DNA of 64,000 bases from Planctomycetota bacterium. Lineage in GTDB: Bacteria; Planctomycetota; JACQVV01; JASMLP01. The position numbers were made by a program, and so were the translations under genes. Below the pieces are notes generated by a model. It saw only the letters and a program-made list of their open reading frames with translations. It searched no databases and was not told the origin of the DNA. Location of the stretch: positions 11,862 to 75,861 of the forward strand of contig JASMLP010000135.1 of NCBI GenBank assembly GCA_030748635.1. Direction: 5' to 3'. Positions within the stretch are counted from its first letter, which is position 1; every line of letters begins with the position of its first letter. Below are positions 1 through 64,000 of this stretch, one piece after another.

Positions 1-700
1 ATATAGGTTCCCAGCACCGCCCACAATTCGCGCAACTGGGTACCCGTGGCCCTCACCCTTTGAGGATGCAGCACCTCGCCATCGGCCAGAACACTCAACA
101 AGGCGACAGAACCCGCAGTGACCACAGGCCCATCGACGGGGTGTCGACAATTTCCACAACGAAATCCTCCCTCCCGGGCGGCAAGAGCGATCGGGCGGTT
201 TCCGGTCAATGCCCCCCCACAATCGACACAATTCGTCGTACGAAGGCCGGTTCCCATATCGACAAGAACTCGGGCCAGAAAAACGAGGAACACCAGGGAC
301 CCTCGTTCTCGGCTCAACTCCTTCCGCCCCAACGCTTCGAGCACCTGACTCGACAACCGATAGAGTCCTGGTGAAGGAAGATTTTCCGGTCCAACCTCCC
401 CGATCAACTCGACGACATAATAAGCTCGCCACAATCTCTTCAAGTCGTCGCGGACCCCGGAATGGATGACCAGCGGTTCCCAGTGGGAAAGAGTGCAAAG
501 CCCCCCCTTCCCCTTGGAATACCAGATCGCTTCGATCAACCAGAACAGGTCGATTCCACCTGGGCCCCGAGATTTCGTCCTTCGTTTCGCCCCCTTCAGT
601 ATGGTCCGAACCATTCCGTACCTCGGGGTGATCATCCAGACAATCTGACTCGTTTCAGAGTAATCAAATCGCCTCAAGACGATCGCTTCAGATCGAAAAA

Positions 701-2032
701 TCACTGAGGAGCAGTCGCCTCATGAGCGTGCTTCTCGACCCGAATCTTGTGGATGCGGCGCTCATCCGCCTCGACCACCGTGAATTCGATGTTCTCCTGG
801 ATCACCGTCTCGCCAACGACAGGGACTCTCCCCAGACAGAAGAAGATAAAACCTCCCACCGTATCGAATCCCTGATCCTCCGGGAGAGTGACTCCAAGAG
901 CCTCATTGAATTCATCCACATGCATTCGGGGATCCACATCGATGCACCCATCTTCATTCACCCGAAATGGAAGTTCTTCGTCGGGGTCGTACTCATCAAC
1001 AATCTCGCCCACGACCTCCTCTAAAATATCCTCGATCGTGATTAGTCCTGAAGTACCACCGTATTCATCCAGAACAATCGCGATATGAATTTTGTCTCCC
1101 TGAAATTCCTTCAAAAGAGGTCCCACTCGCTTCGTCTCGGGCACATAAAACGGCTTTCTCATGATCGACTCGACCGAAATGGTCTTCCGATCGGGACTAT
1201 CCCAATACTTCAGCAAATCCTTGACGTACAAAATGCCAACGATGTCATCCCGATTCTCACCTGACACGGGCAATCGTGAATAGCCCCCATCCAGAGTCAT
1301 GCCGATCGCTTCTTCGATCGACTGTCCAGAACGAAGAGAAACCATTTCGGTCCGAGGAGTCATGACCTCGGAAACGTCCGCATCTCCGAGTTCAATGATC
1401 CCTTCGATCATCTTTTTTTCACCTAACTCGATAATTCCCTCACGCCCCGCGTCAGCCACCGCGGTTCTCAATTCATCTTCGATTTCACTGGAAGTGAGCG
1501 GTTTCTTTCCCGCCCCCAACAGGCGAAGAATCAGATCTCCAACGACGCGAATCGGCTGAAGAAACCAGAAGGTGGTCCAGTCGATGAAAAGAATGGTCGG
1601 CATCCAGAACGCCATGATCTGCTCGCTCCGTCGTTCACCCCACTCCCGCACCACCACCCTTTTGGTGAGCAGCATCGCCAGCAAAGCCACAAACACCCCA
1701 GCGATGCGAGCCCCATAGCTTTCACCATTCCAGCTTTTCAACAGTTCCCAGACAAGAACAACAAAAGCAAAATCCGCGATCATCGAGAAGAAGGCCGTCG
1801 TAACCTGTAGGCGATCCTCCTGGGAGAGGTAGACATCCAGGTAGTCCTGCCCCCCATTGGCATCTAACCGCTCTTCCAGTCGAGTTGGTGAAAAAGCTCG
1901 CTGCGCCTCTTCAAGCAAAGCTAGACCGCAGGAGGTAGCCCACGCAGCCGCAACACCCAACACCAGAGATAAGGACGGTTCGTCCAAGTGCACTATCTCG
2001 AAAAGTTCGCCTGAAGAGAGACCAAAACACAA
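701..2032 (-). CDS. Hemolysin/CorC-family transporter protein (CNNM/DUF21 membrane domain + CBS pair + CorC_HlyC C-terminal domain)
   Basis: 443 aa ORF. Hydrophobic N-terminal segments are followed by a CBS-pair region (IIELGDADVSEVMTPRTEMVSL...YSRLPV...ILYVKDLL) and a C-terminal transporter-associated domain (EDGCIDVDPRMHVDEFNEALGV...GGFIFFCLGRVP). This layout is typical of TlyC/CorC. Confidence 0.85.
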   Translation of the reverse strand: MCFGLSSGELFEIVHLDEPSLSLVLGVAAAWATSCGLALLEEAQRAFSPTRLEERLDANGGQDYLDVYLSQEDRLQVTTAFFSMIADFAFVVLVWELLKSWNGESYGARIAGVFVALLAMLLTKRVVVREWGERRSEQIMAFWMPTILFIDWTTFWFLQPIRVVGDLILRLLGAGKKPLTSSEIEDELRTAVADAGREGIIELGEKKMIEGIIELGDADVSEVMTPRTEMVSLRSGQSIEEAIGMTLDGGYSRLPVSGENRDDIVGILYVKDLLKYWDSPDRKTISVESIMRKPFYVPETKRVGPLLKEFQGDKIHIAIVLDEYGGTSGLITIEDILEEVVGEIVDEYDPDEELPFRVNEDGCIDVDPRMHVDEFNEALGVTLPEDQGFDTVGGFIFFCLGRVPVVGETVIQENIEFTVVEADERRIHKIRVEKHAHEATAPQ

Positions 2033-2059
2033 TCGTTTGCGTAATTCGTCATCTCAAAA

Positions 2060-2389
2060 TCAATTCTGCCCAAAAGGGACAACTCCCACTCCGAGCGCCA
2101 GATCAAAAAGCCGACGATGCGCCAACGGATCCTTCTCGTAGGAGAGCTTACATTTTCGGCAAAGATCAAACCGGAAATTCTTGTACATATCCTCGACGAT
2201 TTCGTCAGATCCAACGCTATCAATCATTTGTATCAGTTGATGTAGTTCTTCGTCCAACTCTTCTGCCGTTATGATCTCTGCATGCTCCACCGGATTACAA
2301 GCCGCTTTGATCTCAATCGTAACCTCATAGCGGACATCGTCAACAGATCGCATGGCCTTGCCACAACAATCACACGTGTAATGGATCAT
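2060..2389 (-). CDS. Small acidic hypothetical protein with two CxxC pairs (putative zinc ribbon)
   Basis: 109 aa ORF carrying CDCCGK near the N-terminus and CRKCK near the C-terminus, with an acidic middle. No family recognised. Confidence 0.4.
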   Translation of the reverse strand: MIHYTCDCCGKAMRSVDDVRYEVTIEIKAACNPVEHAEIITAEELDEELHQLIQMIDSVGSDEIVEDMYKNFRFDLCRKCKLSYEKDPLAHRRLFDLALGVGVVPFGQN

Positions 2390-2488
2390 CGCTCCTCACC
2401 TAACCGTGGCCGAATTTCCCCCGTCAAAACAGTCAGAACGGTTATCACCCCTCCGAATAACGTAAAAAAAGTATAACATCCTCCAGGA

Positions 2489-4003
2489 ATGACGACAAAC
2501 TTACCTGCAACCGAAAACGTCTTTCCGCCCCGAACTCAAACCCTTTTTCTGGCCCTCATCTTGTTGCTGGCCATCGGTCCCCGTCTTCTCCATCTCGATC
2601 ACGCGAGTTTGTGGCTTGACGAGGTGATGAGTGTCCTGCGCGCCCGCCCCACCCCCAAAGCCGGAGCCGGCGATGTCATCCAGGCGGTCGCCAAACACGA
2701 CGCTCATCCCCCCCTCTACTACTTGCTTCTGCATCCGTTCATCCAAAAGGATGAGCATGCCCGCTCCCCTTTCATGATCCGACTCCCCTCCGCTTTAGTG
2801 GGTATCCTGTCGGTCTCGATCTTCTTTGCGATCGCACGCATCGGATTGCCTCCCCCGTGGGCCTTTTGGGCTACTTTACTTTTCGCCAGCAACGCATTTC
2901 AGATCTATTTTTCTCGTGAAGCGCGCCACTATGTCCTGGCAACTTTCCTGATTCTCCTGGCACAGTTCGCCTTCCTGATGGCCATGCAAAAACCCAGAGC
3001 CCGTGGATTTTGGATTCTGTACGGACTCAGCATCACTCTTGCAGGGTATACCTTCTACTACACCCTGTTCTTACCCTTTTGCCACCTCCTCACCTGCATC
3101 CAAAAACCGGAATGGCGTTCCCGGCTACGGCCGCTGATCTCCACCTGGACCAGTTCGGCATTCCTCCTCCTTCCGTGGATAGGAACCGTAACCTTGAATC
3201 GCCTGGAACTGGCCAAGGAATCTGCCGTTGGCTGGTCATTTCCTTACCACACCTGGTCTCTTCCAGAGGCCTTTCTTCAGTTTTTCACCTCACCAACGTG
3301 GGAAGTTCAAAACCACGTGGGACTTCAATGCATGGCCCTCGCTCTCTCTCTTCTTCTCTTGAGTAGCGCGATCACCGCTCTGAGGCTTCGTCCAATATTC
3401 GGAGTATCAACCGTTTTGTGGGCATTCCTCCCGCTCGCGCTGATTGTCCTCATCCCTGTGCAAGGACATCAGTTCGACTCCAAACATCTCGCATTCACAG
3501 CTCCCGCCCACATCCTTCTGGTCTGCGCCCTCCTGTCAAAATCCCCCTCACGACTCTTCGCATCATTTCTTTTTGTCACCCTTCTTCTCCTCAATGTAAT
3601 CAGTAGCTCTGAACTCCTCTCCCCTTCGTTCGAGAAAGAAGACTGGAATCGAGTCGCGGAATACATTTATGAGGAAGAAAAATCGAGTTTTGCCATCACC
3701 ACAGCTCCGGATTATCTGCTCCACCCACTAGGCCACGCACTTCGCCGAAACATCCACCTCCAGGATTCCAGACCCGAGACTCGGATTCCGCTCTTGCTCC
3801 GTCCAGACGATCCGAGACTTTCTCAGCGTCCCCAGATTCTGGTCCTGGCCACCCCATTCAGCCCAGTCGCTCCCCTCTCACCCTGGATCGATGAACTTCA
3901 CTCTCGACTGTCCGCCTCCCACCGACTGGTTCAGCGTCAGGAGATCCCAGCCAATCGAAAAGAAGGCTTCATCCACCTTTTCACCTGGACCAAGAAACCG
4001 TGA
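2489..4003 (+). CDS. Integral-membrane glycosyltransferase, ArnT/PMT-like (GT39/GT83-type, undecaprenyl-phosphate-sugar dependent)
   Basis: 504 aa polytopic membrane protein with many hydrophobic helices. The N-terminal loop with LWLDEVMS resembles the PMT_2/ArnT family. The stop overlaps the start of the next, paralogous gene (4000/4003). Confidence 0.55.
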   Translation: MTTNLPATENVFPPRTQTLFLALILLLAIGPRLLHLDHASLWLDEVMSVLRARPTPKAGAGDVIQAVAKHDAHPPLYYLLLHPFIQKDEHARSPFMIRLPSALVGILSVSIFFAIARIGLPPPWAFWATLLFASNAFQIYFSREARHYVLATFLILLAQFAFLMAMQKPRARGFWILYGLSITLAGYTFYYTLFLPFCHLLTCIQKPEWRSRLRPLISTWTSSAFLLLPWIGTVTLNRLELAKESAVGWSFPYHTWSLPEAFLQFFTSPTWEVQNHVGLQCMALALSLLLLSSAITALRLRPIFGVSTVLWAFLPLALIVLIPVQGHQFDSKHLAFTAPAHILLVCALLSKSPSRLFASFLFVTLLLLNVISSSELLSPSFEKEDWNRVAEYIYEEEKSSFAITTAPDYLLHPLGHALRRNIHLQDSRPETRIPLLLRPDDPRLSQRPQILVLATPFSPVAPLSPWIDELHSRLSASHRLVQRQEIPANRKEGFIHLFTWTKKP

Positions 4004-5694
4004 CAGGCCGATCCCAAAAACGTGAAAAGATGATTCACTACCTGGGGATCTTGATATCCGCTCTGACCGTGCGTGTCTTCACAGCGCATGCCCGTCTTGT
4101 TGTCCCGGAAGATTCGGTTCATTACATCGACCTGGCACGGGATGTCACTGAAAACGGTTTGGGCCCCCTTCTCTCCCACTCCTCTCACCCTCTCTATCCG
4201 TTGCTTCTGGCGGGTACCCAGTGGGTCACTGGCGACTTTCTACTTGCGGGCCGAATCCTGGGAATCGTTCTCGGAGTTCTCGTGGTTCTATCCATAACAG
4301 CCAGCACACGTCTGCTCTTTGGAAGTACCGCCAGCTTCTTTGTCGGTATGTTTGCCGCCCTTTCTCCTTATCTCGCCAGGCAAGCTGGCGAGATACTTCC
4401 GGAACAACTCTCCGTCGCGTCGGCGTCCCTGGCCCTATATTTCGTTCTTCGAGCAGAGCGGAAACACTCCCTCATCTTCGCAGGACTAGCCGGCATCTTC
4501 TCGGGCCTATTCTTTCTCACCCGTCCGGAAGGTCTGATTTTCCCATTCGGACTTGCTCTGGGACTCTCCATCCCCTTCATTCGAACTCGATCTTGTCAAC
4601 AGAATCTGCTGCCGCCGCTGTCCCTTCTTCTTGGATTCACCTTGGTCGCCAGCCCTTACTGGATCGCTCTCAGTCTCGACAATGGATACCCCACACTCTC
4701 TCGTCGAAAGATCGAACGCATTTTCAGCACCTATCGGTTTCAAGATCAGATGAGTCCCCCGGTACGAGCTTTCCCCGAACCCCGCCCCGCCCCACCACCG
4801 TGGTATCAACGAGAGCAACACCTTCTCTCCAGGTTGAGACATCTCCTCAAGCCTTCGACTCCCGGTTCCGCCCGAAGTGATCCCTCGGTTTGGCTCCTAT
4901 CGACCCCCACTGGTCCGCTCATTCATTACCCAGGAAAACAGGTCAAACAAACCATCCACTCCACTCTTTTACAGAGTCGCCATCAGAGGAAAAAGACTTT
5001 CGAATTACCCAAAACGATTTTTGAAGCCTGTCACCCCATTCTTTTCCTGCTAGGCTTATGGGGCCTTTGGGGGGCGCTTCGAGGAAATTGGCCAGCTGGG
5101 CGGTCCGTCCTGATCACCTCGATTGGCCTCCAGATCCTCCTCCTGTCCATGGTCAATTTTCAGCAAGGTTATCTATCCCGACGACACGCTCTGGTCTTTG
5201 CCGTCATCTTCTTGCCTTGGTCCGGGATCGCTTTCCAGAAAGGTGTTCGAAGGATCTTTTCTTCTCTGAATTTCCCACGTCCTCGAAAAGCGCTCTGGAT
5301 CTCCTTCGCGCTCGTCCTGGCCATCCTCAGCGGAAAAACCCTGAAGGTAAAGGGAACGAGTAACCTCTCGGAACGCCGGGTGGGTGAATGGATCGCGACC
5401 CACTCCCCGAACCAGAAGCTGTTAACCAATGTCACACGAGTTGCCCTCTATGCCAAATGCCCCTACGAACGACTCCCCACGCAAGGGGGGTATGCTCAAC
5501 TTCTCCGGATCTGTCTGGAAAAGGAGATCGACCTGATTGCGGTGGCGGGAGAAGGGTATTTCCTCATTGAAAGACTCGTATCATTCCAGTGGTTGATTCC
5601 GATCGATACCGAATCTTCCCCTCCCGGCGAGAGAGGAAAGCCGGTACACCTCTATCGGGTTCGTTTCCCAACCCAAACCGACAGAGGATCCTAA
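4000..5694 (+). CDS. Second ArnT/PMT-like integral-membrane glycosyltransferase (paralog of upstream gene)
   Basis: 564 aa polytopic membrane protein. The first periplasmic loop carries EDSVHYIDLARDV, the conserved acidic loop typical of PMT_2/ArnT-family GT-C enzymes. It is translationally coupled to the upstream paralog. Confidence 0.6.
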   Translation: MTGRSQKREKMIHYLGILISALTVRVFTAHARLVVPEDSVHYIDLARDVTENGLGPLLSHSSHPLYPLLLAGTQWVTGDFLLAGRILGIVLGVLVVLSITASTRLLFGSTASFFVGMFAALSPYLARQAGEILPEQLSVASASLALYFVLRAERKHSLIFAGLAGIFSGLFFLTRPEGLIFPFGLALGLSIPFIRTRSCQQNLLPPLSLLLGFTLVASPYWIALSLDNGYPTLSRRKIERIFSTYRFQDQMSPPVRAFPEPRPAPPPWYQREQHLLSRLRHLLKPSTPGSARSDPSVWLLSTPTGPLIHYPGKQVKQTIHSTLLQSRHQRKKTFELPKTIFEACHPILFLLGLWGLWGALRGNWPAGRSVLITSIGLQILLLSMVNFQQGYLSRRHALVFAVIFLPWSGIAFQKGVRRIFSSLNFPRPRKALWISFALVLAILSGKTLKVKGTSNLSERRVGEWIATHSPNQKLLTNVTRVALYAKCPYERLPTQGGYAQLLRICLEKEIDLIAVAGEGYFLIERLVSFQWLIPIDTESSPPGERGKPVHLYRVRFPTQTDRGS

Positions 5695-5759
5695 AAGACA
5701 CGAAACCTCTGGAGAAAAGAAGTTGAATTCACCCTTGCGCAGGGGATAAATAACAATCG

Positions 5760-6536
5760 ATGTCACCCCACCCCTCACCACTTCCCCGCCATGTTGCGGT
5801 CATCATGGACGGAAACGGCCGCTGGGCACAAAACCGCGGCCTCCCCCGACTCGCTGGCCACGAACGAGGAGCTCGTAGTGTACGCAAAGCGGTGGAACTG
5901 CACCGAGAGTTGGAGATTCCTTACCTGACACTCTATGCCTTCAGCACCGAAAACTGGAAACGCCCGGACCAAGAAGTCCTTGGGCTGATGGATCTGTTAG
6001 CTCACTGGGCCGAGTCCGAACGCCAGGAACTCATCGACCAGCAGATTTCGATGCACCTTATCGGTGAACCTCACCGCCTCTCTCCTCACGCCCTCTGTTC
6101 TCTCAACGAAACCGTGCGAGCCACAAAACGCCCGGATCCCATCACCACCTTGACGCTGGCTCTCAGTTACGGAGGACGCTCCGAAATCACCCGCGCAGCC
6201 GCTTCGATCTCTGAACAGGTTCAGTCCGGAAACCTCCGTCCCGAAGATCTTCAGGGTCCTGAAGGCGAACAGTTGTTCTCGTCCTTTCTGGACACCGCGC
6301 CTCTGCCCGACCCTGATCTGGTCATCCGTACCGGTGGAGATATCCGGATTTCCAACTTCTTGCTCTTTCAATCCGCTTACAGTGAGTGGTTCTTCCGACC
6401 AGAACCCTGGCCATCATTCGGCAAACACCACTTCCTGGAGTGTTTCGAGGAGATGGCTCAAAGAGTCCGGAGATTCGGCCAGACAGACGACCAGCTACTC
6501 CTCTCCACCGAACCTGAAACTCCTCCCAGTCCGTAG
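5760..6536 (+). CDS. uppS: Undecaprenyl-diphosphate synthase (isoprenyl transferase)
   Basis: Hallmark motifs are present: HVAVIMDGNGRWA, YAFSTENWKRP, RTGGDIRISNFLLFQ. Confidence 0.9.
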   Translation: MSPHPSPLPRHVAVIMDGNGRWAQNRGLPRLAGHERGARSVRKAVELHRELEIPYLTLYAFSTENWKRPDQEVLGLMDLLAHWAESERQELIDQQISMHLIGEPHRLSPHALCSLNETVRATKRPDPITTLTLALSYGGRSEITRAAASISEQVQSGNLRPEDLQGPEGEQLFSSFLDTAPLPDPDLVIRTGGDIRISNFLLFQSAYSEWFFRPEPWPSFGKHHFLECFEEMAQRVRRFGQTDDQLLLSTEPETPPSP

Positions 6537-6583
6537 CGATACGTCCGGCTACAAGATTATTCCCACATTTCAGGATCGCGACT

Positions 6584-6916
6584 TCAGGAGACAGAAGATC
6601 CGTTGGCCAACGGTTTGTCAGGCGCCAGCAAAGCGATGGTCCCTTCAGGATCGGAAGCGGCCAGGAGCATACCCTGCGACTCGACCCCTCGAATCACCGC
6701 CGGTTCCAAATTCACCACGACCACGATCTGCCTACCCAGGAGGGAATCGGGCTCATATTGCCCCCCAATACCGGCAACTAGCTGACGAGAAGACTCTCCC
6801 AGATCTATTTCCAGCCGTAACAATCGGTCTGTTCCCGGCACCCTCTCCGCAGCCTGAATCGTGGCAACCCGAAGAGAAACTTTTCCGAATTCTTCAAAAC
6901 TAATCGCTGTGGACAC
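6584..6916 (-). CDS. Stand-alone tRNA-binding domain protein (CsaA / Myf / MetRS C-terminal-like)
   Basis: The C-terminal 110 aa of the 284-aa ORF (ISFEEFGKVSLRVATIQAAERVPGTDRLLRLEIDLGE...VVVVNLEPAVIRGVESQGMLLAA...LLAPDKPLANGSSVS) match the CsaA/EMAP-II fold motifs. I place the start at a GTG at 6916, preceded by AGGAGG 5 nt upstream. The N-terminal extension of the computed ORF is low-complexity and I reject it. Confidence 0.75.
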   Translation of the reverse strand: MSTAISFEEFGKVSLRVATIQAAERVPGTDRLLRLEIDLGESSRQLVAGIGGQYEPDSLLGRQIVVVVNLEPAVIRGVESQGMLLAASDPEGTIALLAPDKPLANGSSVS

Positions 6917-7206
6917 GAGATCCTCCTGTATCAATGATTCCACCGGACAAGAGAATACGAATCGACCCACCTCGATACAACACACGACTCGGCAGGAGTA
7001 TTGGACAAACCGATTTTCGAACGCATTTCCTTCGTACCAGACATTCTCATCAAAACAGCCCTTCGGTGGGAAATTCGACTCCTCCTCGAATTTTGACAGC
7101 CATAGACGCCACCGATACACTGACCCTTCACATTCCACCCGAAACATGACGGTGGTAGTCATCGATTTCACTCGTCCCAAGGGTCTCCTCGACTCCAGGC
7201 AATACG

Positions 7207-10200
7207 ATGTCCGACCCTTCGAAAACCGAATCATCCAGCACTCGATCGACGGTCCCTCCTCACCAGGATCAGCGATTTGAAAAAATTGTTTTACGGAACG
7301 ATCTCCTGAGTCCGGAAACACTAGGTGAAGCTCGCACTCGGTGGAACAAGCAGTGCCGTAACGGCTCGACCCAGTCCTTTCCTGAGATGCTTGTCGCCGA
7401 GGGACATATAACCACCAAGCAAGCCGCAGCCATTTCAAAGCGCCTGGTACGCCAGATCGCTGGTTACGTCCTGCTCGACAAGATCGGTGTTGGAGGCATG
7501 GGAGCCGTCTATCGAGCGGAACAAAAAAGCCTGGACAAGGTTGTGGCTCTCAAAATCCTTCCTGCCAAACTCGCCGCTGATGAGGATTTCATCAAACGGT
7601 TCGAGCGGGAAGCTCAATCCCTGGCGAAACTCAACCATCCTCATATCGTCCAGGCAATCGACTTTGGCAAAGACAAGGGCCTCTACTACATTTCGATGGA
7701 ATATGTTCCCGGCCAGAGCCTTCTCGACCTGATGAAGAGAGAGAACAAACTTTCCGAAATTCGTGCACTCGAGATCGCGCTTCAAATCGCGATGGCCCTC
7801 GAACATGCATGCGAACACGGCGTGATACATCGGGACATCAAACCGGAGAATATTCTGCTGACCGAGGAGGGAGATGCAAAAATCACCGACTTCGGACTCG
7901 CCAAGGAACCGGAAGCGGGAAACAACGCATTCCGAACAACCGCAGGCCTGACCTTCGGCACCCCCCACTACATGTCACCGGAGCAGGCGGAAGGCCTACC
8001 CGACCTAGACACCCGATCAGACATCTATTCTCTCGGCGCAACTCTCTACCACATGTTGACCGGCAAAACCCCTTTTCGCGGGGATAGCGACGCCGAAATC
8101 ATGACCATGCACCTCGACGCCGAACCCGATGACCCGAGACTGTACTGCCCGGATCTATCCAGCCCGACCGCTACGATGCTCCGCAAAATGATGGCCAAAC
8201 GTCCACGATCTCGTTACCAGCATCCTCATGAAGTATCGCAAAGCATTTTGAAAATTCTTAGCGATGAATTCTCCAGCAGTCAACTCGATCTTCTTACTCG
8301 GCTTCCTTCAGCCACCGGAAAATCTTCCAAGCGCATCCTCCCCACGACCCTCTCCGATTCCAGAAAACCGATTCCCCCTCAACTCACTCTGGCCCTCGCA
8401 GGCGTCATCCTGGCAGGTGTACTTGCAATCGTAATTTTCTCCAACCGATCAACCCCTCCCCCCCCCTCCCCGACTCCTCCTCCCCCCCTCCCATCTGCTC
8501 CCTTGATCGGCATCAATCCGGAATCTCAGGATTTAACTCCTCAAGAACTTCAGGAACGAAATGCCCAAGATCTGTGGAAGCAATACCAAGCCGAGATCAA
8601 AAACTCGCGAGATCACCCTCAACATTCGCTCGAGATCTTGGACCAGATCGTAAAGCTCCATCCAGGACGCTGGGCCGACCAAGCACTTCAAGAAAAGAAG
8701 AGCCTCCTGAGTCAGATAAAATCGGACCAGGCGTTACAACCCCTTACCGCCCGGACGAACACCCTGATCAAGCAACACCAATACGCGAAAGCGATTCACT
8801 TGCTTGGCAGTTTCCAGAAGCAATACCCAGGAACTCCGGCGTCCGAAACTGCCAGCCAACGTATTCTGGAAATCAGATCCTTCTGGAACCGAAGTATCGA
8901 TGAATGGCTCGAGAAAGCCCGCGAATCAGAAAGCAAGGGGGATCTGCAGAATGCGCTGTCGCTCTATGCGCTCCTCGAAATACACGGAAATGCCGAAGGC
9001 CAATCCCTCGGCAAGGCCAACCGTTTGCGGATTCAAACGCTTCGAAATACGCCCAAAAAGAATCCCCTCCAGAAGGAACCTCCAAAACCTTCACGCGGCC
9101 AACCCGACCCCGGCCCCCTCTACGCCAAACTCGTCAACGCTCTCCTCGAGCCCGTTCGATCCCGGAAATACAACGGTGCCCTCCAATTCCTTCAAAGTAT
9201 CGAGGCCGACAGCAACCGAACGCCAGAACACCCGGCCGCCTCCCAACTCCACCAGGACCTCACCAGCATCCAGTCCGTTCTGGAAAAAGCCTCCGAAGCG
9301 TTAAAAAACAACGCCCCCCCTTCTCGAGCTTTTTACATCGATGGTTCTCGCCGCATCCTGGATTCCTTCCGAGACAACCGACTTCACTGGCAACGAAAAT
9401 CACTACCTACCCCCTTATCCGAGCTTCCCACCCGCTACCTCGCGGAACTCGCCGAAACCGGAGGAGCGTCTCCGAAAAGCCTTGGACTCTTCTTGATAGC
9501 CGAAGGCGTTTCGGAAGTCGGACAAGAGATGCTCGAGAAGGCTCAGGTCCCCCAAGCGGAAAAGTCCTGGCGGATTCGTGACTGGTGCGCCCTTCGAGAC
9601 CGCAATCATCCTCGTGAAACCGAAGCGGCCGAGATCGTCCGCTCTCTGCGCAAATCTATCCAGAAGAATTCGTGGAAAGCTTCTCGCCCTCCGATGAGGC
9701 TGATCCGAACCCAATATGCCGACACTTATACAGCGACCCGAGAAGGCGCAGAACTCTGGGATCTTTATCTCGAAATGGGCGCGAAATTATATCCGGTAAA
9801 AAAATTCTTCTCCGGCTCGACCACACAAACGAATCAATCCGTCAAGATCCAGTACCTCTTCACCAAGGAGAACCACCGCCAGGACTGGCGATCAATAGGA
9901 GGAAAAACCTGGACTCCGAGCCCCAAAGGCTGGCACGGAAAAGGAAAGATCCTGCTGCAAAGAGGACACTGGAAAGAAGTTCTGGTCAGTGCGCGCTGGG
10001 AAGCTCACCCCAACCGTGGAGCCGCAAGCATTCTCTTTGGATGGCAAGATCCGGAAAACTACTACTTTTTCGGTCCCCAGTACGATAACCAGAAACTGAA
10101 CACATCACATTTCCACTACGATGAGAACGTTGACAAGTCCATCCCGAAACCTCTGAAAGGCCGCACAACCCAGAAACCTTTCCGAGGATTATTCCCCAGC

Positions 10201-10902
10201 AAAAGCACGCGTCACATCGCGAGAGTCCGCACTCGGCCCAAAGAGATCACAACCTACATCGGCCAAGCCATCGTCAACAAGATTAACGAGCCGAATCCAA
10301 CGGAAGGGAAAATCGGCTTTACCTCCACGAGTTTTCGCATTCTGGAACGGGTAGAAATTGTCGGGACCCTGAACTCCGAATGGAAAATTCAGAAGTCGAA
10401 AACCCTTGTCCTCGCTGAAGAACTGATGGAAGAGTTTGGCTTTTCCAGCGGCAACTATCGATCCGGCTTCCAGGCGACCCTCTACAATTCCACGACCCTC
10501 GATTCCATGAAAGAAGTGCGTCTTGATCCCAGGATCGAATTCAACTGGAATGAAGATCGCCCCTCTCCCAAGCTTCCCGCCGACCGATTTTCTATTCGTT
10601 GGAATGGACACCTCCTGATCCCGAAATCGGGCACCTATGAATTTCAAACCCGCAGTGACGACGGAGTCCGCCTGTACCTGAACAACAAGCGGGTCATCGA
10701 CCACTGGGACCAACATGGGCCAGAAAAGGACTCTTACCGAATCCACCTCGAGCAAGGCCTGGTCCCCATCCAACTGGAATATTTTGAACAGGGGGGAGGA
10801 GCGACGATTTCTCTACAATGGAAATGGGCAGAACAGTCCGAGTGGATTCCCGTTTCCTGGCCCTATATCTTCGTACTCCAGCCATCCAAGACCCGACGAT
10901 GA
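7207..10902 (+). CDS. Transmembrane Hanks-type Ser/Thr protein kinase with extracytoplasmic TPR-like, lectin-like and PA14 domains
   Basis: 1231 aa. The N-terminus has a T2SS-E-N/MshEN-like helical motif (LLSPETLGEARTRW...MLVAEGHITTKQ). It is followed by a kinase core (GVGGMGAVYRA...VALKIL, HRDIKPENILL, DFGLA, GTPHYMSPE). One TM helix (LALAGVILAGVLAIVIF) is followed by a Pro-rich linker and a long TPR-like region. The C-terminal PA14-like domain reads RFSIRWNGHLLIPKSGTYEFQTRSDDGVRLYLNNKRVIDHWDQHG. Confidence 0.85.
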   Translation: MSDPSKTESSSTRSTVPPHQDQRFEKIVLRNDLLSPETLGEARTRWNKQCRNGSTQSFPEMLVAEGHITTKQAAAISKRLVRQIAGYVLLDKIGVGGMGAVYRAEQKSLDKVVALKILPAKLAADEDFIKRFEREAQSLAKLNHPHIVQAIDFGKDKGLYYISMEYVPGQSLLDLMKRENKLSEIRALEIALQIAMALEHACEHGVIHRDIKPENILLTEEGDAKITDFGLAKEPEAGNNAFRTTAGLTFGTPHYMSPEQAEGLPDLDTRSDIYSLGATLYHMLTGKTPFRGDSDAEIMTMHLDAEPDDPRLYCPDLSSPTATMLRKMMAKRPRSRYQHPHEVSQSILKILSDEFSSSQLDLLTRLPSATGKSSKRILPTTLSDSRKPIPPQLTLALAGVILAGVLAIVIFSNRSTPPPPSPTPPPPLPSAPLIGINPESQDLTPQELQERNAQDLWKQYQAEIKNSRDHPQHSLEILDQIVKLHPGRWADQALQEKKSLLSQIKSDQALQPLTARTNTLIKQHQYAKAIHLLGSFQKQYPGTPASETASQRILEIRSFWNRSIDEWLEKARESESKGDLQNALSLYALLEIHGNAEGQSLGKANRLRIQTLRNTPKKNPLQKEPPKPSRGQPDPGPLYAKLVNALLEPVRSRKYNGALQFLQSIEADSNRTPEHPAASQLHQDLTSIQSVLEKASEALKNNAPPSRAFYIDGSRRILDSFRDNRLHWQRKSLPTPLSELPTRYLAELAETGGASPKSLGLFLIAEGVSEVGQEMLEKAQVPQAEKSWRIRDWCALRDRNHPRETEAAEIVRSLRKSIQKNSWKASRPPMRLIRTQYADTYTATREGAELWDLYLEMGAKLYPVKKFFSGSTTQTNQSVKIQYLFTKENHRQDWRSIGGKTWTPSPKGWHGKGKILLQRGHWKEVLVSARWEAHPNRGAASILFGWQDPENYYFFGPQYDNQKLNTSHFHYDENVDKSIPKPLKGRTTQKPFRGLFPSKSTRHIARVRTRPKEITTYIGQAIVNKINEPNPTEGKIGFTSTSFRILERVEIVGTLNSEWKIQKSKTLVLAEELMEEFGFSSGNYRSGFQATLYNSTTLDSMKEVRLDPRIEFNWNEDRPSPKLPADRFSIRWNGHLLIPKSGTYEFQTRSDDGVRLYLNNKRVIDHWDQHGPEKDSYRIHLEQGLVPIQLEYFEQGGGATISLQWKWAEQSEWIPVSWPYIFVLQPSKTRR

Positions 10903-11819
10903 CTGAGCAATGTATTGAAATTCGCGACCACCAGATAGTCATACTGGATCTCAACCCGGATCGACTGGACGCCGCTCTTCGAGAACACGAGACCGACTGG
11001 CTGCCACGCGCCACCCCAAACGCCACTCTTATCGTCTCGGAGATTGACGACCCACTGCTCCCCCAAACACTTGGAGTGATCGCTGAGTGCTGCCGTCGAG
11101 CAGTCATCGCCGGATTCCGAATCCACGTTCAGGTCACTCCAGAGCAGCAGCAAGCTTTCGAGCGGGCGGGAGCTCGAGATCTGACCTTTCGGGTCGTCTC
11201 CAGTCCGAAAAAGTCGACTGAAAAGTCACCTTCCACCGTCCTCCCCGCCGTTCGTGCCCAGAAGCCAGAAGCTTCCTCTCCGGCGAGTCCAAATCCACTG
11301 ACATTTCTCAAGGCCGCAGCCTCCATCGACGATCTCGCTCCTGACGAAAAGGGCAATATCACTCTTTTTTTGACCAACATGCCCGATCTGGATGACCGTG
11401 AATCCCAGATCCTCTCCCCCTTGGTCGTCTCTCGCGAGCGATCTAAATATTTCGGTCGCCAAGAGAAGGAACCGGAGCGTAGAGACACCATGCGTCGAAA
11501 TATCGGAGACGCAATAGTCCTTTTTCGTGCCGGGCCAGAAGGAAAAGATTGGCGCGGCCCCGTACTCGATCTCTCCGCGAAGGGGATCCAGTTCATCACC
11601 GACCAGAATCTCGAATTGGGGGATAAGGTTCAGGTCGCCCTCGATCTTCCCAGCATGATCGAAAAGCTCACTTCAGAGGGGAAGGTTATCTGGAAACGCA
11701 TCATCGAAAAAAAAGGGAAAACCTTTTACCGGATTGGCGCCAGTTTCGTATCTCCCTCTCGATCCTTTGTGGAAAAGCTACTCGAGAAAATCGGAGACTC
11801 CGAGCCTCAATCCTCCTGA
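10899..11819 (+). CDS. STAS-like N-terminal domain fused to C-terminal PilZ (c-di-GMP binding) domain
   Basis: I place the start at the ATG at 10899, which overlaps the kinase TGA as ATGA. The PilZ motifs are RRDTMRR (the RxxxR motif) and DLSAKGIQF (the DxSxxG motif). The N-terminal ~100 aa (IVILDLNPDRLDAALRE...RIHVQVTPEQQQAFERAGARDLTF) resemble a STAS/anti-sigma-antagonist fold. Confidence 0.6.
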   Translation: MTEQCIEIRDHQIVILDLNPDRLDAALREHETDWLPRATPNATLIVSEIDDPLLPQTLGVIAECCRRAVIAGFRIHVQVTPEQQQAFERAGARDLTFRVVSSPKKSTEKSPSTVLPAVRAQKPEASSPASPNPLTFLKAAASIDDLAPDEKGNITLFLTNMPDLDDRESQILSPLVVSRERSKYFGRQEKEPERRDTMRRNIGDAIVLFRAGPEGKDWRGPVLDLSAKGIQFITDQNLELGDKVQVALDLPSMIEKLTSEGKVIWKRIIEKKGKTFYRIGASFVSPSRSFVEKLLEKIGDSEPQSS

Positions 11820-12566
11820 ATCGAGTCGAGACACAAGGCGTGGAAGAAGTTCACCGGCCGCTCCACAAAGTGTGATATCAGCTACCGAGTCGCTGAGACC
11901 CGTTCGCTCCAAATTGATTTCCACGACCGGGATTCCGCGGGAAGAAGCGATACGTGGCAGTTCCGCAAACGGCCACACTTCGGCTCGGGTCCCGATGACC
12001 AGAACCAGATCGGCTGTATCGACCGCCTCCCGTCCCTGCTGGAGCGCCCTTTGAGGAATCAATTCCCCGAAAAGGATCACATCCGGTTTGAGTATCGCCC
12101 CACAAGAAGGACAGGGAGGCGGAATCTGATGCCCTCTCTGTGCATGTTCCACCCGATGCGAGCAATCCAGACAGACCAGCGTTCGCCCATTCCCGTGATA
12201 TTCGATTACATTACGTGAACCGGCCGCCTGATGCAGGCCGTCGATGTTCTGGGTCAGGATCCAGCGAACGATCTCCTTCTCCTGAAGTTCGACCAGGGCG
12301 CGGTGAGCCGGATTCGGGCGAGCACCCAAAACAACCTCTTCGAGTTCCGCCAGCATGCGCCAGACCTTAGGCGGATCCCGCCGAAAGGCCTCTATCGTCG
12401 CATACTCCTGAGGATCAAACCGCTCCCACAGCCCGCCGCGACCGCGAAAATCGGGAATACCGCTCTCCACGGAGATACCTGCACCAGTCAGAGCCAGAGC
12501 GTTCCTGGCCCCTGCCAGAAGCTCGACCGTTCGACGAAGCGCTTCCTGCGGATCGGAGGCGTCCAT
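11778..12566 (-). CDS. cobB: NAD-dependent protein deacylase, Sir2 family
   Basis: Motifs GAGISVESGIPDFRG, TQNIDGLH and a CxxC...CxxC zinc ribbon are present. The 3' end overlaps the convergent PilZ gene by about 40 bp. Confidence 0.9.
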   Translation of the reverse strand: MDASDPQEALRRTVELLAGARNALALTGAGISVESGIPDFRGRGGLWERFDPQEYATIEAFRRDPPKVWRMLAELEEVVLGARPNPAHRALVELQEKEIVRWILTQNIDGLHQAAGSRNVIEYHGNGRTLVCLDCSHRVEHAQRGHQIPPPCPSCGAILKPDVILFGELIPQRALQQGREAVDTADLVLVIGTRAEVWPFAELPRIASSRGIPVVEINLERTGLSDSVADITLCGAAGELLPRLVSRLDSGGLRLGVSDFLE

Positions 12567-12578
12567 TCAGATGTCAAA

Positions 12579-12935
12579 TCAGGCGGTAGCTGCGGATCGT
12601 GCCTTCTCGAGAAGCTGAGTAAAACCCTCGGGATCGTGCACCGCCATTTCGGCGAGCATCTTCCGGTTGACCGGAATATTCGCGTCTTGTAGCGCGTGAA
12701 TAAACGCGGAATAGGTCATCCCTCGCTCGCGTGCGGCCGCTCCAATCCGCTCGATCCAGAGTGTCCGAAAATCCCGCTTACGAGTCTTCCGGTCACGATA
12801 AGCAAACGCTTCGGCACGAACAACGGTCTCTTTAACGGTGCGCCAGAGCTTACTCCGACCGCCTCGATATCCCTTCGCTGCACGAAACCACTTCTTTTTT
12901 TGTTGCCGGCGTACCCGACCCTTTGTCGCTCTCAT
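12579..12935 (-). CDS. rplT: 50S ribosomal protein L20
   Basis: MRATKGRVRRQQKKKWFRAAKGYRGGRSKLWR is a canonical L20 N-terminus. Confidence 0.95.
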   Translation of the reverse strand: MRATKGRVRRQQKKKWFRAAKGYRGGRSKLWRTVKETVVRAEAFAYRDRKTRKRDFRTLWIERIGAAARERGMTYSAFIHALQDANIPVNRKMLAEMAVHDPEGFTQLLEKARSAATA

Positions 12936-12949
12936 AGCTCAATTACACC

Positions 12950-13147
12950 TCAGGACGGAGAAAGTAAACGTTTGACCCGCTTGGCCTGGAGGCCTACGAC
13001 CAGGGCTCCCTGTCGAAGCCGGCGACGGCGCTTTGCATTCTTCGTCGTCATCAGATGTCCTGCCCCAGACTTAAATCGCCGGACCTTGCCGGTACCGGTC
13101 AATCTCATGCGCTTGGCAGAACTTTTGTGAGTTTTCATTTTCGGCAT
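12950..13147 (-). CDS. rpmI: 50S ribosomal protein L35
   Basis: MPKMKTHKSSAKRMRLTGTGKVRR; 65 aa, basic. Confidence 0.9.
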   Translation of the reverse strand: MPKMKTHKSSAKRMRLTGTGKVRRFKSGAGHLMTTKNAKRRRRLRQGALVVGLQAKRVKRLLSPS

Positions 13148-13183
13148 GATTACTGAAATTCCATGTTAGCTGTTTGCTGATGT

Positions 13184-13714
13184 CTAGTGCTTGGCGAGTG
13201 GAGCCAGCGTCATACTCATCCGATTTCCTTGATGACGGGCCGGGCTTTCGATTTTGGCAAGATCTTCGAGTTGTTCCATCATATGGTTCAGTACGAGTTC
13301 ACCCCGCTCAGGATGAATGTTTTCACGTCCACGAAAAAAACAGGTCAAAATGACCTTGTCGCCCGATTCGAGAAAACGACGAGTCTTCCTGACCTTCACA
13401 TCAATATCATGCTTATCGGTCTTGGGTCGAAGACGGATCTCCTTGACCTCGACAGTATGTTGCTTATCTCGAGATTGACGTTCTTTCTTTTTCTGGTCGT
13501 ACTTGAATTTACCGTAATCCATCAATCGGCATACCGGCGGATTGGCATTGGGAGCAACTTCAACGAGATCCAACCCTTTTTCATCGGCGATGTTGAGCGC
13601 TTCGGGCGTTTTGATTGCCCCAAGCTTGACTCCCTCATCGTCTATAACAAGCACCTCTCGCGCCCGAATCCGATCATTAACCCGAAAATCTTTCAAACCG
13701 ACTAGACACCTCAT
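13184..13714 (-). CDS. infC: Translation initiation factor IF-3
   Basis: Contains INDRIRAREVLVIDDEGVKLG, YGKFKYDQKKKE and KEIRLRPKTDKHD. Gene order infC-rpmI-rplT is classical. The true start may be a non-ATG codon near the annotated one. Confidence 0.9.
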   Translation of the reverse strand: MRCLVGLKDFRVNDRIRAREVLVIDDEGVKLGAIKTPEALNIADEKGLDLVEVAPNANPPVCRLMDYGKFKYDQKKKERQSRDKQHTVEVKEIRLRPKTDKHDIDVKVRKTRRFLESGDKVILTCFFRGRENIHPERGELVLNHMMEQLEDLAKIESPARHQGNRMSMTLAPLAKH

Positions 13715-13881
13715 TATTGAATTTTTGATGTTACTGAAAGCAGAGATCCCTCTTCTTTTTATCGAAGATGAATTCTGTGGCGGTTGTTTATATCAAAACT
13801 GAGCTTGAGCGTCGGAAATTTTTTTCAAAATCGGCACATTTCCATTTACCCGAAAATCCACCTGACTTCAGGATGCGCCCC

Positions 13882-13911
13882 TTGACACCCTCCCAGACTC
13901 CCGAATAATAC
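13882..13911 (+). promoter_or_regulatory. Putative sigma-70-type promoter for the WD40 gene
   Basis: TTGACA at 13882-13887, then a 17-18 nt spacer and an ATAATA/TAATAC -10 element about 55 nt upstream of the ATG at 13964. Confidence 0.3.
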
Positions 13912-13963
13912 CCAACCACGTCCTAAATAGGCTCGACTTCCCTCCATACTGGAGATAACGACC

Positions 13964-15022
13964 GTGAGACTGCCCATCCTCGCCTTGATTTTCTTCTCCC
14001 TGTCCTTCCCCTCGGTTCTTGCGCAGGATGAAACTCCTCCCTCGGCCGAAGCCAAAAAAGCTTCCAAGGGGTGGGGATCCTCCAAATCCATCCGCGAATG
14101 GAAGGCCCACCAGACTTTCTCCCTTTCGATCAGTCCTGACGGGAAGCATCTCGTCACCGGCAGTGAAGACAAGAATGCGAAGGTGTGGAATACCGAAAGC
14201 GGGAAAACCCTGACCGACCTCACCGGCCATGATGACTGGGTGCGATCGGTACGATTCAGCCCAGACGGGAAACACATCGTCACCGGAGGCGAAGACCAAA
14301 AAATCATGGTGTTCGGTCTCGACGGGAAGCAAAGATCTTCCGCCAGCACGGAGGGGGGTGTCCTGGACATTCAATTTTCCAATGACGGAAAATCGATCGC
14401 CGTCGCCACCAAAGATAAGTTGGTGCAGATTTTTTCGTTCCCCGAACTCAAACTAGTCCGTGATCTCCGCGGCCATACCGACTGGATCTGGTCGGTCGCC
14501 TTCAATGCCGATGGGACCTGGCTGGCCACCGCATCGGAAGACGACTCCGTTCGCCTCTGGGATGTGAAGACCGGGAAGGAAATCATCGAACTCCGTAAAA
14601 GCCACGACAAGAATATCAATGCCGTCTACACCGTTTCCTTCCACCCGACCTTGAGCAAAGTGCTCCTTTCGGGGAATCTCGACAACACCGTCGACATATG
14701 GGATCTCGACAAAGCGGGCGAAAAATCCAAAGATGAAGAAGGCAATGAAAAACCGATGTGGAAAGAGACCCCTGTCCACACCATCGACGCCTTCGATGAT
14801 AGCGTGCGATCGATCTCCTTTACCGACGACGGAACTTATTTTGCTACCGGCTCGAGTGACAATCGAGTTCGCATCTGGGAATGGAAAGGCCTCACGGAAG
14901 TCCCTTCCCTTCTCAAAACACACGATGCGGGAAAAGGGATGCTCTGGTCGGTCGAATTTGCGTCAGACGGCGCCTATCTCGCGACCGGAGGCGAGGACAA
15001 ACACATCCGTCTCTGGAAGTAA
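13964..15022 (+). CDS. Secreted WD40-repeat (beta-propeller) protein
   Basis: An N-terminal signal peptide is followed by repeated SPDGKHLVTGSEDKNAKVW/SPDGKHIVTGGED WD40 units. 352 aa. Confidence 0.8.
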   Translation: MRLPILALIFFSLSFPSVLAQDETPPSAEAKKASKGWGSSKSIREWKAHQTFSLSISPDGKHLVTGSEDKNAKVWNTESGKTLTDLTGHDDWVRSVRFSPDGKHIVTGGEDQKIMVFGLDGKQRSSASTEGGVLDIQFSNDGKSIAVATKDKLVQIFSFPELKLVRDLRGHTDWIWSVAFNADGTWLATASEDDSVRLWDVKTGKEIIELRKSHDKNINAVYTVSFHPTLSKVLLSGNLDNTVDIWDLDKAGEKSKDEEGNEKPMWKETPVHTIDAFDDSVRSISFTDDGTYFATGSSDNRVRIWEWKGLTEVPSLLKTHDAGKGMLWSVEFASDGAYLATGGEDKHIRLWK

Positions 15023-15101
15023 TCGCCAGGATTTCATCTTCCTCGCCTTTCCTGGCTGACACGATCAAAGTTCCAATCCCAGAACGCAAATCGAATCCCT
15101 C

Positions 15102-16931
15102 ATGAATCTCATCGAAACAGTCGACGTAATCGTCGTCGGGGGAGGACATGCCGGGACCGAAGCTGCCCTGGCCTCGAGTCGGAGGGGAGCCCGAACTCTT
15201 CTGGTTACGATGAACCTGGACACCATCGGCCAGATGTCATGCAATCCGGCGATCGGCGGACTGGCCAAGGGACAAATAGCCCGGGAAGTCGATGCTCTGG
15301 GCGGACTGATGGGGCGAGCGATCGACGCCACCGGAATCCAGTTCCGCATGCTCGGCACGGGCAAGGGACCTGCCGTCCGCGCTCCACGGGCTCAGGCGGA
15401 CAAGCGGGCCTATCAGCACTACGTTCGGTTCGCCTGCGAAGAAGCCGACAATCTCCTGCTACGACAAGATGAAGTTCACGCCCTGATACTGGAAGGTGGT
15501 CAGGCCGTCGGGTTGACAACCCGTTCGGGCTCGATCTATCGAGCCCGATCCATCGTGCTCACGACCGGAACATTCCTGGGAGGTCAACTTCATGTGGGAG
15601 AAGAACAGAGTCCGGGTGGACGGGCCGGTGAGCAGTCCGCCCTCTCCCTTTCGAACTCCCTGGCCGACCTGGGTTTTGAAATGAGTCGCCTGAAAACAGG
15701 AACCCCTCCCCGACTGCACGCCCAATCGATCGATTTCAGCTCTTTCGAGGTCCAGCCCGGGGACGATGTCCCTTGTCCCTTCTCCTTTCAGACCTCTGAC
15801 CTGCAAGTCGATCAACTCCCCTGCCACATCGCCTGGACCAACTCCAGAACCCACGACATCATCCGCGCCAACATCGAAAGAAGCCCGATCTTTTCCGGCC
15901 AGATCCAAAGTGCCGGCCCCCGCTACTGTCCCTCCATCGAAGACAAAATCGTCCGATTCGCCGACAAGAATCGTCACCAGATTTTCCTCGAGCCCGAAGG
16001 GCGATCGACTCATGAAATCTATGTAAATGGAATATCGACATCCCTACCTCCGGATGTCCAGACAGAACTCATCCATTCGATCCAGGGACTCGAAAAGGCG
16101 CAGATTCTGCGTTTCGGTTATGCCGTTGAATACGACTACGTTATCCCTACCGAACTCTCATCCACCTTAGAAGCCCACCGCGTTCCTGGACTTTTCCTGG
16201 CCGGCCAGATCAACGGAACCACCGGCTACGAAGAAGCCGCCGCCCAGGGGCTCCTCGCCGGCGCCAACGCAGCCGGTCGAGTTCTGGACACCCCCCCACT
16301 AACACTGGGCCGGAGTGAGGCCTATATCGGCGTCCTGATCGACGACCTCATCACCAAGGGCACCAATGAGCCGTACCGGATGTTCACCAGTCGGGCAGAA
16401 TTCCGCCTTCTCCTCCGCCACGACAACGCCGATCGTCGACTCGTTCCCCGAGCCGCGGACCTAGGGCTCGTCTCGGAAGAAGAACGTCAACGAGTCCAAA
16501 ACAACGAGGAGGAGATCGTTCGGGGCCTGGAACTGCTTCGCACGCTCCGAAACGGAGGGGTTCCGCTCTCCCGAATTCTTCGCCGCCCCGAAGTAGACTG
16601 GAACAAGATTCTCGATCTCGACCCCTCCGGGGAGTTGAGGCAGTTCTCTCCTCCCCTCGCTCGTCAGATCGAAATCGAAGCCAAATATGCTGGCTATATC
16701 GAGCGCCAGCAGCGAGATGTCGATAAACTCCTCGCGGCCGAAACCGAAATTATCCCCAGCGACCTCGATTTCGACTCGATACACGGCCTCTCCAACGAGG
16801 CCCGAGAAAAACTCGGGCAAGCCCGCCCGGGTTCGATCGGTCAGGCCTCTCGAATCTCGGGCATTACTCCGGCTGATCTGGGCGTTTTATCCATCGTCCT
16901 CTCCGCTCGTAAACGATCTCGGGACTCCTAA
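15102..16931 (+). CDS. mnmG: tRNA uridine-5-carboxymethylaminomethyl synthesis enzyme MnmG (GidA)
   Basis: [17 protein letters not shown]...[14 protein letters not shown]...[14 protein letters not shown]; the full-length protein reads as MnmG throughout. Confidence 0.95.
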
Positions 16932-17125
16932 CACGCTCTCTTGGGAGGGCTTGGCCTTGCTCGATCGGCTCGAGAAAACTCCACCTATAGTGGTTTCCTC
17001 TGCCAAACCGCGAAATATCGTAGCACAGGGTTGCCCCCGTCGCACCGGAAGCGTATCCTCGTGTTTCTACCAGACAACAAGGCGCGAAACATCGAGCGCC
17101 GAGGGAATTTTGAGGAGATAATGAG

Positions 17126-17581
17126 ATGGCAAATCTGAATAAAGTGCTTCTGATGGGCAACCTGACTCGCGACCCGGAACTGAGGACCATTCCCTCGGGA
17201 CAGACGGTATGCGAATTGGGCCTGGCCACCAACCGTTCCTGGACCACCCCACAGGGTGAAAAAAGGGAAGAGGTCACCTTCGTGGACATCACCGTATGGG
17301 GACGGCAGGGAGAAAACTGTAGCAAGTACCTTTCCAAGGGGCGCCCGGTCTACGTCGAAGGCCGCCTGCAATTAAGCCAGTGGGAGACCCCGGAAGGCCA
17401 GAAACGCAGCAAACTCCGCGTGGTTGCCGAACGGGTTCAGTTCCTGGGCAGTCCTCGCGACGGCGCCGGATCCCAAACCGGATCCTATCAGACGGCTTCC
17501 GCCCCCAGCGCTCCCTCGCAGGGGTACTCCAATTCCAACCAGTTTTCGAACGATTTTTCGGACGAAAACCTACCGTTCTGA
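17126..17581 (+). CDS. ssb: Single-stranded DNA-binding protein
   Basis: An OB-fold N-terminus (NKVLLMGNLTRDPELR...) is followed by a Gly/Ser/Gln-rich tail ending in the acidic tip DENLPF. Confidence 0.9.
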   Translation: MANLNKVLLMGNLTRDPELRTIPSGQTVCELGLATNRSWTTPQGEKREEVTFVDITVWGRQGENCSKYLSKGRPVYVEGRLQLSQWETPEGQKRSKLRVVAERVQFLGSPRDGAGSQTGSYQTASAPSAPSQGYSNSNQFSNDFSDENLPF

Positions 17582-17599
17582 TCCTTCGACTCTTCCTAT

Positions 17600-17635
17600 C
17601 CTCCCCCGTGTTCGGGGGAGGATATTTCTTTTTCA
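17600..17635 (+). terminator. Rho-independent terminator downstream of ssb
   Basis: Perfect stem CCTCCCCCG / CGGGGGAGG with loop TGTT, followed by the T-rich run ATATTTCTTTTT. Confidence 0.6.
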
Positions 17636-17661
17636 GGCAGCGTTTGCCAGGCTCTTAGCCC

Positions 17662-18255
17662 ATGTTTACCGGACTCATCGTCGAGATCGGCCTCGTAACT
17701 CAGAAAGTCGATACGGGCCGTGTCACTCGCCTCGAAGTCGAGGCCCCATCGATCGCCCCCAAAGTGGAGATCGGCGCCAGCGTGGCCGTATCCGGCGTCT
17801 GCCTGACCGTGGTCGAGATCAACGACTCCAGGTTAGCCTTTGAAATGATTCCCGAGACCCTCGATCGAACCCATCTCGGTTCGATTTCCCAGGGAGACGG
17901 AGTCAATCTCGAAGGGGCCCTTTGCGCGGGTGATCCCCTCGGCGGCCATTTCGTTCAGGGCCATGTCGACGGAGTCGGAACAACCGTTCGTAACCAGTTG
18001 GAAGGTGAAGAGCACATCCTCGAAGTCGCCTTGCCCGCAGACCAGCTACGTTTTCTGGTCGAAAAGGGTTCTGTCGCCATTGATGGCGTGAGCCTCACCG
18101 TGACTGAAGTCGGCCCCGAGTCGTTCGCGGTCGCCCTGATTCCTCACACACTGGATGTCACCACCCTCAGTCGACTACGTCCGGGCGACCCGGTTCACAT
18201 CGAGGTCGATATCCTGGCCAAATACGTCCAAAACCTCCTCCCGCCAGCAGGATAG
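17662..18255 (+). CDS. ribE: Riboflavin synthase (alpha subunit)
   Basis: MFTGLIVEIG at the N-terminus and a duplicated lumazine-binding half containing VSGVCLTV / DGVSLTV. Confidence 0.85.
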   Translation: MFTGLIVEIGLVTQKVDTGRVTRLEVEAPSIAPKVEIGASVAVSGVCLTVVEINDSRLAFEMIPETLDRTHLGSISQGDGVNLEGALCAGDPLGGHFVQGHVDGVGTTVRNQLEGEEHILEVALPADQLRFLVEKGSVAIDGVSLTVTEVGPESFAVALIPHTLDVTTLSRLRPGDPVHIEVDILAKYVQNLLPPAG

Positions 18256-18352
18256 TCTTGACGACCGACTCCTCGGTTCAGCCCGGATCGATACAACCGG
18301 CGTAAATCCACGGATCAGACCCCGCCGAGTACAGAGCGAAGCGAACTTCCGA

Positions 18353-19534
18353 TCAGAACGCGTTGAACAAAACGCTTGTGAATAGGGAGATCGGAGCCTG
18401 TTCACGAGCATCCTCGACCGAGTGCAAAATCGATCGGACAGCCCGCCGGAGATCGACATAGAGAGCGTCGTCCCGCATCACCTTGCCCAGCGTTCCTTTC
18501 CCCGAACGCATATCTCGGGTCATCACCTGGATATCGTCCACGGTTCCCAGCAACTTGGAGTAGAGTTCCCCGTCCACGAGAAGTTTTCCCAGGGTGCCTT
18601 CACCCCGCCTCAACCCTCCGGTGACTTCACGTACATTCTCGACACTTTCCTTGAGAGCCAGACGTACTTCATCATCCTTGAACAACATCCCGATCGTCCC
18701 CTCTCCCGCCTGCACTCCCGCAACCAGAGAGTCGACGCGTTCGAGAGCCTTCGACCCCTTGGCAAGCGACTCGCTCAAGTCTTCGTACAGAGAAGGGTCT
18801 TTCAACAGTTTCCCTAGCGTTCCCTTGCCTTCGCGTAAGTCGGAGGTGATCTCCTTCAGATCGGCGACCACCGTTTCGAGGTCCTCATGAAGTTGATCCT
18901 CGGTCATGATCTTGCCCAGAGTCCCCTTCCCGGAACGCATCTCGGAAACCATCTGCCGCAAATCGTCAATCGTGCCGTGCAAGGAGTCGTAGAGAGCTTG
19001 ATCTTTCATCAACTTCCCGATCGTACCCTCCCCGGTGTTGAGTCGCTCGATCACTTGCCGAAGTTGGTCGATCGCCTCCCGTACGTTGAGACGGTTTTCG
19101 GCAATCAGGGTGCTCACCGATGTGGACATGTTGGGTTCAGATCTTCCTACGAGAAAGTCCGGTTCTACGACCGGAAGTTTGGAATCTCCCACATCGATTT
19201 CGACATGACGCCCCCCCATGATCTCGGTGGTCCTTACCACCACGGAGTAATCCTCATGGAAGGTGAGCTTCTTCTTCACCTTGATCGCCGCCTCCACTTC
19301 GCCCGTATCCAGAAGCGCCAGGGAGGCGACCCTCCCGACATCGAGACCACTTACGAAAACTTTCGCACCGCTATCAATGCCACCCGCATCCTGAAATCGG
19401 ACGGTGTATTTGGAATACACGACTTTCGAATCGGAAAAAACATCGATCCCAAAATCGTCCACAATGACGGTGAAGTAAAAGAGGACGCCCAGAGCGGCAA
19501 AAAAGATAAATCCAACAATAATTTCCTGCTTCAC
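18353..19534 (-). CDS. mlaD: MlaD/MCE-family periplasmic substrate-binding protein with C-terminal tandem repeats
   Basis: An N-terminal TM anchor precedes the MCE domain (VRFQDAGGIDSGAKVFVSGLDVGRV). It is followed by about six repeats of roughly 35 aa each, of the form G[EK]GT[LI]GK[LIV][LM]KD..LY.DL. Confidence 0.8.
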   Translation of the reverse strand: MKQEIIVGFIFFAALGVLFYFTVIVDDFGIDVFSDSKVVYSKYTVRFQDAGGIDSGAKVFVSGLDVGRVASLALLDTGEVEAAIKVKKKLTFHEDYSVVVRTTEIMGGRHVEIDVGDSKLPVVEPDFLVGRSEPNMSTSVSTLIAENRLNVREAIDQLRQVIERLNTGEGTIGKLMKDQALYDSLHGTIDDLRQMVSEMRSGKGTLGKIMTEDQLHEDLETVVADLKEITSDLREGKGTLGKLLKDPSLYEDLSESLAKGSKALERVDSLVAGVQAGEGTIGMLFKDDEVRLALKESVENVREVTGGLRRGEGTLGKLLVDGELYSKLLGTVDDIQVMTRDMRSGKGTLGKVMRDDALYVDLRRAVRSILHSVEDAREQAPISLFTSVLFNAF

Positions 19535-19547
19535 CCGATGCTCCTTG

Positions 19548-20354
19548 TTACGAGTCTTTGACTCGCGCCGTTTTTTTCGATCCCGTAAACGGATCGGTCG
19601 AACTTTCCGCTGTCAGGGGCCCCTTGGTATCGCCCTGAATGAATTGGCGAACGAAGGGATTGGTAGTGGAACGGATCTCATCGGGAGTTCCCTCCTCGAT
19701 GATCTGTCCTTCGTAAAGCATACCGATCCGATCGGCAACCCGGTAGGCACTGGCCATATCGTGGGTCACGACAATCGAAGTCACCCCCAATTCCGTTTGC
19801 AAATCCCGAATCACCTCGTCGATCTGACTGGACATCACCGGATCCAACCCCGAAGTCGGTTCGTCATAAAGGACCAGTTCAGGGTCCCGGATGATGGCAC
19901 GAGCAAGCCCCGCCCGTTTTTTCATACCGCCAGATAAATTTTCCGGCAACTTGTCTTCCGCGTCTTGCAACCCAACGAGAGCCAATTTTTCCCGAACCCG
20001 ACGCAAGACCTCCGACCGCGAGAGTTGTCGTTCGTGTTCGATGAGGGGAAGAGCCACGTTCTCGCCCACAGTCATCCAGTTGAGCAGTGCACCGGATTGG
20101 AATAGATACCCCATCCGTTTGCGTAAACCTCTCAACTGTCGGTCCTGAAACCCGACCATATTGATCCCATCGATAAGGATCTTTCCCCTATCGGCTTTCA
20201 ACAGGCCGACCAGATGCTTGAGAGTCACGCTTTTTCCGGTACCACTCCGCCCGATGATGCAGTAGGTCTGACCCTGCGGAATCTCTAGACTCAAGGAGTT
20301 CAGAATCTGGCGACCACCCAGTTCTTTGAAAACGTTTTCGAGAAGAATATGCAT
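19548..20354 (-). CDS. mlaF: ABC transporter ATP-binding protein MlaF-like
   Basis: Walker A (GRSGTGKS), ABC signature (LSGGMKKRAGLARA), Walker B (LVLYDEPTSGLD) and an H-loop (VTHD) are all present. Confidence 0.85.
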   Translation of the reverse strand: MHILLENVFKELGGRQILNSLSLEIPQGQTYCIIGRSGTGKSVTLKHLVGLLKADRGKILIDGINMVGFQDRQLRGLRKRMGYLFQSGALLNWMTVGENVALPLIEHERQLSRSEVLRRVREKLALVGLQDAEDKLPENLSGGMKKRAGLARAIIRDPELVLYDEPTSGLDPVMSSQIDEVIRDLQTELGVTSIVVTHDMASAYRVADRIGMLYEGQIIEEGTPDEIRSTTNPFVRQFIQGDTKGPLTAESSTDPFTGSKKTARVKDS

Positions 20355-20388
20355 TTGCGATTCGCCTTTGTCCCCTACTCGATCCGGC

Positions 20389-21192
20389 TCAGTAAAAGAA
20401 CCGGTTGATCACGCTCGACATGAAGTAGTTGAGCATAAGAATGAACAGAAAACTATCGACCACCGCTTTCCGGGAGGCTTTTCCGACTCCAACAGCTCCC
20501 TGACTCGTACGCAATCCGTTTGAACATCCGATCACCGCAATCGTGCAACCAAAAACGGCGCTCTTGAAAAGACCTCCATAGAAGATCTCCAGCGTAGTCT
20601 TGGGGTCTTCGAGATATTCAAAAATTTTGCCGAAATAGACCGAATATTCCACCCCGATCTGAAGGTTGGCCACGATCGAACCGCCCAGGACCCCCACGAA
20701 ATTCGTGAACACGGTCAACACGGGCGCAAAGATCACCAACGAAATGATTCGAGGCATCACCAGAAACCGAACCGGATCGATCGACATGACCCGAAGAGCG
20801 TCCACCTCTTCGCTCACATTCATGGTGCCGATCTCCGCGGCCATCGCACTCCCCACTCGACCCGCCAAGATGAAAGCGCACATAAACGGCCCCATCTCCC
20901 GACACAGGGTCACCAGAATCACGGTCCCGAGAAATCCCTCGATGTTATAGCGCTGCAACACGAGTCCGGTCTGGAGCGCCAAGATCATTCCGGTGAAAAG
21001 AGCCACCACCAGAGTGATTCCCACACTCTGAACTCCGCAAATGTACAGTTGCGATGCAATCGACTTTCGCTTCTCGAAGATCCCTCCCAGACAAGCGACC
21101 GATCGCAAAAAGAGGGTGAGTGAATACCCGGCCTTGAACGCCGTATCGAGGATCTGACTGCCGATGGCTTCAAAAGGGCGCAGGAGAATCAT
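20389..21192 (-). CDS. mlaE: ABC transporter permease MlaE-like
   Basis: 267 aa polytopic permease with the conserved MlaE region ...MGPFMCAFILAGRVGSAMAAEIGTM... Confidence 0.85.
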   Translation of the reverse strand: MILLRPFEAIGSQILDTAFKAGYSLTLFLRSVACLGGIFEKRKSIASQLYICGVQSVGITLVVALFTGMILALQTGLVLQRYNIEGFLGTVILVTLCREMGPFMCAFILAGRVGSAMAAEIGTMNVSEEVDALRVMSIDPVRFLVMPRIISLVIFAPVLTVFTNFVGVLGGSIVANLQIGVEYSVYFGKIFEYLEDPKTTLEIFYGGLFKSAVFGCTIAVIGCSNGLRTSQGAVGVGKASRKAVVDSFLFILMLNYFMSSVINRFFY

Positions 21193-22724
21193 TTTTCCCC
21201 TCCCAGAGGGATCGATGGCAAGTAGAACAACCGGACAGCCTTCCCCTTGGGACCGTGTGAAAACTCGAACAGCCCCTCCAAAAAGGAAAAACGTCGAGCG
21301 TTCCAGGACTCTTCGCCCGGAGTTCGGCTTCTATCGTAGCGAAACCCAAGAATTCGGTCGCTAGCCGAATCGGCTTCTCGCCGGTGTTCAATCGTCGGTC
21401 CGAGGACATTCCAGCGCACCTCTCCGGTCGGACGAGACTCGTATTGAAAAATCCGGACCAGATCTCCGTACGACCAGTCCAGCCCCTCCGGACGATAGTC
21501 CTCGAAGAATAGCGGCTCGATCGCCCGAATGCGAACGCTACCGTCCCGCTCCCGCTTCCGGTGGAACAGTGGCCAGATCCTCGTCGTAGCGTCGGTCTCT
21601 CCGTTATCCAGATATTGACTTTTTTCCAGCGCCACAAACGGAACGAATAAATGCTTTTGCCGATGATATCGCCCGGTCTCATAACGCCACCGCCATAAAA
21701 ACGGAAAAAGCAGTTGATCCCTCCTGAATCCTTCCTCGACTCTCCGCCCCCAGAAGGGCCAGATGCGAGTTTCCTGAACATCCGGGCCTTTGACGTAACG
21801 GAAAAACGGATAAGGGGCATCCACATGCCGATAACCTCGCCGATGATCCACCGTCACGTTGACCAGAGGATAGAGAACGCTATGAGTACTGGCGCCGGTT
21901 GAAACCCGCCTCCCATAAAAGGGGAAGAGGAAAAACACCTTCTCGGGAGTCTCGCTCTGAATCGCGTTGGTTTGCGTGTGTATGAAAGGCCACAGGTACC
22001 ATCGACGATCGTAAAGACCTTCTCGTTGGCTCATTCCATAAAATGGCCAATAGGTCCGGACCTTCCGGGTCGGCCCATCGCCAACGGAATAAAACGGCCA
22101 AAAAATATTCTTTGTCTCGTACTTTCCCACCCGGGTATCGAAGTAAAAGGGAAACAGACCAAAACGCATCCGATCCTTGGCAAAAAGCCCCTTCAACGTG
22201 CCAAAAAACGGGAAAAAAGCGGTATACGAACCCTGCCTCGGATCGTCTCCCCAGAACAAAAAAGGGAAGATAAAACGATCTCGATCCCAGGTGCCGTCGA
22301 TTCCCCGAAAATCTCGGGAGTAGTAAAAAGGGAGGTATTGATGAACCACATCGTCCGATCGGCGGTTAGAGCGGCCAAATGGCCACAGGATCAGCAGTTC
22401 GTCAGAATCTTCCTCTTCCCCTCCACGGGTATACCGAAACAGAGGTCGGACACCGAAAACCGTCTTGTCTTCATCTGACCAGGACATCCCTAGTGGCCAG
22501 AAAGCCTCCGTGTTTCGAATCTCTCGGCCATCTTGAGTTTGAATCTCTGTCCGGAAAAAAGGGCCAAACGAAAGCCCACGAGTCACTCCTCCAGTCGGCC
22601 CCCGACCTTCCATGGGAGCAGAGGTACACCCTGAGAGCATGACAGAGATTGCCATGACCAGCCTGAGCAGGCACCTGGAGATTTTCATCTCCTCGAATCC
22701 ATCTCCCTGTCTCTCCTCGAACAA
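21189..22724 (-). CDS. Repeat-rich lipoprotein (about 14 copies of a [WF]PF[YFW]G-type aromatic motif), translationally coupled to mlaE
   Basis: 511 aa with a signal peptide and an LSGC lipobox. Recurrent motifs include LWPFG, IFPFLFWG, FFPFFG, FWPFYS, YWPFYG, IWPFWGRR and LFPFLWRW. Its stop overlaps the mlaE start by 4 nt. No known family recognised. Confidence 0.6.
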   Translation of the reverse strand: MFEERQGDGFEEMKISRCLLRLVMAISVMLSGCTSAPMEGRGPTGGVTRGLSFGPFFRTEIQTQDGREIRNTEAFWPLGMSWSDEDKTVFGVRPLFRYTRGGEEEDSDELLILWPFGRSNRRSDDVVHQYLPFYYSRDFRGIDGTWDRDRFIFPFLFWGDDPRQGSYTAFFPFFGTLKGLFAKDRMRFGLFPFYFDTRVGKYETKNIFWPFYSVGDGPTRKVRTYWPFYGMSQREGLYDRRWYLWPFIHTQTNAIQSETPEKVFFLFPFYGRRVSTGASTHSVLYPLVNVTVDHRRGYRHVDAPYPFFRYVKGPDVQETRIWPFWGRRVEEGFRRDQLLFPFLWRWRYETGRYHRQKHLFVPFVALEKSQYLDNGETDATTRIWPLFHRKRERDGSVRIRAIEPLFFEDYRPEGLDWSYGDLVRIFQYESRPTGEVRWNVLGPTIEHRREADSASDRILGFRYDRSRTPGEESWNARRFSFLEGLFEFSHGPKGKAVRLFYLPSIPLGGEK

Positions 22725-22880
22725 TCCGTGTTCCCCAGAGGGTCGTGACGACTATCTAAAACGCATGTCCTCGATTTCGAGGACTTCCAAGGACGCTTAT
22801 TTTAGGTATCTCAGACAAACTCCCCAAGCGGAAAAAGTTTTCCTTCGGAGAATTCACCCCTCGGTTCTTCTTCCATCGGC

Positions 22881-22910
22881 TTGACATCACGGTTTCATCA
22901 ATCGTACATT
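22881..22910 (+). promoter_or_regulatory. Putative sigma-70-type promoter for the TPR/metallopeptidase gene
   Basis: TTGACA at 22881-22886, an 18 nt spacer and TACATT at 22905-22910, about 50 nt upstream of the ATG at 22960. Confidence 0.3.
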
Positions 22911-22959
22911 TCTATTAATTAAGACTTTGATCCCTACCTTCCGACTGGGTTTTGGATAG

Positions 22960-25857
22960 GTGATGCCCCGCTCGAAATCGATGGTGTCCGCTCTACTCTT
23001 TCTCTGCATCCTGTTGCCGTCATCTGTAGGCACCGGACAGGAAGACTCCACCGATTTCCAAAACATACTGACGCGAGCAAAAGACCTGCTTCGGCGTGGA
23101 AGTCATGAAACCGCGTTAAGAACTCTCCGGAAAATTCCCGACGAGTCCGAACTTTCCCGTCCGAAAACGCTTCTTCAGTTCCGGATTCTCAGAACCCTAG
23201 GCCGAATCGATGACCTCGAGTCGATGCTCCGAAAGAGGCTGACAAAACACCCAAAAGAACCACTCTCCTGGGCGCTTCTGGGCGAAGTTCTTGCTCATCG
23301 TGGCCGACGAGGCCCCGCGCGACAAGCCTTCGAAAAAGCCCTCACGAACGACCCCAAAAACATCCCAGCCCTCTTTGGACGCGCCCACCTCGATTTCCAG
23401 TCTGGAAAACGGACTCAAGCCCTATCCACATTCCTTGAACTAAAAAAACGCTATTTCAGAGAGTCGATCCAGAATCCCAGGGACCTCCTTTTCATAGGGA
23501 AAGGGGCCCGTATCCTGGGCATGCGGACCGAGACCGAACCTCGCACCAGCGCCCTGGAATTCGTAACCATCGAGATCATGCCCGAGATTATCGATCGAGA
23601 CTCGACCTATGCGGAAGCCTACGAAGAGATGGGGCGTGTTTGGTTAGATGCATACGACACCCCGGCCGCCAAAGAAAATTACCAGGATGCGAGCAAAGCC
23701 ATCGTAGATAACCCTCTTCTCCTGACCGGTCTGGCTCACGCCTACCTCCAGCGTTTCTCCATGCGACCACGAGCCGTTCCCATCTTGAACCGCGCCCTGG
23801 CCATCAATCCGAACTTCTTGCCGGCACACGCCACCCTCGCCGCCATTCATGCCGGTGATGAAGAGTACGCCAAAGCCCGCAAACATATCGACCACATCCT
23901 GCGCATCAATCCGGACCACCTCGAAGGATTATCCTTGCTAGCAGGATTCCATCTTCTACGTGGAGAAGACAAACCCTACGCGGAGATCGAAAGGAAAGTC
24001 TTAGGTCTCAACCCGAAATACGGTCAGTTCTATTTCACGGTCGCTGAACTCGTTCTCTCAAAACGCCAGTTTCAACAGGCGGTATCTCTGCTGCATCGCT
24101 CCATCGAGTTAGACCCGAAACTCTGGCACGCTCAGATCGAATTAGGGCAAAACTATCTGCGAACAGGTGACGAGGAAAAAGCCCGAAAGGTCCTCGAAGA
24201 GGTATTTCGAGAATTCCCTTATCACACCCAAACCAAAAACGTCCTTCGCCTCCTCGAAACTTACGACGATTACGTTGTAGAGCGTCATGGCCCCTTTCGC
24301 GTCCGCCTACACAATTCCGAAGACAAGGTCATCCGGCCCTATCTGAACGACCTGCTCGACCGAAGCTACCGTGACCTTCAGAAGCGCTACCAATTCACGC
24401 CCGAAGGCCCTTTGCTGATCGAAATGTTTCATGATCACCAAGATTTTGCGGTCCGAAGCGTGGGCATCATGGGTCTTGGCGCACTGGGAGTTTGTTTCGG
24501 CAAAGTCGTCACTCTCGACAGCCCCAAGGCCCGCAACGGGAAATTCAACTGGGCCTCCACGACATGGCACGAATTAGCCCATGTATTTACACTTCAAATG
24601 TCTGATTATCGTGTTCCAAGATGGTTCACTGAAGGACTCTCAGGACTCGAAGAGAAACACACCCACCCATCGTGGCTCCGAGAAAAATATATCCCTCTAC
24701 ATCGGGCCTGGAGCAGCGGTCGCCTGCGTGGCATCGAAACCCTGAATGCCGGCTTCACTCGCCCCCGATTCGGAGGAGAGGTCATCCTCTGCTATTTTCA
24801 GGCAGCGCTGGTGTGTGAATTCATCGAAAACACCTTTGGCTGGGACAAGATTCTCGACATGCTCCGTGGCTACGCCGACCGGAAGAATACCACCGAAATT
24901 TTACGAGAAGTCCTCAAGGTAAACCCCAAGGAGTTCGACTCGAGATTCATCGCTTACCTGAAACAGAACTACTTTGATCGAATCCGAATCCTTCCCTCAT
25001 TCTCCGAGGAGACCAAGGAAGACCTCAAGGATCTACTCGAAGATTCGCCAGAAGATGACACGAACCGCCTACGACTGGCCATCGCCTATTACGAACGCGG
25101 CAACCTCATCGATGCCAGCGCGCAAGCCGGAAGAATCCGAAAACGTGACGCGAAAACCCATCTCTTACTAGGTCAAATCGCTTATCGCCAAAAAGCCTAC
25201 GGACGATCTCGAGAACTCCTCCAAAAAGCGTTCGACATGGGATTCCACACCTATCAAGCCCACCTCATGATGGGTTCGATGTACAGCAACACTTCTCCAG
25301 ACCCCAAACGGGCCATCCACCATTTTCGCGAGGCCAAAAAGGCCTTTCCCTGGGCTGTCGGGCCTCAGAGCCCCCATCTACGACTATGGATGATGTACCA
25401 AAAGACAGGAAACATTCCGGCGGCCTTGCAGGAACTCGTGGAATACGTCGAGATCACAGGGGAAGACTTCAAGCATCGAGTAATACTTGCCAAAGGTCTC
25501 CTCGAGCAGGGCCAGACTCGCCAAGCTCTTCGGTATTTGCAGGAATCGATCGAAACCAATTTCTACAACCTTGAAGTGCACCGACTCCTTGCCGACACCC
25601 TACGATCAACCCACGATCTGGATCTCGCGTTGCGGGAAGCTCGCACCTGTGTCGAACTCTCTACCGATAAAGATCGGCATCTAGATCAAACACGATTGGC
25701 AGCCATTCACATCGACCGAAAGGAGTGGAAAGCTGCCCGATTCATCCTCGAAGACATCCTTGAATCTCACCCCGATTACGATCCGGCACAAGCCCTGTTC
25801 AAGAATATCCAAGAAAACAGTTCGGCTGAGCCCAAGGATCGTGAGAAAGATAAATAG
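22960..25857 (+). CDS. Secreted TPR-repeat protein with an embedded HExxH zinc-metallopeptidase-like (MA clan) domain
   Basis: 965 aa with a signal peptide. TPR repeats occupy both the N- and C-terminal thirds. The central region contains WHELAHVFT...WFTEGLSGLEEK, an HExxH motif with a downstream Glu. Confidence 0.7.
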   Translation: MMPRSKSMVSALLFLCILLPSSVGTGQEDSTDFQNILTRAKDLLRRGSHETALRTLRKIPDESELSRPKTLLQFRILRTLGRIDDLESMLRKRLTKHPKEPLSWALLGEVLAHRGRRGPARQAFEKALTNDPKNIPALFGRAHLDFQSGKRTQALSTFLELKKRYFRESIQNPRDLLFIGKGARILGMRTETEPRTSALEFVTIEIMPEIIDRDSTYAEAYEEMGRVWLDAYDTPAAKENYQDASKAIVDNPLLLTGLAHAYLQRFSMRPRAVPILNRALAINPNFLPAHATLAAIHAGDEEYAKARKHIDHILRINPDHLEGLSLLAGFHLLRGEDKPYAEIERKVLGLNPKYGQFYFTVAELVLSKRQFQQAVSLLHRSIELDPKLWHAQIELGQNYLRTGDEEKARKVLEEVFREFPYHTQTKNVLRLLETYDDYVVERHGPFRVRLHNSEDKVIRPYLNDLLDRSYRDLQKRYQFTPEGPLLIEMFHDHQDFAVRSVGIMGLGALGVCFGKVVTLDSPKARNGKFNWASTTWHELAHVFTLQMSDYRVPRWFTEGLSGLEEKHTHPSWLREKYIPLHRAWSSGRLRGIETLNAGFTRPRFGGEVILCYFQAALVCEFIENTFGWDKILDMLRGYADRKNTTEILREVLKVNPKEFDSRFIAYLKQNYFDRIRILPSFSEETKEDLKDLLEDSPEDDTNRLRLAIAYYERGNLIDASAQAGRIRKRDAKTHLLLGQIAYRQKAYGRSRELLQKAFDMGFHTYQAHLMMGSMYSNTSPDPKRAIHHFREAKKAFPWAVGPQSPHLRLWMMYQKTGNIPAALQELVEYVEITGEDFKHRVILAKGLLEQGQTRQALRYLQESIETNFYNLEVHRLLADTLRSTHDLDLALREARTCVELSTDKDRHLDQTRLAAIHIDRKEWKAARFILEDILESHPDYDPAQALFKNIQENSSAEPKDREKDK

Positions 25858-25899
25858 GGGAAATTCCCTTAAAATTTCACTTCTGAAACGTACTGTCTC

Positions 25900-25928
25900 T
25901 TGACAGAGAACCGCCAGAAACGTACCAT
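25900..25928 (+). promoter_or_regulatory. Putative promoter upstream of the coiled-coil/HD-GYP gene pair
   Basis: TTGACA, a 17 nt spacer and TACCAT. It is embedded in a short dyad (TCTCT tgac AGAGA) and flanked by the direct repeat AAACGTAC. It lies about 160 nt upstream of 26092. Confidence 0.25.
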
Positions 25929-26091
25929 TCTTTTCAACACTGTGGAGTTCACACCTGAGCATTCGTAAGCGCTTCGACAGCAAGGGTTTAAACTAAGAAT
26001 AATCGTCGTTCCATTCGAGGGGACCGCCAAACTGGCGTTCGTATGGTTCTACATTTGATACCAGCATTAGCAGGGGGAAGAGGGAGACACG

Positions 26092-26958
26092 ATGAGTCCT
26101 GATGTAGGATCCATCGCTTCAGCGAATCAGACCGTTCCTGATGGAACGACTGATCGCGTCGCTGAAGATCAAGCCACGCAACGTTACGCGTTGCTGGAAG
26201 ATCTTCGTGTTCTCACCCGAAGCCAGCTTTCCCAAGCCCTCGACGCCACCGGCGAAGTCGTTAGTGATCTCGAACGAGTGGGCGAAGGTATTCAAGACAC
26301 ACTCCACGATCTACGCAGTCGTATCGGCAAAGAACGAGATCTCTCGTGCCAAATCGAAGGGTCATCCCGTGATGTACTCGAACTGGCAGCCACAGGAACC
26401 GAGGAGGCCCTCCGAACCCTGTTCGATGCCCGAATCAAAATCGATGCTCTGGAGCACCAGATCAACGAACTCTGCGACCAAAACAGCGATCTCCAGCAAT
26501 CCAACCGAGAGCTCGAACAAAACCTCTCCCAGGAAAGAGAAAACAACCAGAGCCTCGAGCTACGGCAAGAGCAGTTACGCAGGCAACATCAGGAAAAAAT
26601 TATCCGTCTCCAGGAATGTATCGATCAACAAGAAACGGCTCTCGAAGAGCAGGTCGAAAAATTTCAACTCACCGCCGAGGCACTCGAAAATTCCAAAAAC
26701 GTGGAGATCGAATTTCGGAATCAACTTTCCGATCGCGACTCCCACATCGAATCTCTTCAGCAGGAGATTGCGACTCAGAGCCAATCCATTTCCGATCTGG
26801 AAGAAGAGATCGTTCAGACCCGGCGCGAAACGGCACAAGCCATCGAATCTTTCATGAACCTGGAAGAATCTCTCAAAACCGGAGCCAAAGCCAAAGCCCA
26901 TCTGCGCATTCTGTACGAAAAATCCCGTGAAGGGAAAGAAAAGACGGGAACGGCGTAA
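26092..26958 (+). CDS. Coiled-coil protein (Glu/Gln/Leu-rich), no enzymatic domain recognised
   Basis: 288 aa with continuous heptad-like, E/Q/L/R-rich low-complexity sequence. Its stop overlaps the next gene's start (TAATG). Confidence 0.55.
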   Translation: MSPDVGSIASANQTVPDGTTDRVAEDQATQRYALLEDLRVLTRSQLSQALDATGEVVSDLERVGEGIQDTLHDLRSRIGKERDLSCQIEGSSRDVLELAATGTEEALRTLFDARIKIDALEHQINELCDQNSDLQQSNRELEQNLSQERENNQSLELRQEQLRRQHQEKIIRLQECIDQQETALEEQVEKFQLTAEALENSKNVEIEFRNQLSDRDSHIESLQQEIATQSQSISDLEEEIVQTRRETAQAIESFMNLEESLKTGAKAKAHLRILYEKSREGKEKTGTA

Positions 26959-29654
26959 TGGCACAACACTCTTATCAGCGGAAAACGTCGCCAGAAGAGC
27001 CCAAAGCTCAAATCGACACCGGAGAAATCAGCCAGAACCTCGATGACGCCATTGCGGGCCTTCAGCAAATGCGCAGCACGATTCACCGATGTGAAGAGGA
27101 ACTGGACGAACGAATACGTGCCTCAGAAACCGGTCACGAAGCGGCAATCGACGCGCTCGAGTCCATCCCTGAACAATCCCAGGAGATATTGCACTCCAGC
27201 ACTTCATCGATCGACTCCATCGCAGGCACAATCGATTCGATCAGCCTTCGCACCGAGGAGGCGTTACGAACTTTTGAACAGCATTCACGCGAAGAACAAA
27301 AGTCCTGGAACATCAAAGTTCAGGATGAAAAACGTATCCGATTAGAACTCGAAGAACGTGTTCGAGCCCTGGACACCTCACTCCATGAAGCGCTCGAACA
27401 GAAAAACGAACAATTCGAAAAGCTGACCCGACTTCAAGAGATTCTGACGCATCGAGAACTCGAAGAGCGCAAGCTCGTCGAACGGATCACCCATCTTCAG
27501 GCAGAAATCGAGAAGCTTAAATCCGAACAGAACGATTTGACCCAGGATTTGCAGCGTTCTCAGATCCAACTCGAGGAATCCAATCGATCTCGATCCCAAC
27601 TTGAAAATCGACTTTCTGAAAAAGAGAGCGAACTGGATGAATCGAGGAAGCGCCTCGCTCAATTTCTGGCCGAAACCGAGGCCTCCGGACGCCCCCCAAC
27701 CGAGATCCAAATAGAGCCCACAGAAACACGCTCCGAAATTTTTGCCCTCGAGGAGAAGTACAAAAACAGTGAGGAAAAGATTCTCACCCTCACCGAAGAG
27801 CGCAACCGACTCCTGACGGAAAAAGCCAAACTCGAAAATGATCTTTCGCTTTTGCAAGCACAGGAGGCTCTCTCCCCTCCGCCGACCTCCGCCGACAAAG
27901 CCCTGCCTCCTTCAAGCACTCCCGAAGCCCAAGTCGCCCCCTACGCCCCCTCAGAAGGTGAAACAGAAGACCCGGTAGAGGAGCGAGACTTCACCCGCGA
28001 ACAGATTCATCACCTGAACGAGCAACTCACTCGTACTGAATCGGAACGCTCCCATCTGACCGGACAAATATCCAAAATGGATCACTCCCTCAGGGAGGTC
28101 AGCGAAGAGAACCAACGACTACGCGAACGCCTCGAGCAAAGAACCGACGAACTGGATGAACTTCAGAAGACAAGCGCCGACATGCTGAACCAGTCAAACC
28201 GGCGAGAAGCGCTCTCCCATTACCAAGACCAGATCGCCAAGCTTGAGCAAGAGAGAAATTCGGACACTCAAAAAATTCAGGACCTCGAAAGTCGCCTCCA
28301 AAATACCGACCAAGAGCGCGAAGAATCCTCTCGCGACCTGAATGCGACCAAAGAAACATTGCTCAATGTTTTGCGCAAAAAAGTGGACCTTGAAGTCCAG
28401 GTCCGAAAGATGCGGAATCAATCCGATCAGTTTCAGGAATTAAAGCAACAGTTCAACACGAGTCGGCATGAACGCGGCCTGGCAACCACACGCGCGAATA
28501 CCCTCAACGCCCTTCTCGCCAAGACTTTACAGAAGAAGAAAGAACTCGAACAAGAGCTACACCGTTTGCGTTCCGAACTTGAAACCAAAACCGAAGATCT
28601 GGAGCAGAATGCCAGCGGCATCGATCTTCTCCGAAACCGAGTTTCATCTCTCCAGAAAGATCGCCGTGAAGCGTCGAAGCGAGCCAACGTCCTCGAAAAG
28701 CAACTCGGCAAGAAATTTCCCGCCATGGCAGAAGCCGCCAAGATTGGGCAAGAACTCATCGAGGGCGACACTTTCAAAAAGCTTGTTTTCACTTTCGACT
28801 TTCTCTGGGACTCTCAGCAAGGATATCCACTACTGGATGTTCAGGGCCTTGGCGCCATCATTCGCAGAATCAGCGAAGGCTTGAGGCGAGACCCAGCCGG
28901 TGTTCTCGAAAGAACCAACTACACCGGACGAGGGTACCTGAAGGGACACAGCCTCGAGGTTGCCAAGCTTTCCGTCTATATCGGTATGCATCTGGGTTAT
29001 CAAGCGTCCAACCTTGAAGTCATAGGAATCGCGGCTTTGTTGCACGACCTTGGCATGATTCAGGTTCCCAGGTCTATTCTCGACAAATCCACCTCGCTGG
29101 ACGACTCCGACCGGGAAGTCATCCACAAGCATTGTGCGGCCAGCGCCTCGATTTTTCGGGAACTCGAAGTCGAAGCCAATCTTCCCTCGCAGATCGTAGC
29201 CCGAGTGATCGAAGAACACCACGAGAGGATGGATGGCAGCGGTTATCCCAACCAGAAAAAAGGCGATGAAATCCACCCATTCAGCCGCATCATCAGCATT
29301 GCAGATGCCTACACTGCCATGATTTCTCGTCGTCCTCACCGGGAAGCGATGCTTCCTCATGATGCACTCCGGACCATTCAGCAAGAAGCCCAAAGCGGGG
29401 CATTGGATCCGGAAATCGCCGAAGCTTTTACACAAGCCCTTTCCACTTTTCCCATCGGAAGCTTGGTTCAACTCTCCACCGGGGAGATCGGTATCGTTGT
29501 CACGGCCCATCCCGACGACCCCGAGCGGCCTGTCGTCCGCTTAACGGAAGGGGAAGATGGGAAACTTCTCGAACACCCCATCTACACCGATCTTTCCAAC
29601 GACCGCAGCCTTTCCATTCGGCGACCGATCGACCCTCGTTCGATCCGTTCTTGA
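26958..29654 (+). CDS. Long coiled-coil protein with C-terminal HD-GYP domain (putative c-di-GMP phosphodiesterase)
   Basis: 898 aa. About 600 aa of SMC-like coiled coil are followed by an HD domain (LLHDLGMIQVP) and HHERMDGSGYP, i.e. the HD-GYP signature. Confidence 0.8.
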   Translation: MAQHSYQRKTSPEEPKAQIDTGEISQNLDDAIAGLQQMRSTIHRCEEELDERIRASETGHEAAIDALESIPEQSQEILHSSTSSIDSIAGTIDSISLRTEEALRTFEQHSREEQKSWNIKVQDEKRIRLELEERVRALDTSLHEALEQKNEQFEKLTRLQEILTHRELEERKLVERITHLQAEIEKLKSEQNDLTQDLQRSQIQLEESNRSRSQLENRLSEKESELDESRKRLAQFLAETEASGRPPTEIQIEPTETRSEIFALEEKYKNSEEKILTLTEERNRLLTEKAKLENDLSLLQAQEALSPPPTSADKALPPSSTPEAQVAPYAPSEGETEDPVEERDFTREQIHHLNEQLTRTESERSHLTGQISKMDHSLREVSEENQRLRERLEQRTDELDELQKTSADMLNQSNRREALSHYQDQIAKLEQERNSDTQKIQDLESRLQNTDQEREESSRDLNATKETLLNVLRKKVDLEVQVRKMRNQSDQFQELKQQFNTSRHERGLATTRANTLNALLAKTLQKKKELEQELHRLRSELETKTEDLEQNASGIDLLRNRVSSLQKDRREASKRANVLEKQLGKKFPAMAEAAKIGQELIEGDTFKKLVFTFDFLWDSQQGYPLLDVQGLGAIIRRISEGLRRDPAGVLERTNYTGRGYLKGHSLEVAKLSVYIGMHLGYQASNLEVIGIAALLHDLGMIQVPRSILDKSTSLDDSDREVIHKHCAASASIFRELEVEANLPSQIVARVIEEHHERMDGSGYPNQKKGDEIHPFSRIISIADAYTAMISRRPHREAMLPHDALRTIQQEAQSGALDPEIAEAFTQALSTFPIGSLVQLSTGEIGIVVTAHPDDPERPVVRLTEGEDGKLLEHPIYTDLSNDRSLSIRRPIDPRSIRS

Positions 29655-29798
29655 AACGAATCGAATCAAGCACGGTCTTGTCGCCAAGGACCGAATGGGC
29701 TAAAGTGAATTCATCGTTAATTTAGAGGTGTTTTTTACCTCAGGGGTTGTCCGGAACGTCCTGTTTCCGGATGGGAGTTATTAGGGAGAATTGGACAT

Positions 29799-31100
29799 AT
29801 GCACGTAGATTGCATGCGTGCTTGGGAAGCGGTGCTTGTTGCCATCGAGGTCGAACTCGGCGAGGCCCCCACCCATCTGTGGTTCGCGAATAGTCAACTC
29901 ATCTTGAGTGAGAATGATGAACTTCGGATATTGTTTCCGAATGCGTTCACTCGTGACTGGGTTCAACGCAATCACCTTCACAGAATCGAGCGACTTCTGG
30001 AAACGGTTCTCGGTCATTCAGTGCATGTCTCCTTTGGCCTGAACGAAACCCCACTCCCATCTCGTTCTTCGACACAAACCAGGAACCGGTCTCCAAGGAA
30101 CCGAAAACGCTGGAATCTTCAGGTAGAGCCCATTGCTGGCCCCTTCAACCAGGTCGCACTTTCATCCCTGCGTCACGCTCTGGAATTTCCCGGAGAAACC
30201 CAACCCATTTTGATCTACGGGGAAAACGGGTTGGGAAAAACCACTCTTCTGGACTGGTACGCAAGGGCCCTGAAATTTCGCCATCCTGGGTGGAGAATCA
30301 AACACCTTCGTGGCTCCACATACTCCCGTCGCTTCCAGCAAGCCCTCGTAGCGGGACAAATCCGGACCTTCCGACAAGTCTACCGGAAACTGGACGCGCT
30401 TCTTGTAGACGATATCCACGAACTATGCGGCAAGATGGGCACTCAACAAGAACTCATCCACACAATGGACCACCTGATCCGGCGTCAAGCCCCTATCCTT
30501 TTCACCAGTCGACATCAGCCCACAGATCTGGAACTGTTCTCTGAACCGTTACGGTGTCGCTTGCGAGGGGGACTTTCTCTCCCCATCGAACGCCCATGCC
30601 CTCAATCCATTCGGGATTACTTGAGCATTCGCTGCGGTTCCTCCGGCATCCACTTGGATTCTGAAGTCCTGGATTATCTATCGGAACAATTCAGAGGCCC
30701 ATTCTCACAGATCGACCATCTTGTCAAACACCTCTCTACTTTGAGTCAACAAAGTAATCGCCCTCCAGGAAAACGTATCGTCAAACGCGCGATCGAACTG
30801 TACATGGAACGGATCGAGAATCGGACTCTGGCTGGGATTTGCCGGATTACGGCTGAATTCTTTTCTTTCGATGTAGAATATTTGCGCGGTCGAACTCGTG
30901 AACGATCAATCACCTCTGCCCGAAGAGTCGCCATGTATCTGGCATCTGAACTCACGGAAGCCTCTCCTCGCGAAATCGGACGATATTTTAGCGATCGATC
31001 CCCTGCTACCGTGAAAGGAGCTTGTCGATGGGTTCGCTCTCACTTGAAGCAGGATTCTGCCTTTCGTGAACAGTGTAACGCCCTTCGAAAGATCCTCTGA
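29799..31100 (+). CDS. dnaA: Chromosomal replication initiator DnaA (divergent)
   Basis: Domain I-like N-terminus (LWFANSQLILSENDELRILFPNAFTRDWVQ). AAA+ core with Walker A GENGLGKTTLL and Walker B LLVDDIHEL. Domain IV reads SARRVAMYLASELTEASPREIGRYFSDRSPATV. Confidence 0.7.
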   Translation: MHVDCMRAWEAVLVAIEVELGEAPTHLWFANSQLILSENDELRILFPNAFTRDWVQRNHLHRIERLLETVLGHSVHVSFGLNETPLPSRSSTQTRNRSPRNRKRWNLQVEPIAGPFNQVALSSLRHALEFPGETQPILIYGENGLGKTTLLDWYARALKFRHPGWRIKHLRGSTYSRRFQQALVAGQIRTFRQVYRKLDALLVDDIHELCGKMGTQQELIHTMDHLIRRQAPILFTSRHQPTDLELFSEPLRCRLRGGLSLPIERPCPQSIRDYLSIRCGSSGIHLDSEVLDYLSEQFRGPFSQIDHLVKHLSTLSQQSNRPPGKRIVKRAIELYMERIENRTLAGICRITAEFFSFDVEYLRGRTRERSITSARRVAMYLASELTEASPREIGRYFSDRSPATVKGACRWVRSHLKQDSAFREQCNALRKIL

Positions 31101-31238
31101 ATCCAGAGAATTGAAGCCCTTGCGATTCACAGATAGACTTGAAGTGTCGAAGCGCGAGGGGACCAGATCCGTCCACTTTTCCCTAGACGATTCCTTGCGC
31201 CGAATATCCCTCGTTTTTACCTAACAAAAGGCTCAATA

Positions 31239-32261
31239 TTGACCCCAACCACCCTGAACCATCTTCCGCATGTATGCGGCCACCAGACAGCCATCGATGG
31301 CCTCCTCCGCGCTTTTACTGAAAAGAATCTGCCTCCCGCAATCATCTTTTCGGGTCCGAAAGGGGTTGGAAAACGCCATCTTGCCCAAGTTCTGGCGAGT
31401 ACGATTTGTTGCCCCAATGCGCCAGAACAGGAACCTGAACCTTGTCCCCAATGTCAGCGTATGCTGTCGTCACGTCACCCAGACCTCCTACTCATTCAGC
31501 GTCCTCCTGATCGCCGTAACATCTCGATCAAAGATATACGTTCCTGCCTCCAGCAAATGCAGGAACGTCCCTGGGAGGCTCCCTATCGGATCGCAATCAT
31601 TGATGGGGTTGAAGACCTCTCGCTCCCCGCCGCCAACTGTCTTCTCAAAAGCCTTGAAGAGCCACAAACTTCCCAAATGTATTTGCTAATCACCCAATCC
31701 ATCCAGCGTACCCTAGCGACTATCCGCTCTCGATGTACGGAGGTCCCACTCGGTCCCATACCAGAAAATGAACTGATCCACTTTCTCCAAAATCGACACC
31801 ACATTAGCCTGGACCAAGCGACCCAAGCCGCCCAATCGAGTAAAGGGATTTTTCAACTAGCCCTGGAATCTTGTGACCAGGAACTTCGAGAAAATCGAAA
31901 AAAGCTTTTCGAACACTTGATTCGTTTCGAGTCGCATCCGGAATTCGCCGAAACCCTGATAGGTGAGATGAGGGGCCGTTCCAACGAAGAGCAACGCCAC
32001 GAAACCATCGCTCTGCTCAACCACCTCCTTGAAAAACTTCGCCTTGGCATTCGAGCATCCTTTCTGGGCGAAACCTTCGGCGACTCAGGAACAAAATCAC
32101 GTATCGACCACGCTCATTGGAGACAACTCTGCCATGTAGTAGAAAAGGTCTGCGAAGCGATCGCCGCTCTCACCGCAGGCGCTGCGACTCTGCTTACTCT
32201 TGAATCTCTGATCTTGGACCTGAACAATATCCTTCCCGCAAACATGGGGAGAACCGCATGA
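31239..32261 (+). CDS. holB: DNA polymerase III delta-prime subunit
   Basis: GPKGVGKRHLA, a zinc module (CCPNAPEQEPEPCPQCQ), LLKSLEEPQ and TIRSRC are present. Confidence 0.85.
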   Translation: MTPTTLNHLPHVCGHQTAIDGLLRAFTEKNLPPAIIFSGPKGVGKRHLAQVLASTICCPNAPEQEPEPCPQCQRMLSSRHPDLLLIQRPPDRRNISIKDIRSCLQQMQERPWEAPYRIAIIDGVEDLSLPAANCLLKSLEEPQTSQMYLLITQSIQRTLATIRSRCTEVPLGPIPENELIHFLQNRHHISLDQATQAAQSSKGIFQLALESCDQELRENRKKLFEHLIRFESHPEFAETLIGEMRGRSNEEQRHETIALLNHLLEKLRLGIRASFLGETFGDSGTKSRIDHAHWRQLCHVVEKVCEAIAALTAGAATLLTLESLILDLNNILPANMGRTA

Positions 32262-34687
32262 AAATGGCTACAGTCCGATTTGGCGCAATGCGACAAGTCG
32301 GTGAATTCTATTCCGAAAGTAACGAAGTCCTTCGAGGACAAAAGTGCATCATCCAGACACAAAGAGGCATTGAAGTGGGCACCGTTCTGGTAGCCACTCG
32401 CCCCGTCAAAGATCCCAGTATTCGGAAACAACAGGCAGGCAAGATCCTTCGAGTAGTCAACCAGCAAGACACCCAAAAAATCGACTTTATCGACCAGAGG
32501 GGCAAGTCGAAGGAAGCTCGGCTTTGCGAGGAAGCGATTCAGGAACTGGATTTGCAGATCAAACTCTCCTACACAGAATATCTTTTCGATCAACAAAAAG
32601 TGGTGTTCTACATTCAGTCAGAACAAAGAGTCGATCTTCGTCCACTGACATTAGCGCTTAAGGAAAAGATCCACATTCAAATCGTAATCAAACAGATTGG
32701 CGCCCGAGACGAAGCCCGACTCCTTGGGGACTGGAACGACTGCGGACGAGAACTTTGCTGCCGTAACCACCTTCAGCACCTCTCAAATGTCCCCATGAAA
32801 ATGGCGAAGAGCCAGAAAACCACCTTGGACCCGGCAAAAATATCTGGTCGCTGCGGTCGCCTCAAATGCTGCTTGCGCTACGAACACGACACCTATGTCG
32901 AGTTGAAACAACGCCTACCCAAAAAAGGGAGCAAAGTCCGAACCCGTCACGGTATGGGTGTCGTGATAGGAACAGATGTTCTTTCTCAAATGGTTCGAGT
33001 TCAAATTCAAGGACAACCCCGTTGCCTCTTGCCCGCGACAGAAGTGCTCCCTCTGGAAAAATCAAACGCTGGAAAATCCAGGTCCAGTCAGCTTTCGGAT
33101 CAAGATCAAAAGCGATATATCACGATCCCATTTTCCAATCTTGATTCGCCTATCACATTCACAACAGCCCACGCGGCAGTGGCGGCAGACTCCTATTACC
33201 GCCACCAAAAAAGCCTTGGACACTCCCCCCACTACTTGGCGGGAATCAAAGATCACTCCCGTTCTACCCAGCAGATTTCCCGTAGTGATGTGGACGAGAT
33301 GTTCTCCCGCGGAGATGCGTATCGAAATCAATTTCAAAAGCAGATGGATCTTCTTCAAATCCACCCGGACAAAATATTCCGGACCAAGTCCGAGGTTCAC
33401 AAAAAAACGGTCACCGATTTTTTCCGAAAACTCATCACCAACAATGACATTTATACATGTCGTGTGGATGGCCTTCACTGCACTCGATGCCACATAGCGA
33501 TTTCACACGACCCGCACCCCACATCCGTGCCTCCAAGCCAATGCCCCGACTGCCAGGGGGAACTCGAACCCATTCATGAAGACCCTTACTTCTTCCGGCT
33601 GAAAAAGTTCGAGAAACTTATCCTCCGCCACATTCAAAACCACTCCGACTTTATCAAACCTCAATTCCTGAAAATCGAACTGGAGAACCGGATCAAATCC
33701 GGCCTTAAAGATGTCATTGTAAGTCGCCCAACGTTTGAATATGGAATCCCCATTCCCGGAGAAACCGATCAAATCATTGCCGGATGGTTTGAAGGGCTGA
33801 TCGGTTATATCTCCGCCCTCGCGGACTCGGAGAACAACCAACGCTTCCTCGATTACTGGCCGGCCCACATCCAGATGGTTCAAAGTGAAACGGTCTGGAT
33901 GCATGCGGTGGCCTGGCCCGCCATGCTCCTGGCTGGCGAAGTTTCCCTTCCTGAAAGGATCTTCGTCACCGGTGACTGGAACGTGGATATCGACTCCGAC
34001 CATCCATCTCTCCCGGCTTCGACTTCCCCCTGCGAAATAGCAGAAATCTTCGGATCCGATTCCGTTCGCTATTTCCTGCTCTCCCACGTTCCCTTTGGCA
34101 TGAACGCCGTTTTCCAGGTGAGCGAGTTCCATAAGTCCATACAGCGCAACCTGATCCATGATCTCGACGGCCTAACCCAACGGACACTTTCGCTCACACA
34201 AAAGGTCTTTCACGGCACCATTCCTGACCCGGAAGGGTATGACGGCGATCCAGAAATAAGATCACTCGGCGAGCAGCTTTGCAAAGATATCCGTGAAAAT
34301 ATCGCAACTCTCCAGTTCAGTCGCATTCTCGACGAATTCGGCCATACCGTTCGATCTCTCCGATATCTGCTCGAGGAGAACAAACCTTGGACCTGGCCCC
34401 AGAAGGGCCCGGAGGGACTACCGGCCCGAAAATTCTTCTATTCTCTTCTCGAGTCACTCCGTATTCTCGCCCATCAAATCGGCCCCTTTCTCCCGACGAC
34501 TTCGGCAAGGATGCTTACTCTGTTAGGGATTTCACCGGAAAGTGAACTCTCGCCATCCGATGAGAAATGGGGTCAACTCGAAGTAGGAAAAACTCTCCCG
34601 CCCCCCTCTCCTCTGTTTCCTGAGTTCGAATCCGCGAAATTCGACACTCAATCCTCCTCTAACAACCCTCTCCGCAAATCATCATGA
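32258..34687 (+). CDS. Fusion protein: N-terminal PSP1/RicT (YaaT) domain plus C-terminal methionyl-tRNA-synthetase-like module with degenerate catalytic motifs
   Basis: 809 aa. The first ~290 aa carry the PSP1 C-terminal region (GDWNDCGRELCCRNHL...GRCGRLKCCLRYE). The remainder aligns to MetRS: a Zn knuckle (CTRCH...CPDCQ), DVIVSRPTFEYGIPIPG, WFEGLIGYISAL, WPAMLLAGE, VRYFLLSH and an anticodon-binding region (RYLLEENKPWTWPQ). At the HIGH-motif position the sequence reads PITFTTAHA, and at the KMSKS position it reads DSDHPS. Confidence 0.8.
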   Translation: MKMATVRFGAMRQVGEFYSESNEVLRGQKCIIQTQRGIEVGTVLVATRPVKDPSIRKQQAGKILRVVNQQDTQKIDFIDQRGKSKEARLCEEAIQELDLQIKLSYTEYLFDQQKVVFYIQSEQRVDLRPLTLALKEKIHIQIVIKQIGARDEARLLGDWNDCGRELCCRNHLQHLSNVPMKMAKSQKTTLDPAKISGRCGRLKCCLRYEHDTYVELKQRLPKKGSKVRTRHGMGVVIGTDVLSQMVRVQIQGQPRCLLPATEVLPLEKSNAGKSRSSQLSDQDQKRYITIPFSNLDSPITFTTAHAAVAADSYYRHQKSLGHSPHYLAGIKDHSRSTQQISRSDVDEMFSRGDAYRNQFQKQMDLLQIHPDKIFRTKSEVHKKTVTDFFRKLITNNDIYTCRVDGLHCTRCHIAISHDPHPTSVPPSQCPDCQGELEPIHEDPYFFRLKKFEKLILRHIQNHSDFIKPQFLKIELENRIKSGLKDVIVSRPTFEYGIPIPGETDQIIAGWFEGLIGYISALADSENNQRFLDYWPAHIQMVQSETVWMHAVAWPAMLLAGEVSLPERIFVTGDWNVDIDSDHPSLPASTSPCEIAEIFGSDSVRYFLLSHVPFGMNAVFQVSEFHKSIQRNLIHDLDGLTQRTLSLTQKVFHGTIPDPEGYDGDPEIRSLGEQLCKDIRENIATLQFSRILDEFGHTVRSLRYLLEENKPWTWPQKGPEGLPARKFFYSLLESLRILAHQIGPFLPTTSARMLTLLGISPESELSPSDEKWGQLEVGKTLPPPSPLFPEFESAKFDTQSSSNNPLRKSS

Positions 34688-35106
34688 GTGACGAACTCTA
34701 CGAACGACTGATCGCCATAACCCGCTCCGATCGACGCTTTCACCCCAGGTCCTACGAATTCATTTTCGAAGCTTTGGAATATACGATCCGACATCGCGAT
34801 ACCGGTGGTCATGTTTCTGGTCATGAACTACTCGAAGGTATTCGAGAATTTGCCCTGCAAGAGTTCGGATTCCTTTCGCGCGCCGTCTTCGAAATGTGGG
34901 GGATCCACTGCACTGAAGATTTCGGTCATATCGTTTTCAATCTCGTCGACCACAATTTGATGCGAAAAACAGATCAAGATTCGCTCGATGACTTCCGGGA
35001 TGGGTACGATTTTCTCGAAGCCTTTGACGCTGAATTCCAACCCGATTTGTCCACCGTGACCCTGGAACCGCCGACCCTATCTCCGCAGGGTCCACTTTAC
35101 GATTGA
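34684..35106 (+). CDS. Small conserved hypothetical protein (acidic, His-rich)
   Basis: 140 aa, coupled by 4-nt overlaps to both of its neighbours. No enzymatic motif recognised. Confidence 0.5.
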   Translation: MSDELYERLIAITRSDRRFHPRSYEFIFEALEYTIRHRDTGGHVSGHELLEGIREFALQEFGFLSRAVFEMWGIHCTEDFGHIVFNLVDHNLMRKTDQDSLDDFRDGYDFLEAFDAEFQPDLSTVTLEPPTLSPQGPLYD

Positions 35107-35873
35107 TCAACCCCCGACCCAACCTCTCGGGGCTCCAGGCGCCTTCGCTGGAGAAATACGGATTCCGACTGACCCTTACCGGTCGAAATGAAGGCAACCT
35201 GGCCCTGCATATCCCCTGCGATACGAGTCAAGTTATCCAAGCTCGACAACGAGTACTCGAACGACTCGGACTCTCCCTAGCAAATATCGCCATTGCTCAG
35301 CAAGTCCACAGCGCCCGCGTCGCACTCATAGGCCCTTCCCATGCTGGAGCCGGGGGGATGCAGGCAAGTTCAGCGATCCCCAATGTGGATGGGCTTATCA
35401 CGTCTTCAGGCGGCCCCACTCTGATGGCCTTCTCAGCGGACTGTCCACTGATTGCAATCGTCCACCCAGAAACCGGTTCCCGGGCTCTTCTGCATTCGGG
35501 TCGCCTTGGAACTCTTCATGAGATTTCCATCCAGGCTGTTCTCCACCTTCAAAAAATAACTCTGGGGAATCCAGAGTCTTTTCACGCCATTATTGGGCCC
35601 GGAATCTGTCGCGATTGTTATCCTCTTGGACAAGATACCGCCCAGGAATTCATCGATTCGAGATGGTCCAATCACCTACACCAGACTCGTTCAGACCCTC
35701 CTAAACTCGACCTACGAGCTTGCATCCGAAATCAATTGCAATTCGTTGGAATTCCGGATAACAAAATCGAAATGCTGGGGCCTTGCACATCCTGCCGAAA
35801 TGACCTGTTTTTCAGTTATCGCGCGGACGGTCCCCAAACCGGACGATTCGCCGCCATCCTGCAAAGCCTGTAG
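35103..35873 (+). CDS. pgeF: YfiH/PgeF-family (DUF152) purine nucleoside phosphorylase / peptidoglycan editing factor
   Basis: QQVHSARV, SADCPLIAIVHP, LHSGRLG and GPGICRDCY are conserved metal-ligand regions of the YfiH family. Confidence 0.8.
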   Translation: MINPRPNLSGLQAPSLEKYGFRLTLTGRNEGNLALHIPCDTSQVIQARQRVLERLGLSLANIAIAQQVHSARVALIGPSHAGAGGMQASSAIPNVDGLITSSGGPTLMAFSADCPLIAIVHPETGSRALLHSGRLGTLHEISIQAVLHLQKITLGNPESFHAIIGPGICRDCYPLGQDTAQEFIDSRWSNHLHQTRSDPPKLDLRACIRNQLQFVGIPDNKIEMLGPCTSCRNDLFFSYRADGPQTGRFAAILQSL

Positions 35874-35895
35874 ACCCCAACCTCTCTCCTAAGAT

Positions 35896-38085
35896 TCAAC
35901 GCCCCGAAGGCTGGGGCTCTTTGAGAGTTTTATATTCGGGAATCGACTCCGGGTCGACCTGACTTCGCTTCAGTAATTCAGATATTGCTTTCTGCAGCAC
36001 GGTATCTTCAAGGTAGTCCGCCAGAGGCTTCTGACCCACTTCATCGGCCACCCGCTGCCGAACTCGACTCCTGAGCCATTGCCGAACTGTGTTTCGAGTG
36101 GCGTGAGTCTGGACCGATTCGTACCACTCGTCAAATCCCGGATATCGACCGGGGTCTTTCCCATCATTTTCCGCCAGTTGGCGGAACTGATCCTGGTGCG
36201 TTTCATAGTTGGATTTGAGGTATTTCTGAAATGCCTTCTGCTCGATCAACCGCTGCAAATATTCAGCATTCCAGGGACTCGACTCCTCCTCCTGGACTTC
36301 GAAATCGGGCTGAACTCCTCCTCGGTCCTTCTCCCGACCCGCATCATCGTACGTTCGATTCACACAGGTACCGTCCGGCAAAAAATATCTCGCGATCGTC
36401 ATCCTCAAACGGGCTTTGGGTCGCGACTTCAAAGGGAAAAGATGCTGTACAGTTCCCTTACCAAAAGATCGCCGCCCAACGAGAAAAGCGCGGCCGTGAT
36501 GATGCAACGCTCCGGCAACGATTTCAGAAGCGCTTGCGGTTCCCTCATCCAGCAAAATCACAACCGGAAATTCACCGTGAGTTTCTGGTGTCTTCGTCTT
36601 GTAGTCCTCACGAATACCGTAGGTTTTCGATCTTCCCTGGCTATATGCCACCAGCTTCCCCGCTGGCAGAAACAGATCTGAAACTTCGATCGCCTCACGC
36701 AAAAGACCTCCGCCATTTCCGCGCAGGTCAAAGACCAGAGCGGTCATCCCCTCTTTTTCCAACGCCTGGATAGCCGCCTTCAGTTCGTCGCTCGCTTTTT
36801 CTCCGAACTGAGTCATTTCTACGTAACCGATCCCACCTGGCAATAAGCGAGAATGAACACTCTGGACCTGAATGCGTCTCCGCACGACCTCGATATCTCT
36901 CGGTTTGACCCACCCGTCGCGCGCAACGGTTAACTGAACACTCGTCCCAGGCTTTCCTTTCACCCTCTTGACGATTTCCGTCATCCCTTTTCCAAAAGTG
37001 GACCACCCCTCAACCTTGATAATCCGGTCACCGGTCCGAATACCGGCCTCATAAGCTGGACCGGAGTAGATCGGACTGATCACGGTAAACCAAGTTCCAC
37101 GCATCCCCACATAGACCCCTATGCCCGCATATTCCCCCCCCAATCGCTCGAGAAACTCTCGCCATTCCGTGGGGGTCCAGTAAGAGCTGTGAGGATCCAG
37201 GGAACTGGCCATCCCCTTGGTCGCAGCAACCACGAGATCATCTACCGATTTTCGATCTCCGAGATCATGGTGCTCACGAATCATGCGCGATACTTCGTCC
37301 AGTATCGCCTCCTTATCGTCTGGACTCGCCTGATCCCCTTTCTTGTCCTTTTTCGGACGAGCCACTCCTGAGAAAAGAATTTCCTCATATTTTTTGATCA
37401 TAGCCTCCCTTGCCAGGTAACTACCGGCAAGACGTCCACGTGAGGTCGGCTCTTTTTGCAAACGGACGAGAATGGGACGAGCCGCCTCGATATTGTCTAT
37501 CTCAGCCAAGGCCAGAGCCGCCTCGTGCTGAAGACGTACGTCCTCACTATCCAACATCTTCTTGAGTACTCGACTTCCTTCAACATTATGGGCCGCTTTC
37601 CAGAGACTTTTTGCCAATCGAATCTTGATCGTGGGATCAAAGGTCGATCGGAGCAGATTGAGGATGTCCTGTTCGATCGACTGATCTCCCTCGATCCCCA
37701 ACAAATCTGCAGCATAACCGCGGACCTCGAGATCTTTTCCGTTTTCTGCCAGCTCCAGAAATATCGTAATTCCCTCTTCAGGCTGTCCCAGACGGCACAA
37801 AGCCTTTGCACCAGCAAGTCGAGCAGATTCCCGCGCTCCCCGCATCTCCCGACGTATGTACGGCACAGCGTCGGGACCAAGAGACTCCAATCGAAGGACC
37901 TCATTCCAGAGATCGACCTTGTCTCCTGCCAGTCGCTTAAAGGAACGGACGACTCTTCGCTCCAAGCGATCCGCTACCGGAGCCTCCGGCGCCTCCTGCG
38001 CCCGAATATCAGGCACCGGCATCCAAACCAGAACCACAAGGCCAAATATCGCTGACCAGAACAGGCGTGAAACAGGCTGAGCCAT
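35896..38085 (-). CDS. S41-family C-terminal processing peptidase with N-terminal HEAT-repeat array
   Basis: A PDZ domain precedes the S41 catalytic motifs (FDLRGNGGG, GTASASEIVAGAL, GKGTVQ). The N-terminal ~300 aa consist of HEAT/PBS-lyase-like repeats. I place the start at the internal Met (MAQPVSRLFWSAIFGLVVL, signal peptide) at 38085 rather than at the ORF start at 38232. Confidence 0.85.
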   Translation of the reverse strand: MAQPVSRLFWSAIFGLVVLVWMPVPDIRAQEAPEAPVADRLERRVVRSFKRLAGDKVDLWNEVLRLESLGPDAVPYIRREMRGARESARLAGAKALCRLGQPEEGITIFLELAENGKDLEVRGYAADLLGIEGDQSIEQDILNLLRSTFDPTIKIRLAKSLWKAAHNVEGSRVLKKMLDSEDVRLQHEAALALAEIDNIEAARPILVRLQKEPTSRGRLAGSYLAREAMIKKYEEILFSGVARPKKDKKGDQASPDDKEAILDEVSRMIREHHDLGDRKSVDDLVVAATKGMASSLDPHSSYWTPTEWREFLERLGGEYAGIGVYVGMRGTWFTVISPIYSGPAYEAGIRTGDRIIKVEGWSTFGKGMTEIVKRVKGKPGTSVQLTVARDGWVKPRDIEVVRRRIQVQSVHSRLLPGGIGYVEMTQFGEKASDELKAAIQALEKEGMTALVFDLRGNGGGLLREAIEVSDLFLPAGKLVAYSQGRSKTYGIREDYKTKTPETHGEFPVVILLDEGTASASEIVAGALHHHGRAFLVGRRSFGKGTVQHLFPLKSRPKARLRMTIARYFLPDGTCVNRTYDDAGREKDRGGVQPDFEVQEEESSPWNAEYLQRLIEQKAFQKYLKSNYETHQDQFRQLAENDGKDPGRYPGFDEWYESVQTHATRNTVRQWLRSRVRQRVADEVGQKPLADYLEDTVLQKAISELLKRSQVDPESIPEYKTLKEPQPSGR

Positions 38086-38261
38086 TGTGCTTTCCCTCAA
38101 TGGGTTGATGCAGACCGATACCGATCTGAGAAGAGTGAAATCAAAGTATACATTCGCCACACTAACGGAGGCAACGCCGGTTGAAGAGAAGAGCTGTTTG
38201 ACCCGCATAAAAGTCGATTCTACAATGCCCATCTTCTATCCATGATAGGCTCTTCCACTTT

Positions 38262-40757
38262 ATGAGTACTTTCCGCCCAGAAAGATACCGAAAAACTTGT
38301 ACCCCGTGGGTTTGGGTAATCATATTTCTCGTTTCCTGTAAGCAAGTTTCGGAACCGCGCCCCCTTCCGCCCTCTCCCGCCTCTAGCCAAACGAACATTC
38401 CAGTCGAAGGAGATCGAAACGACTCGTTCGAATTCAGAGCCCCTCCCCAGGAAAATCCCAATCAACTCTTGGAGCATGCTCGATTTGAGACAGCTCGCAC
38501 GCTAGGGTTAACACCCACGAATGCTGATGACATTCTACTACTCGAAACCTCAGAGCACTCCGGCAACAACCCTCCTCATGTTGTCCAAGAACAAATACGT
38601 ACCGGCCAACGAATACACGTTGTCAACCTACCGAAAAGCGAATTTCTCGCGCCAGGTTCTTCACCAGAAAACACCTACGTAAAGGCCTGGACCACCGGCC
38701 TTCTCGCCACTCGACTTGGCAACCGCAAACAGGACCTTCCTCTGTGGTTTATTCATGGCGCGCCACTCTATGCTGCCGACCAAGCCTCCATCGTGTTTGC
38801 TCAAACATTTGCCCGGGTCTTCGAAGGGAGCCCCCCTCCCTCGTTGAGCGCGAAGGACCCCATCAGCGCTTCGCGATCAGGAGCGATGGCGTTTGACCGT
38901 ATTCGCTCTTCTCACGGACCGAGCCGACTCAAACAATGGTTTACAAGCATTGTAGACGGCGGAATGACTTTTTCTTGTGCAACCAATCTCTATCTGAGAG
39001 AAGACCTCCAAACCCTTGAAACAGGCTATCGAAAACATGTTTGGGCCTACCTGAATTCGATGGGCGCCGGGCACATCGATCTACTGCAAACGGCTCGGTG
39101 CCTTCGAAAGCTGAACCAAAGCGAGAAGGCTCTCCAACTACTCGAGAATCCTCTGAGCCTCAGCCTACGTAGTCTGACCGAAACCTTTGTACATCCTCCT
39201 CTATTTTCCAATTTTCTACGCCTCGAAATCAGCCTTTGTCATTTCGAGTTAGGGAACCTGCAAACGGCTAAAATACAATTTGAAAAACTTCTCCAAGATC
39301 ACGATCCGACTTTCCCTTACTCGGCTCTCATCCGATTGCACCTGGCCCAAATCGAACGTACGCAGAAACACCCCATTCAAGCAATGCACCAATGCCTTCT
39401 CCTCCTCGAAGAAAATCCTCAGAGCCCCCACTACGCCGAAGCGACTCTTCTTCTGGCCAGAATCTATCGTGAACTCGGTCAGCATCAGAAATCGATTCGG
39501 CTTCTCCAGCAAATGCGAGAGGAGCATCCAGAACAGTTCGATTCTAGCGCGAATCTCCTGGAGGCCAAGATTCACATGGACCTGGGAGAATTTGCGGAAT
39601 CGAAGCGTATTCTGAATTCTTGGTCCCAAGAATCTCCACCCGACACTCTGAGCGAGATGAAAAATTGCGCTCGCGAAATCGACTCCCAACTAGAATCTCC
39701 GCTATCAAGAATCCGAACGGAACAAGTCCTTCGATGGATAGAAGATCTGGATTCCGAACATCACGCTGAAATTTCAGCCCGATTCCTACGAATTGGTCCT
39801 CCCATTGCGCCGATTCTTCGAGGACAGTTCCGCCGTCTTGACTCCGATCGAATCCGGCAACGAATTCTGAAAGTTCTCTACCGCTTAGACGATCCATCTA
39901 CGGAACAGTTGGCCCTTGAGGGGCTACGAAGCAATCAGCCACGACTCCTTCGAGAATCGATTAAGATCCTGATTTTTAAAGGGATGAAACCCAACATCTT
40001 ACTTCGACAGATACGAACCCTTGCCCGACAATCCACATCTTCTGAAATCGAACAGTGGACCCAGGAACTGGATCAAATCCTGGTGGGAACCTCTCCCGAG
40101 ATACGACGGAAACTCCCGAATCTATTGGCCTTGATTCATAGCAAAAATCCGACCAACCGCATGGAAGCGATTCGGATCCTCATTCAATACGATCACCCCG
40201 ACATCATCCCGCCCCTGGCCCATCTTCTGGGCGATTTCGACCCGGAAGTCCGCAATATGACCCTGATCGCCCTGGAACTCCATTGCGACCGAAGAGCTAC
40301 CGAAGCCCTGGTCAAATCCCTCTCTGATCCTCACCCTAGAAGACGCGCGCAATCCGCGAGGCTTCTGGGCCAATTAGCGACCCCTTCCATCTTGCCCTCC
40401 CTGACCCCCTTGACCCAAGACCCGGCATTTATTGTTCGTCGCGCGGCCCTGGAGTCTATTGCAAGAATCGACCTCCCGGAAGTTCGAGAAATCCTCATTC
40501 ACCATCTCTGTTTACCGAACTCCTCGATTCACCCCACTTGCACCTGGGGACTGCTTTCTCTTCCCAAAGACTCCACGATTGCCTCCATCTGCGGTACTCT
40601 CTTGAAGGACCAATTGCTTCCCACCGCTGAAGTTCGCCTCATTCGCTTACTCGAAACACTGATCGACCGCCCAATCCAATGGGATATTGAGTGGCCACAA
40701 GAAACCAAACAATCCCTCATCCGCAAACTACTAGACTGGTGGAAAACATCAAGATGA
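38262..40757 (+). CDS. Lipoprotein with TPR repeats and C-terminal HEAT (PBS-lyase-type) repeats
   Basis: 831 aa. A signal peptide with a lipobox-like LVSC is followed by TPR-like helices. The C-terminal half carries HEAT repeats (LLGDFDPEVRNMTLIALEL...DPHPRRRAQSARLLGQL...DPAFIVRRAALESIARI). The stop overlaps the next start as ATGA. Confidence 0.7.
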   Translation: MSTFRPERYRKTCTPWVWVIIFLVSCKQVSEPRPLPPSPASSQTNIPVEGDRNDSFEFRAPPQENPNQLLEHARFETARTLGLTPTNADDILLLETSEHSGNNPPHVVQEQIRTGQRIHVVNLPKSEFLAPGSSPENTYVKAWTTGLLATRLGNRKQDLPLWFIHGAPLYAADQASIVFAQTFARVFEGSPPPSLSAKDPISASRSGAMAFDRIRSSHGPSRLKQWFTSIVDGGMTFSCATNLYLREDLQTLETGYRKHVWAYLNSMGAGHIDLLQTARCLRKLNQSEKALQLLENPLSLSLRSLTETFVHPPLFSNFLRLEISLCHFELGNLQTAKIQFEKLLQDHDPTFPYSALIRLHLAQIERTQKHPIQAMHQCLLLLEENPQSPHYAEATLLLARIYRELGQHQKSIRLLQQMREEHPEQFDSSANLLEAKIHMDLGEFAESKRILNSWSQESPPDTLSEMKNCAREIDSQLESPLSRIRTEQVLRWIEDLDSEHHAEISARFLRIGPPIAPILRGQFRRLDSDRIRQRILKVLYRLDDPSTEQLALEGLRSNQPRLLRESIKILIFKGMKPNILLRQIRTLARQSTSSEIEQWTQELDQILVGTSPEIRRKLPNLLALIHSKNPTNRMEAIRILIQYDHPDIIPPLAHLLGDFDPEVRNMTLIALELHCDRRATEALVKSLSDPHPRRRAQSARLLGQLATPSILPSLTPLTQDPAFIVRRAALESIARIDLPEVREILIHHLCLPNSSIHPTCTWGLLSLPKDSTIASICGTLLKDQLLPTAEVRLIRLLETLIDRPIQWDIEWPQETKQSLIRKLLDWWKTSR

Positions 40758-42403
40758 CGCTGCTCCCGATTTTCCCTCACCAAACCGCTTCTACCCTCAT
40801 GCTTTATGTCTTGATCGTTAGCGGAGTATCGACCGTTAATTGTGACGCTGAGGAACCCGATTCCACCGATAAAGTGGTAACGTCCCAGAAAGCGTCACCA
40901 TCCAGCACAACTAAACGCCCCATCCGTCGTATTCGGCACGAAGATATCCACGGCCCAACACGTACCCAGAATATTGATCTTCGCCAGTGTTACCTGCTCG
41001 CCTTGAGCAACAACCTCGACCTCGAAATCGCCGGGATCGACCCCCGCATCCTTCTCACTCAGGTTCGTGAATCCCGGGCATCCAGAGACCCCTTGCTCAA
41101 CTTCTCGATTTCACGTACTCGGTCAAAATCACAGACCGGATCCTCTCTATCCGGAGCCAGCCTCCTCATATCGGACACGAATTCAGGCTCTCTGGGTATT
41201 TCCAAAACGAGTTGGCTCGGCACCAGTTACTCATTGAGCTTCGGCTACTCCCGTACTCATACCAACAACAGCTTCACCACACTCAATCCAGCCTACAACT
41301 CCGATATGACCTTTACGATTTCCCAGCCTCTCCTTCGCAATTTCGGCTTCGAACAGAACCGATCCACGCTGAAGCAGACCATTTTACAACACCAGCAATC
41401 CCTGTTTGATTTCCAGAAATCAGCCCTCGATGTTCTGCAGGAAGTCGAAAATAAATACTGGGACCTGGTGTTCACCCACGCGGACCTCCAGTTCAAAAAG
41501 GACTCGGTCACCCTGGCCAAAGATCTTTTACGCATAACTCGTATTCGTAAGCGAGTTGGTGAAGTCACTCGCATCGAAGAGTTAGAAGCGGAGGCAGGAG
41601 TAGCCAGCGCTGAACAGACCCTCATCCTGGCGGTGAAAGCCCTTTCCCAGGCACAGGATGATCTCAAGCGCCTCATCCATCCCCACGACATGTCATTTCT
41701 CTGGAATGTCACTCTCCTTCCCATGGCTGAGATCCCCATTACAGTACCTACCGTACCGGACCACCCGGTAGACGAACTGGCCTCCATTAACCGCGCCCTG
41801 GCCTGGCGCCCCTCCATCTTGCGCCTACGTCAACAAGTGGAGATCAGCACCCTGGCAGCCGAGGAAGCTCGAGGACTCCTTCTACCCAAGCTGGACCTGG
41901 AAGGGAGTGTCAAGGTCCACGGAAAAGCCGGCGACCGTGATGAAGCTTTCGATGACAACAAATCAGGGCGATTCTTTGACTGGAGCGCTTCATTGACTCT
42001 CGAGATTCCCATCGGCAACCGGGTGGCTCGAAATCAATATCAGCGTACGATGTACCAGCGTCAGCAAGCTCAGTCACAGGTTCATAGCGCAGAGCGTACC
42101 CTGATCCATGAAGTCCGAACTGCGATCCGAGACGTGACCAGCGCCACTCGCCAAATCAACGCCGCTAAAAAAGTGACCCGATTCAATCGGGACACCTATG
42201 AAGCCGAGAAAAAACGTTTTCAAGTCGGTCAGTCCACCCTTTTCCGCATCGATGAGTTCAGGGAGAAGTACACCCAAGCACGTACCAGTGAAGTCTCTTC
42301 CTACATCAACTATCGTAAGGCGCTCGCGCAACTAAAACGGTCCGAAGGTTCTTCCCTTTCGAGCCTTGAAGAGCTAGGCATCGACCTGAAAACCAGCAGA
42401 TGA
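40754..42403 (+). CDS. TolC-like outer-membrane efflux protein (OEP family)
   Basis: I place the start at the ATG at 40754 (MTLLPIF..., signal peptide). It has two OEP repeat regions with the characteristic ...LSQAQDDLKRLI / ...YRKALAQLKRSEG endings. The computed ORF starting at 40691 overlaps the upstream gene in another frame. Confidence 0.7.
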   Translation: MTLLPIFPHQTASTLMLYVLIVSGVSTVNCDAEEPDSTDKVVTSQKASPSSTTKRPIRRIRHEDIHGPTRTQNIDLRQCYLLALSNNLDLEIAGIDPRILLTQVRESRASRDPLLNFSISRTRSKSQTGSSLSGASLLISDTNSGSLGISKTSWLGTSYSLSFGYSRTHTNNSFTTLNPAYNSDMTFTISQPLLRNFGFEQNRSTLKQTILQHQQSLFDFQKSALDVLQEVENKYWDLVFTHADLQFKKDSVTLAKDLLRITRIRKRVGEVTRIEELEAEAGVASAEQTLILAVKALSQAQDDLKRLIHPHDMSFLWNVTLLPMAEIPITVPTVPDHPVDELASINRALAWRPSILRLRQQVEISTLAAEEARGLLLPKLDLEGSVKVHGKAGDRDEAFDDNKSGRFFDWSASLTLEIPIGNRVARNQYQRTMYQRQQAQSQVHSAERTLIHEVRTAIRDVTSATRQINAAKKVTRFNRDTYEAEKKRFQVGQSTLFRIDEFREKYTQARTSEVSSYINYRKALAQLKRSEGSSLSSLEELGIDLKTSR

Positions 42404-43551
42404 AACCGCGCCCACGTCGGAATATTTCCTTCCTGATCGTAACCACTCTGCTCCTCTTGGCCATCGGATTCGGGGTATCTCAAGAACTTAACCTCTATAC
42501 GAACCTGCGAATCTGCGCCAACCAGGACGGATGGACGCTGACCTTTCGGCAACAGAACCTGTTCGATGACGATTCCCAGTTTCACATATCGCAGGCCTCC
42601 CAAAAGTCTCCTACTCAATGGTCACCGCCAAGAAACTATCGGGGTAAATTCAGCGCGTCGGTCCTCGTGGGTTCTCAACTGACCATTTTCCAGAGCGAAG
42701 GAGCCAGTCTATATAAAAATGGAGACTGGATCGGAAACCTCGCCCTTCACCTTCCCTGGACCCCTCTCGACTCTCTATCCTTCGATCACGGCGTCACCCT
42801 GATCGGTACCCATGAGAACAAACTTAAGGCCGCGATTCTCGAAAAAGGACACTCCTACCCGATCACCACCCCTTCTTCGACGATATCCCAACACCCATTA
42901 GGCCCCATGAGATTGGCTACAATCGGCGAAACTCCCTGGGTATTTTGGGGTATGCGGAAATCGTCTTCACCACTTGCCACCCACTTATTAGCGTCCAAAA
43001 TTCTACGAATCACCACTCCATTCGACCCAATATTCTCAGTGGGATGGCCGGCCTCGAAGTTCCCCAACTTCCATTTCCTTGCGCTTAGCTCACCGATTTC
43101 GTTGCGTGTTCCCCACCCTTTCAAGAACATGACAGTCCTCTCTCCAACCTCGCCAAACCGGTCTCACGATTCGAATTGCTGGATTTTTCTGCATTCGCCG
43201 AGTTCCCCGCAATCACCAAACACCCTGAGTGTCACAGCCTTCGACGGCCAGACAATGGCCCGACCTAGTGTGGAGATCCCCCTGCCCAAACAGACTGTCC
43301 TGGCCCAGGAAGTCCTCTCCATCGAAGCTTTTCAGTCCAACTCCGAACTCTGCTTGCTCCTGGGAGGGATTGGCGGCATCAACATGATTTCAACCCAGAA
43401 AGTTCTGAGCGGAGAGTGGCTCGATCACGGAAAAATATTGGGCACCACCCAAACGCGGGAAAGCGGAATCTACTTCCTGATGATCGCTCTTCTTGTCCTC
43501 TCCCTCGCGATCCTATTTCGTGGGATCCGACTCATACGTTTCCAAAGATGA
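42400..43551 (+). CDS. Hypothetical membrane-anchored protein (TM helices at both N- and C-terminus), coupled to TolC-like gene
   Basis: 383 aa. The start overlaps the TolC-like stop by 4 nt. One hydrophobic helix sits near the N-terminus and one near the C-terminus (IYFLMIALLVLSLAILF). No known domain recognised. Confidence 0.45.
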   Translation: MKPRPRRNISFLIVTTLLLLAIGFGVSQELNLYTNLRICANQDGWTLTFRQQNLFDDDSQFHISQASQKSPTQWSPPRNYRGKFSASVLVGSQLTIFQSEGASLYKNGDWIGNLALHLPWTPLDSLSFDHGVTLIGTHENKLKAAILEKGHSYPITTPSSTISQHPLGPMRLATIGETPWVFWGMRKSSSPLATHLLASKILRITTPFDPIFSVGWPASKFPNFHFLALSSPISLRVPHPFKNMTVLSPTSPNRSHDSNCWIFLHSPSSPQSPNTLSVTAFDGQTMARPSVEIPLPKQTVLAQEVLSIEAFQSNSELCLLLGGIGGINMISTQKVLSGEWLDHGKILGTTQTRESGIYFLMIALLVLSLAILFRGIRLIRFQR

Positions 43552-43567
43552 CCAACCGACTCGATCT

Positions 43568-45331
43568 TCAGGCCCGGTTCCTTCTCAGAAGATCTTCGAA
43601 ATTGTCCTGAGAAAGCGGTTTGCTGAAGAGAAACCCCTGAATTTGATTGCATCCGAGTCCGCTCAATAACTTCAGCTGCTCTTGGGTCTCTACCCCTTCG
43701 GCAACAACCTCCAAGTCCAGTCGATGAGCCATCTCAATCACCGACTCGATGAGCGCTTCTCCCCGCCCATTAGAAGGGAGGTCGGACACGAACGATCGAT
43801 CCAGCTTCAGAACATCCACGGGAAATCGCTTCAGAGAACTGAGAGAAGAATACCCTGTACCAAAATCATCAATCGCCATCCGAACCCCAAGTGAACGCAA
43901 TCCTGAAAGGTTCTTCAATATCTGTGACGATCCATTCGAGAGCACCCTTTCTGTGATTTCAATGACCAAGTCAGAAGGATCCATAACCTTCTCCTCGACC
44001 ACTTTTTTCACCTGTTCGACGATCGTCTCGTGATTCAGTTGACGTCCCGACAAATTGACAGAAACACGAACACCTGGGAATCCGTTATCTCTCCAATAAC
44101 AATGCGTGTGGCAGGCCTCCTCGAGCACCCACCCCCCTACACTGAGAATCTGGTCGCTCTCTTCTATGTACGAAAGAAAACGGGCGGGCGGAAGAATCCC
44201 TTCACCTGGATGGCTCCAACGCAACAAAGCCTCGACTCCAGTCACTCGACCTGTGGGCACATCAACCTGAGGCTGGTAGTGCAAAAGGAACTCCGACCGA
44301 CGTTCCGCATTTCTCAATCCGTTACGCATTGCCACTTTTTCTTTCACCGCGGCATGCATCGCGCGCGTAAAAAACGCATATCGGTCCCGGCCTTCTTCCC
44401 GCGCTCGGCACATCGCGATATCAGCGGCTCGCATCAGACCATGCTCCTCTGCCTCATCATCCGGATACATCGCGATCCCTACGCTAGCGCTCACAATCGT
44501 GCTCTCACCATTGAGTTCCATCGGGGCTGAAATCTCGTCTCGAATGTGATCCGCGAAAGTCGCAACAACATCGGGAGAATCTACCTCTTCCAGAAGTAGG
44601 AAAAAAACGTCCTCACCCACATGAGCCACATCTTCCTCATCGGGCACACACGAAACCAGACGATTGCCAACTTCCTTGAGTAGTTCATCCGCGATTCGAT
44701 AGCCGAGTGAGTCTTGCATATCACCAAAGTGGTCCAGATCGACGCAAAGAACCGCCAACCGCTTGTTCAGGCGCTCCGTTCGACTCAATGACCACTGAAG
44801 GCGATCCCCAAAAAACCGTCGGTTCGGACGTCCAGTACGCGATTCATATCTGGACAAACGATCAGCTTCCTCTTCGACCTTTTCCCTCCGAGCCACTTCA
44901 CGCCCCAAAGCGTCCCGGGTTTCCAGAAGTGTGTCATAAAGATCCCGGATCCTCAGCATCGCATGCATCTTCGCCGCAATAAGCTCTGGATTGAATGGCT
45001 TGGTAAAAAAGTCATCCCCACCACTGAGAATGCACTTTTCCAGCGCGTCCCCATCACTCAGGGCTGTCAGGAAGATCACGGGTACGAATCGTTCGCCAGA
45101 TAGTCGCTTTATTTCTGCCGCGGTTTCGTACCCATCCCTTTGCGGCATCATGACATCTAGCACAACTAGGTCAGGTCGCTCATCCATAAAGATTTCCAGA
45201 GCACGTTGACCATTGCCTGCCTCCGATACCGTACAACCTCGTTGCATGAGGAAGGATTTAAGTACCAATCGACTAGCGGGATCGTCCTCGGCAATCAGAA
45301 TATGCAAACCGTCCAAGGCTTCGCTGTTCAT
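43568..45331 (-). CDS. Response regulator with REC + degenerate GGDEF + EAL domains (c-di-GMP phosphodiesterase-type)
   Basis: The REC domain (ILIAEDDPASRLVL...DLVVLDVMMP) is followed by a GGDEF-like domain whose signature is GEDVF instead of GGDEF and which has no RxxD I-site. The EAL domain retains EALLRW, DDFGTGYSS, KLD and EGVE. Confidence 0.85.
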   Translation of the reverse strand: MNSEALDGLHILIAEDDPASRLVLKSFLMQRGCTVSEAGNGQRALEIFMDERPDLVVLDVMMPQRDGYETAAEIKRLSGERFVPVIFLTALSDGDALEKCILSGGDDFFTKPFNPELIAAKMHAMLRIRDLYDTLLETRDALGREVARREKVEEEADRLSRYESRTGRPNRRFFGDRLQWSLSRTERLNKRLAVLCVDLDHFGDMQDSLGYRIADELLKEVGNRLVSCVPDEEDVAHVGEDVFFLLLEEVDSPDVVATFADHIRDEISAPMELNGESTIVSASVGIAMYPDDEAEEHGLMRAADIAMCRAREEGRDRYAFFTRAMHAAVKEKVAMRNGLRNAERRSEFLLHYQPQVDVPTGRVTGVEALLRWSHPGEGILPPARFLSYIEESDQILSVGGWVLEEACHTHCYWRDNGFPGVRVSVNLSGRQLNHETIVEQVKKVVEEKVMDPSDLVIEITERVLSNGSSQILKNLSGLRSLGVRMAIDDFGTGYSSLSSLKRFPVDVLKLDRSFVSDLPSNGRGEALIESVIEMAHRLDLEVVAEGVETQEQLKLLSGLGCNQIQGFLFSKPLSQDNFEDLLRRNRA

Positions 45332-45401
45332 GACATCTCGAAATGGGAATAAAATTGATTTTGGGCTGCGAAGTGTACCAAAAGAAAGAGATCATCGGGG
45401 A

Positions 45402-46304
45402 TTATGAAACCGGCGCTATCCAGCGTAGACCCCAGGCAACCGGCCAGAGGACTCCGATCAAAAGAGCTGCCTCCCACTGTCCTCCCCCGAGAACCAGCGC
45501 AGAATCGACAAGGATAATCCCTCGAATCGCATGGCCAACGACCTTCCCGATTCCTTCTCCTCGCGCCTCCACTCGCAACGCACCAAACAGTGAAGGGAGG
45601 AGGGATAAACCCAGACAGAGGATCGGTATAACGACCCAAAAATTCGAAGCGCTGCAAAGGATCCAACCCACCGAGACCCCACTGAGCACCATTGCGCCGT
45701 ACAACCATCGTGGATTGTAGGGTCGATCTTCTAATTCTGCGATGAGGCAAATTGCCAAGACATATCCTCCCAGTGCCAAAATTGGCTCCAGCAGTACCCC
45801 CCCTTCCGAGACAATCATCCCCAGCCCGATATTCAACATCCGACAAGTTCCCATGGTGATCAATCCGAAAACCAAATGGGTCTTGGTCACAAAATTGTGA
45901 AGAAAAATCGTGCCGACGAGAACCGCTCCACAAACGATCGCTCGATCTCCGAGAAAGGCGCACCCCAAAAACCCCAGCAGCAATAACAGGATGACAAGAA
46001 ACCAGGCGCCACCGATTCCGATCTCACCGGAAGGCAGTGGGCGATCTTTCCGACTAAGACCGTCTCGCTTTCGATCCGCCAGGTCGTTTGTCACCATTCC
46101 CGCGGCATAAAATGCAACTCCAATCAGAGCGAGAAAAGCCCATGTTTCCCAAGAATCCCCGCTCCAGCGCCCTGAACCGAGAGCGTACCCAGCCCATGGA
46201 TCCGCGATGGCGGTTGCCAGAGCCGGAAATCGAGTCAAACGCAATACCACCCCGACCCGTTTCTTGAGTGTGAAGCGTTCTCCCGATTTCGATTCGGATT
46301 TCAA
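45402..46304 (-). CDS. UbiA-family aromatic/isoprenoid prenyltransferase
   Basis: A polytopic membrane protein with NDLADRKRD (the NDxxDxxxD motif) and RPLPSG. Confidence 0.7.
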   Translation of the reverse strand: MKSESKSGERFTLKKRVGVVLRLTRFPALATAIADPWAGYALGSGRWSGDSWETWAFLALIGVAFYAAGMVTNDLADRKRDGLSRKDRPLPSGEIGIGGAWFLVILLLLLGFLGCAFLGDRAIVCGAVLVGTIFLHNFVTKTHLVFGLITMGTCRMLNIGLGMIVSEGGVLLEPILALGGYVLAICLIAELEDRPYNPRWLYGAMVLSGVSVGWILCSASNFWVVIPILCLGLSLLPSLFGALRVEARGEGIGKVVGHAIRGIILVDSALVLGGGQWEAALLIGVLWPVAWGLRWIAPVS

Positions 46305-46355
46305 AGCGATCTCATCACAACGTGGCTAGAGACCAAGAGGTAAAGCATTACGGTC

Positions 46356-46922
46356 TCAAGGACTCCAGATACCCAACCGTTCCTCTCGCGCTCTGACTTC
46401 AGCAGCCCGAAGCCACCCTCTATATCGATGGTTTGGGGACGAATCCTGGTATCGAGCGCTGCCTGAGCGGATCATTGCGAAATTAGCAACCGAACAGGTT
46501 GACTCCTCGACACGCCGTGGATTATTGCCCTGATATGTCGGGATCAGGACATAACAGAGAGAACGGCCACGCGAATCCTTTTTCTTCTGATCAAAAAGTA
46601 ATTTAATCTTCTTCCCAAGAAGTAACTCTTCATGCGCCGTACGACTCTCTTCAAAAAAACGTTCACCCGGATCGGGAGCGTCCACCGCGATCAATCGAAT
46701 CGTGTCACCATTCGATACCCGAAGGACATCCCCCGACACAACGGAACGCACCTCAACGGTTTGGTGCTCGGGTTCAAAGTCTTCTTTTGGAAGAAGTTTC
46801 AGTGAACCATCCGGCTGTAGTTCATAACGCTCACGATTGCAGCCGACCAACAGGAGTAGAAAGATCGCGCCGAGAATCCAGCGAACGCGCTTCTCGCCCA
46901 ATATCCAGCCAGAAGTCACCAT
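46356..46922 (-). CDS. Thermonuclease (staphylococcal-nuclease-like, SNc) lipoprotein
   Basis: A signal peptide with a LLVGC lipobox, then VSGDVLRVSNGDTIRLIAVDAPD and ...RAREERLGIWS, typical of SNase-fold nucleases. Confidence 0.7.
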   Translation of the reverse strand: MVTSGWILGEKRVRWILGAIFLLLLVGCNRERYELQPDGSLKLLPKEDFEPEHQTVEVRSVVSGDVLRVSNGDTIRLIAVDAPDPGERFFEESRTAHEELLLGKKIKLLFDQKKKDSRGRSLCYVLIPTYQGNNPRRVEESTCSVANFAMIRSGSARYQDSSPNHRYRGWLRAAEVRAREERLGIWSP

Positions 46923-46946
46923 AAATCTACCACTTTTCGCTTCGGG

Positions 46947-47378
46947 TCAAGAAAACGGAGGACGATCTTGCGACCCCCCAGTCGTCCAGTTCGAAGCGCT
47001 TCCCTCGCCAGTTGGGTTTGAAGACGGAGATTCGGCTTGGAAATCCGAAGGAGTTTGCGCGGGAGCTTCAGCCGCGGCCTTCCGGGCAGCCCACGCTTCA
47101 GCCACTCTCTGCTTCATCTGGCGACCTACCTTGAAATTGACCACCGGCCGATTAGGAACGGGCACCGGTTCACCAGTGCGAGGATTTCTACCTACCCGCT
47201 TGGCTCGCTCTTTGATTTCGTAGACCCCGAAATCTCTCAGTTCGATCCGATTGCCACGCTCGAGTTCTTCAATGACTGTATCTAGGAAAAGTTGAACGGC
47301 TTCCTTTGCTGCCACCTTGGTCAAACCCGTTTTCGCAGCAATTCGCTCCACAATCTCCTTTTTGGTGATAGTGTTCAT
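46947..47378 (-). CDS. HU/IHF-family nucleoid-associated DNA-binding protein with low-complexity C-terminal tail
   Basis: MNTITKKEIVERIAAKTGLTKVAAKEAVQLF...RNPRTGEPVPVPNRPVVNFKVG is a canonical HU fold. It is followed by a ~50-aa Ala/Ser/Pro-rich extension. Confidence 0.85.
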   Translation of the reverse strand: MNTITKKEIVERIAAKTGLTKVAAKEAVQLFLDTVIEELERGNRIELRDFGVYEIKERAKRVGRNPRTGEPVPVPNRPVVNFKVGRQMKQRVAEAWAARKAAAEAPAQTPSDFQAESPSSNPTGEGSASNWTTGGSQDRPPFS

Positions 47379-47523
47379 CCCCACGGCATTACCTCCCCAC
47401 GCATATCGAGAAAGAAAAGGCTTTCTCCAAAGTTATCGAACCCCCAACAAGACCAGAAACACTTATGTCAGTGTAGGTTATAGCATCGACGAGTCAAGAT
47501 CATTATAGCACGGGCCGGGAAAT

Positions 47524-48168
47524 TCAGCGATCCTCACTTGAGTGACTGGAAGAGTCAGATGAGGGCGTTTCAGGGTCCACGGGTCGATCCGACACCTTTT
47601 GGCCAACGGTTTCTTTCTGACTCGTAACCAGTTTTAAAATGGGTAAGGCCGCGGGGAGGCGATCGGTGCCAAACCACGCTTCATCATCCCCACCCACTCG
47701 AGGCATGAGGTCCCAGAGATGGGGAACGCTGGCCCCTCTTACATACATCTGATATATCGACTCATCAATCTGGTCCTGAATAGAACTACCCATAATCGGG
47801 AGGATCAGGCACTCAACCCCCTCGCCCAAGATAACCAGAGGACCGTTCACAACCCCCGAAATGACGTAGGAAATCGGAAAATGGAAAACAAGTTGCGCCC
47901 CCGTTCCAATCGGATTGGTGGGAAGCCAGCTATCTTGCAAAGCGTTTGACTCCCCTCCATTTCTGAAACGAAGAATCTGTTCAAAATCCTGTTCTGCTCG
48001 CTCAACCACCGCAGCGGGAACTGCGGGGGGAGCGGTCGAACAACCAAAGAACAATCCGCTGGCCAGGAAAACAAGCCCTGGGTTCCGGAGAACCGCTAAA
48101 ATCTTCACCACCTTACAACCTCCCGGAAAAGAAGCCTGCAGCCTACCTCCCGCACCTTCAGGTGACAA
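47524..48168 (-). CDS. Hypothetical lipoprotein
   Basis: A hydrophobic leader with LFFGCSTAP sits about 20 codons into the ORF, so the true start is probably an internal GTG. No family recognised. Confidence 0.35.
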   Translation of the reverse strand: MSPEGAGGRLQASFPGGCKVVKILAVLRNPGLVFLASGLFFGCSTAPPAVPAAVVERAEQDFEQILRFRNGGESNALQDSWLPTNPIGTGAQLVFHFPISYVISGVVNGPLVILGEGVECLILPIMGSSIQDQIDESIYQMYVRGASVPHLWDLMPRVGGDDEAWFGTDRLPAALPILKLVTSQKETVGQKVSDRPVDPETPSSDSSSHSSEDR

Positions 48169-48306
48169 GACCGATCGTTGCTGTCCTCCCCGACCTTCGA
48201 TACTCTGTCTGCGCGTCCCTTTTCTGGATCTGGTACTGGAATCGTCGATCCTATCATCAGTCTCAAGTTAGCTTTCTGCCAGACTAAGGAACCACAGGAG
48301 AGTCGG

Positions 48307-50451
48307 ATGAAGCAGGTCTTTCAACAGTACCGTAGCGGTCGAATCGAAATCATCGAGGTTCCTGCACCTACTCTGGAATCTGGCATGATTCTTGTGGCCA
48401 ATGCCTATTCGATCATCTCCACCGGTACCGAACGGGCCAAGGTCGAAATGGGAGATCGAAGCCTGATCGGCATGGCCATGGCACGCCCGGACCTGGCCTC
48501 CAAGGTTGTGGACATGGTGCGCCGTGAAGGTATCGCTTCGGCGGCCCGAGCGGTTCGAAATAAGCTAGACCGCCCGACTCCCTTGGGCTATTCATCAGCA
48601 GGCACCGTCCTACAGATCAGTCCTGATGTCCGAGGGGTCGCTCCTGGTGATCGGGTAGCTTGTGCCGGCGGAGAATATGCGTACCACGCCGAAATCATTC
48701 GTGTACCCAAGAATCTTTTTGCTCCCGTCCCCCCCGAAGTCGACCTGAAAGAATCCGCTTTCGCCACCCTAGGCGCAATCGCAATGCAGGGAGTCCGGCG
48801 CCTGGAGCCGGTACTTGGTGAAACCGTCGTCGTCATCGGACTAGGGTTGATCGGGCTCCTTTCGGTCCAGATTCTTCGTGCTGCCGGTATCCGTGTACTT
48901 GCCATCGACATTTCTAATGAACGAGTCGAACTCGCCAAGGACCTCGGAGCCTCGGATGGATGGTCGCGCCAAAGTGAAAATCTCGAAAACCGCGTCCTGG
49001 GCGCAACGCAAAACCGTGGCGCTGACGGCATTCTCGTCACTGCGAGCACCAAACAAAACGACCCACTCGTTCTTGCCGGCCATCTGGCTCGTGAGCGAGG
49101 ACGAGTCGTCCTCGTAGGTGACGTCGAGATCCAATTGCCTCGTGAACCCTACTACCTCAAAGAGATCGACTTCCGATTTTCCCGATCCTACGGTCCCGGC
49201 CGCTATGACAAGGCGTACGAAGAAAAAGGCCTCTCCTATCCACCCGCCTACGTCCCCTGGACCGAGAAAAGAAACCTAGAGTGTTTCCTGGACCTGTTGG
49301 CCCAGAACCAGGTTTCCATTGCTCCCCTGATCACCGAAACCATCCCCTTCGAAGAATCTCCCAACGCTTTCCAGCAACTCAAGAATCGTGACGCCCCCCC
49401 CATCGCCCTCGCCCTTGAATACCCGCCAGGAGTGACCTCCCCTCCTCCTACCGAACCTTTCATTCCTGCCCAACCGATATCCGGAGAGATCCGAACGGCC
49501 CTGATTGGAGCCGGAAACTTTGCCGTCAAATATCTGATCCCCTTCCTCAAATCGGACTCCCGCATTCGCCTTCAGAGCATCGCAGCATCTCGGGGTGGAT
49601 CCTCGGAATCTGTCGCCCGACAGTTCGGCTTTCGATCCGCGCAAACCGCCGAAGAGGTCCTTTCCGACCCCTCGATCGACCTTCTCTTGATCGCCACCCG
49701 ACACGATTCTCACACCGATCTGGCCGTGAAGGCGCTCGGCCGTGGCCTGTATATCCACCTGGAAAAACCGATGGCTTGCACAGAAGAGGAGCTAAAGCGG
49801 CTTCATCAGGCCTATTCCGAACGGCCCGGTGGGTTTCTCCATGTCGGATTCAACCGTCGATTTGCTCCTCTGATCCAACCGATGACACAATTCATGGAAG
49901 AGGTTCCTGGCCCTGGCATTCTCCACCTAAGAGTGCTTGCAGGCCAGCTGCCAGCGGATCACTGGCTTCTCGACCCGGACATCGGTGGAGGTCGTTTGAT
50001 CGGTGAAGGTTGCCACTTTATCGATCTGGCCCACTTCCTGATCCGATCTCGACCGATTCGGTGCCAGGCATCCGCACGAAGAATAGACACCGAATCACCC
50101 CTCGAGAACCAGGACGTCGCGATCTCCGTGGAATACGAAGATGGGTCCCTGGCCAACATCTTGTACCTCTCCACCGGCGCGACCGGTCCAGGCAAAGAGC
50201 GGATCGAATACCACCGAGGAAACCGCAGCACGATCCTGGACGATTTTCGGGTCCTCGAATGCTGGCAAGAAGGACGCCTTGTCACTCGCACTCGAAGCCG
50301 ATCTGATAAGGGACACCGCAATCAGATCGAGTGTCTCATCGAGGCCACCGCTCAAGGTCAAAACTCGCCCGTACCTTTCGAAGAGTCCCTGGCCACTCAC
50401 CAAACTCTCTTCGAAGCGCTTAGATCCCTTTCAGGAATCTCCCACTCTTGA
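48307..50451 (+). CDS. Bi-domain oxidoreductase: N-terminal zinc-type alcohol dehydrogenase (MDR) fold fused to C-terminal Gfo/Idh/MocA NAD(P)-dependent oxidoreductase
   Basis: I place the start at MKQVFQQYRSG (48307). The MDR Rossmann motif is VVVIGLGLIGLLSV. The second Rossmann reads RTALIGAGNFAVKYLIPFL, with the Gfo/Idh/MocA EKP motif (LEKPMA). Confidence 0.8.
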   Translation: MKQVFQQYRSGRIEIIEVPAPTLESGMILVANAYSIISTGTERAKVEMGDRSLIGMAMARPDLASKVVDMVRREGIASAARAVRNKLDRPTPLGYSSAGTVLQISPDVRGVAPGDRVACAGGEYAYHAEIIRVPKNLFAPVPPEVDLKESAFATLGAIAMQGVRRLEPVLGETVVVIGLGLIGLLSVQILRAAGIRVLAIDISNERVELAKDLGASDGWSRQSENLENRVLGATQNRGADGILVTASTKQNDPLVLAGHLARERGRVVLVGDVEIQLPREPYYLKEIDFRFSRSYGPGRYDKAYEEKGLSYPPAYVPWTEKRNLECFLDLLAQNQVSIAPLITETIPFEESPNAFQQLKNRDAPPIALALEYPPGVTSPPPTEPFIPAQPISGEIRTALIGAGNFAVKYLIPFLKSDSRIRLQSIAASRGGSSESVARQFGFRSAQTAEEVLSDPSIDLLLIATRHDSHTDLAVKALGRGLYIHLEKPMACTEEELKRLHQAYSERPGGFLHVGFNRRFAPLIQPMTQFMEEVPGPGILHLRVLAGQLPADHWLLDPDIGGGRLIGEGCHFIDLAHFLIRSRPIRCQASARRIDTESPLENQDVAISVEYEDGSLANILYLSTGATGPGKERIEYHRGNRSTILDDFRVLECWQEGRLVTRTRSRSDKGHRNQIECLIEATAQGQNSPVPFEESLATHQTLFEALRSLSGISHS

Positions 50452-52730
50452 TGAAGGTCCCCCCCCTGAACGTGGTCAAAAATTCTCTCGACCGCTTGAT
50501 CCTTCTAGGTGAATCCAAGAGATGGCGGGGCCCGGATCCCTACGACGCTCTTTCTGGACCGATCGACTTTCTGTTCCGCTCTCTCCCAGCGAGAAAATGG
50601 ACCCGTCTCGCCTGGACTCAATTCTGGAAGCGCTTTCCGTTCGATCTTCGACGTGTCCTGGGAGTCCATTCCGAATGCAACCCAAAAGCCCTCGGACTCG
50701 TTGTCCACGCATATCTATCTCTTGGCGACCTACCGCGCGCTCGCTACTGGGCTGAAAAACTCTCGGCGTTATCCGTTGAGCCTGGATCTTTCGGCTATCC
50801 GTTTCCCTGGCAAGGACGCGCACACTTCTTGCCCTCTCGAACCCCCAATCTGGTCGCCACCTGTTTTGCAGTCGCCGCTCTTCACGATTTCGATCTTGCC
50901 GCCGGAGAAAATCGCTTCGAGCATCACCTCGAGGGGGCACACCACTTTCTTCATTCTCAGTTACTCAACTCCCATGGAGATTTTCTGTCCTATTTCAAAA
51001 GCCCACGCGTCGAAGTTCACAACGCCAATCTGCTTGGAGCCGAGATCCTTGCTCGCGCAGGAGATCATCATACCGCTTCCATCCTGGTAGAAAGTTCGCT
51101 GGCAGAGCAACTTCAGAACGGTTCTCTTCGCTATGGTCGAGCTACCCATCATCAGTGGATAGACAATTTTCACACCGCGTTCAACCTCGCCTCTCTCTGC
51201 CGAATCCAAAACCGTATAGGGGAAAATCGCTGGGAAAATCAGATCGCCAGAATGGCCACCCACTGGCGCCGCCATTTCTTCCCACCTGGACAGTTCCCCC
51301 TCGAAAACACAGCATCCTCCCGTCCCTGCCAAACCCATGCGATAGGAGTCGCTCTCGCTTTCCTACCGTCCTTTTCTCCTTTCCTGGAAGATGGCGAGGA
51401 TCTGGCCCATTCTCTGACAGCCCTTTCTCTTCAGCATCTGCGTTCTCCCCGAGGTTGGTTCTATGATGCTCCTGGCTTTCCTCGGTCCGCCCGGTACATG
51501 CGCTGGACTCAATGCTGGATGCTTTTAGGACTTTCCCGCTATGTCCAGCAACAACGCAGGAAACAGATTGCCACACAACCCAAAACCCCCGCCCTTTCCG
51601 ACTCTCGCCCCCCCGGACCCCACCCCCACGTACCCTCGTCGCCTCCACGCAACGCAATTCGCCGCAAGCCCAAGGTATGGTTAGACTTCGAGAACTCCCC
51701 TCACGTTCCGTTCCTGGCCCCGTTCCGCGAGCGTTTTCTTTCACAAGGTTGGGATGTCCTCTGCACCGCGCGCGATCGAGCTCAAACTCTTCCCCTCCTC
51801 CAACTGTACGGATTCGACCATGAAGCCGACCCAGATCCGATTCCAACCACGCGAATAGGCAAAGCGCTCGCGATTCTCAACCGCACATTTTCCCTCATTT
51901 TCCGATTTCGATCGCAACGTCCTGACCTGGCCATTTCCCACGGTTCTCGAGCCCAATGTCTAGCCGCTCGAATCCTGGGCATTCCTTGTATTACCTTCCT
52001 CGATTATGAATTCGTTGAGCAGGGACTCTTCCGGCACTGTTGTCGTCAAATCCTCGTCCCTGAGGTGATCGACACCGAGGTATCGAATCCATCGCCCAGC
52101 CACTCCCGCTATCAGACCTACCCGGGGATCAAAGAAGAGATATATCTCGGAGCTCCCGCTCCAGGATCGGTCGGCGCGGATGCATTCGATGACGCACAGG
52201 TTCCCCACTCATCGATCCGAATACTCGCGCGACCTCCTGCAACTCGATCTCACTATGTCGCCGATTCTCAGGAGGGGGTGGGTTCGTTATTCGAACGCGT
52301 ACTTCACCAACTCCTCGATCATCACTCCGCCCATGTGCTTCTCCTCAGCCGCTACGGCGACGCTCAAACCTGGCGTTCACGACTTCCCGCCGACAAAGCC
52401 TCTCGGATTCATATCCCCGAAAAAGTGTACGACTGCAGAGAACTGTTGACCACCGCCGATCTCGTTGTTGGAGCCGGAGGAACCATGACACGAGAAGCCG
52501 CGACTCTGGGAATTCCTGCCATTACCGCTTTTCCAGGAACTCTGGGAGCTGTCGATAAATACCTCGTTGAATCAGGGCGCCTCCAGGTTCTGGAAACAAT
52601 CGATGACCTTCAGACCCTACAGATCGGAAAGCGTTCCCAAAGTCTTCGCCCAGCACCTGGCCCACACCTCTTTGACGAAATTTTCGAAAACATCACAAGG
52701 CTATACCGACCTCGACAACCGAACAACTGA
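50448..52730 (+). CDS. Large fusion protein: N-terminal domain of unknown function (possibly heparinase II/III-like alpha-toroid) plus C-terminal GT-B-fold-like (DUF354-like) domain
   Basis: 760 aa, coupled to the oxidoreductase by a 4-nt overlap. A Pro-rich linker (PKTPALSDSRPPGPHPHVPSSPP) separates the two halves. The C-terminal half begins VWLDFENSPHVPFLAPFRERFLSQGWDVLCTARD and ends with a GT-B C-lobe-like VVGAGGTMTREAATLGIPAI. Confidence 0.5.
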   Translation: MMKVPPLNVVKNSLDRLILLGESKRWRGPDPYDALSGPIDFLFRSLPARKWTRLAWTQFWKRFPFDLRRVLGVHSECNPKALGLVVHAYLSLGDLPRARYWAEKLSALSVEPGSFGYPFPWQGRAHFLPSRTPNLVATCFAVAALHDFDLAAGENRFEHHLEGAHHFLHSQLLNSHGDFLSYFKSPRVEVHNANLLGAEILARAGDHHTASILVESSLAEQLQNGSLRYGRATHHQWIDNFHTAFNLASLCRIQNRIGENRWENQIARMATHWRRHFFPPGQFPLENTASSRPCQTHAIGVALAFLPSFSPFLEDGEDLAHSLTALSLQHLRSPRGWFYDAPGFPRSARYMRWTQCWMLLGLSRYVQQQRRKQIATQPKTPALSDSRPPGPHPHVPSSPPRNAIRRKPKVWLDFENSPHVPFLAPFRERFLSQGWDVLCTARDRAQTLPLLQLYGFDHEADPDPIPTTRIGKALAILNRTFSLIFRFRSQRPDLAISHGSRAQCLAARILGIPCITFLDYEFVEQGLFRHCCRQILVPEVIDTEVSNPSPSHSRYQTYPGIKEEIYLGAPAPGSVGADAFDDAQVPHSSIRILARPPATRSHYVADSQEGVGSLFERVLHQLLDHHSAHVLLLSRYGDAQTWRSRLPADKASRIHIPEKVYDCRELLTTADLVVGAGGTMTREAATLGIPAITAFPGTLGAVDKYLVESGRLQVLETIDDLQTLQIGKRSQSLRPAPGPHLFDEIFENITRLYRPRQPNN

Positions 52731-52733
52731 CGG

Positions 52734-54638
52734 TCAAGTCCAGGTTTCCCACTCCTGATACAGTTCAGCAAGGTCTGTTTCCAGTTCAGATAGTCGAGTA
52801 GTCAATTCCATCAACTGTTCATGATCGGAATAGACATCCTCCTCTTCCATCTGAGCCTGGATCTCTGCCATTTCTTCTTCGTGCTCGATGATCAACCGTT
52901 CAAGCGTTTCGTAGTTATAACGCCGTTTCCGAACCGGCTCTGAAGGCTTTCTGGCCACTCTATTCTGTGGCGATTCCGAGTCGAAAGTGCCGGAACCCTT
53001 CGCCAGGTTTCTTGCCTCGGGAAGCCCTTGCCCATTCTCCCTCCGAGTTCCCCCCCATTTCCCCTCGATCTCTCGAACCGTCCCATCCGGCAAAATCTCT
53101 ACGACCCGATCGACGACTCGACTCAGAAGCCATCGATCGTGCGTTACGAGAATGGCTGCCCCAGGATAATCGGACAGATGAGTTTCGAGCGCTTCCCGCC
53201 CAGGAATATCCAGGTGGTTGGTCGGCTCATCGAAGAAGAGCAAATTGGCGCTCGACAGGAGAAGGCGAGCCAATGCGAGCCGACTACGCTCTCCACCAGA
53301 AAGGTTGTCTACCGACGCAAAAACCTCTTCTCCCCGAAATCCGAACCGAGCCAGATAGCTCCGAGCCGTTCCGGGAGTCCACTCTGACCGAGCAGAGAGA
53401 ATCTCTTCAATCACTTCGCTGTGACCCGCGAGATTCCCCGATTCCTGGTGATACACCGCCAACCGAACTGTCCCGCCCAGATGCACCTCACCCTCATCGG
53501 GTTCCAGTTCCTTGGCAAGAATCCGCAACAAAGTGCTCTTACCCGAACCGTTAGGACCGATCAAACCGACGACATCTCCGGCCCTGACAGTCAGATGAAC
53601 CCCACGCAATAGAGGTTTTTCTCCAAATTGCTTGCAGATTCCCCGGGCATCGATCACCCGATTCCCCAGACGTGGCACATTGGTAAAGTCCATGACCAGT
53701 GAACGTTCATCCTGGGTATAGATCGGCAATTCTTCAGCCTCCGAGTCGAGACGCTGAAGTTTTTTCTGCCGACTCCTCGCCTGGGAAACGTTCTGACCGG
53801 CAATATTTTTGCGAACAAAATCTACCTGCCGAGCGCGTTCTTCCTCGAGGCGTTCCTTTTGGCGTTTTGCATTCTCGATACGTTCCGCTCGTTGTCTCAA
53901 AAATTCTTGATACCCGCCACGATACGAGAATGCGCTTCCTCCCCGTTCCAGATGAACAATCCGATCGACAACCCGATCCAGGAAAGTGCGATCGTGGCTC
54001 ACAACGATCAACGCTCCTCCCCTCTGTTTCAGAACTTTTTCCAGCCAATCGATCCTTTCCAGATCCAGGTGATTGGTCGGCTCATCCAGCAACCAGAGGT
54101 CGGCGGGAGTCAACAATGTTCGCGCCAGAGCCAATCGAACTTTTTCTCCTCCAGAAAGAGATTTTACTGATCGCCCCCTCATTTCACGAGAAAAGCCGAG
54201 GCGATCAAGAACTCGTTCCGTTTCCGCCTGATAGGTATATCCCCCGCCATGCTCGAAGCGTAACTGCAGACGTCCATGTCTCTTTTCAAGGTCCGCACGA
54301 TGAGGCTCCTTTTCCATCGCCTCTTCAACCGCAGCCAATTCCTCCCCGACTTGACGCAAACCGACAAAAGCCATCCCGGCGAACTCTTCGACCGACGCAT
54401 TATCGTCCAATTCGATCAATTGCTTATGGAGACGTACGTTCAGATTTTTCGAACGGAAGATCTCTCCCTCATCCGGAGAAGACTCATTCGCAATCACCTC
54501 GAGCAAGGTTGTTTTTCCCGACCCGTTAGAACCGATCAGCCCGAGTCGTTCCCCTTGATTCACCTCGAAACGAACTTTTCGAAGAACGGTTCGTCCCCCT
54601 AGGCGCTTGCTGACATCCTGAACCCGTAGCAGGCTCAT
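52734..54638 (-). CDS. ABC-F family ATPase (tandem ABC domains, no permease; translation/antibiotic-resistance-type)
   Basis: Two Walker A motifs (GSNGSGKTTLL, GPNGSGKSTLL), two LSGGE signatures and an inter-domain coiled-coil linker. Confidence 0.9.
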   Translation of the reverse strand: MSLLRVQDVSKRLGGRTVLRKVRFEVNQGERLGLIGSNGSGKTTLLEVIANESSPDEGEIFRSKNLNVRLHKQLIELDDNASVEEFAGMAFVGLRQVGEELAAVEEAMEKEPHRADLEKRHGRLQLRFEHGGGYTYQAETERVLDRLGFSREMRGRSVKSLSGGEKVRLALARTLLTPADLWLLDEPTNHLDLERIDWLEKVLKQRGGALIVVSHDRTFLDRVVDRIVHLERGGSAFSYRGGYQEFLRQRAERIENAKRQKERLEEERARQVDFVRKNIAGQNVSQARSRQKKLQRLDSEAEELPIYTQDERSLVMDFTNVPRLGNRVIDARGICKQFGEKPLLRGVHLTVRAGDVVGLIGPNGSGKSTLLRILAKELEPDEGEVHLGGTVRLAVYHQESGNLAGHSEVIEEILSARSEWTPGTARSYLARFGFRGEEVFASVDNLSGGERSRLALARLLLSSANLLFFDEPTNHLDIPGREALETHLSDYPGAAILVTHDRWLLSRVVDRVVEILPDGTVREIEGKWGGTRRENGQGLPEARNLAKGSGTFDSESPQNRVARKPSEPVRKRRYNYETLERLIIEHEEEMAEIQAQMEEEDVYSDHEQLMELTTRLSELETDLAELYQEWETWT

Positions 54639-54662
54639 TTCGGCCCTCTTCTCGGACCGAGA

Positions 54663-55823
54663 TCAGGCCTTTCCGAACACCTCACGAAAGGCTCCTCGCA
54701 GATCATTGATCAGATCCTCGACATTCTCAATCCCCACCGACAGTCGAATCAGACCATCTGTCAACCCGGCACGAACCCTTTCCTCTCTCGGAACCGCCGC
54801 GTGAGTCATTGTCGCCGGATGCTCGATCAAGCTCTCCACCCCACCCAGGCTCTCCGCCAGAGCGAAAAGGCGAGTGGCCATGACAAAAGTTTTTCCGTCC
54901 TCCACCCCCCCACGAAGTTCGAAACTTACCATCCCTCCGCCGGTATTCATCTGTTGACGCGCGATCGGGTGCTGCGGATGGCTTTCCAGAAAAGGATACC
55001 GTACCCAGGCAACCCGATCCTGCGACTCCAAAAACTCGGCGATTGCCAAAGCGTTGACCGCGTGCTTCTCCATCCGCAACGAGAGGGTACGGATCCCGCG
55101 CAGGGTGAGAAACGCATCCAAGGGAGCGGGGACCGCTCCCAGAGTATTCTGATAGAAAGCGAGTTTTTCTCCCAGTTCGGGATCATTCGTTACGACAGCA
55201 CCCCCCACCACATCGCAATGTCCACCCAGATACTTGGTCGTGGAATGCAGAACCAAATCGGCTCCGAAATCCAGTGGACGCTGATTGAACGGAGTAGCAA
55301 AGGTATTATCTACCAGCAGAAGGGCCTTGGCTTCTTTGGCCACCTCGGACACGGCGGCCAGATCGGTAATTTTCAGGACCGGGTTTGACGGAGACTCCAC
55401 CCAAAGAAGACGAGTCTGTTCGGTCAACGCACCCCGAATCGCATCGATGTCCGTAGTGTCTACAAAAGAAAAACGAATTCCCAGGGGCTCGAATGCCGTG
55501 GTGAAAAGACGGTAAGTTCCTCCATAGAGGTCGTCACCGGCGACCACATGGTCTCCTTGCCGCAGAAAGTGAAGAACAGTCGTCGCAGCCGCGCAACCGG
55601 AAGCATAGCTACGACAAGAACTCCCCTTCTCGAGATCTGCCAGAGCTTCTTCGAGCGCCTCTCGCGTGGGGTTCTGAGTACGACTGTATTCGTAACCCCG
55701 ATGACAGCCGGGCTCATCCTGAACGTAGGTCGATGTCTGAAATATCGGAACCTGGATAGCACCCGTTCGCGGATCCGGATGAGCTCCCGCATGAACCGCG
55801 AGAGAATCGAAATGCATACTCAT
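54663..55823 (-). CDS. Cystathionine gamma-lyase/gamma-synthase family PLP enzyme
   Basis: N-terminus AVHAGAHPDPRTGAIQVPIFQTSTY and the PLP-lysine region HSTTKYLGGH. Confidence 0.85.
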   Translation of the reverse strand: MSMHFDSLAVHAGAHPDPRTGAIQVPIFQTSTYVQDEPGCHRGYEYSRTQNPTREALEEALADLEKGSSCRSYASGCAAATTVLHFLRQGDHVVAGDDLYGGTYRLFTTAFEPLGIRFSFVDTTDIDAIRGALTEQTRLLWVESPSNPVLKITDLAAVSEVAKEAKALLLVDNTFATPFNQRPLDFGADLVLHSTTKYLGGHCDVVGGAVVTNDPELGEKLAFYQNTLGAVPAPLDAFLTLRGIRTLSLRMEKHAVNALAIAEFLESQDRVAWVRYPFLESHPQHPIARQQMNTGGGMVSFELRGGVEDGKTFVMATRLFALAESLGGVESLIEHPATMTHAAVPREERVRAGLTDGLIRLSVGIENVEDLINDLRGAFREVFGKA

Positions 55824-57196
55824 CAGCGCACTTTCAGGGATTGAATGAGATCGTATTTGGTGATAATCCCGTTAGTATTCCCCTCCCTCGAGACCAGAAC
55901 AGCTGAATTCCCGCTAGTCAGGAGGTGACTGATCTCCTCGACACTCGTTTCGGAAGAAACGATCGGCAGAGGTTCACCCATCACGGATCCGACTGAAACC
56001 TCTTCGGCTTCTTGTCCAGAAATCAGAAGATCGATGAGCGTATCTTCCTGAATTCGCCCCACGATAGCTTCATTCTCCATCACCGGGATTTGACTCACCT
56101 CGAATTCCTTCATCGTTGCCAACGCCTCCTGGCAATTCGCGTCCGCCGGAATAGAAATCAGAGACTCTGACTCGGCATGGGCTTTGGATGCGAGAATTTC
56201 CTCCGCCCGCAAAGACGACCGGGGCCCGAGGAATTCATTGTCACGCATCCATTCATCATTGAAAACCTTGGAGAGATAACGCTCCCCAGTATCCGGGAGT
56301 AATACGACCAAAACACATTCGTCATCCCGAGACGCCGCGTAAGTCAAGGCCGCGGCCATGGCCGCTCCCCCCGAACCGCCAGTAAAAATCGCTTCCCGTC
56401 GAGCGAGAGCGCGAGCAGTCATGAAACAATCTTTGTCAGGAACGGGGATCACCTCATCGATCACTGAGAAATCGATGGTTTCCGGAATAATGTCCTCACC
56501 GATCCCCTCCACCTTATACGTATGAGCTTCACCCAGTTTGCCTGTACGAAAATAGTCGGTGTACAGCGAACCGATCGGGTCAGCACCTACAATCTTCACC
56601 GCAGGGTTTTGTTCTTTGAGGTAACGACCGATACCGCTGATCGTCCCCCCTGTCCCCAACCCACCCACAACAACATCTACTTTTCCTTCGGTATCCTCCC
56701 AGATCTCGGGCCCTGTGGTCTCGTAGTGAGTCTGTGGATTATCGAGATTGACGTATTGGTTGGGGTAATACGAATTGGGAATCTCCTCGGAAAGACGCTG
56801 AGCGACGGAATAGTAACTCTGCGGATTATCCGGTTCGACTGCGGTGGGACATACGATCACCTCGGCCCCAAACGCCTTGAGAAGATCGATCTTCTCCTGA
56901 CTCATCTTGTCAGGCATCGTAAAAATAGCGCGGTACCCTCGTATGGCAGCGACCATCGCCAAACCGAGCCCCGTATTCCCACTAGTACCTTCGATAATCG
57001 TTCCGCCTGGACTGAGATCTCCACGCTTCTCGGCCTCATCAATCATTTTCACCGCAATGCGGTCCTTGATGCTCCCGCCGGGATTGAAAGATTCGATTTT
57101 GGCGTATATCCGAGGCTTCAGCCCAGAATTCATCGAGGAAAGACAGACCAGTGGTGTCTTTCCTATCAACTCAAGTACATTGTTATATACACGCAT
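55823..57196 (-). CDS. Cystathionine beta-synthase (CysK-fold PLP domain + C-terminal CBS pair)
   Basis: IGKTPLV...KIESFNPGGSIKDRIA, a G-rich loop (GTSGNTGLGLA) and C-terminal CBS domains. It overlaps the downstream lyase gene by 1 nt. Confidence 0.85.
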   Translation of the reverse strand: MRVYNNVLELIGKTPLVCLSSMNSGLKPRIYAKIESFNPGGSIKDRIAVKMIDEAEKRGDLSPGGTIIEGTSGNTGLGLAMVAAIRGYRAIFTMPDKMSQEKIDLLKAFGAEVIVCPTAVEPDNPQSYYSVAQRLSEEIPNSYYPNQYVNLDNPQTHYETTGPEIWEDTEGKVDVVVGGLGTGGTISGIGRYLKEQNPAVKIVGADPIGSLYTDYFRTGKLGEAHTYKVEGIGEDIIPETIDFSVIDEVIPVPDKDCFMTARALARREAIFTGGSGGAAMAAALTYAASRDDECVLVVLLPDTGERYLSKVFNDEWMRDNEFLGPRSSLRAEEILASKAHAESESLISIPADANCQEALATMKEFEVSQIPVMENEAIVGRIQEDTLIDLLISGQEAEEVSVGSVMGEPLPIVSSETSVEEISHLLTSGNSAVLVSREGNTNGIITKYDLIQSLKVR

Positions 57197-57206
57197 AATT
57201 TTTGAT

Positions 57207-59681
57207 TCACTTTCCAGTCAGCCAGTCTCTCCATCGATCCAACGCTTGACCCCTCGCCTCCGGAGAAGCCGCGGGATCAAAACCGTAGGTTTGACCACTC
57301 AGTACGCGAAGAACGAGAACCGCCGAATGACATCGCTTGAGATCTGTACTTTTCAGGAGTTCAATTAAATATTTTCGATCTCGATCAAGATCGAGACGAG
57401 ACGCTTTTTCTTCAACCGCCAACGACTCATCGAAAACAACGCCCTCTACCCTGGCACGTTCTTCGGCGGTTTTCCGAACCCCTTCCAATTCTTTCAGCCA
57501 TTTGAGAATCTCCGAGAAATCTTCTCGATGATTCTCAAATTCTTCTCGGGCAGAGAGCTCATCCAGACGTTCTCGTAAAATCGACTCGAATTCCGGCTTC
57601 ATCTGATGCTTGAGCCAGAGTGACTGTGCATCCCAGAACAACCCCCCATCGGGCCCGGTACCCTGAATCACTTTAGCGAGTAGCGGGAGAGCCTCCTCTA
57701 CTCGCGAAAGCCCTAAAAGAGAACGGGCGAGATCGTATTGATCTTCTGGAGTCACTCCCTCGGAACCAGCCAACCTGGAAGCGAGGACAAAAGCTTCTTG
57801 ATACTGCTTGGCACTCAAACGGACCGACAGTAAATCTCGTTCGATCACAAGTCGTTCCGGTCCTTCCTGCAGCAGAGGAATCAACCGAAGGTAGAGTTCC
57901 ACACACCGGGAAGGATTGACCTTACGAGCCAAATCAGCGGACTCCTTCAATAACGCCGGTTTGTCTTTACAGATCGTACCCAGCCCTTTCCAGGCGGCGT
58001 CGGCCACCGCGGGATCTCCATCACCGAGCGCGCGCGCCAGATCGGGAACGGCTTGTCGATCGCCAATCTTCTCCATCGATTCAGCAGCGCTTCGGCGCAC
58101 CTGGGCATCGACATCTGCCAGCAAACGTTTTCCAAGCGGTTTCACCGCCTTCGCGTGTCCCAGTTTCCCAAGAGCCACCACTGCCGATTGGCGTACACGC
58201 GCAACCTCATCGTCAAAAAGTCCCAGTAACGCCGAAACCGCCTTCTGATCTCCCAACTCCCCGAGTGCATCCGCGGCATACCAGCGAAGCCCCGCATCCT
58301 CATGAGAGAGAATTCCCAGGAGTGCGGTCGTCGCCTCGGGAGATCGACATTTCCCTAGAGCTTCTGCACACGCCTTGAGCACTTCCAGATCGCTGGTCGT
58401 GTGTAATCCAACCACCAGCGAAGAAACAGAAGAGTCCCCACCTAGAATCCCCAGAGTTCGCGCCGACGAGATCCGCAAACGTGGAATCTGGGTTTCATCC
58501 TTGAGAAGAACTCCCACCGACGAAGCGGCCTTGGAGTCCCCCATAGCCGCAAAAGCCGCAACCATCTCGTCCAGCAATTCCGTGTCCTGGGGAGAAAATG
58601 AGGAAAGCCCATTACGATTCCGTCTGGCAAGCGCTTCAGAGAATCGTTTGAGAAGTTGGGTAAGAGACGCGTCATCTTTCAACCGCCCCAGAGCCATCGC
58701 CACCGCGCCCAGAACCAAGGGGTGATTTTCTTGTCCCAGTCGCTTTCGAAGACGCAGCAATCGCTGTTCGACCAGCTTGGGATCTTCCGGAGACTTGGCT
58801 TTCCCGAGCATCGTCGCCGCTTGCCGACGAACCGCCCACAATGGATGTTCAATGGCAACGATCAATTGCTCAAACGTACTTCCATCCAGAAGCGGCAAGG
58901 TAGACTGCGCCACCTTTTCCATGAAAACCCGATTTTCTTCCTGAAGAGATCGAAGGACCGACTCGAGGATTTCCTCTCGCGATCGAGAACCGTTGACCTT
59001 CCACCACTGTTCCCAGGCTTTCGAATCATTACCGAAAGATTGCAATGTAATCCGTCGCAAAGCATCAACCGTCTCGGATTTGAAGTCGCCTCCTTCCGCG
59101 CTCAATATCCTGATCAAAGCGGGTACCGCTTCAATTTTTCGCAAAAACCCCAATGCCCGGATCGAGCGAATACGAAGTGACTTTTGTCGCCCGTCTCCTT
59201 CCACCAGCATGAGAAGACTGCGAGTAACCAGTCCGTTCAATTTGGCCAACTCACGAAGCGACTCATGAGCTGCCGCCCGGATGGTCTCCACAGGATCATC
59301 GAGTCGAGCCAAAACACCCTCGAGAAACCGAATATCCCGAGCCACTTTCAGCACGGAAACCACCACATCTTTTCGTTCGACTTCTTGAGCTAAAACCCGC
59401 AAGAGTTCTTCGACTCCCCGATTCCCTTTCAACTTGGAAAGGGTATGTGCGCCGATCGCTTGCTCGCGAACATCCTTGGAATACAACTTCTTACGAAGTT
59501 CGACAAAAGAATCGAGTTGTTCAGAATCTTCCTGAGCGTGAAGAGGGCATCCCTCTCCGCCCCAGAGAGCCAGAAAAGCGACCAGCCAGCAAATCTTCCA
59601 TCCTCGGAAGAACTGTATCTCAACCACTCTTGTCATGACACCGACAGACCGGCTCCGGAAAAACCCGAACGCATACGCCAA
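57207..59681 (-). CDS. Secreted/membrane-anchored HEAT (PBS-lyase-type) repeat protein
   Basis: 824 aa with an N-terminal hydrophobic segment. Many repeats follow, e.g. AVSALLGLFDDEVARVRQSAVVALGKLGHAKAVKPL and DAQVRRSAAESMEKIGDRQAVPDLARAL. The true start may be the internal Met at about 59636. Confidence 0.7.
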   Translation of the reverse strand: MAYAFGFFRSRSVGVMTRVVEIQFFRGWKICWLVAFLALWGGEGCPLHAQEDSEQLDSFVELRKKLYSKDVREQAIGAHTLSKLKGNRGVEELLRVLAQEVERKDVVVSVLKVARDIRFLEGVLARLDDPVETIRAAAHESLRELAKLNGLVTRSLLMLVEGDGRQKSLRIRSIRALGFLRKIEAVPALIRILSAEGGDFKSETVDALRRITLQSFGNDSKAWEQWWKVNGSRSREEILESVLRSLQEENRVFMEKVAQSTLPLLDGSTFEQLIVAIEHPLWAVRRQAATMLGKAKSPEDPKLVEQRLLRLRKRLGQENHPLVLGAVAMALGRLKDDASLTQLLKRFSEALARRNRNGLSSFSPQDTELLDEMVAAFAAMGDSKAASSVGVLLKDETQIPRLRISSARTLGILGGDSSVSSLVVGLHTTSDLEVLKACAEALGKCRSPEATTALLGILSHEDAGLRWYAADALGELGDQKAVSALLGLFDDEVARVRQSAVVALGKLGHAKAVKPLGKRLLADVDAQVRRSAAESMEKIGDRQAVPDLARALGDGDPAVADAAWKGLGTICKDKPALLKESADLARKVNPSRCVELYLRLIPLLQEGPERLVIERDLLSVRLSAKQYQEAFVLASRLAGSEGVTPEDQYDLARSLLGLSRVEEALPLLAKVIQGTGPDGGLFWDAQSLWLKHQMKPEFESILRERLDELSAREEFENHREDFSEILKWLKELEGVRKTAEERARVEGVVFDESLAVEEKASRLDLDRDRKYLIELLKSTDLKRCHSAVLVLRVLSGQTYGFDPAASPEARGQALDRWRDWLTGK

Positions 59682-59814
59682 ACCTTTAAGAATTAAGGAC
59701 TTGTGCTCCCAGATCAGAAGCCCGAATTGTAGGGAAGTCCGAGGGTAGCGTCAACGGGTCGAAAATCGGTTTCGTATCCTCCCAGGTGCTAAAGTCTCCA
59801 GGAAGGCTTTCCGT

Positions 59815-60177
59815 TCACTTCGAATCGTTCACGGATCCGCTGTAGGTCGGAACAAAAGCCATTCTTGGGGACTGCAGGTCGTGCCCCAGATGAAAACCGA
59901 TCAGAATCGCTGAACTGATCAAAAATGCGATGAGAGCCGCTCGTACGACCCGAAATACGGTCGTACCGAACACCGGACGAGGCGGCCCACCCCACTCGGA
60001 CTCCAAATCGACTTCAGGTGGAAAAGGGATCTCGCGAACAGAGCAAGCTATTTTCTCCATGTCCCGTATCCAGCAACGACATTCCTCGCAGGAGTGGACG
60101 TGATCGATGACCTGAAGCGGGTCGTTTCCAACCCAAGAAACCAGCGTATCCCGAATGACCTCACATCCTTCGCTCAT
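59815..60177 (-). CDS. Putative zinc-finger anti-sigma factor (single-pass membrane)
   Basis: I place the start at MSEGCEV, where the ATG overlaps the sigma-factor stop as ATGA. It carries an HxxxCxxC motif (HVHSCEECRC) and a single TM helix (VVRAALIAFLISSAILIGF). Confidence 0.6.
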   Translation of the reverse strand: MSEGCEVIRDTLVSWVGNDPLQVIDHVHSCEECRCWIRDMEKIACSVREIPFPPEVDLESEWGGPPRPVFGTTVFRVVRAALIAFLISSAILIGFHLGHDLQSPRMAFVPTYSGSVNDSK

Positions 60178-60728
60178 GAATCCTCCTCGCAAAGAATTTT
60201 GCGTAATTTTTCAAGCCCGTACCGCATCCTCGACTTGGCGGTATCCTTACTGGTACCGGTTACCTTTCCTATTTCACGAAACGTCAGCCCTTGGTACAGA
60301 CGCAAAACCACCACCTCCCGCTGCTCATCAGAAATCTGAGTCAAGGCTTTCTCGACCCCCGCGATCTCATCGCGCCTTAGTGCAACATTCGGTGGCGACA
60401 GATCGAGCGGAGCCGTTTCTGGCTGGGGTTCGATTTGATTCGCAATCCCCTGAAACCGTTTCTTGCGTCGCCAATAATCGCGACACACATTGCGCGCAAT
60501 CGTAAAAAACCAGGTGCTGAAATGTGCGCGCCTCCAGTCGAATCGACCGATTCCCCGATAAACACGCAGCAAGACTTCCTGGCCCAGATCCTGAACTTCC
60601 GGACGATTCCCCACCGTTCGGACCAGGTACCCGATCAAAGGAGCGTGAACCCCTTCGGCCAGACGCGTGAATGCACAGGGGTCTCCAGCTACCGCACGCT
60701 GAATTATCTGGTGATCATCAAAAACCAT
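60174..60728 (-). CDS. ECF-subfamily RNA polymerase sigma-70 factor
   Basis: Region 2 (LLRVYRGIGRFD...STWFFTIARNVCRDYWRR) and region 4 (VVVLRLYQGLTFREIGKVTGTSKDTAKSRMRYGLEKLR). Confidence 0.85.
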   Translation of the reverse strand: MVFDDHQIIQRAVAGDPCAFTRLAEGVHAPLIGYLVRTVGNRPEVQDLGQEVLLRVYRGIGRFDWRRAHFSTWFFTIARNVCRDYWRRKKRFQGIANQIEPQPETAPLDLSPPNVALRRDEIAGVEKALTQISDEQREVVVLRLYQGLTFREIGKVTGTSKDTAKSRMRYGLEKLRKILCEEDS

Positions 60729-60784
60729 AGAGGACTGTAGACCTGCACCGCATAGATAAGAACTCGCATCAGAAAATCAAAATC

Positions 60785-60812
60785 CGCACGAGAAGAAGAA
60801 AAGAGCCGTTCC
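60785..60812 (-). promoter_or_regulatory. Possible autoregulated ECF-type promoter upstream of the sigma factor gene
   Basis: The minus strand reads GGAAC, a 17 nt spacer, then CGTG, about 55 nt upstream of the sigma ATG. A 10-bp palindrome ACCTGCAGGT lies nearby. Confidence 0.25.
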
Positions 60813-60910
60813 AAATCGAACTCTTCCATCTCTTATTATACGTAGCCGCAGGCCAAAAGGGTCTACAAAGCCCTCAACAACCTGCAGGTCAATAACTTAT
60901 CTTCTGCCAC

Positions 60911-62623
60911 CTACTTGATCTGAGAGAACAGACCGTCAAGCACCTGAATCATGGTGGCACCTTGCTGCCGCCCGTAGAGAGTCCCCATGGCCTCGTATCC
61001 ACCTTCGTCATATTCCAGCGTATCGGTCACATAGGCCACATGGCCCCCACATAAACCCCAGACCATCGAACGAGCATACCCGTGTGCCGCAGCTCTCTTC
61101 TTGACCTCATTCCCGATCGCGGTGATCGGTTCTCCTGGAATACAGCCGATCAGTACATTATCGATGCGAAGCGCACGCATGGGAAAAGAGAGAGGCACCA
61201 GAGCACTCACATCGGTTTGGGTCTGAAATGGTGCCCCAAACACGGCTCCATAAAGTTGGCAGAGATCGATATTCCAGAGCTTGGCCTCCTGTCGGAATTT
61301 CGGTTGCTGACAGGACAGGAAAAGGGTCGCCTTGGAGAAATTCACCTTACCGTACGCAGGACGCAGATCCACCTGTTGACGGGTTGCTGTCTGAGCACGA
61401 ATCCCGAGCGCGGTATTTCCCAGGGTTTCACCGATCCACTTGGCACCTGCGTATCCTTTTCGAGTGGGACTCACATCCCCCTCGGCCGCATTCAGGTAAA
61501 AACCGACGGCGCCGGGAAGTTTCGCTTCGATGTGACGCTCTAAATACCCGGGGAAATCGGCGGTAATTGCCATGGTCCCCAGGCAAACAGGGTGGAGAGA
61601 ATAGTTGACCACCACAGCTATTGGCTGGCCCGTACGAGCCGAATCCACACGAATCACACCGACACTCGTATCGTGACGCCCGGGATGACCTCGTCGATTT
61701 CGCTGAAGACCCAACTGTCGCCCAAAACCGATCCCGAGCCGCGCATCTTGCATACTTTTATTGGCCTGCTTAATCGCCCGAATAGCCCCCTGAGTGACGA
61801 GGTCGTAGATCTGTTGCTGGAAAAGATCCATCGTGATCATCTGCCAGAGAAAGTTCTTCGAAAGAGTGCCAGGTCCGGAATGACTGTGAGTCGCACAAAC
61901 GAACAGATTCGACTCCGGTATTCCCGTCTCCCCAAGAACACCCCGGGCGATGTCGTGAACCAACGATTCATCCACGGCAACGAGATCGAGCTTAACGATC
62001 GCAATACGATCCTGCCCATCATCCAGAACCAACGCCTTGGCAATCAAGGAATCGTGCACACTCGTCGAAGGTGCCATGAATTGATGGAGATTCCGAGGAT
62101 TGAAATCGGGTGGCCAGAGACGGCGGATTCCCCCACCAAAACCGGCCAGCGGCGTTCCCACCGGCGGTGTCACATCCGAAGTTCCGACTCCCGCTCGCAA
62201 TCGAGTAGCCCCAAGAGTTCGAAAGCGAGACTCGAATGGGGTCTTCATCGGATGGCCGTTCGGATTCCGAACTCCAGACCGCACGTGTACTTTGTATAAC
62301 GCGGAAGGTAACAGCGGGTGGGTAGAAGTAAAAATCGCTCGCGTAGATCCAGAAACGACTTGCCAGGTGCCGGAAACAACACCCACTGGCCCCTCGACCT
62401 CTACATGTGGAGAACGAGCGGTAGAGGAATCGATCGCCTGATCAAAATCGACCTGGACGGTAGTCCCGAGAGTGGAAACAGCCTGAGAACCGTCAGCCGG
62501 AACCACCCGCACCACAGATGGACCGTACTGAGAGTTTGGACCGACCCGCGGACACTGGGCCGCCGAGACCAGAAGTCCGATGCAAATAAATCCGAAGATT
62601 CGGGCAAGATTCGAAGTCATCAT
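60911..62623 (-). CDS. Neutral/alkaline ceramidase-family hydrolase with N-terminal Ig-like (SbsA-type) domain
   Basis: A signal peptide (MMTSNLARIFGFICIGLLVSAAQC) precedes a Big-like segment (VVRVVPADGSQAVSTLGTTVQVDFDQAI). The core reads GVGTSDVTPPVGTPLAGFG...RIAIVKLDLV...FVCATHSHSGPG, resembling the neutral ceramidase N-terminal catalytic domain. Confidence 0.6.
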   Translation of the reverse strand: MMTSNLARIFGFICIGLLVSAAQCPRVGPNSQYGPSVVRVVPADGSQAVSTLGTTVQVDFDQAIDSSTARSPHVEVEGPVGVVSGTWQVVSGSTRAIFTSTHPLLPSALYKVHVRSGVRNPNGHPMKTPFESRFRTLGATRLRAGVGTSDVTPPVGTPLAGFGGGIRRLWPPDFNPRNLHQFMAPSTSVHDSLIAKALVLDDGQDRIAIVKLDLVAVDESLVHDIARGVLGETGIPESNLFVCATHSHSGPGTLSKNFLWQMITMDLFQQQIYDLVTQGAIRAIKQANKSMQDARLGIGFGRQLGLQRNRRGHPGRHDTSVGVIRVDSARTGQPIAVVVNYSLHPVCLGTMAITADFPGYLERHIEAKLPGAVGFYLNAAEGDVSPTRKGYAGAKWIGETLGNTALGIRAQTATRQQVDLRPAYGKVNFSKATLFLSCQQPKFRQEAKLWNIDLCQLYGAVFGAPFQTQTDVSALVPLSFPMRALRIDNVLIGCIPGEPITAIGNEVKKRAAAHGYARSMVWGLCGGHVAYVTDTLEYDEGGYEAMGTLYGRQQGATMIQVLDGLFSQIK

Positions 62624-62905
62624 TCCCCCTGAAACCAAAAGCTGACGCACCGTTTACGTACCGAAAAGAGTGATCGGAGGATCTTTTGTGGCGACCTCGA
62701 CAACAGGCAGATCCCGAGCACCCTGATTTCTCACAAAGGATTAAGCAATTTTCATGCCAATAACTACCTTCCCCCAAGACCATATGTTTCAGTAACATGA
62801 GGCCCGATTGACTCTCTTCACGGGATGCCCCCCGGTAACGTCGTTACGTTTCGTAACCGCAAAGACCGCACTTGATGCTGCGAAACCACGATCTGGAGCG
62901 CCTCG

Positions 62906-64000
62906 ATGCGTGACTCGACAAACCTCACCCCTCCTGAAATCTCGGACCTGATCGCCGCAGGAAAAGTGGAGTCTCTCGTCGAGACCCTCTCCCACTTCCA
63001 CCCGGCTGATCTTGCAGACTTCATGGAGCACCTCGGGGAAGAGGATGCGGCAAACCTCTTTCACGCACTCCCCGAAGACCGTCGAGTTGAAACTTTTGAA
63101 CTTCTGGAAGAAGACCGACAGCTGAACCTCATCGAACATGTCGGATTGACATTCATGGCTCCCGTCATCGACCGGATGAGTCCGGATGACCGAGCCGATC
63201 TGGTCAAAAATCTTCCGCCAAGAACAACCGAACGACTTCTCCCCCTGCTAGCTCAGGCTGAACGTGCCGATGTGAAACGACTACTCGCTTACCCGGAAGA
63301 AACGGCCGGTGCGATCATGTCAACCGGCTACGCAAACATCGGTCCAGACTTATCGGTCGCCGAATCGCTGGAACTGCTGCGTCGCATTGCTCCTCATCGC
63401 GAAACGATCTACTACGTCTACGTCACCGGACCCGAAAGGGAACTCCTCGGATTCGTCAGTCTGCAAGACCTCATACTCGCCGAGCCGACACAGAGCATAT
63501 CCAGCTTGATGAATACGGATGTCATCTCACTTCCTGCCAGCTCCGATCAGGAAGAAGTCGCCAAACATATGGAGAAATACAACTTCCTGGCCCTGCCGAT
63601 CAACGACGAAAGAGGTCGACTCGTCGGCATTGTCACCCATGACGACATCCTCGATGTGGTGGAAGTCGAAGCGACTGAAGATGCCCACCTCATGGGAGCC
63701 GTTGCGCCCTTGGAAAACCCTTATTTCCGCACAAGCTTTCACAGTCTTGCCTGGAAACGCGGAAGCTGGCTCTCTCTTCTCTTTCTGGCGGAGATGTTCA
63801 CCAGTACCGCACTGCATGAATTCGAAGGAACCCTTTCTGGCGCCCTGTCATTGGTTTTCTTCATCCCTCTCATCATCTCTTCGGGCGGCAATTCAGGCAG
63901 CCAATCAGCCACGCTTATCACACGGGGTTTAGCTGTCGGTGATGTCACCCTACAAGATTGGTGGCGAGTCACCCTTCGTGAGCTGGGCATGGGTATTTTC
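62906..64000 (+). CDS. mgtE: Magnesium transporter MgtE (5' partial; runs off window end)
   Basis: My own translation from the ATG at 62906 gives MRDSTNLTPPEISDLIAAGKVESLVETLSHFHPADLADFMEHL... (the MgtE N-domain). This is followed by a CBS pair (...DVISLPASSDQEEVAKHMEKYNFLALPINDERGRLVGIVTHDDILD) and the first TM helices. No stop codon occurs before position 64000. Confidence 0.85.
   Translation, partial: MRDSTNLTPPEISDLIAAGKVESLVETLSHFHPADLADFMEHLGEEDAANLFHALPEDRRVETFELLEEDRQLNLIEHVGLTFMAPVIDRMSPDDRADLVKNLPPRTTERLLPLLAQAERADVKRLLAYPEETAGAIMSTGYANIGPDLSVAESLELLRRIAPHRETIYYVYVTGPERELLGFVSLQDLILAEPTQSISSLMNTDVISLPASSDQEEVAKHMEKYNFLALPINDERGRLVGIVTHDDILDVVEVEATEDAHLMGAVAPLENPYFRTSFHSLAWKRGSWLSLLFLAEMFTSTALHEFEGTLSGALSLVFFIPLIISSGGNSGSQSATLITRGLAVGDVTLQDWWRVTLRELGMGIF

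Follow-up and report, generated by a model that had tools for sequence, protein, structure and literature searches.

A transmembrane Hanks-type kinase and a translationally coupled STAS-PilZ protein in Planctomycetota

Described links between Ser/Thr kinases, STAS proteins and c-di-GMP

Links between Hanks kinases and PilZ domains, between Hanks kinases and STAS proteins, and between STAS proteins and c-di-GMP each have precedents. In Mycobacterium tuberculosis, the kinase PknD phosphorylates the STAS protein Rv0516c, an anti-anti-sigma homologue, at a non-consensus residue, Thr2 (PMC1847690). Here we describe a locus of comparable layout, which lies in a 64,000-nucleotide stretch (the window) of contig JASMLP010000135.1 from an uncultured member of the Planctomycetota. 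As in the PknD-Rv0516c system, the kinase is a transmembrane Hanks enzyme whose sensor lies outside the cytoplasm, and it would act on a small cytoplasmic STAS-fold protein. The phosphosite of Rv0516c is not the classical serine, and the window protein likewise starts with Met-Thr and lacks the classical serine. The two systems differ in that Rv0516c has no PilZ domain and in that phosphorylation of the window protein is something we infer, and the PknD sensor is a beta-propeller rather than a PA14 domain. We know of no description of the PknD and Rv0516c genes as a translationally coupled pair.

Other systems share different parts of the design. In Pkn1 of Myxococcus xanthus (MXAN_1467), a Ser/Thr kinase carries a fused PilZ domain (bioRxiv 10.1101/814665). 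Pkn1 functionally joins a Hanks kinase to a canonical PilZ domain that has a C-terminal helix, the same two components that lie side by side in the window, and because it holds both in one polypeptide, it lends Rosetta-stone support to the kinase-PilZ link. In the window, by contrast, the components are divided between two coupled genes, the PilZ domain is fused to STAS, and the kinase has a large periplasmic sensor. The clostridial anti-sigma-I factors RsgI3 and RsgI4 carry extracellular PA14 dyads, which are membrane-tethered polysaccharide sensors with pectin or xylan as ligands and which transmit the signal through the membrane (PMC6852018). Like the window kinase, they are single-pass membrane signaling proteins whose outer end carries PA14. 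However, RsgI proteins act through regulated proteolysis to a sigma factor, with no kinase, in Gram-positive hosts, and they have tandem PA14 modules where the window kinase has one. MshEN domains fused to Ser/Thr kinases are also on record (PMC5013675).

In the single-domain STAS anti-sigma-factor antagonists SpoIIAA, RsbV, and RsbS, and in HsbA of Pseudomonas aeruginosa, a conserved serine is phosphorylated by GHKL-type kinases, and none of these proteins has a c-di-GMP-binding domain; the window protein lacks that serine and has a PilZ domain in cis. In light of Pkn1 (bioRxiv 10.1101/814665), the MshEN-kinase fusions (PMC5013675), and PknD-Rv0516c (PMC1847690), the suggestion in an initial annotation of this DNA that the locus joins signaling layers not normally described together was too strong. 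The STAS-PilZ fusion itself appears to be previously undescribed in the literature, and the locus is a new domain combination made from known parts.

A receptor-type kinase gene overlapping a STAS-PilZ gene

The kinase gene (7207..10902, on the forward strand, as are all features below unless stated otherwise) encodes 1231 amino acids (NCBI MDP7034886.1), and the gene that follows it (10899..11819) encodes a soluble STAS-linker-PilZ protein of 306 amino acids (NCBI MDP7034887.1), which bears out the coordinates and gene structure proposed initially. The stop codon of the kinase gene (TGA) and the start codon of its downstream neighbor (ATG) share 4 nt in an ATGA stop/start overlap (10899..10902; 10896-10902, cgATGA), and this direct reading of the window confirms the suggested translational coupling. 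The junction is unchanged in an 88%-identical relative (L001), and in another relative (L011) the STAS-PilZ gene and the frame upstream of it overlap as TGATG. An alternative upstream ATG for the second gene lies at 10818; the start at 10899, which gives the 306-aa protein, is preferred because the N termini of homologues (MTEQC, MTDQC, MSDRV, and MSHPEG) agree with it, as do gene calls in four independent assemblies.

A promoter-like site, TTGACA-17-TACACT (7093..7121), agrees with the consensus at 10 of 12 positions, a comparison with the consensus only in a group whose promoters are poorly known. It lies in the 290 bp that separate the kinase gene from the divergently oriented csaA (reverse strand). 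On the other side, a convergent gene for a Sir2-family deacylase (11778..12566, reverse strand; SIR2 E value, 9e-47) shares 42 nt at its 3' end with the PilZ gene and is a conserved neighbor, being convergent also in L007 and L011. Nothing in the window or in the L007 and L011 contexts ties this deacylase to the kinase/STAS-PilZ module. Relative to the 88%-identical sequence, both genes are under purifying selection (dN/dS, 0.22 for the kinase gene and 0.23 for the second gene), and the kinase domain taken alone has a value of 0.05, the PilZ domain one of 0.08. The highest value for any kinase segment is that of the juxtamembrane region, aa 346-440 (0.44), and the extracytoplasmic helical region is second (0.34). 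Since the same window encodes c-di-GMP turnover enzymes, a REC-GGDEF-EAL protein (43568-45331) and an HD_5 protein (26958-29654), c-di-GMP would be available as a ligand.

The catalytic domain of the kinase (aa 87-341; 7465..8229) scores 190.6 bits against PF00069 (cutoff, 31.7; E value, 4e-56). The core is complete, as first annotated: the domain has the Pkinase fold of Hanks-type enzymes, the Gly-rich loop (GxGxxG at 94-99, GVGGMG), the VAIK lysine (VALK, 113-116), HRDIKPEN (208-215), DFG (228-230), SPE in the APE/SPE position (257-259), and DIYSLG (272), and it belongs to the RD kinases. Thr244, Thr245, and Thr249 lie in the activation loop, whose “FRTT” is invariant in three of three aligned kinases.

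The cytoplasmic N-terminal helical region (aa 21-86; 7267..7464) had been read as an MshEN/T2SS-E-N-like motif, a reading that did not hold. What the region shares with MshEN is a T2SSE_N/GSPII-like helix pattern only, with two helix-hairpin-like half motifs; MshEN/T2SSE_N has no Pfam match on the window kinase, and the best PDB profile matches, to the N-terminal domains of PilB and PilF, are subsignificant (E values of 0.06 to 0.7). Neither half carries the 24-residue c-di-GMP-binding motif: 8 of 11 and 6 of 11 positions agree under relaxed matching (6 of 11 and 4 of 11 under strict matching), RLG and the key Gly residues, including the turn Gly, are missing, and the spacer has 10 residues instead of 5. 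Nor does the L007 orthologue keep the first Arg.

Hydropathy predicts a single transmembrane helix at aa 393-412 (8383..8442; Kyte-Doolittle maximum, 2.8), the one segment above the threshold, as in single-pass receptors. Its flanks carry +5 charges on the N side and +1 on the C side, which predicts an N-in topology by the positive-inside rule. A Pro-rich spacer (aa 413-440; 8443-8526; 43% Pro) follows. The single helix and the large outer part of the initial annotation thus stand, with about 790 extracytoplasmic residues after the helix; however, planctomycetes are diderm, so that the PA14 region would lie on the periplasmic side, making this a periplasmic rather than an extracellular sensor.

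The ectodomain opens with a region predicted to be all-helical (aa 441-863; 8527..9795), previously called a TPR-like array. A single-sequence AF2 model is all-helical over about aa 441-861, at a pLDDT mostly <50, and TPR_14 matches one repeat (aa ~515-546) below its cutoff (E value, 0.0018; 19.2 bits versus 23.5), so the helices are retained at low confidence and the TPR assignment is tentative. Next comes a beta-rich region (aa 864-1083; 9796..10455) that is probably a divergent sandwich of the DUF1080/3-keto-disaccharide-hydrolase type (concanavalin-like). It had been annotated as jelly-roll or lectin-like, for which Pfam gives no match on the window kinase; PF06439 does not match aa 864-1083 of the window kinase itself either, but it does match the co-linear region of L007, with an E value of 6e-4 in the whole protein (20.4 bits versus a cutoff of 26.8) and 1.5e-5 when the region is searched as a fragment. 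The C-terminal PA14 domain (aa 1086-1207; 10462..10827) is firmly identified, as first proposed (PF07691 E value, 2e-26; 93.1 bits versus a gathering threshold of 24). PA14 domains are also found in non-lectin contexts. The closest solved relatives of this one are the RsgI3 dyad 6qe7 and a second PA14 dyad, 6qdi (E values, 6.5e-39 to 6.5e-47), and its DD pair at 1151-1152 is conserved in L007. By analogy with these relatives (PMC6852018), and given the conserved DD pair, the domain may bind carbohydrate.

In the second protein, predicted structure and profile transitivity support a STAS fold for the N-terminal domain (aa 1-104; 10899..11210). The structure model, built on a 5-sequence alignment, has the STAS/SpoIIAA order of elements (beta1-beta2-alpha1-beta3-alpha2-beta4-alpha3-beta5) and in structure comparison is most like RsbR, RsbS, RsbV, TM1442, and SpoIIAA; SpoIIAA is also the best PDB sequence match. 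The STAS-like domain noted earlier is therefore retained as a fold but not as a Pfam assignment: neither PF01740 nor PF13466 matches the window protein even at an E value of <=10, and the paralogue P0008 falls just short of the STAS_2 cutoff (29.1 versus 29.2 bits). The accompanying argument, that STAS domains are classical phospho-acceptors, does not transfer to this protein. The SpoIIAA phospho-Ser column holds Pro55 in the window protein and neither Ser nor Thr in any family member, and the DSSG motif is absent throughout the family. Thr57, two residues past Pro55 and within the opening turn of helix alpha2, is not consistently conserved: P0007 has Ser or Ala opposite it, according to the alignment used, and P0008 has Met and Phe.

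A variable, Ser/Pro-rich linker (aa 105-190), predicted to be disordered (pLDDT <50), leads to the PilZ domain. Alignment of relatives shows one conserved short motif within it, NITLFLTNMPDLDD (aa 153-166; 11355..11396), which P0002 and P0006 retain and P0007 retains in part (TLTLFLSS). The PilZ domain (aa 191-300; 11469..11798; Pfam PilZ E value, 6.6e-10 over aa 212-294) has the expected beta-barrel fold, a charged C-terminal helix at aa 288-298 in the predicted structure, and structural matches to c-di-GMP-bound MrkH, Alg44, YcgR, PlzA, and PA0012. The RxxxR and DxSxxG motifs, reported at the outset as intact, are present as RRDTMR at 194-199 (RRxxxR) and DLSAKG at 224-229, with no variation at R194, R195, R199, S226, or G229 across all five family members. 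From its sequence, the domain is predicted to be of the canonical, c-di-GMP-binding type.

Conserved adjacency in a small family

Searched exhaustively, 1.84 billion representatives yielded only four full-length relatives of the STAS-PilZ protein, with 88, 42, 33, and 31% identity, all from Planctomycetota; this brings the known family to five, each member coming from an uncultured MAG. Conservation of the pair in relatives had been proposed as a check, and in each relative with readable context the gene does lie on the same strand, directly 3' of a gene for a transmembrane Hanks kinase. This is the case in L001 and L002. The upstream kinase in L007 is a 1234-aa orthologue with Pkinase, DUF1080-like, and PA14 domains, and the upstream frame in L011 ends in a PA14-like C terminus. 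In L005, an 874-aa kinase (Pkinase-TM-TPR), which has no N-terminal helical module, precedes a paralogous STAS-STAS-PilZ protein.

The L005 pair sits amid genes unrelated to the window neighbors (GH172 and carbamoyltransferase), so the pairing is not a mere conserved neighborhood. Co-duplication of the pair is not supported, because the kinase domain of L005 is no closer to that of the window kinase (37% identity) than is that of the unrelated L010 kinase (36%). The gene order csaA - kinase - PilZ protein - Sir2 is common to the window and L007 and partly to L011, and with the flanking csaA and Sir2 conserved in three lineages, part of the adjacency could be inherited synteny and not selection. 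The kinase and STAS-PilZ genes are a two-gene signaling operon, found among the sequences searched in a few Planctomycetota only, and the STAS-PilZ protein is a plausible dedicated partner of the kinase.

Proposed signaling and its alternatives

We propose, with an even chance of being right as a whole, that a glycan-type ligand acts through the kinase on a phosphorylated STAS-PilZ protein that integrates c-di-GMP; each step of this mechanism is an inference, the glycan ligand and direct phosphorylation included. A periplasmic ligand, probably a glycan, would bind the ectodomain and change both the oligomerization of the kinase and the autophosphorylation of its activation loop, and the kinase would phosphorylate its dedicated partner. 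Because the classical STAS serine is absent, a non-canonical phosphosite is proposed, with Thr2, Thr57, and the linker residues Thr155 and Thr159 as candidates. The STAS-PilZ protein would combine its phosphorylation state with c-di-GMP occupancy of the PilZ domain, and the integrated state would determine which partner the STAS domain binds. The pair suggests a link between phosphorylation and c-di-GMP signaling.

An alternative hypothesis, which we consider unlikely, reverses the flow: the STAS-PilZ protein would not be the substrate of the kinase but would, depending on c-di-GMP, regulate it or act as its adaptor. Once PilZ had bound c-di-GMP, the STAS domain or the linker motif would dock on the kinase on its cytoplasmic side, for instance at the N-terminal helical module, and gate its activity or localization. 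The same adjacency and coupling support this hypothesis, as does a STAS domain without a canonical phospho-acceptor, and a conserved short linear motif in a linker is typical of a docking site. PilZ adaptors often bind partner enzymes, with a charged C-terminal helix as the interaction surface (bioRxiv 10.1101/814665), and that helix is present here (aa 288-298). However, the helical module is absent from the L005 kinase, which nevertheless has a STAS-STAS-PilZ partner, so the module is not a universal docking site, and this kind of regulation is compatible with phosphorylation rather than exclusive of it. Fold resemblance to RsbR, RsbS, RsbV, TM1442, and SpoIIAA, with SpoIIAA as top PDB sequence match, speaks for classical partner switching, as the initial annotation implied, in which the canonical serine of an anti-sigma-factor antagonist would be phosphorylated by a Hanks kinase in place of an RsbW-type kinase. 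We nevertheless consider it very unlikely, given Pro55 at the phospho-Ser position and no DSSG in any member. Moreover, no RsbW/SpoIIAB-type anti-sigma kinase, PP2C phosphatase, or sigma factor occurs among the Pfam-scanned window ORFs or beside the pairs in L005 and L007, which argues that the locus is not a classical partner-switching one.

It is also conceivable, though quite improbable, that the two genes are merely cotranscribed neighbors in a syntenic block, with no direct functional link. The four-gene order shared with L007 and partly with L011 is what such a block would look like, and chance adjacency is not negligible in planctomycetes, which encode many Hanks kinases. But the stop/start overlap has been kept or re-created in two lineages sharing only 42% identity, the L005 STAS-STAS-PilZ gene again lies directly 3' of a transmembrane Hanks kinase in a wholly different neighborhood, and the arrangement recurs in five of five family members. 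An anti-phage defense locus, with a PD-T4-6-like kinase and a Sir2 effector, is extremely unlikely, despite strong matches of the PADLOC models PD-T4-6, mad6, and MkoA to the kinase domain and the adjoining Sir2 gene. Those matches are limited to the generic catalytic domain (aa ~80-360), and neither the PilZ protein nor the Sir2 protein matches a PADLOC defense model. The neighbors are housekeeping genes (uppS, csaA, rplT, rpmI, infC, mnmG, and ssb), syntenic across distant MAGs, no mobile-element signs were found among the ORFs scanned, and the kinase itself is of the receptor type, with a large sensor in the periplasm. We rejected a PD-T4-6 or MADS defense kinase for want of a full-length match and of a defense-island context.

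Planctomycetes break down marine and freshwater polysaccharides, and to our knowledge very few of their Ser/Thr kinases have known partners. With its translational coupling, and with an adjacency kept in all known relatives, this locus is a rare case of the genome itself pointing to a kinase partner. If the proposed link between kinase and STAS-PilZ protein holds, Ser/Thr phosphorylation and c-di-GMP, two signaling systems so far joined mainly via separate proteins or kinase fusions, would be integrated by one small protein. The family is tiny, with five members, and its practical value is that of a clean two-protein system open to testing. We further speculate, while thinking it unlikely, that the STAS-PilZ protein is a coincidence detector, a STAS protein of the partner-switching type in which two inputs together would decide the binding partner: c-di-GMP, bound in cis by PilZ, and phosphorylation by a dedicated Hanks kinase that senses periplasmic glycans. 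If true, it would be the first anti-sigma-antagonist-like protein to read c-di-GMP directly, and it would tie planctomycete polysaccharide sensing to the choice between a surface-attached and a free-swimming lifestyle.

A two-gene unit and its relatives

This locus belongs to a marine Planctomycetota MAG and is best read as a module in which a receptor kinase has a dedicated partner protein. The kinase gene (7207-10902, + strand; 1231 aa; MDP7034886.1, named "protein kinase" by NCBI) runs directly into the gene for a STAS-PilZ protein (10899-11819, + strand; 306 aa; MDP7034887.1, "PilZ domain-containing protein"). The kinase stop codon overlaps the partner start as ATGA at 10899-10902, bearing out the overlap described in the initial annotation. 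The partner gene could also be read from an ATG further upstream, at 10818, but we prefer the start at 10899, which agrees with the N termini of all homologues and with how the gene is called in four independent assemblies. A csaA-like tRNA-binding gene lies upstream in divergent orientation (6584-6916, - strand), and a Sir2-family deacylase gene lies downstream in convergent orientation (11778-12566, - strand), its 3' end overlapping the pair by 42 nt; kinase and partner therefore form a self-contained two-gene unit. We located a putative promoter-like site at 7093-7121, and an Rfam search over 6500-12800 returned no c-di-GMP riboswitch or other credible RNA. Measured against an 88%-identical relative, both genes are under purifying selection (dN/dS 0.22 in the kinase gene, 0.23 in the partner gene), with the lowest values in the kinase domain (0.05) and PilZ (0.08).

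Relatives of the partner are few. An exhaustive HMMER search against 1.84 billion representative proteins recovered only four full-length relatives, the remaining matches being ordinary PilZ or PilZ-PilZ proteins; word-indexed searches turned up little besides the queries themselves, with two matches for the partner and three for the family profile. Scans of genome and metagenome loci added L007 and L008, the latter being the same contig as L005. The closest relative, P0002 (88% identity; L001/L002), follows a 1231-aa kinase on the same strand with the same ATGA overlap and has the same neighbors as in the window. P0006 (42%), on a 1.3-kb contig (L011), overlaps a same-strand upstream frame that has a PA14-like C terminus (…GGNAEVSLLWR…WPSVFSTPD-stop), and a convergent Sir2 gene lies beside it. 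P0007 (33%; L007, a groundwater MAG) has a same-strand kinase upstream, with csaA (-) upstream and Sir2 (-) downstream; this 1234-aa kinase, with Pkinase, DUF1080-like, and PA14 domains, is co-linear with the window kinase and 30% identical to it. P0008 (31%, or 27% in one alignment), from L005 in the same groundwater MAG, carries two STAS-like repeats and follows a same-strand 874-aa kinase (Pkinase-TM-TPR), among neighbors (GH172 and a carbamoyltransferase) unrelated to those of the window.

Every family member with readable context is kinase-adjacent; the proposal that the two genes are kept as neighbors held up, albeit in a family of only five sequences. Since the L005 pair sits in an unrelated neighborhood, the kinase association is independent of the csaA/Sir2 synteny block. 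Co-duplication of kinase and partner pairs is unsupported: the L005 kinase domain shares 37% identity with that of the window kinase, on a par with the 36% of an unrelated kinase. Two PilZ-only proteins (L009 and L010) were rejected as family members because they lack the STAS-like domain (hmmsearch scores ~0) and have no adjoining kinase. For P0006, the database gene call (322 aa; L011 52-1020) probably includes 15 extra codons at its 5' end; the start that corresponds to those of the homologues (MSDRVLE) is at L011 nt 97, forming a TGATG overlap with the stop codon of the upstream frame.

The flanking genes have their own pattern of conservation. Convergent Sir2 genes are kept in all three orthologous lineages (L007 6449-7324 and L011 1022-1258, both - strand, besides the window), though genes further out differ, and the 3' ends of the Sir2 and PilZ genes overlap or abut (by 11 nt in L007). 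Synteny alone might account for the conserved Sir2 gene; otherwise it may be functionally a third partner, or be kept through an effect of the antisense overlap. The csaA-like gene has a 55%-identical counterpart in the distant groundwater MAG (L007 976-1293, - strand), which gives a conserved block of csaA(-)/kinase, STAS-PilZ/Sir2(-). Just upstream of the kinase locus (2489-6536, + strand) are two tandem, stop/start-overlapping PMT_2-family (ArnT/PMT-like) glycosyltransferase genes followed by an undecaprenyl-diphosphate synthase gene, which are not kept beside the L007 orthologue. At L005 (4676-11230, + strand), a GH172-family glycoside hydrolase and a 194-aa ORF precede the kinase/STAS-STAS-PilZ pair on the same strand, a context that is possibly carbohydrate-related for the paralogue.

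Domain architecture of the kinase

Pfam identifies the kinase domain at aa 87-341 (E 4e-56) and a PA14 domain at aa 1086-1207 (E 2e-26). The catalytic motifs are all intact, and the activation-loop Thr residues are those expected of an RD kinase that autophosphorylates. A single hydrophobic helix (aa 393-412) has positive charges on its N-side and is followed by a 43%-proline spacer; the one helix and the charge distribution predict an N-in, C-out topology with ~790 extracytoplasmic residues.

Searches of aa 1-88, 430-731, and 732-1085 against Pfam and NCBIfam (E<=10) found no T2SSE_N or lectin family. The MshEN/T2SS-E-N-like motif claimed for the N terminus is not upheld: the published motif consists of two 24-residue repeats with a 5-residue spacer (PMC5013675), and the two best-fitting kinase segments agree with it at 8/11 and 6/11 relaxed positions, lack the conserved glycines, and lie 10 residues apart. 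The helical module in this region (aa 21-86) has no Pfam match, and a three-sequence profile of it matched solely PilB/PilF N-terminal GSPII domains (E 0.06 to 0.7).

Of the TPR-like array proposed for the ectodomain, the helices are present at aa 441-863 in a low-confidence, single-sequence structure model (mean pLDDT 40), but their TPR identity is weak, with one TPR_14 match below threshold. Likewise, the beta-rich region at aa 864-1083, initially described as jelly-roll/lectin-like, has no Pfam match in the window sequence, and its profile matched nothing meaningful among PDB sequences; in the L007 orthologue, the corresponding co-linear stretch does match PF06439 (3-keto-disaccharide hydrolase/DUF1080; E 1.5e-5), and by transfer a DUF1080-type domain is plausible here too. 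The C-terminal PA14 domain is solid. A whole-ectodomain profile matched PA14 structures only among PDB sequences, and the closest solved relatives are 6qe7 (RsgI3) and 6qdi, PA14 dyads of clostridial anti-sigma factors that are polysaccharide-sensing (PMC6852018). This combination of kinase and PA14 appears to be rare: apart from the query protein, the ectodomain drew just two unrelated PA14 proteins in a word-indexed search.

The STAS-like and PilZ domains of the partner

The PilZ domain (Pfam E 6.6e-10) is canonical, as initially annotated: RRxxxR (194-199) and DxSxxG (224-229) are invariant in every family member, and c-di-GMP-bound structures of MrkH, Alg44, YcgR, PlzA, and PA0012 match its predicted fold. 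The linker between the two domains (aa 105-190) is Ser/Thr/Pro-rich and predicted to be disordered (pLDDT <50). Apart from a single conserved short motif, NITLFLTNMPDLDD (aa 153-166; window 11355-11396), the linker is fast-evolving (dN/dS 0.24, dS 0.48); the motif has the look of a docking or strand-addition element.

The N-terminal ~100 residues have no Pfam STAS score, and fragments aa 1-134 and 101-200 matched no STAS family in Pfam and NCBIfam at E<=10. The initial annotation had named this very outcome as one that would count against its reading, and by Pfam scoring, taken at its word, that outcome applies; the fold itself is nevertheless supported by AlphaFold2 and by profile comparisons. 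AlphaFold2, run on the five-sequence family alignment, predicts a STAS-like beta1-beta2-alpha1-beta3-alpha2-beta4-alpha3-beta5 topology with pLDDT values of 75 to 86. Among all PDB sequences, SpoIIAA was the top match of the family profile (E 0.022, 71/105 positions). The orthologue profile aligned with the second N-terminal repeat of P0008 (hhalign probability 82%, E 1e-5), and this repeat falls just short of the Pfam STAS_2 cutoff (29.1 against 29.2 bits). Together, four independent lines put the N-terminal domain in the STAS fold despite the missing Pfam score.

The classical role of STAS domains as Ser/Thr phospho-acceptors, to which the initial annotation appealed, does not carry over. 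Where SpoIIAA carries its phospho-serine, the profile alignment places Pro55 of the partner, and none of the family members has Ser or Thr at this column. The first helical turn does contain a Thr two residues further along (Thr57), but its conservation is not robust.

Signaling models, c-di-GMP context, and precedents

In the module that we propose, a periplasmic sensor, probably glycan-binding, would control the cytoplasmic Hanks kinase, and the STAS-PilZ protein would be the cognate partner of the kinase, also reading c-di-GMP. We regard phosphorylation of the partner at a noncanonical site as the most likely link between the two; a precedent in its favor is PknD, which phosphorylates the STAS protein Rv0516c at Thr2 (PMC1847690). 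In the chief alternative, the partner is no substrate; it would instead regulate the kinase, or serve as its adaptor, in a c-di-GMP-dependent manner. With the canonical STAS serine lacking and no RsbW, PP2C, or sigma gene close to the pair, a classical partner switch is unlikely. A defense-system reading of the locus was rejected after comparison with PADLOC, in which the Sir2 protein matched no defense model.

Elsewhere in the window, a REC-GGDEF-EAL protein (43568-45331, - strand; EAL E 3e-74, GGDEF E 1e-31, REC E 3e-26) is, judging by its domains, likely a c-di-GMP turnover enzyme. An 898-aa protein (26958-29654, + strand) with a long unannotated N-terminal region and a C-terminal HD_5/HD (HD-GYP-like) domain (E 3e-34) may be a second c-di-GMP phosphodiesterase. 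Genes for DnaA (29799-31100) and DNA polymerase III delta' (31239-32261) and an 809-aa ORF with a PSP1 C-terminal domain and a class I tRNA-synthetase (MetRS-type) domain follow on the + strand (29799-34687). The DnaA region may be near the replication origin, yet cumulative GC skew falls monotonically over the window.

Every pairwise link of the locus is already precedented: kinase to STAS by PknD and Rv0516c, kinase with PilZ by the Myxococcus xanthus Pkn1 fusion (bioRxiv 10.1101/814665), kinase with a c-di-GMP receptor domain by MshEN-kinase fusions (PMC5013675), STAS with c-di-GMP metabolism, reportedly, by HsbA and HsbD (PMC5085249), and a membrane-tethered glycan sensor with PA14 by RsgI3 (PMC6852018). 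Full-text literature searches found no description of STAS fused to PilZ, and a review of PilZ architectures makes no mention of STAS or anti-sigma proteins (bioRxiv 10.1101/814665). The kinase/STAS-PilZ locus is not a new system in kind; it offers a well-defined hypothesis, open to experiment, in a phylum that has received little study.

What the first reader, a model, noticed from the sequence alone, without database searches (positions are those of the whole stretch)
26092..29654. Tandem coiled-coil proteins, the second carrying an HD-GYP phosphodiesterase: cytoskeleton-like c-di-GMP effector?
Two translationally coupled genes (TAATG overlap) encode a 288-aa pure coiled-coil protein and an 898-aa protein. 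The larger one joins about 600 aa of SMC/intermediate-filament-like coiled coil to an intact HD-GYP domain (HD...HHERMDGSGYP). Placing a c-di-GMP hydrolase on a long filament-forming scaffold would localise second-messenger turnover, for example to a pole or the division site. The window also encodes a PilZ receptor and a REC-GGDEF*-EAL regulator, so c-di-GMP signalling is prominent here.
Basis: partly seen in the sequence, partly recalled or inferred. Interest (0 to 1): 0.6.

Follow-up and report, generated by a model that had tools for sequence, protein, structure and literature searches.

The report
Coiled-coil HD-GYP phosphodiesterase beside dnaA
A marine planctomycete encodes an apparently active cyclic-di-GMP-degrading enzyme on a roughly 600-residue coiled-coil stalk. 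It is made together with a small coiled-coil partner, always sits just upstream of a dnaA-like replication gene, and is most similar to enzymes fused to the chromosome-partition protein ParB.

Summary
Gene A (26092-26958, 288 aa) and gene B (26958-29654, 898 aa) overlap in TAATG. Both show purifying selection against a relative about 90% identical in DNA.

- **Coiled coil:** A and B residues 1-600 have strong heptad periodicity (about 6 and 12 SD above shuffles). AlphaFold predicts very long helices.
- **Enzyme domain:** B residues 657-828 form an HD-GYP domain with all seven binuclear-type metal ligands, the GYP motif and the c-di-GMP-binding Lys. A five-strand beta domain follows.
- **Rarity:** among 1.84 billion representative proteins, only two other full-length clusters share coiled coil plus this HD-GYP. 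All are from uncultured Planctomycetota.

1. In every lineage with downstream sequence (4 of 4), the gene lies directly upstream of a divergent dnaA-like gene. The gap is 8-16 bp, or an overlap, in the distant relatives.
2. The closest other HD-GYP domains are Planctomycetota ParB-HD-GYP fusions.

My best reading is a soluble, dimeric phosphodiesterase held on a coiled-coil scaffold and tied to replication or segregation. Activity, substrate, A-B pairing, localisation and the DnaA link are all inferred. It is a new variant of a known enzyme kind, of moderate interest.

The parts
26092..26958 (+). Gene A: a 288-aa soluble all-helical coiled-coil protein. It has a disordered N-terminus (1-19), helix 20-85, a short break, then one helix 104-284.
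   Evidence: The ORF is. It has no Pfam family. Heptad periodicity is 0.398 against 0.223 +/- 0.027 in shuffles. The AF2 model has pLDDT 82. There are 48 synonymous and 23 non-synonymous codon differences against L007. No hydrophobic segment is present.
26956..26960 (+). TAATG stop/start overlap that couples A and B.
   Evidence: It is read directly. It is conserved in L007 at about 90% nucleotide identity.
26958..29654 (+). Gene B: an 898-aa protein joining a long coiled coil to an HD-GYP domain. NCBI lists it as MDP7034902.1, 'HD domain-containing protein', from a Planctomycetota MAG.
27021..27872 (+). B residues 22-305: the N-terminal helical module (helices 22-68, 85-242, 258-305). It is variable or absent in distant relatives. 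Its layout resembles that of protein A.
   Evidence: The AF2 secondary structure is and the heptad profile. P0018 and P0020 carry only a short helical head here.
27873..27974 (+). B residues 306-339: a Pro-rich, low-confidence flexible linker.
   Evidence: pLDDT is below 50 over 305-339. There is an indel here relative to L008.
27975..28715 (+). B residues 340-586: the second coiled-coil module (helices 340-409, 416-486, 494-586). Its C-terminal part is the family-conserved stalk, including the motif TKETLLNVLRKKVDLE.
   Evidence: It aligns with P0018 and P0020.
28716..28925 (+). B residues 587-656: a helical lead-in to the catalytic domain (FDFLWD..GYPLLD..LRRDPAGVLE). It is conserved in the family and in the ParB fusions.
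   Evidence: The alignments are.
28926..29441 (+). B residues 657-828: the HD-GYP domain. Ligands are H664, H696, D697, H725, H754, H755 and D783. GYP is at 762-764. K710 corresponds to PmGH K235.
   Evidence: Pfam HD_5 matches at 2.8e-34. The PDB alignments are, the residue positions, and the Foldseek hits to HD-GYP structures. pLDDT is above 90.
29463..29630 (+). B residues 836-891: a C-terminal five-strand beta domain (PIGSLVQLSTGEIG...). It is shared by this whole branch of HD-GYP proteins. Its function is unknown.
   Evidence: The AF2 strands 836-839, 844-849, 859-864, 870-878 and 887-891 are. No Pfam model covers it.
29799..31100 (+). A divergent full-length dnaA immediately downstream, with no plus-strand terminator-like site in between. 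In the distant relatives the linked gene starts 8-16 bp after, or overlaps, the HD-GYP gene.
   Evidence: Pfam finds DnaA_N, Bac_DnaA and Bac_DnaA_C. TIGR00362 scores 247 bits against a cut-off of 343.9. It aligns with 8btg at 3e-39.

Best explanation
**What it is.** B is a soluble, catalytically competent HD-GYP cyclic-dinucleotide phosphodiesterase. Its most likely substrate is c-di-GMP, and its metal centre is of the binuclear type.

**How it is built.**
- The catalytic domain sits at the end of a conserved coiled-coil stalk (about residues 340-590). The stalk probably zips two chains into a parallel dimer and sets the geometry of the two active sites.
- A flexible Pro-rich linker joins the stalk to a second, lineage-variable helical module (residues 20-305).
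- That module probably docks the enzyme onto a partner. The most likely partner is the co-translated small coiled-coil protein A, which has the same layout of a head helix followed by one very long helix.

**What it does.** The set of small coiled-coil gene, coiled-coil HD-GYP gene and dnaA-like gene is kept together across deeply diverged Planctomycetota. The nearest relatives of the catalytic module are fused to ParB DNA-binding domains. I therefore propose that this scaffolded enzyme lowers c-di-GMP in step with, or next to, the replication and segregation machinery, rather than at a pole or a septum.

**Shown.**
- the gene structure;
- the coiled-coil character;
- the intact catalytic residues;
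- the conserved synteny;
- the identity of the nearest relatives.

**Inferred.**
- dimerisation;
- A-B pairing;
- the substrate;
- co-transcription with dnaA;
- any physical or regulatory link to the chromosome.
For: **Catalytic residues.**
- All are canonical in B and in P0018.
- K710 aligns with PmGH K235, which the HD-GYP census paper names as a c-di-GMP-binding residue (10.1101/2021.11.05.467447).

**Fold.** The model matches c-di-GMP-bound DvhD, PmGH and PA4781.

**c-di-GMP in this organism.** The window also encodes an intact PilZ protein and an EAL protein, so the organism uses c-di-GMP.

**Coiled coil.** Heptad statistics and AF2 helices support it. There are no transmembrane segments.

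**Coupling of A and B.** The TAATG overlap is conserved.

**Small upstream ORFs in relatives.** L010 and L009 each carry a small coiled-coil ORF directly upstream. Their heptad z-scores are 6.8 and 6.3, and their GC1/2/3 profile looks coding.

**Linkage to dnaA.**
- A dnaA-like gene lies directly downstream in the window and L006, and in L010, L009 and L013, which is 4 of 4 lineages.
- In L010 the gap is 16 bp, in L009 it is 8 bp, and in L013 the genes overlap.
- These lineages are far apart: B is only 34-36% identical and GC content ranges from 53% to 70%.
- A 632-647-aa gene has been inserted upstream of the trio in L009 and L010 without splitting it.

**Nearest relatives.**
- In an exhaustive HMMER scan, the best four non-family hits with a single HD-GYP domain are P0023, P0025, P0027 and P0028. 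All four are ParB_N fusions; P0023 and P0027 also carry HTH_ParB.
- 13 of the top 150 hits are ParB fusions.
- Where named, they come from Planctomycetota.

Against: **No experiments.** No activity, interaction or localisation has been measured.

**The dnaA synteny may be uninformative.** The neighbourhood upstream is also collinear in L010 (MlaFED, a 511-aa gene, the TPR/peptidase gene). The dnaA adjacency could therefore be inherited gene order without any functional coupling.

**Weaker linkage in the window itself.** The B-dnaA gap is 144 bp, not 8-16 bp.

**No sign of an origin here.** DnaA boxes are not enriched. GC skew does not switch anywhere in the window.

**The small partners are not demonstrably homologous.**
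- The three lineages give no BLAST similarity to each other.
- A profile comparison of A with the N-terminus of B gives a probability of 1.2%. A-B pairing rests on gene order and shape alone.

**Tree support is poor.**
- The coiled-coil family is monophyletic in a BLOSUM62 neighbour-joining tree.
- It is monophyletic in only 5-11% of p-distance bootstraps.
- *Sister to ParB fusions* should therefore be read as *same unresolved branch*.

**Relaxed catalysis in part of the family.** Two family members have QD in place of HD (P0020 and L013).

**Small sample.** There are only four lineages, and all are metagenomic.
Confidence: 0.45

Rival explanations
1. The coiled coil is only a long dimerisation and signal-transmitting stalk, an extended S-helix. 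A is a regulatory partner that switches the phosphodiesterase on or off. There is no spatial targeting and no link to replication, and the dnaA adjacency is inherited gene order.
For: - HD-GYP domains are commonly preceded by an S-helix, and their N-terminal regions usually act as sensors (10.1101/2021.11.05.467447).
- Only the stalk next to the catalytic domain is conserved across lineages. The distal module is variable.
- The flanking genes are also collinear between the window and L010.
- The window shows a 144-bp gap before dnaA and no enrichment of DnaA boxes.
Against: - About 250 to 600 residues of coiled coil is far longer than a roughly 40-residue S-helix. By a crude coiled-coil measure, B is the extreme outlier among about 290 related HD-GYP proteins: 428 residues, against fewer than 100 for nearly all others.
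- Gaps of 8-16 bp, or an overlap, with dnaA in three distant lineages suggest co-transcription.
- An insertion upstream left the trio intact.
- The nearest relatives carry ParB DNA-binding modules.
Confidence: 0.3
2. The enzyme degrades a different nucleotide, for example 3'3'-cGAMP or pGpG, rather than c-di-GMP.
For: - The best sequence match among solved structures is the cGAMP-specific V-cGAP3 (5z7c, E = 5.9e-32, against 3.5e-21 for PmGH).
- The two proteins share Tyr at the position of PmGH E185.
- This branch has HDxGM instead of the common HDxGK.
Against: - The advantage of V-cGAP3 is small per domain (88.8 against 78.5 bits). It is inflated by V-cGAP3's second, degenerate domain.
- By structure, the best matches are the c-di-GMP enzymes DvhD and PmGH, and 5z7c ranks 15th.
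- The Lys equivalent to PmGH K235 is present.
- The window encodes PilZ and EAL proteins but no recognisable cGAMP synthase.
Confidence: 0.15
3. B is mainly a structural or receptor protein. Its HD-GYP domain binds the nucleotide but hardly turns it over, like Bd1817, and the coiled coil is the functional part.
For: - Some family members and neighbouring proteins have lost the His of the HD motif. P0020 and L013 have Q, and P0025 and P0035 have C.
- This suggests catalysis is dispensable in parts of the branch.
Against: - B itself, its 92%-type relative and P0018 keep every ligand and the full GYP motif.
- Bd1817 is only a weak match (E = 1.9e-4).
Confidence: 0.1

Closest known systems
HD-GYP class II c-di-GMP phosphodiesterases with solved structures (PmGH 4MCW, PA4781 4R8Z, DvhD 9RBZ, V-cGAP3 5Z7C)
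   Same: - The catalytic domain has the same fold, the HD and HHExxDGxGYP motifs and the metal ligands.
- It has the Lys that corresponds to PmGH K235.
   Different: - Known members carry REC, GAF, PAS, DUF3391 or membrane sensor domains at the N-terminus. The census paper does not mention coiled-coil, ParB or FtsZ partners at all.
- B has about 600 residues of coiled coil instead, plus a C-terminal beta domain.
- The third-metal Glu (PmGH E185) is Tyr in B, as it is in V-cGAP3.
ParB_N(+HTH_ParB)-HD-GYP fusion proteins of Planctomycetota (P0023, P0025, P0027, P0028, P0035, P0044, P0045 and others)
   Same: - They are the nearest relatives of the whole C-terminal part of B: the helical lead-in, the HD-GYP domain and the beta domain.
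- Identity is 36-41%.
- They share the HDxGM variant and come from the same phylum.
   Different: - Their N-terminus is a ParB DNA-binding module, not a coiled coil.
- Their genomic context differs. They lie after rpmA in three loci and as a tandem pair in one, never next to dnaA.
- I found no description of them in the paper library.
Spatially targeted c-di-GMP phosphodiesterases, such as Shewanella PdeB bound to the polar landmark HubP, and the polar enzymes of Caulobacter
   Same: The concept is the same: a turnover enzyme is tethered to a cellular landmark so that the messenger is controlled locally or in step with the cell cycle (PMC9061725 and PMC10212136, listed).
   Different: - Those enzymes are EAL or GGDEF-EAL proteins that are recruited through a separate landmark protein.
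- In B the putative scaffold is built into the enzyme itself.
- Localisation of B is untested.
Bacterial coiled-coil-rich and SMC-like proteins (crescentin, FilP and Scy types; the arms of SMC, MukB, JetC and Rad50)
   Same: B has long heptad-repeat helices, and it gives weak profile and fold matches to SMC-type arms.
   Different: - There is no ATPase head and no hinge.
- All scores lie far below family cut-offs: 58 bits against 567 for TIGR02168.
- The similarity is compositional and does not show homology.

Membership tests
HD-GYP domain (class II cyclic-di-GMP phosphodiesterase) | HD dyad that binds the metals. | tested here: met
   H696-D697 align with PmGH H221-D222.
HD-GYP domain (class II cyclic-di-GMP phosphodiesterase) | The HHExh(D/N)GxGYP motif. 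| tested here: met
   H754-H755-E756-R-M-D759-G760-S-G762-Y763-P764. The motif definition is taken from 10.1101/2021.11.05.467447.
HD-GYP domain (class II cyclic-di-GMP phosphodiesterase) | The remaining ligands of the binuclear centre (equivalents of PmGH H189, H250 and D305). | tested here: met
   H664, H725 and D783.
HD-GYP domain (class II cyclic-di-GMP phosphodiesterase) | The acidic ligand of a third metal (PmGH E185). It defines the trinuclear subgroup only. | tested here: not met
   The aligned position is Y660. V-cGAP3 also has Tyr there, and 117 of 158 related sequences have Tyr. This places B in the binuclear-type subgroup. It does not exclude membership of the HD-GYP family.
HD-GYP domain (class II cyclic-di-GMP phosphodiesterase) | The conserved Lys that contacts c-di-GMP (PmGH K235). 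| tested here: met
   K710. The role of this Lys is stated.
HD-GYP domain (class II cyclic-di-GMP phosphodiesterase) | The HD-GYP fold. | tested here: met
   The AF2 model has pLDDT above 90 in this region. Foldseek finds 9rbz at 1e-9, 4mcw at 3.5e-9 and 4r8z at 9e-8.
HD-GYP domain (class II cyclic-di-GMP phosphodiesterase) | Hydrolysis of c-di-GMP. | not testable with these tools
   This needs an enzyme assay.
Coiled-coil-rich or intermediate-filament-like cytoskeletal proteins | Long heptad-repeat alpha-helical rod. | tested here: met
   The AF2 helices reach up to 158 residues in B and 181 residues in A.
Coiled-coil-rich or intermediate-filament-like cytoskeletal proteins | Nucleotide-independent self-assembly into filaments. 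| not testable with these tools
   This needs in vitro assembly or imaging.
SMC / MukB / Rad50 family | ABC ATPase head halves at both termini, with a hinge or zinc hook. | tested here: not met
   There is no SMC_N or hinge hit. TIGR02168 scores 58 bits against a cut-off of 567, over arm regions only.
ParB-HD-GYP fusion family (Planctomycetota) | An N-terminal ParB_N domain, with or without HTH_ParB. | tested here: not met
   B has no ParB hit, and phmmer with a ParB module does not hit it. The two groups share only the C-terminal HD-GYP module.
Anti-phage defence systems (PADLOC) | A match to a defence-system protein model. | tested here: not met
   Only weak coiled-coil matches to JetC and LmuB arms were found, at E = 1e-7 or worse.

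The most novel reading that the evidence does not exclude
One branch of HD-GYP enzymes in Planctomycetota, a phylum that divides without FtsZ, has been recruited to the chromosome. In one form it is fused to ParB DNA-binding modules. In the other it sits on a long coiled-coil scaffold, is made with a small coiled-coil partner, and is co-expressed with a divergent DnaA. Cyclic-di-GMP, or a related nucleotide, would then be degraded on or next to the nucleoid, as part of the control of replication initiation or segregation.
Probability: 0.2. Interest if true: 0.8.

Novelty: new variant of a known kind. Interest (0 to 1): 0.55.

Why it matters
HD-GYP enzymes are normally wired to sensor domains. 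Apart from Caulobacter, little is known about how c-di-GMP is tied to the bacterial cell cycle, and I found nothing on this for Planctomycetota. That phylum has unusual, FtsZ-independent division.

Two things together give a concrete, testable entry point into second-messenger control of replication or segregation in this phylum:
- a phosphodiesterase built onto a coiled-coil scaffold and kept next to dnaA;
- relatives fused to ParB.

The ParB-HD-GYP fusion family seems to be undescribed in the literature I could search, and it may be the more tractable object.

If the dnaA link turns out to be inherited gene order only, what remains is an unusual but unsurprising domain architecture of a well-known enzyme.

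Tried and rejected
1. **Word-index protein searches.** These were lossy for this coiled-coil query. They returned only the identical protein, a 92% relative of A, and generic HD-GYP hits. The profile search did not even recover P0001 or P0018. The exhaustive HMMER scan was needed.
2. **Genome-contig scan.** It returned only generic HD-GYP domains from other phyla and no close genome.
3. **Metagenome-contig scan with a family-specific profile.** It returned one extra locus (L013).
4. **Paralogy of A with the N-terminus of B.** BLASTP gave E = 0.016, with a shared TEEALRT motif. hhalign on profiles gave a probability of 1.2%. I rejected this as unsupported; only the helix layout is similar.
5. 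**Homology among the small upstream ORFs of the three lineages.** There were no BLAST hits.
6. **An origin of replication at this locus.** DnaA-box matches numbered 11, against 7.2 +/- 2.7 expected. Cumulative GC skew is monotonic. I rejected this.
7. **A defence-system reading.** PADLOC gave only coiled-coil noise.
8. **Promoter and terminator scan.** Counts were at chance level. It is useful only for the absence of a plus-strand terminator-like site between B and dnaA.
9. **Tree bootstraps.**
   - A run with Kimura distances produced invalid values and is disregarded.
   - p-distance bootstraps give only 5-11% support for monophyly of the coiled-coil family.
   - I therefore rely on hit ranking rather than on tree topology.
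10. **afdb50 fold search.** The library was not available.
11. **Rfam and tRNA scans of the window.** Nothing was found.
12. **Literature searches.** I searched for coiled-coil HD-GYP, ParB with HD-GYP, HD-GYP with DnaA, and Planctomycetes with c-di-GMP. No description of this architecture turned up.

Full report
**1. The observation**

A spans 26092..26958 (288 aa) and B spans 26958..29654 (898 aa), both on the plus strand. The stop codon of A and the start codon of B overlap as TAATG at 26956-26960.

The window comes from an uncultured marine planctomycete:
- B is identical to NCBI MDP7034902.1, 'HD domain-containing protein [Planctomycetota bacterium]', on an 87-kb contig.
- B is also identical to a JGI metagenome protein.
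- Fragments of B occur in TARA mesopelagic data.

A related strain, about 90% identical in DNA, carries the same pair with the same TAATG overlap (L007 and L008, the latter a TARA scaffold). Against it, synonymous codon differences outnumber non-synonymous ones in both genes:
- A: 48 against 23.
- First 314 codons of B: 52 against 34.

Both are therefore real genes under purifying selection.

**2. The coiled coil**

I measured enrichment of hydrophobic residues at heptad a/d positions, in the best register, over 35-residue windows.

| Region | Observed | Shuffled |
|---|---|---|
| A | 0.398 | 0.223 +/- 0.027 |
| B 1-620 | 0.442 | 0.219 +/- 0.018 |
| B 621-898 | 0.217 | 0.243 +/- 0.033 |

AlphaFold2 agrees.
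- A is a disordered tip, then helix 20-85, then a single helix 104-284 at pLDDT above 90.
- B has helices 22-68, 85-242, 258-305, 340-409, 416-486 and 494-586.
- In B a low-confidence Pro-rich stretch at 306-339 divides the region into two modules.

Neither protein has a hydrophobic segment long enough to span a membrane.

Profile matches to SMC, Rad50, ZapB, JetC and LmuB are all weak, cover arm regions only, and lie far below family cut-offs. They reflect composition, not homology.

**3. The HD-GYP domain**

Pfam HD_5 matches residues 661-820 at E = 2.8e-34. Alignment to solved structures and direct residue look-up give:
- H664, H696-D697, H725, H754-H755 and D783 at the seven ligand positions of the binuclear core;
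- the full HHERMDGSGYP motif;
- K710 at the position of PmGH K235, which the HD-GYP census paper names as a c-di-GMP-binding residue.

The extra Glu that binds a third metal in PmGH is Tyr (Y660) in B. V-cGAP3 and most of this branch also have Tyr there.

The modelled domain has pLDDT above 90. It matches DvhD (c-di-GMP-bound), PmGH, PA4781, Bd1817 and V-cGAP3 by Foldseek.

After the domain comes a confident five-strand beta domain (836-891). No Pfam model covers it, but it is shared by the whole branch.

The substrate cannot be read from sequence.
- The best sequence match in the PDB is the cGAMP-specific V-cGAP3, but the per-domain advantage over PmGH is only about 10 bits.
- By structure, the c-di-GMP enzymes rank first.
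- The window also encodes a PilZ protein with intact RxxxR and DxSxxG motifs.
- It also encodes a REC protein with a degenerate GGDEF and an intact EAL.

c-di-GMP is therefore the likeliest substrate.

**4. How common the architecture is**

I ran an exhaustive HMMER scan of 1.84 billion cluster representatives. It found more than 72,000 HD-GYP hits at E of 1e-10 or better. Only P0018 (537 aa) and P0020 (694 aa), plus a fragment of the window's own species (P0019), align through the coiled coil as well.

The shared part is the stalk nearest the enzyme (TKETLLNVLRKKVDLE...), then the helical lead-in (FDYLFD..GYPFLDF..LRxDPGSVLDL), the HD-GYP domain and the beta domain. A family-specific scan of metagenome contigs added one more locus, L013.

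By a crude coiled-coil measure, B is the extreme outlier among about 290 related HD-GYP proteins. The HD-GYP census paper lists REC, GAF, PAS, DUF3391 and membrane sensors as partners. It does not mention coiled-coil, ParB or FtsZ.

**5. Gene neighbourhood**

The relatives are distant. B is 34-36% identical, MlaE 55% and the TPR protein 38-42%. GC content is 53.5% in the window, against 62.6-69.6% in the relatives. Three things are nevertheless conserved.

*(a) A small coiled-coil ORF directly upstream.*
- L010 carries 9505..9987, which ends 13 nt before P0018.
- L009 carries 5111..5728.
- Both show heptad periodicity (z = 6.8 and 6.3) and a coding-like GC1/2/3 profile.
- They have no detectable sequence similarity to A or to each other. 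In L013 the region is cut off.

*(b) A dnaA-like gene directly downstream, in all four lineages that have downstream sequence.*

| Locus | Spacing between the HD-GYP gene and the dnaA-like gene |
|---|---|
| Window / L006 | 144 bp, with no plus-strand terminator-like site |
| L010 | 16 bp |
| L009 | 8 bp |
| L013 | overlap |

*(c) Upstream order.* The TPR/peptidase_MA gene lies upstream of the cluster in L009 and L010, and L010 also keeps the MlaFED genes and the 511-aa gene. A 632-647-aa gene has been inserted between the TPR gene and the trio in L009 and L010. The trio itself stays intact.

The linked DnaA is unusual.
- In the window it is full-length, with domains I to IV. It scores 247 bits on TIGR00362, against a cut-off of 343.9.
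- Its DNA-reading signature RDHTTV is replaced by RSPATV.
- In the relatives it lacks domain I (337-347 aa) and is only 24-34% identical to the window's copy.

Nothing suggests an origin of replication here.

**6. Nearest relatives of the catalytic module**

I set aside the family itself and proteins with several HD-GYP domains. The best hits of the exhaustive scan are then P0023, P0025, P0027 and P0028.
- All four carry an N-terminal ParB_N domain, and P0023 and P0027 also carry HTH_ParB.
- 13 of the top 150 representatives are such fusions.
- Those with names come from Planctomycetota or Planctomycetales MAGs.
- They share the helical lead-in and the HDxGM variant with B.
- They lie after rpmA in three loci and as a tandem pair in another.

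One further relative, P0176, is fused to a TubZ/FtsZ-like GTPase.

Tree support is mixed.
- A BLOSUM62 neighbour-joining tree puts the four coiled-coil proteins together, inside a clade that is mostly ParB fusions.
- p-distance bootstraps recover monophyly of the coiled-coil family in only 5-11% of replicates.

The safe statement is therefore *same unresolved branch*. I found no paper describing ParB-HD-GYP fusions.

**7. Interpretation**

*Shown:*
- a translationally coupled pair;
- true coiled coil in both proteins;
- a catalytically intact, binuclear-type HD-GYP domain;
- a rare architecture confined to a few uncultured Planctomycetota;
- conserved order of small coiled-coil ORF, coiled-coil HD-GYP gene and dnaA-like gene;
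- nearest relatives fused to ParB.

*Inferred:*
- The conserved stalk makes a parallel dimer of the enzyme.
- The distal module, beyond the flexible linker, binds protein A. A has the same layout of a head helix plus a very long helix, but no significant sequence similarity.
- The substrate is c-di-GMP.
- The enzyme works in step with, or next to, the replication and segregation machinery.

There is a precedent for this last idea. In Caulobacter, c-di-GMP drives the G1-S switch that permits replication initiation (review PMC11139211).

The main rival is that the coiled coil is merely a long dimerising and regulatory stalk, and that the dnaA adjacency is inherited gene order. The collinear flanks make this a serious alternative.

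**8. Verdict**

This is a new variant of a known enzyme kind, namely a known catalytic domain with an unreported N-terminal architecture and genomic context.

It is not categorically new. Interest is moderate (0.55). Most of that value rests on the chromosome link, which is still circumstantial, and on the apparently undescribed ParB-HD-GYP family found along the way.

Noticed in passing
L011:10001-11545, L012:7616-9160, L014:7001-8626 and 8925-10289, L015:7001-8512: This is a family of ParB_N(+HTH_ParB)-HD-GYP fusion proteins in Planctomycetota MAGs. Thirteen of the 150 best HD-GYP relatives of B belong to it. The fusions lie after rpmA in three loci and as a tandem pair in one. I found no description of them in the searchable literature. 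In P0023 the ParB GERR arginine patch reads GQLR, so CTP binding may be lost. That last point rests on my own reading of the sequence and was not tested.
   Followed up: partly
P0176 (686 aa, Logan contig of 2966 bp): In this protein a TubZ/FtsZ-like GTPase (Pfam Tubulin at 2.6e-12, TubZ-like_C at 5.4e-5) is fused, through a short helical linker, to the same type of HD-GYP plus beta-domain module.
   Followed up: no
window:29799-31100; L010:11630-12643; L009:8109-9140; L013:2560-3603: The dnaA linked to the HD-GYP gene is divergent. It scores below the TIGR00362 cut-off (247, 190 and 114 bits against 343.9 for the window, L010 and L009; L013 was not scored). The DNA-contacting signature RDHTTV reads RSPATV in the window. 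The copies in the relatives lack domain I and are only 24-34% identical to the window's copy. Whether it is the genome's only DnaA is unknown.
   Followed up: partly
L009:6017-8101 (P0020) and L013:270-2579: Two members of the coiled-coil HD-GYP family have QD instead of HD at the metal-binding dyad. Two ParB fusions (P0025, P0035) have CD. Catalysis may be altered or lost in parts of the branch.
   Followed up: partly
window:32258-34687: One 809-aa ORF joins a PSP1 (RicT-like) domain to a class I methionyl-tRNA synthetase catalytic domain, directly after holB. The JGI gene call on L006 shows the same fusion.
   Followed up: no
window:21189-22724 (minus strand): This 511-aa protein has no Pfam or NCBIfam match. 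It is conserved (36% identity) and syntenic between the Mla transporter genes and the TPR/peptidase_MA gene in L010.
   Followed up: no
window:1-64000: GC skew is negative in every 2-kb bin across the whole window (-0.07 to -0.27), with no switch. No tRNA or Rfam RNA family is detected in 64 kb.
   Followed up: yes
window:7207-10902: This 1231-aa protein joins an N-terminal Ser/Thr protein kinase domain to a C-terminal PA14 domain. The PilZ protein (10818-11819) follows it with an overlap.
   Followed up: no
L009:3086-5029 and L010:7512-9434: A 632-647-aa gene (zinc-ribbon-like N-terminus, weak 3-keto-disaccharide hydrolase/DUF1080 hits) lies between the TPR gene and the coiled-coil trio in the distant relatives. 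It is absent from the window.
   Followed up: no

What the first reader, a model, noticed from the sequence alone, without database searches (positions are those of the whole stretch)
38262..43551. Coupled operon: TPR/HEAT lipoprotein, TolC-like channel and unknown bitopic membrane protein, without recognisable adaptor or inner-membrane pump
Three genes overlap by ATGA at each junction: an 831-aa lipoprotein with TPR then HEAT repeats, a TolC-family outer-membrane factor, and a 383-aa protein with TM helices at both ends and no recognisable domain. No HlyD/RND/ABC partner is adjacent. Divergently upstream sits an S41 tail-specific protease that itself carries a HEAT array, and convergently downstream the REC-GGDEF*-EAL regulator. 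This looks like an envelope-spanning complex of unusual composition, possibly a lineage-specific secretion or OM-biogenesis machine.
Basis: partly seen in the sequence, partly recalled or inferred. Interest (0 to 1): 0.6.

Follow-up and report, generated by a model that had tools for sequence, protein, structure and literature searches.

The report
TolC-like duct with two unusual partners
A small, rare group of planctomycete bacteria couples a TolC-type outer-membrane exit duct to a giant TPR/HEAT lipoprotein and an inner-membrane-anchored six-bladed beta-propeller instead of the usual adaptor and pump, so the duct has a new kind of partner set whose job is still unknown.

Summary
Three genes (38262-40757, 40754-42403, 42400-43551, + strand) are joined by ATGA start/stop overlaps.

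- **g1:** an 831-aa lipoprotein with an unknown N-domain, then TPR, then HEAT repeats.
- **g2:** a non-lipidated TolC-family protein.
- **g3:** a 383-aa protein with no sequence-level family.

The trio recurs in the same order, with 4-nt overlaps, in four other lineages (one named Planctomycetota). A fifth contig has g2+g3 only. The g3 family has about six members among billions of proteins.

The g1-g2 pair alone occurs in Candidatus Uabimicrobium amorphum, in unrelated context. A g2-g3 pair occurs without an adjacent g1. So the duct is the hub and each partner co-occurs with it independently. No module locus carries an adaptor or pump. The nearest non-module ducts (27-32% identity) sit in ordinary MFP-RND or MacAB operons.

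The S41 protease neighbour is conserved only within one shared syntenic block. The GGDEF-EAL gene is not conserved.

Best reading (about 0.45): g1 and g3 are dedicated partners of the duct. g1 supplies a lipid anchor in trans, as YbjP does for E. coli TolC, and the pump is encoded elsewhere. I rate it a new variant of a known kind.

The parts
38262..40757 (+). g1: 831-aa lipoprotein. Signal peptide plus lipobox Cys26; conserved N-terminal domain of unknown family (about aa 30-270); TPR region (about 320-465); HEAT region (about 520-800); conserved C-terminal WW motif.
   Evidence: - Pfam TPR and HEAT_2 hits.
- The PDB profile search hits only AlphaRep/HEAT and TPR (CpoB) proteins.
- Full-length homologs in L083 and L001 at 21-22% identity, with invariant Cys26 and W826/W827.
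- Uabimicrobium homolog: hhalign probability 99.2%, E 1.6e-19 over 774 columns, with lipobox LTSC.
- The N-domain has no Pfam hit.
40754..42403 (+). g2: 549-aa TolC-family outer-membrane factor. Signal peptide without a canonical lipobox, a low-complexity N-terminal linker of about 40 aa, and two OEP repeats.
   Evidence: - Pfam OEP E 4e-44 with 2 stretches.
- TIGR01844 scores 112.9 bits, below the 225 cutoff.
- The PDB profile search hits E. coli TolC at about 1e-10.
- 39-41% identical to the ducts of L083 and L001.
- The module ducts share a specific segment between the two repeats, 'P.DM.(F/W/Y)LWN(V/A)T', with a 5-residue insertion.
42400..43551 (+). g3: 383-aa inner-membrane protein. N-terminal TM helix (9-27), predicted six-bladed beta-propeller (31-348) and C-terminal TM helix (355-373), with only short basic cytoplasmic ends.
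   Evidence: - Hydropathy profile.
- AlphaFold2 with a 6-sequence alignment: pLDDT 76.1, pTM 0.78, about 24 strands.
- Foldseek hits are all propellers.
- Only about six family members were found in searches of 1.8 and 5.8 billion proteins.
38086..38261 (.). Divergent intergenic region between the probable true start of the S41 protease gene (Met50 of the long ORF, at 38085) and g1. It contains a sigma-70-like consensus match at 38198-38226 (+), TTGACC-17-TACAAT.
   Evidence: - Promoter scan gives 10 of 12 matches, but the number of sites in the region is not above the shuffled expectation, so this is only a consensus match.
- The S41 start is inferred from the signal peptide beginning at Met50 and from the alignment with the L083 protease.
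35896..38085 (-). Neighbour, membership uncertain: periplasmic S41 C-terminal processing protease with an N-terminal HEAT region and a PDZ domain, transcribed divergently from g1.
   Evidence: - Pfam Peptidase_S41 9e-47, PDZ_6 and HEAT_2; TIGR00225 at 276.7 bits, above cutoff.
- The same arrangement occurs in L083, with 49% identity.
- It is absent beside the Uabimicrobium g1-g2 pair.
- Its HEAT region shows no specific similarity to the g1 HEAT region.

Best explanation
The three genes encode a lineage-restricted partner set for a TolC-type exit duct.

- **g2** is a trimeric, non-lipidated outer-membrane duct. It descends from the same clade as ducts that serve MFP-RND and MacAB pumps.
- **g1** is a lipoprotein made in fixed ratio with the duct through translational coupling. 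It binds the duct's periplasmic surface and supplies a lipid anchor in trans. Its long TPR/HEAT solenoid offers a platform that reaches into the periplasm.
- **g3** places a six-bladed propeller directly on the periplasmic face of the inner membrane. It acts as the inner-membrane docking or recognition element for the g1-g2 assembly.
- **Energy source:** none is encoded in the module, so transport through the duct is most likely driven by a pump encoded elsewhere in the genome.

Shown here: the gene coupling, the domain and fold assignments, the conserved co-occurrence and the absence of adaptor or pump genes. Inferred: the physical contacts, the lipid-anchor role and the location of the pump.
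For: 1. **Coupling is conserved.** 4-nt start/stop overlaps occur at both junctions in the window, L083 and L085, and the gene order is conserved in five lineages. This holds although housekeeping proteins of the window and L083 are only 35-54% identical, g1 22% and g3 about 23%.
2. **The duct is the hub.** The g1-g2 pair occurs alone in Ca. Uabimicrobium amorphum among unrelated housekeeping genes. A g2-g3 pair occurs in L002 with no g1 within the 283 bp available upstream.
3. **Specificity.** Of the roughly 160 contigs retrieved by the two duct-profile scans (ducts of about 27-33% identity), only the already-known module locus (L003 = L001) and Uabimicrobium (L040) carry g1-like genes. Apart from L003, none carries a g3-like gene.
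4. **Lipidation pattern.** g1 is a lipoprotein in all four homologs. The module ducts end their signal peptides in AxA-Q-type sites without a lipobox. Two MacAB-linked Planctomycetota relatives carry a G-C-S lipobox-like site. This mirrors non-lipidated E. coli TolC with its lipoprotein partner YbjP (PMC13082787, PMC13095208).
5. **A duct segment tracks g1.** Ducts paired with g1 share a distinctive segment between the two OEP repeats. It is partly kept in Uabimicrobium and absent from L002 and from pump-linked relatives.
6. **Canonical ancestry.** The nearest non-module ducts lie in canonical OEP-MFP-RND or MacA-MacB-OEP operons, so g2 derives from genuine exit ducts.
7. **g3 geometry.** The propeller begins 3-4 residues after TM1 and ends 2-3 residues before TM2, so it must sit on the inner membrane.
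Against: - No physical interaction was tested.
- The family is tiny (about six lineages), so co-occurrence statistics are thin and covariation is not usable.
- The window, L083 and L001 share wider synteny (MetRS to g3, and UbiA downstream). Part of the conserved order may therefore reflect common descent rather than selection.
- No orphan pump operon was identified, because only 64 kb of this genome is available.
- g1 is about five times larger than YbjP and unrelated in sequence, so the analogy is functional only.
Confidence: 0.45

Rival explanations
1. Self-contained machine. g1, g2 and g3 alone form a new envelope-spanning apparatus, either a passive or proton-independent conduit or an OM-IM tether. 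The inner-membrane propeller and the TPR/HEAT solenoid replace the adaptor and pump, and no canonical pump is involved.
For: - No adaptor or pump gene lies in any module locus, including 20 kb around L083 and the whole 64 kb window.
- Together the three proteins cover the outer membrane, the periplasm and the inner membrane.
- Both junctions are translationally coupled.
- Planctomycetes have protein complexes of unknown composition that link the outer and cytoplasmic membranes (PMC5394234).
Against: - g3 has almost no cytoplasmic part (about 8-10 residues at each end) and no ATPase or proton-channel features, so there is no visible way to energise transport or to open a TolC-type aperture.
- Uabimicrobium keeps g1-g2 without g3, so the trio is not an obligate unit.
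- TolC-family ducts are commonly encoded apart from their pumps, and several related ducts found here are orphans among housekeeping genes.
Confidence: 0.2
2. Protease-adaptor reading. g1 is mainly the lipoprotein adaptor of the divergently encoded S41 protease, as NlpI is for Prc and LbcA is for CtpA. It controls turnover of envelope proteins, and g2 and g3 are clients or are merely co-expressed.
For: - An outer-membrane TPR lipoprotein paired with an S41 C-terminal processing protease is an established partnership (PMC6050968, PMC8764530).
- The protease is divergently adjacent in both the window and L083.
- Both proteins are periplasmic.
Against: - The adjacency is seen only in two genomes that share an 8-gene syntenic block, so it is one observation rather than two.
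- The Uabimicrobium g1-g2 pair has no S41 gene within 3 kb upstream or 6 kb downstream.
- g1 is translationally coupled to the duct, not to the protease.
- The HEAT regions of the two proteins show no specific similarity.
- The L001 and L085 contigs are cut, so they cannot inform.
Confidence: 0.15
3. Co-transcription without a complex. The three envelope proteins share an operon for regulatory convenience and act separately: an orphan housekeeping duct, a scaffold lipoprotein and a membrane-anchored binding or sensor propeller.
For: - Repeat proteins (TPR, HEAT, propellers) are abundant and promiscuous in these genomes. The window itself has several, for example 13964-15022, 22960-25857 and 57207-59681.
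- g1 and g3 evolve far faster than g2.
Against: - Each partner independently recurs with the duct in different genomic contexts.
- The 4-nt overlaps persist despite about 20% identity in g1 and g3.
- A duct-specific sequence segment tracks the presence of g1.
Confidence: 0.2

Closest known systems
TolC-YbjP (E. coli non-lipidated TolC with its lipoprotein partner; PMC13082787, PMC13095208)
   Same: A non-lipidated TolC-family duct is paired with a separate lipoprotein. The lipoprotein could supply the membrane anchor that many homologous ducts carry themselves. The partner is not required to be a pump component.
   Different: - YbjP is a small DUF3828 protein encoded away from tolC. g1 is an 831-aa N-domain/TPR/HEAT protein with no DUF3828 match, and it is translationally coupled to the duct.
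- Binding is demonstrated for YbjP and only inferred here.
Tripartite MacAB-TolC and MFP-RND-OMF efflux pumps
   Same: g2 belongs to the same OEP family. Its nearest non-module relatives (27-32% identity) are the duct genes of such operons.
   Different: - There is no membrane-fusion protein and no ABC, RND or MFS pump in any module locus.
- The positions beside the duct are taken by a TPR/HEAT lipoprotein and a TM-propeller-TM protein.
- g3 shares with MacB/FtsX only the bare motif of a periplasmic domain between two TM helices.
NlpI-Prc and LbcA-CtpA (TPR lipoprotein adaptor plus S41 protease; PMC6050968, PMC8764530)
   Same: A TPR-containing lipoprotein is encoded next to a periplasmic S41/PDZ protease.
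   Different: - g1 is operonic with a duct, not with the protease.
- The adjacency is not kept in Uabimicrobium.
- g1 carries extra N-terminal and HEAT regions.
- The interaction is untested.
Outer-membrane machines that combine a TPR lipoprotein, a beta-propeller and an outer-membrane channel (BAM: BamA/BamB/BamD; Tol-Pal: TolB/CpoB/Pal). Comparison from my own knowledge.
   Same: The same three building blocks appear: TPR lipoprotein, propeller and outer-membrane protein. The best Foldseek hit of g3 is a propeller subunit of the P. gingivalis BAM complex.
   Different: - The channel here is an alpha-barrel TolC type, not an Omp85 or OmpA type.
- The propeller is anchored in the inner membrane by two TM helices, not lipidated or soluble.
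- The Foldseek match is generic (TM 0.47, 12% identity).
Six-bladed sialidase/BNR, Kelch, NHL and fucose-lectin propellers
   Different: - Identity is 5-10%.
- There is no conserved Arg triad or Tyr/Glu/Asp catalytic set. Only one periplasmic Arg is invariant, and Y105 is the only invariant candidate among Tyr, Glu and Asp.
- The TM-anchored hairpin topology differs.

Membership tests
TolC / outer membrane factor (Pfam OEP PF02321) | Two tandem OEP repeats detected above the family threshold | tested here: met
   OEP E 4.3e-44, 151 bits against a cutoff of 22, with 2 stretches. The PDB profile search hits E. coli TolC at about 1e-10.
TolC / outer membrane factor (Pfam OEP PF02321) | Membership of the curated type I secretion TolC subfamily (TIGR01844) or the NodT lipoprotein subfamily (TIGR01845) | tested here: not met
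   TIGR01844 scores 112.9 bits against a cutoff of 225.15. TIGR01845 scores 68 against 210.05. There is no canonical lipobox.
Tripartite efflux or type I secretion system | A membrane-fusion (HlyD/MFP) gene and an inner-membrane ABC, RND or MFS pump gene encoded with the duct | tested here: not met
   - None in the 64 kb window.
- None in L083, L001, L085 or L040.
- Both are present next to non-module relatives.
Periplasmic adaptor (HlyD/MFP), considered for g3 | Lipoyl, alpha-hairpin and beta-barrel domains, with a single N-terminal anchor | tested here: not met
   No Pfam or NCBIfam hit even at E = 10. The predicted fold is a six-bladed propeller with TM helices at both ends.
Sialidase / BNR propeller, considered for g3 | Six-bladed propeller fold | tested here: met
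Sialidase / BNR propeller, considered for g3 | Conserved catalytic residues (Arg triad, nucleophile Tyr with Glu, acid/base Asp) and repeated Asp-boxes | tested here: not met
   The invariant columns of the 6-sequence alignment include only one periplasmic Arg (R171) and one Tyr (Y105), with no invariant Asp or Glu. Identity to sialidases is 5-10%.
YbjP-type lipoprotein partner of TolC (DUF3828) | Lipoprotein signal peptide | tested here: met
   The lipobox Cys is invariant in the window, L083 and L001. Uabimicrobium has LTSC.
YbjP-type lipoprotein partner of TolC (DUF3828) | DUF3828 domain | tested here: not met
   No such Pfam hit for g1, either full length or the N-domain alone.
YbjP-type lipoprotein partner of TolC (DUF3828) | Direct 3:3 binding to the periplasmic surface of the duct | not testable with these tools
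   It needs a multimer prediction or biochemistry.
NlpI/LbcA-type adaptor of an S41 protease | TPR lipoprotein that accompanies an S41 protease | tested here: inconclusive
   The protease is adjacent in the window and in L083, but the two share a syntenic block. It is not adjacent in Uabimicrobium. Binding is untestable here.
Peptidase_MA_2 (PF13485), considered for the g1 N-domain | HExxH zinc motif and a profile match | tested here: not met
   - No Pfam hit, and no HExxH in any of the four homologs.
- hhalign against the HELAH-containing domain of the window protein 22960-25857 lines up 'LPxWFxxGL' with 'VPRWFTEGL', but at 4% probability, E 0.01.
- This is a lead for a degenerate domain, not membership.

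The most novel reading that the evidence does not exclude
The trio is a previously undescribed, pump-less envelope-spanning assembly of Planctomycetota. A TolC-type alpha-barrel is held to the cytoplasmic membrane through a TPR/HEAT lipoprotein and an inner-membrane propeller. It would act as an OM-IM 'press-stud' tether or a gated conduit. It could then be a molecular component of the membrane-contact structures seen by tomography in planctomycetes, whose composition I did not find reported (PMC5394234).
Probability: 0.12. Interest if true: 0.85.

Novelty: new variant of a known kind. Interest (0 to 1): 0.55.

Why it matters
TolC-family ducts are normally understood only as the outer third of adaptor-plus-pump machines. 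The discovery of YbjP in 2026 showed that even E. coli TolC has an overlooked lipoprotein partner.

Here a duct is genetically welded to two proteins of entirely different architecture: a giant solenoid lipoprotein and a membrane-anchored propeller. Each of them also pairs with the duct on its own in other lineages.

If they bind the duct, they define a new class of TolC accessory factors. They would also give a handle on how the outer and inner membranes are connected in Planctomycetota, a phylum whose envelope organisation remains poorly understood. One carrier of the g1-g2 pair, Ca. Uabimicrobium amorphum, has a complete genome and, to my knowledge, is kept in laboratory culture, so the idea may be testable.

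Tried and rejected
- **g3 as a diverged HlyD adaptor:** rejected on fold and topology.\n- **g3 C-terminal helix as a cleaved sorting signal** (PEP-CTERM, GlyGly-CTERM or similar; a rhomboid gene lies nearby in L083): rejected. Homologs carry 25-45 further residues, or a whole RDD domain, after the helix.\n- **g3 as an active sialidase:** rejected, because no catalytic set is conserved.\n- **REC-GGDEF-EAL as part of the unit** (a Lap-like c-di-GMP circuit): rejected, because it is not conserved in any relative.\n- **Paralogy of the S41 and g1 HEAT regions:** no signal.\n- **The 374-aa ORF after the Uabimicrobium duct as a diverged g3:** rejected. hhalign gives 0.1% probability and, on inspection of the translation, the sequence looks like a NifS-type cysteine desulfurase, followed by a MutS-like ORF.\n- **First single-sequence AlphaFold run of g3:** useless, pLDDT 38.\n- **Searches for more members:**\n - The genome scan with g2 alone found nothing.\n - The genome and metagenome scans with duct profiles used generic TolC patterns and returned mostly ordinary ducts.\n - A profile search with the g3 family added only one new sequence.\n- **Other attempts:** the afdb50 fold library was unavailable. 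Rfam and tRNA scans of the window found nothing.


Full report
**1. What is in the sequence**

The three ORFs are exactly as reported: 38262-40757 (g1, 831 aa), 40754-42403 (g2, 549 aa from the ATG inside the overlap) and 42400-43551 (g3, 383 aa), all on the + strand. Both junctions read ATGA, so each start codon overlaps the preceding stop.

The long ORF call for the upstream divergent S41 protease (35896-38232) probably starts 49 codons later, at 38085. A signal peptide begins there, and the alignment with the L083 homolog begins there too. That leaves a 176-bp divergent intergenic region with one sigma-70-like consensus match, which is not statistically remarkable. g3 ends 16 bp from the stop of the convergent REC-GGDEF-EAL gene.

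**2. Domain checks**

- **g1:** Pfam gives TPR (about aa 320-465) and HEAT_2 (about 520-750). A PDB profile search hits only designed HEAT/AlphaRep and TPR proteins, plus CpoB.
  - Its first 270 residues match no Pfam model but are conserved in homologs.
  - A lipobox cysteine is invariant and also present in the Uabimicrobium homolog.
- **g2:** It is a clear OEP/TolC-family protein (Pfam 4e-44, two repeats; E. coli TolC in PDB). It scores below the curated NCBIfam subfamily cutoffs and lacks a canonical lipobox.
- **g3:** It has no Pfam or NCBIfam match even at E = 10. Hydrophobic helices lie at 9-27 and 355-373, with basic residues at both extreme ends.
- **Neighbours:** The protease is S41 + PDZ + HEAT_2. 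The downstream gene is REC-GGDEF-EAL with a degenerate GGDEF motif.
- **Pumps:** No HlyD, RND or MacB gene exists anywhere in the window.

**3. The third protein**

An exhaustive phmmer search of 1.8 billion representatives found only three relatives. Word-seeded searches of 5.8 billion proteins added two more. The family is therefore extremely rare.

A single-sequence AlphaFold model was uninformative (pLDDT 38). With the six-sequence alignment the model reached pLDDT 76 and pTM 0.78. It shows a TM helix, about 24 beta-strands in four-stranded sheets, and a second TM helix.

The propeller starts 3-4 residues after the first helix and ends 2-3 before the second, so it must sit directly on the periplasmic face of the inner membrane. 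The N-terminal helix could instead be a cleaved signal peptide, and I cannot decide that here. The C-terminal helix is a real anchor and not a sorting signal, because homologs continue for 25-45 residues or into an RDD domain.

**4. Conservation of the unit**

| Locus | Source | Arrangement |
|---|---|---|
| L086/L087 | Tara Oceans contigs, 91% g3 identity | g2 (cut)-g3 present |
| L083 | GCA_964467555.1 | Full trio, GTGA and ATGA overlaps |
| L001 = L003 | Groundwater Planctomycetota MAG | Same order, g1 cut at contig start |
| L085 | Logan contig | HEAT-repeat fragment ending like the g1 homolog of L083, then g2 and g3, GTGA and ATGA overlaps |
| L002 | GCA_054010455.1 | g2-g3 only, g3 fused to a C-terminal RDD domain; no g1-like ORF in the 283 bp available upstream |
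| L040 | Candidatus Uabimicrobium amorphum, complete genome | g1 homolog directly upstream of a duct; no g3, no S41 |

- A 99%-identical duct fragment also comes from a Tara mesopelagic sample.
- The Uabimicrobium g1 homolog is full length (hhalign probability 99.2%, E 1.6e-19, 774 columns; hmmsearch 5.6e-34). Its flanking genes are GpsA, an M24 peptidase, a NifS-like ORF and a MutS-like ORF; the last two are identified by inspection of the translations.
- Among the roughly 160 contigs retrieved by the two duct-profile scans, only L003 (the known module locus) and L040 have a g1-like gene, and apart from L003 none has a g3-like gene.

So each partner co-occurs with the duct independently, and the duct is the hub.

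**5. What the duct is related to**

The nearest non-module ducts (27-32% identity) include members of canonical operons:
- OEP-MFP-RND (L170-L172).
- MacA-MacB-OEP in Planctomycetota MAGs (L168, L169).
- HlyD- or MacB-adjacent ducts in other phyla (L007, L008, L012).
- Several orphans among housekeeping genes.

g2 therefore descends from genuine exit ducts.

The two MacAB-linked Planctomycetota relatives carry a G-C-S lipobox-like site. The module ducts and the Uabimicrobium duct end their signal peptides in AxA-Q-type sites.

Ducts paired with g1 also share a distinctive segment between the two OEP repeats, 'P.DM.(F/W/Y)LWN(V/A)T', plus a 5-residue insertion. It is partly retained in Uabimicrobium and absent in L002 and in pump-linked relatives. 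From my knowledge of TolC structures this inter-repeat segment contributes to the equatorial domain. That placement was not modelled here.

**6. Neighbours**

The S41 protease is divergently adjacent in the window and in L083. These two loci share an eight-gene block (PSP1-MetRS, a 127-140-aa ORF, Cu-oxidase_4, S41, g1, g2, g3, and UbiA further on) at 35-54% identity for housekeeping genes. That counts as one observation. The protease is not near the Uabimicrobium pair. The REC-GGDEF-EAL gene is replaced by other genes in every relative.

**7. Mechanism**

The best-supported reading is that g1 and g3 are dedicated partners of a TolC-type duct.
- g1 is a lipoprotein made in step with a non-lipidated duct. 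This parallels E. coli TolC and its lipoprotein YbjP, which mimics the lipid anchor of lipidated homologs (PMC13082787, PMC13095208). g1 is unrelated to YbjP and far larger.
- Its TPR/HEAT solenoid could reach toward the inner membrane, where the g3 propeller offers a docking surface.
- No component can supply energy, so I infer that a pump encoded elsewhere drives transport.

I give this reading about 0.45. The rivals are:
- A self-contained pump-less machine or tether (0.2).
- g1 acting chiefly as an adaptor for the S41 protease, as LbcA or NlpI do (0.15; PMC6050968, PMC8764530).
- Co-transcription without a complex (0.2).

All physical contacts are inferred, and none was tested.

**8. Leads left open**

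The g1 N-domain aligns weakly with the Peptidase_MA_2 domain of another window protein, exactly at 'LPxWFxxGL' against 'VPRWFTEGL'. It lacks HExxH in all homologs. It may be a zinc-less relic of an MA-clan peptidase, but the statistics are poor (4% probability).

**9. Verdict**

This is a rare, conserved variant of a TolC-based envelope system with two partner proteins of new architecture. Its function is unproven. Interest is moderate to high (0.55). The most novel surviving reading, a pump-less OM-IM linking assembly in Planctomycetota, has a probability of about 0.12.

Noticed in passing
window 18353-22724 (-): An Mla-type operon: MlaE permease (20389-21192), ABC ATPase (19548-20354) and a 393-aa MlaD-domain protein (18353-19534). 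It is preceded by an overlapping 511-aa ORF (21189-22724) with no Pfam match. It is the only membrane ABC system in the window and lies 17 kb from the duct.
   Followed up: partly
window 32258-34687 (+); L083 3-1928: An 809-aa fusion of a PSP1 C-terminal domain with a class I methionyl-tRNA synthetase, downstream of holB (31239-32261). The L083 ORF in the same position is 44% identical over about 630 residues from window residue 163 onward. Whether it also carries the PSP1 domain cannot be told, because that contig is cut at its start.
   Followed up: partly
window 22960-25857 (+): A 965-aa secreted protein with long TPR arrays flanking a Peptidase_MA_2 domain that has an intact HELAH motif. 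It is a possible active cousin of the zinc-less N-domain of g1.
   Followed up: partly
window 35896-38232 (-): The mechanical ORF for the S41 protease is probably 49 codons too long. A signal peptide starts at Met50 (38085), and the L083 homolog aligns from there.
   Followed up: yes
window 45328-46304 (-): The 211-aa ORF 45328-45963 has no family and overlaps a 300-aa UbiA prenyltransferase ORF (45402-46304) in another frame. The UbiA ORF is the likely real gene. UbiA also lies downstream of the module in L083 and L001, which shows wider shared synteny.
   Followed up: partly
L002 1981-3462: The most divergent g3 homolog (P0003, 493 aa) carries a C-terminal RDD domain (Pfam 6e-15) after the second TM helix. 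It is followed by polysaccharide lyase genes. The fusion hints that the g3 membrane anchor can be extended into a multi-pass membrane module.
   Followed up: partly
window 7207-11819, 26958-29654 and 43568-45331: The window contains several signalling genes, some plausibly linked to c-di-GMP:
- A 1231-aa Ser/Thr kinase with a C-terminal PA14 domain.
- An overlapping PilZ-domain protein.
- An 898-aa HD_5 protein (possibly HD-GYP-type).
- The REC-GGDEF(degenerate)-EAL protein.
   Followed up: no
window 29799-31100 and the whole window: A DnaA homolog is followed by holB. GC skew is negative in every 2-kb bin across all 64 kb (-0.07 to -0.27) with no sign change at dnaA, so no replication origin is evident from skew. 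The skew is also strong regardless of gene strand.
   Followed up: no
window 57207-59681 (-), 60174-60728 (-) and 13964-15022 (+): Further repeat and regulatory genes typical of Planctomycetota: an 824-aa all-HEAT protein (HEAT_2 5e-52), an ECF sigma factor that also matches PF07638, and a 352-aa WD40 propeller.
   Followed up: no
window 1-64000: No tRNA or tmRNA gene and no Rfam family at gathering threshold were found in the entire 64 kb.
   Followed up: yes
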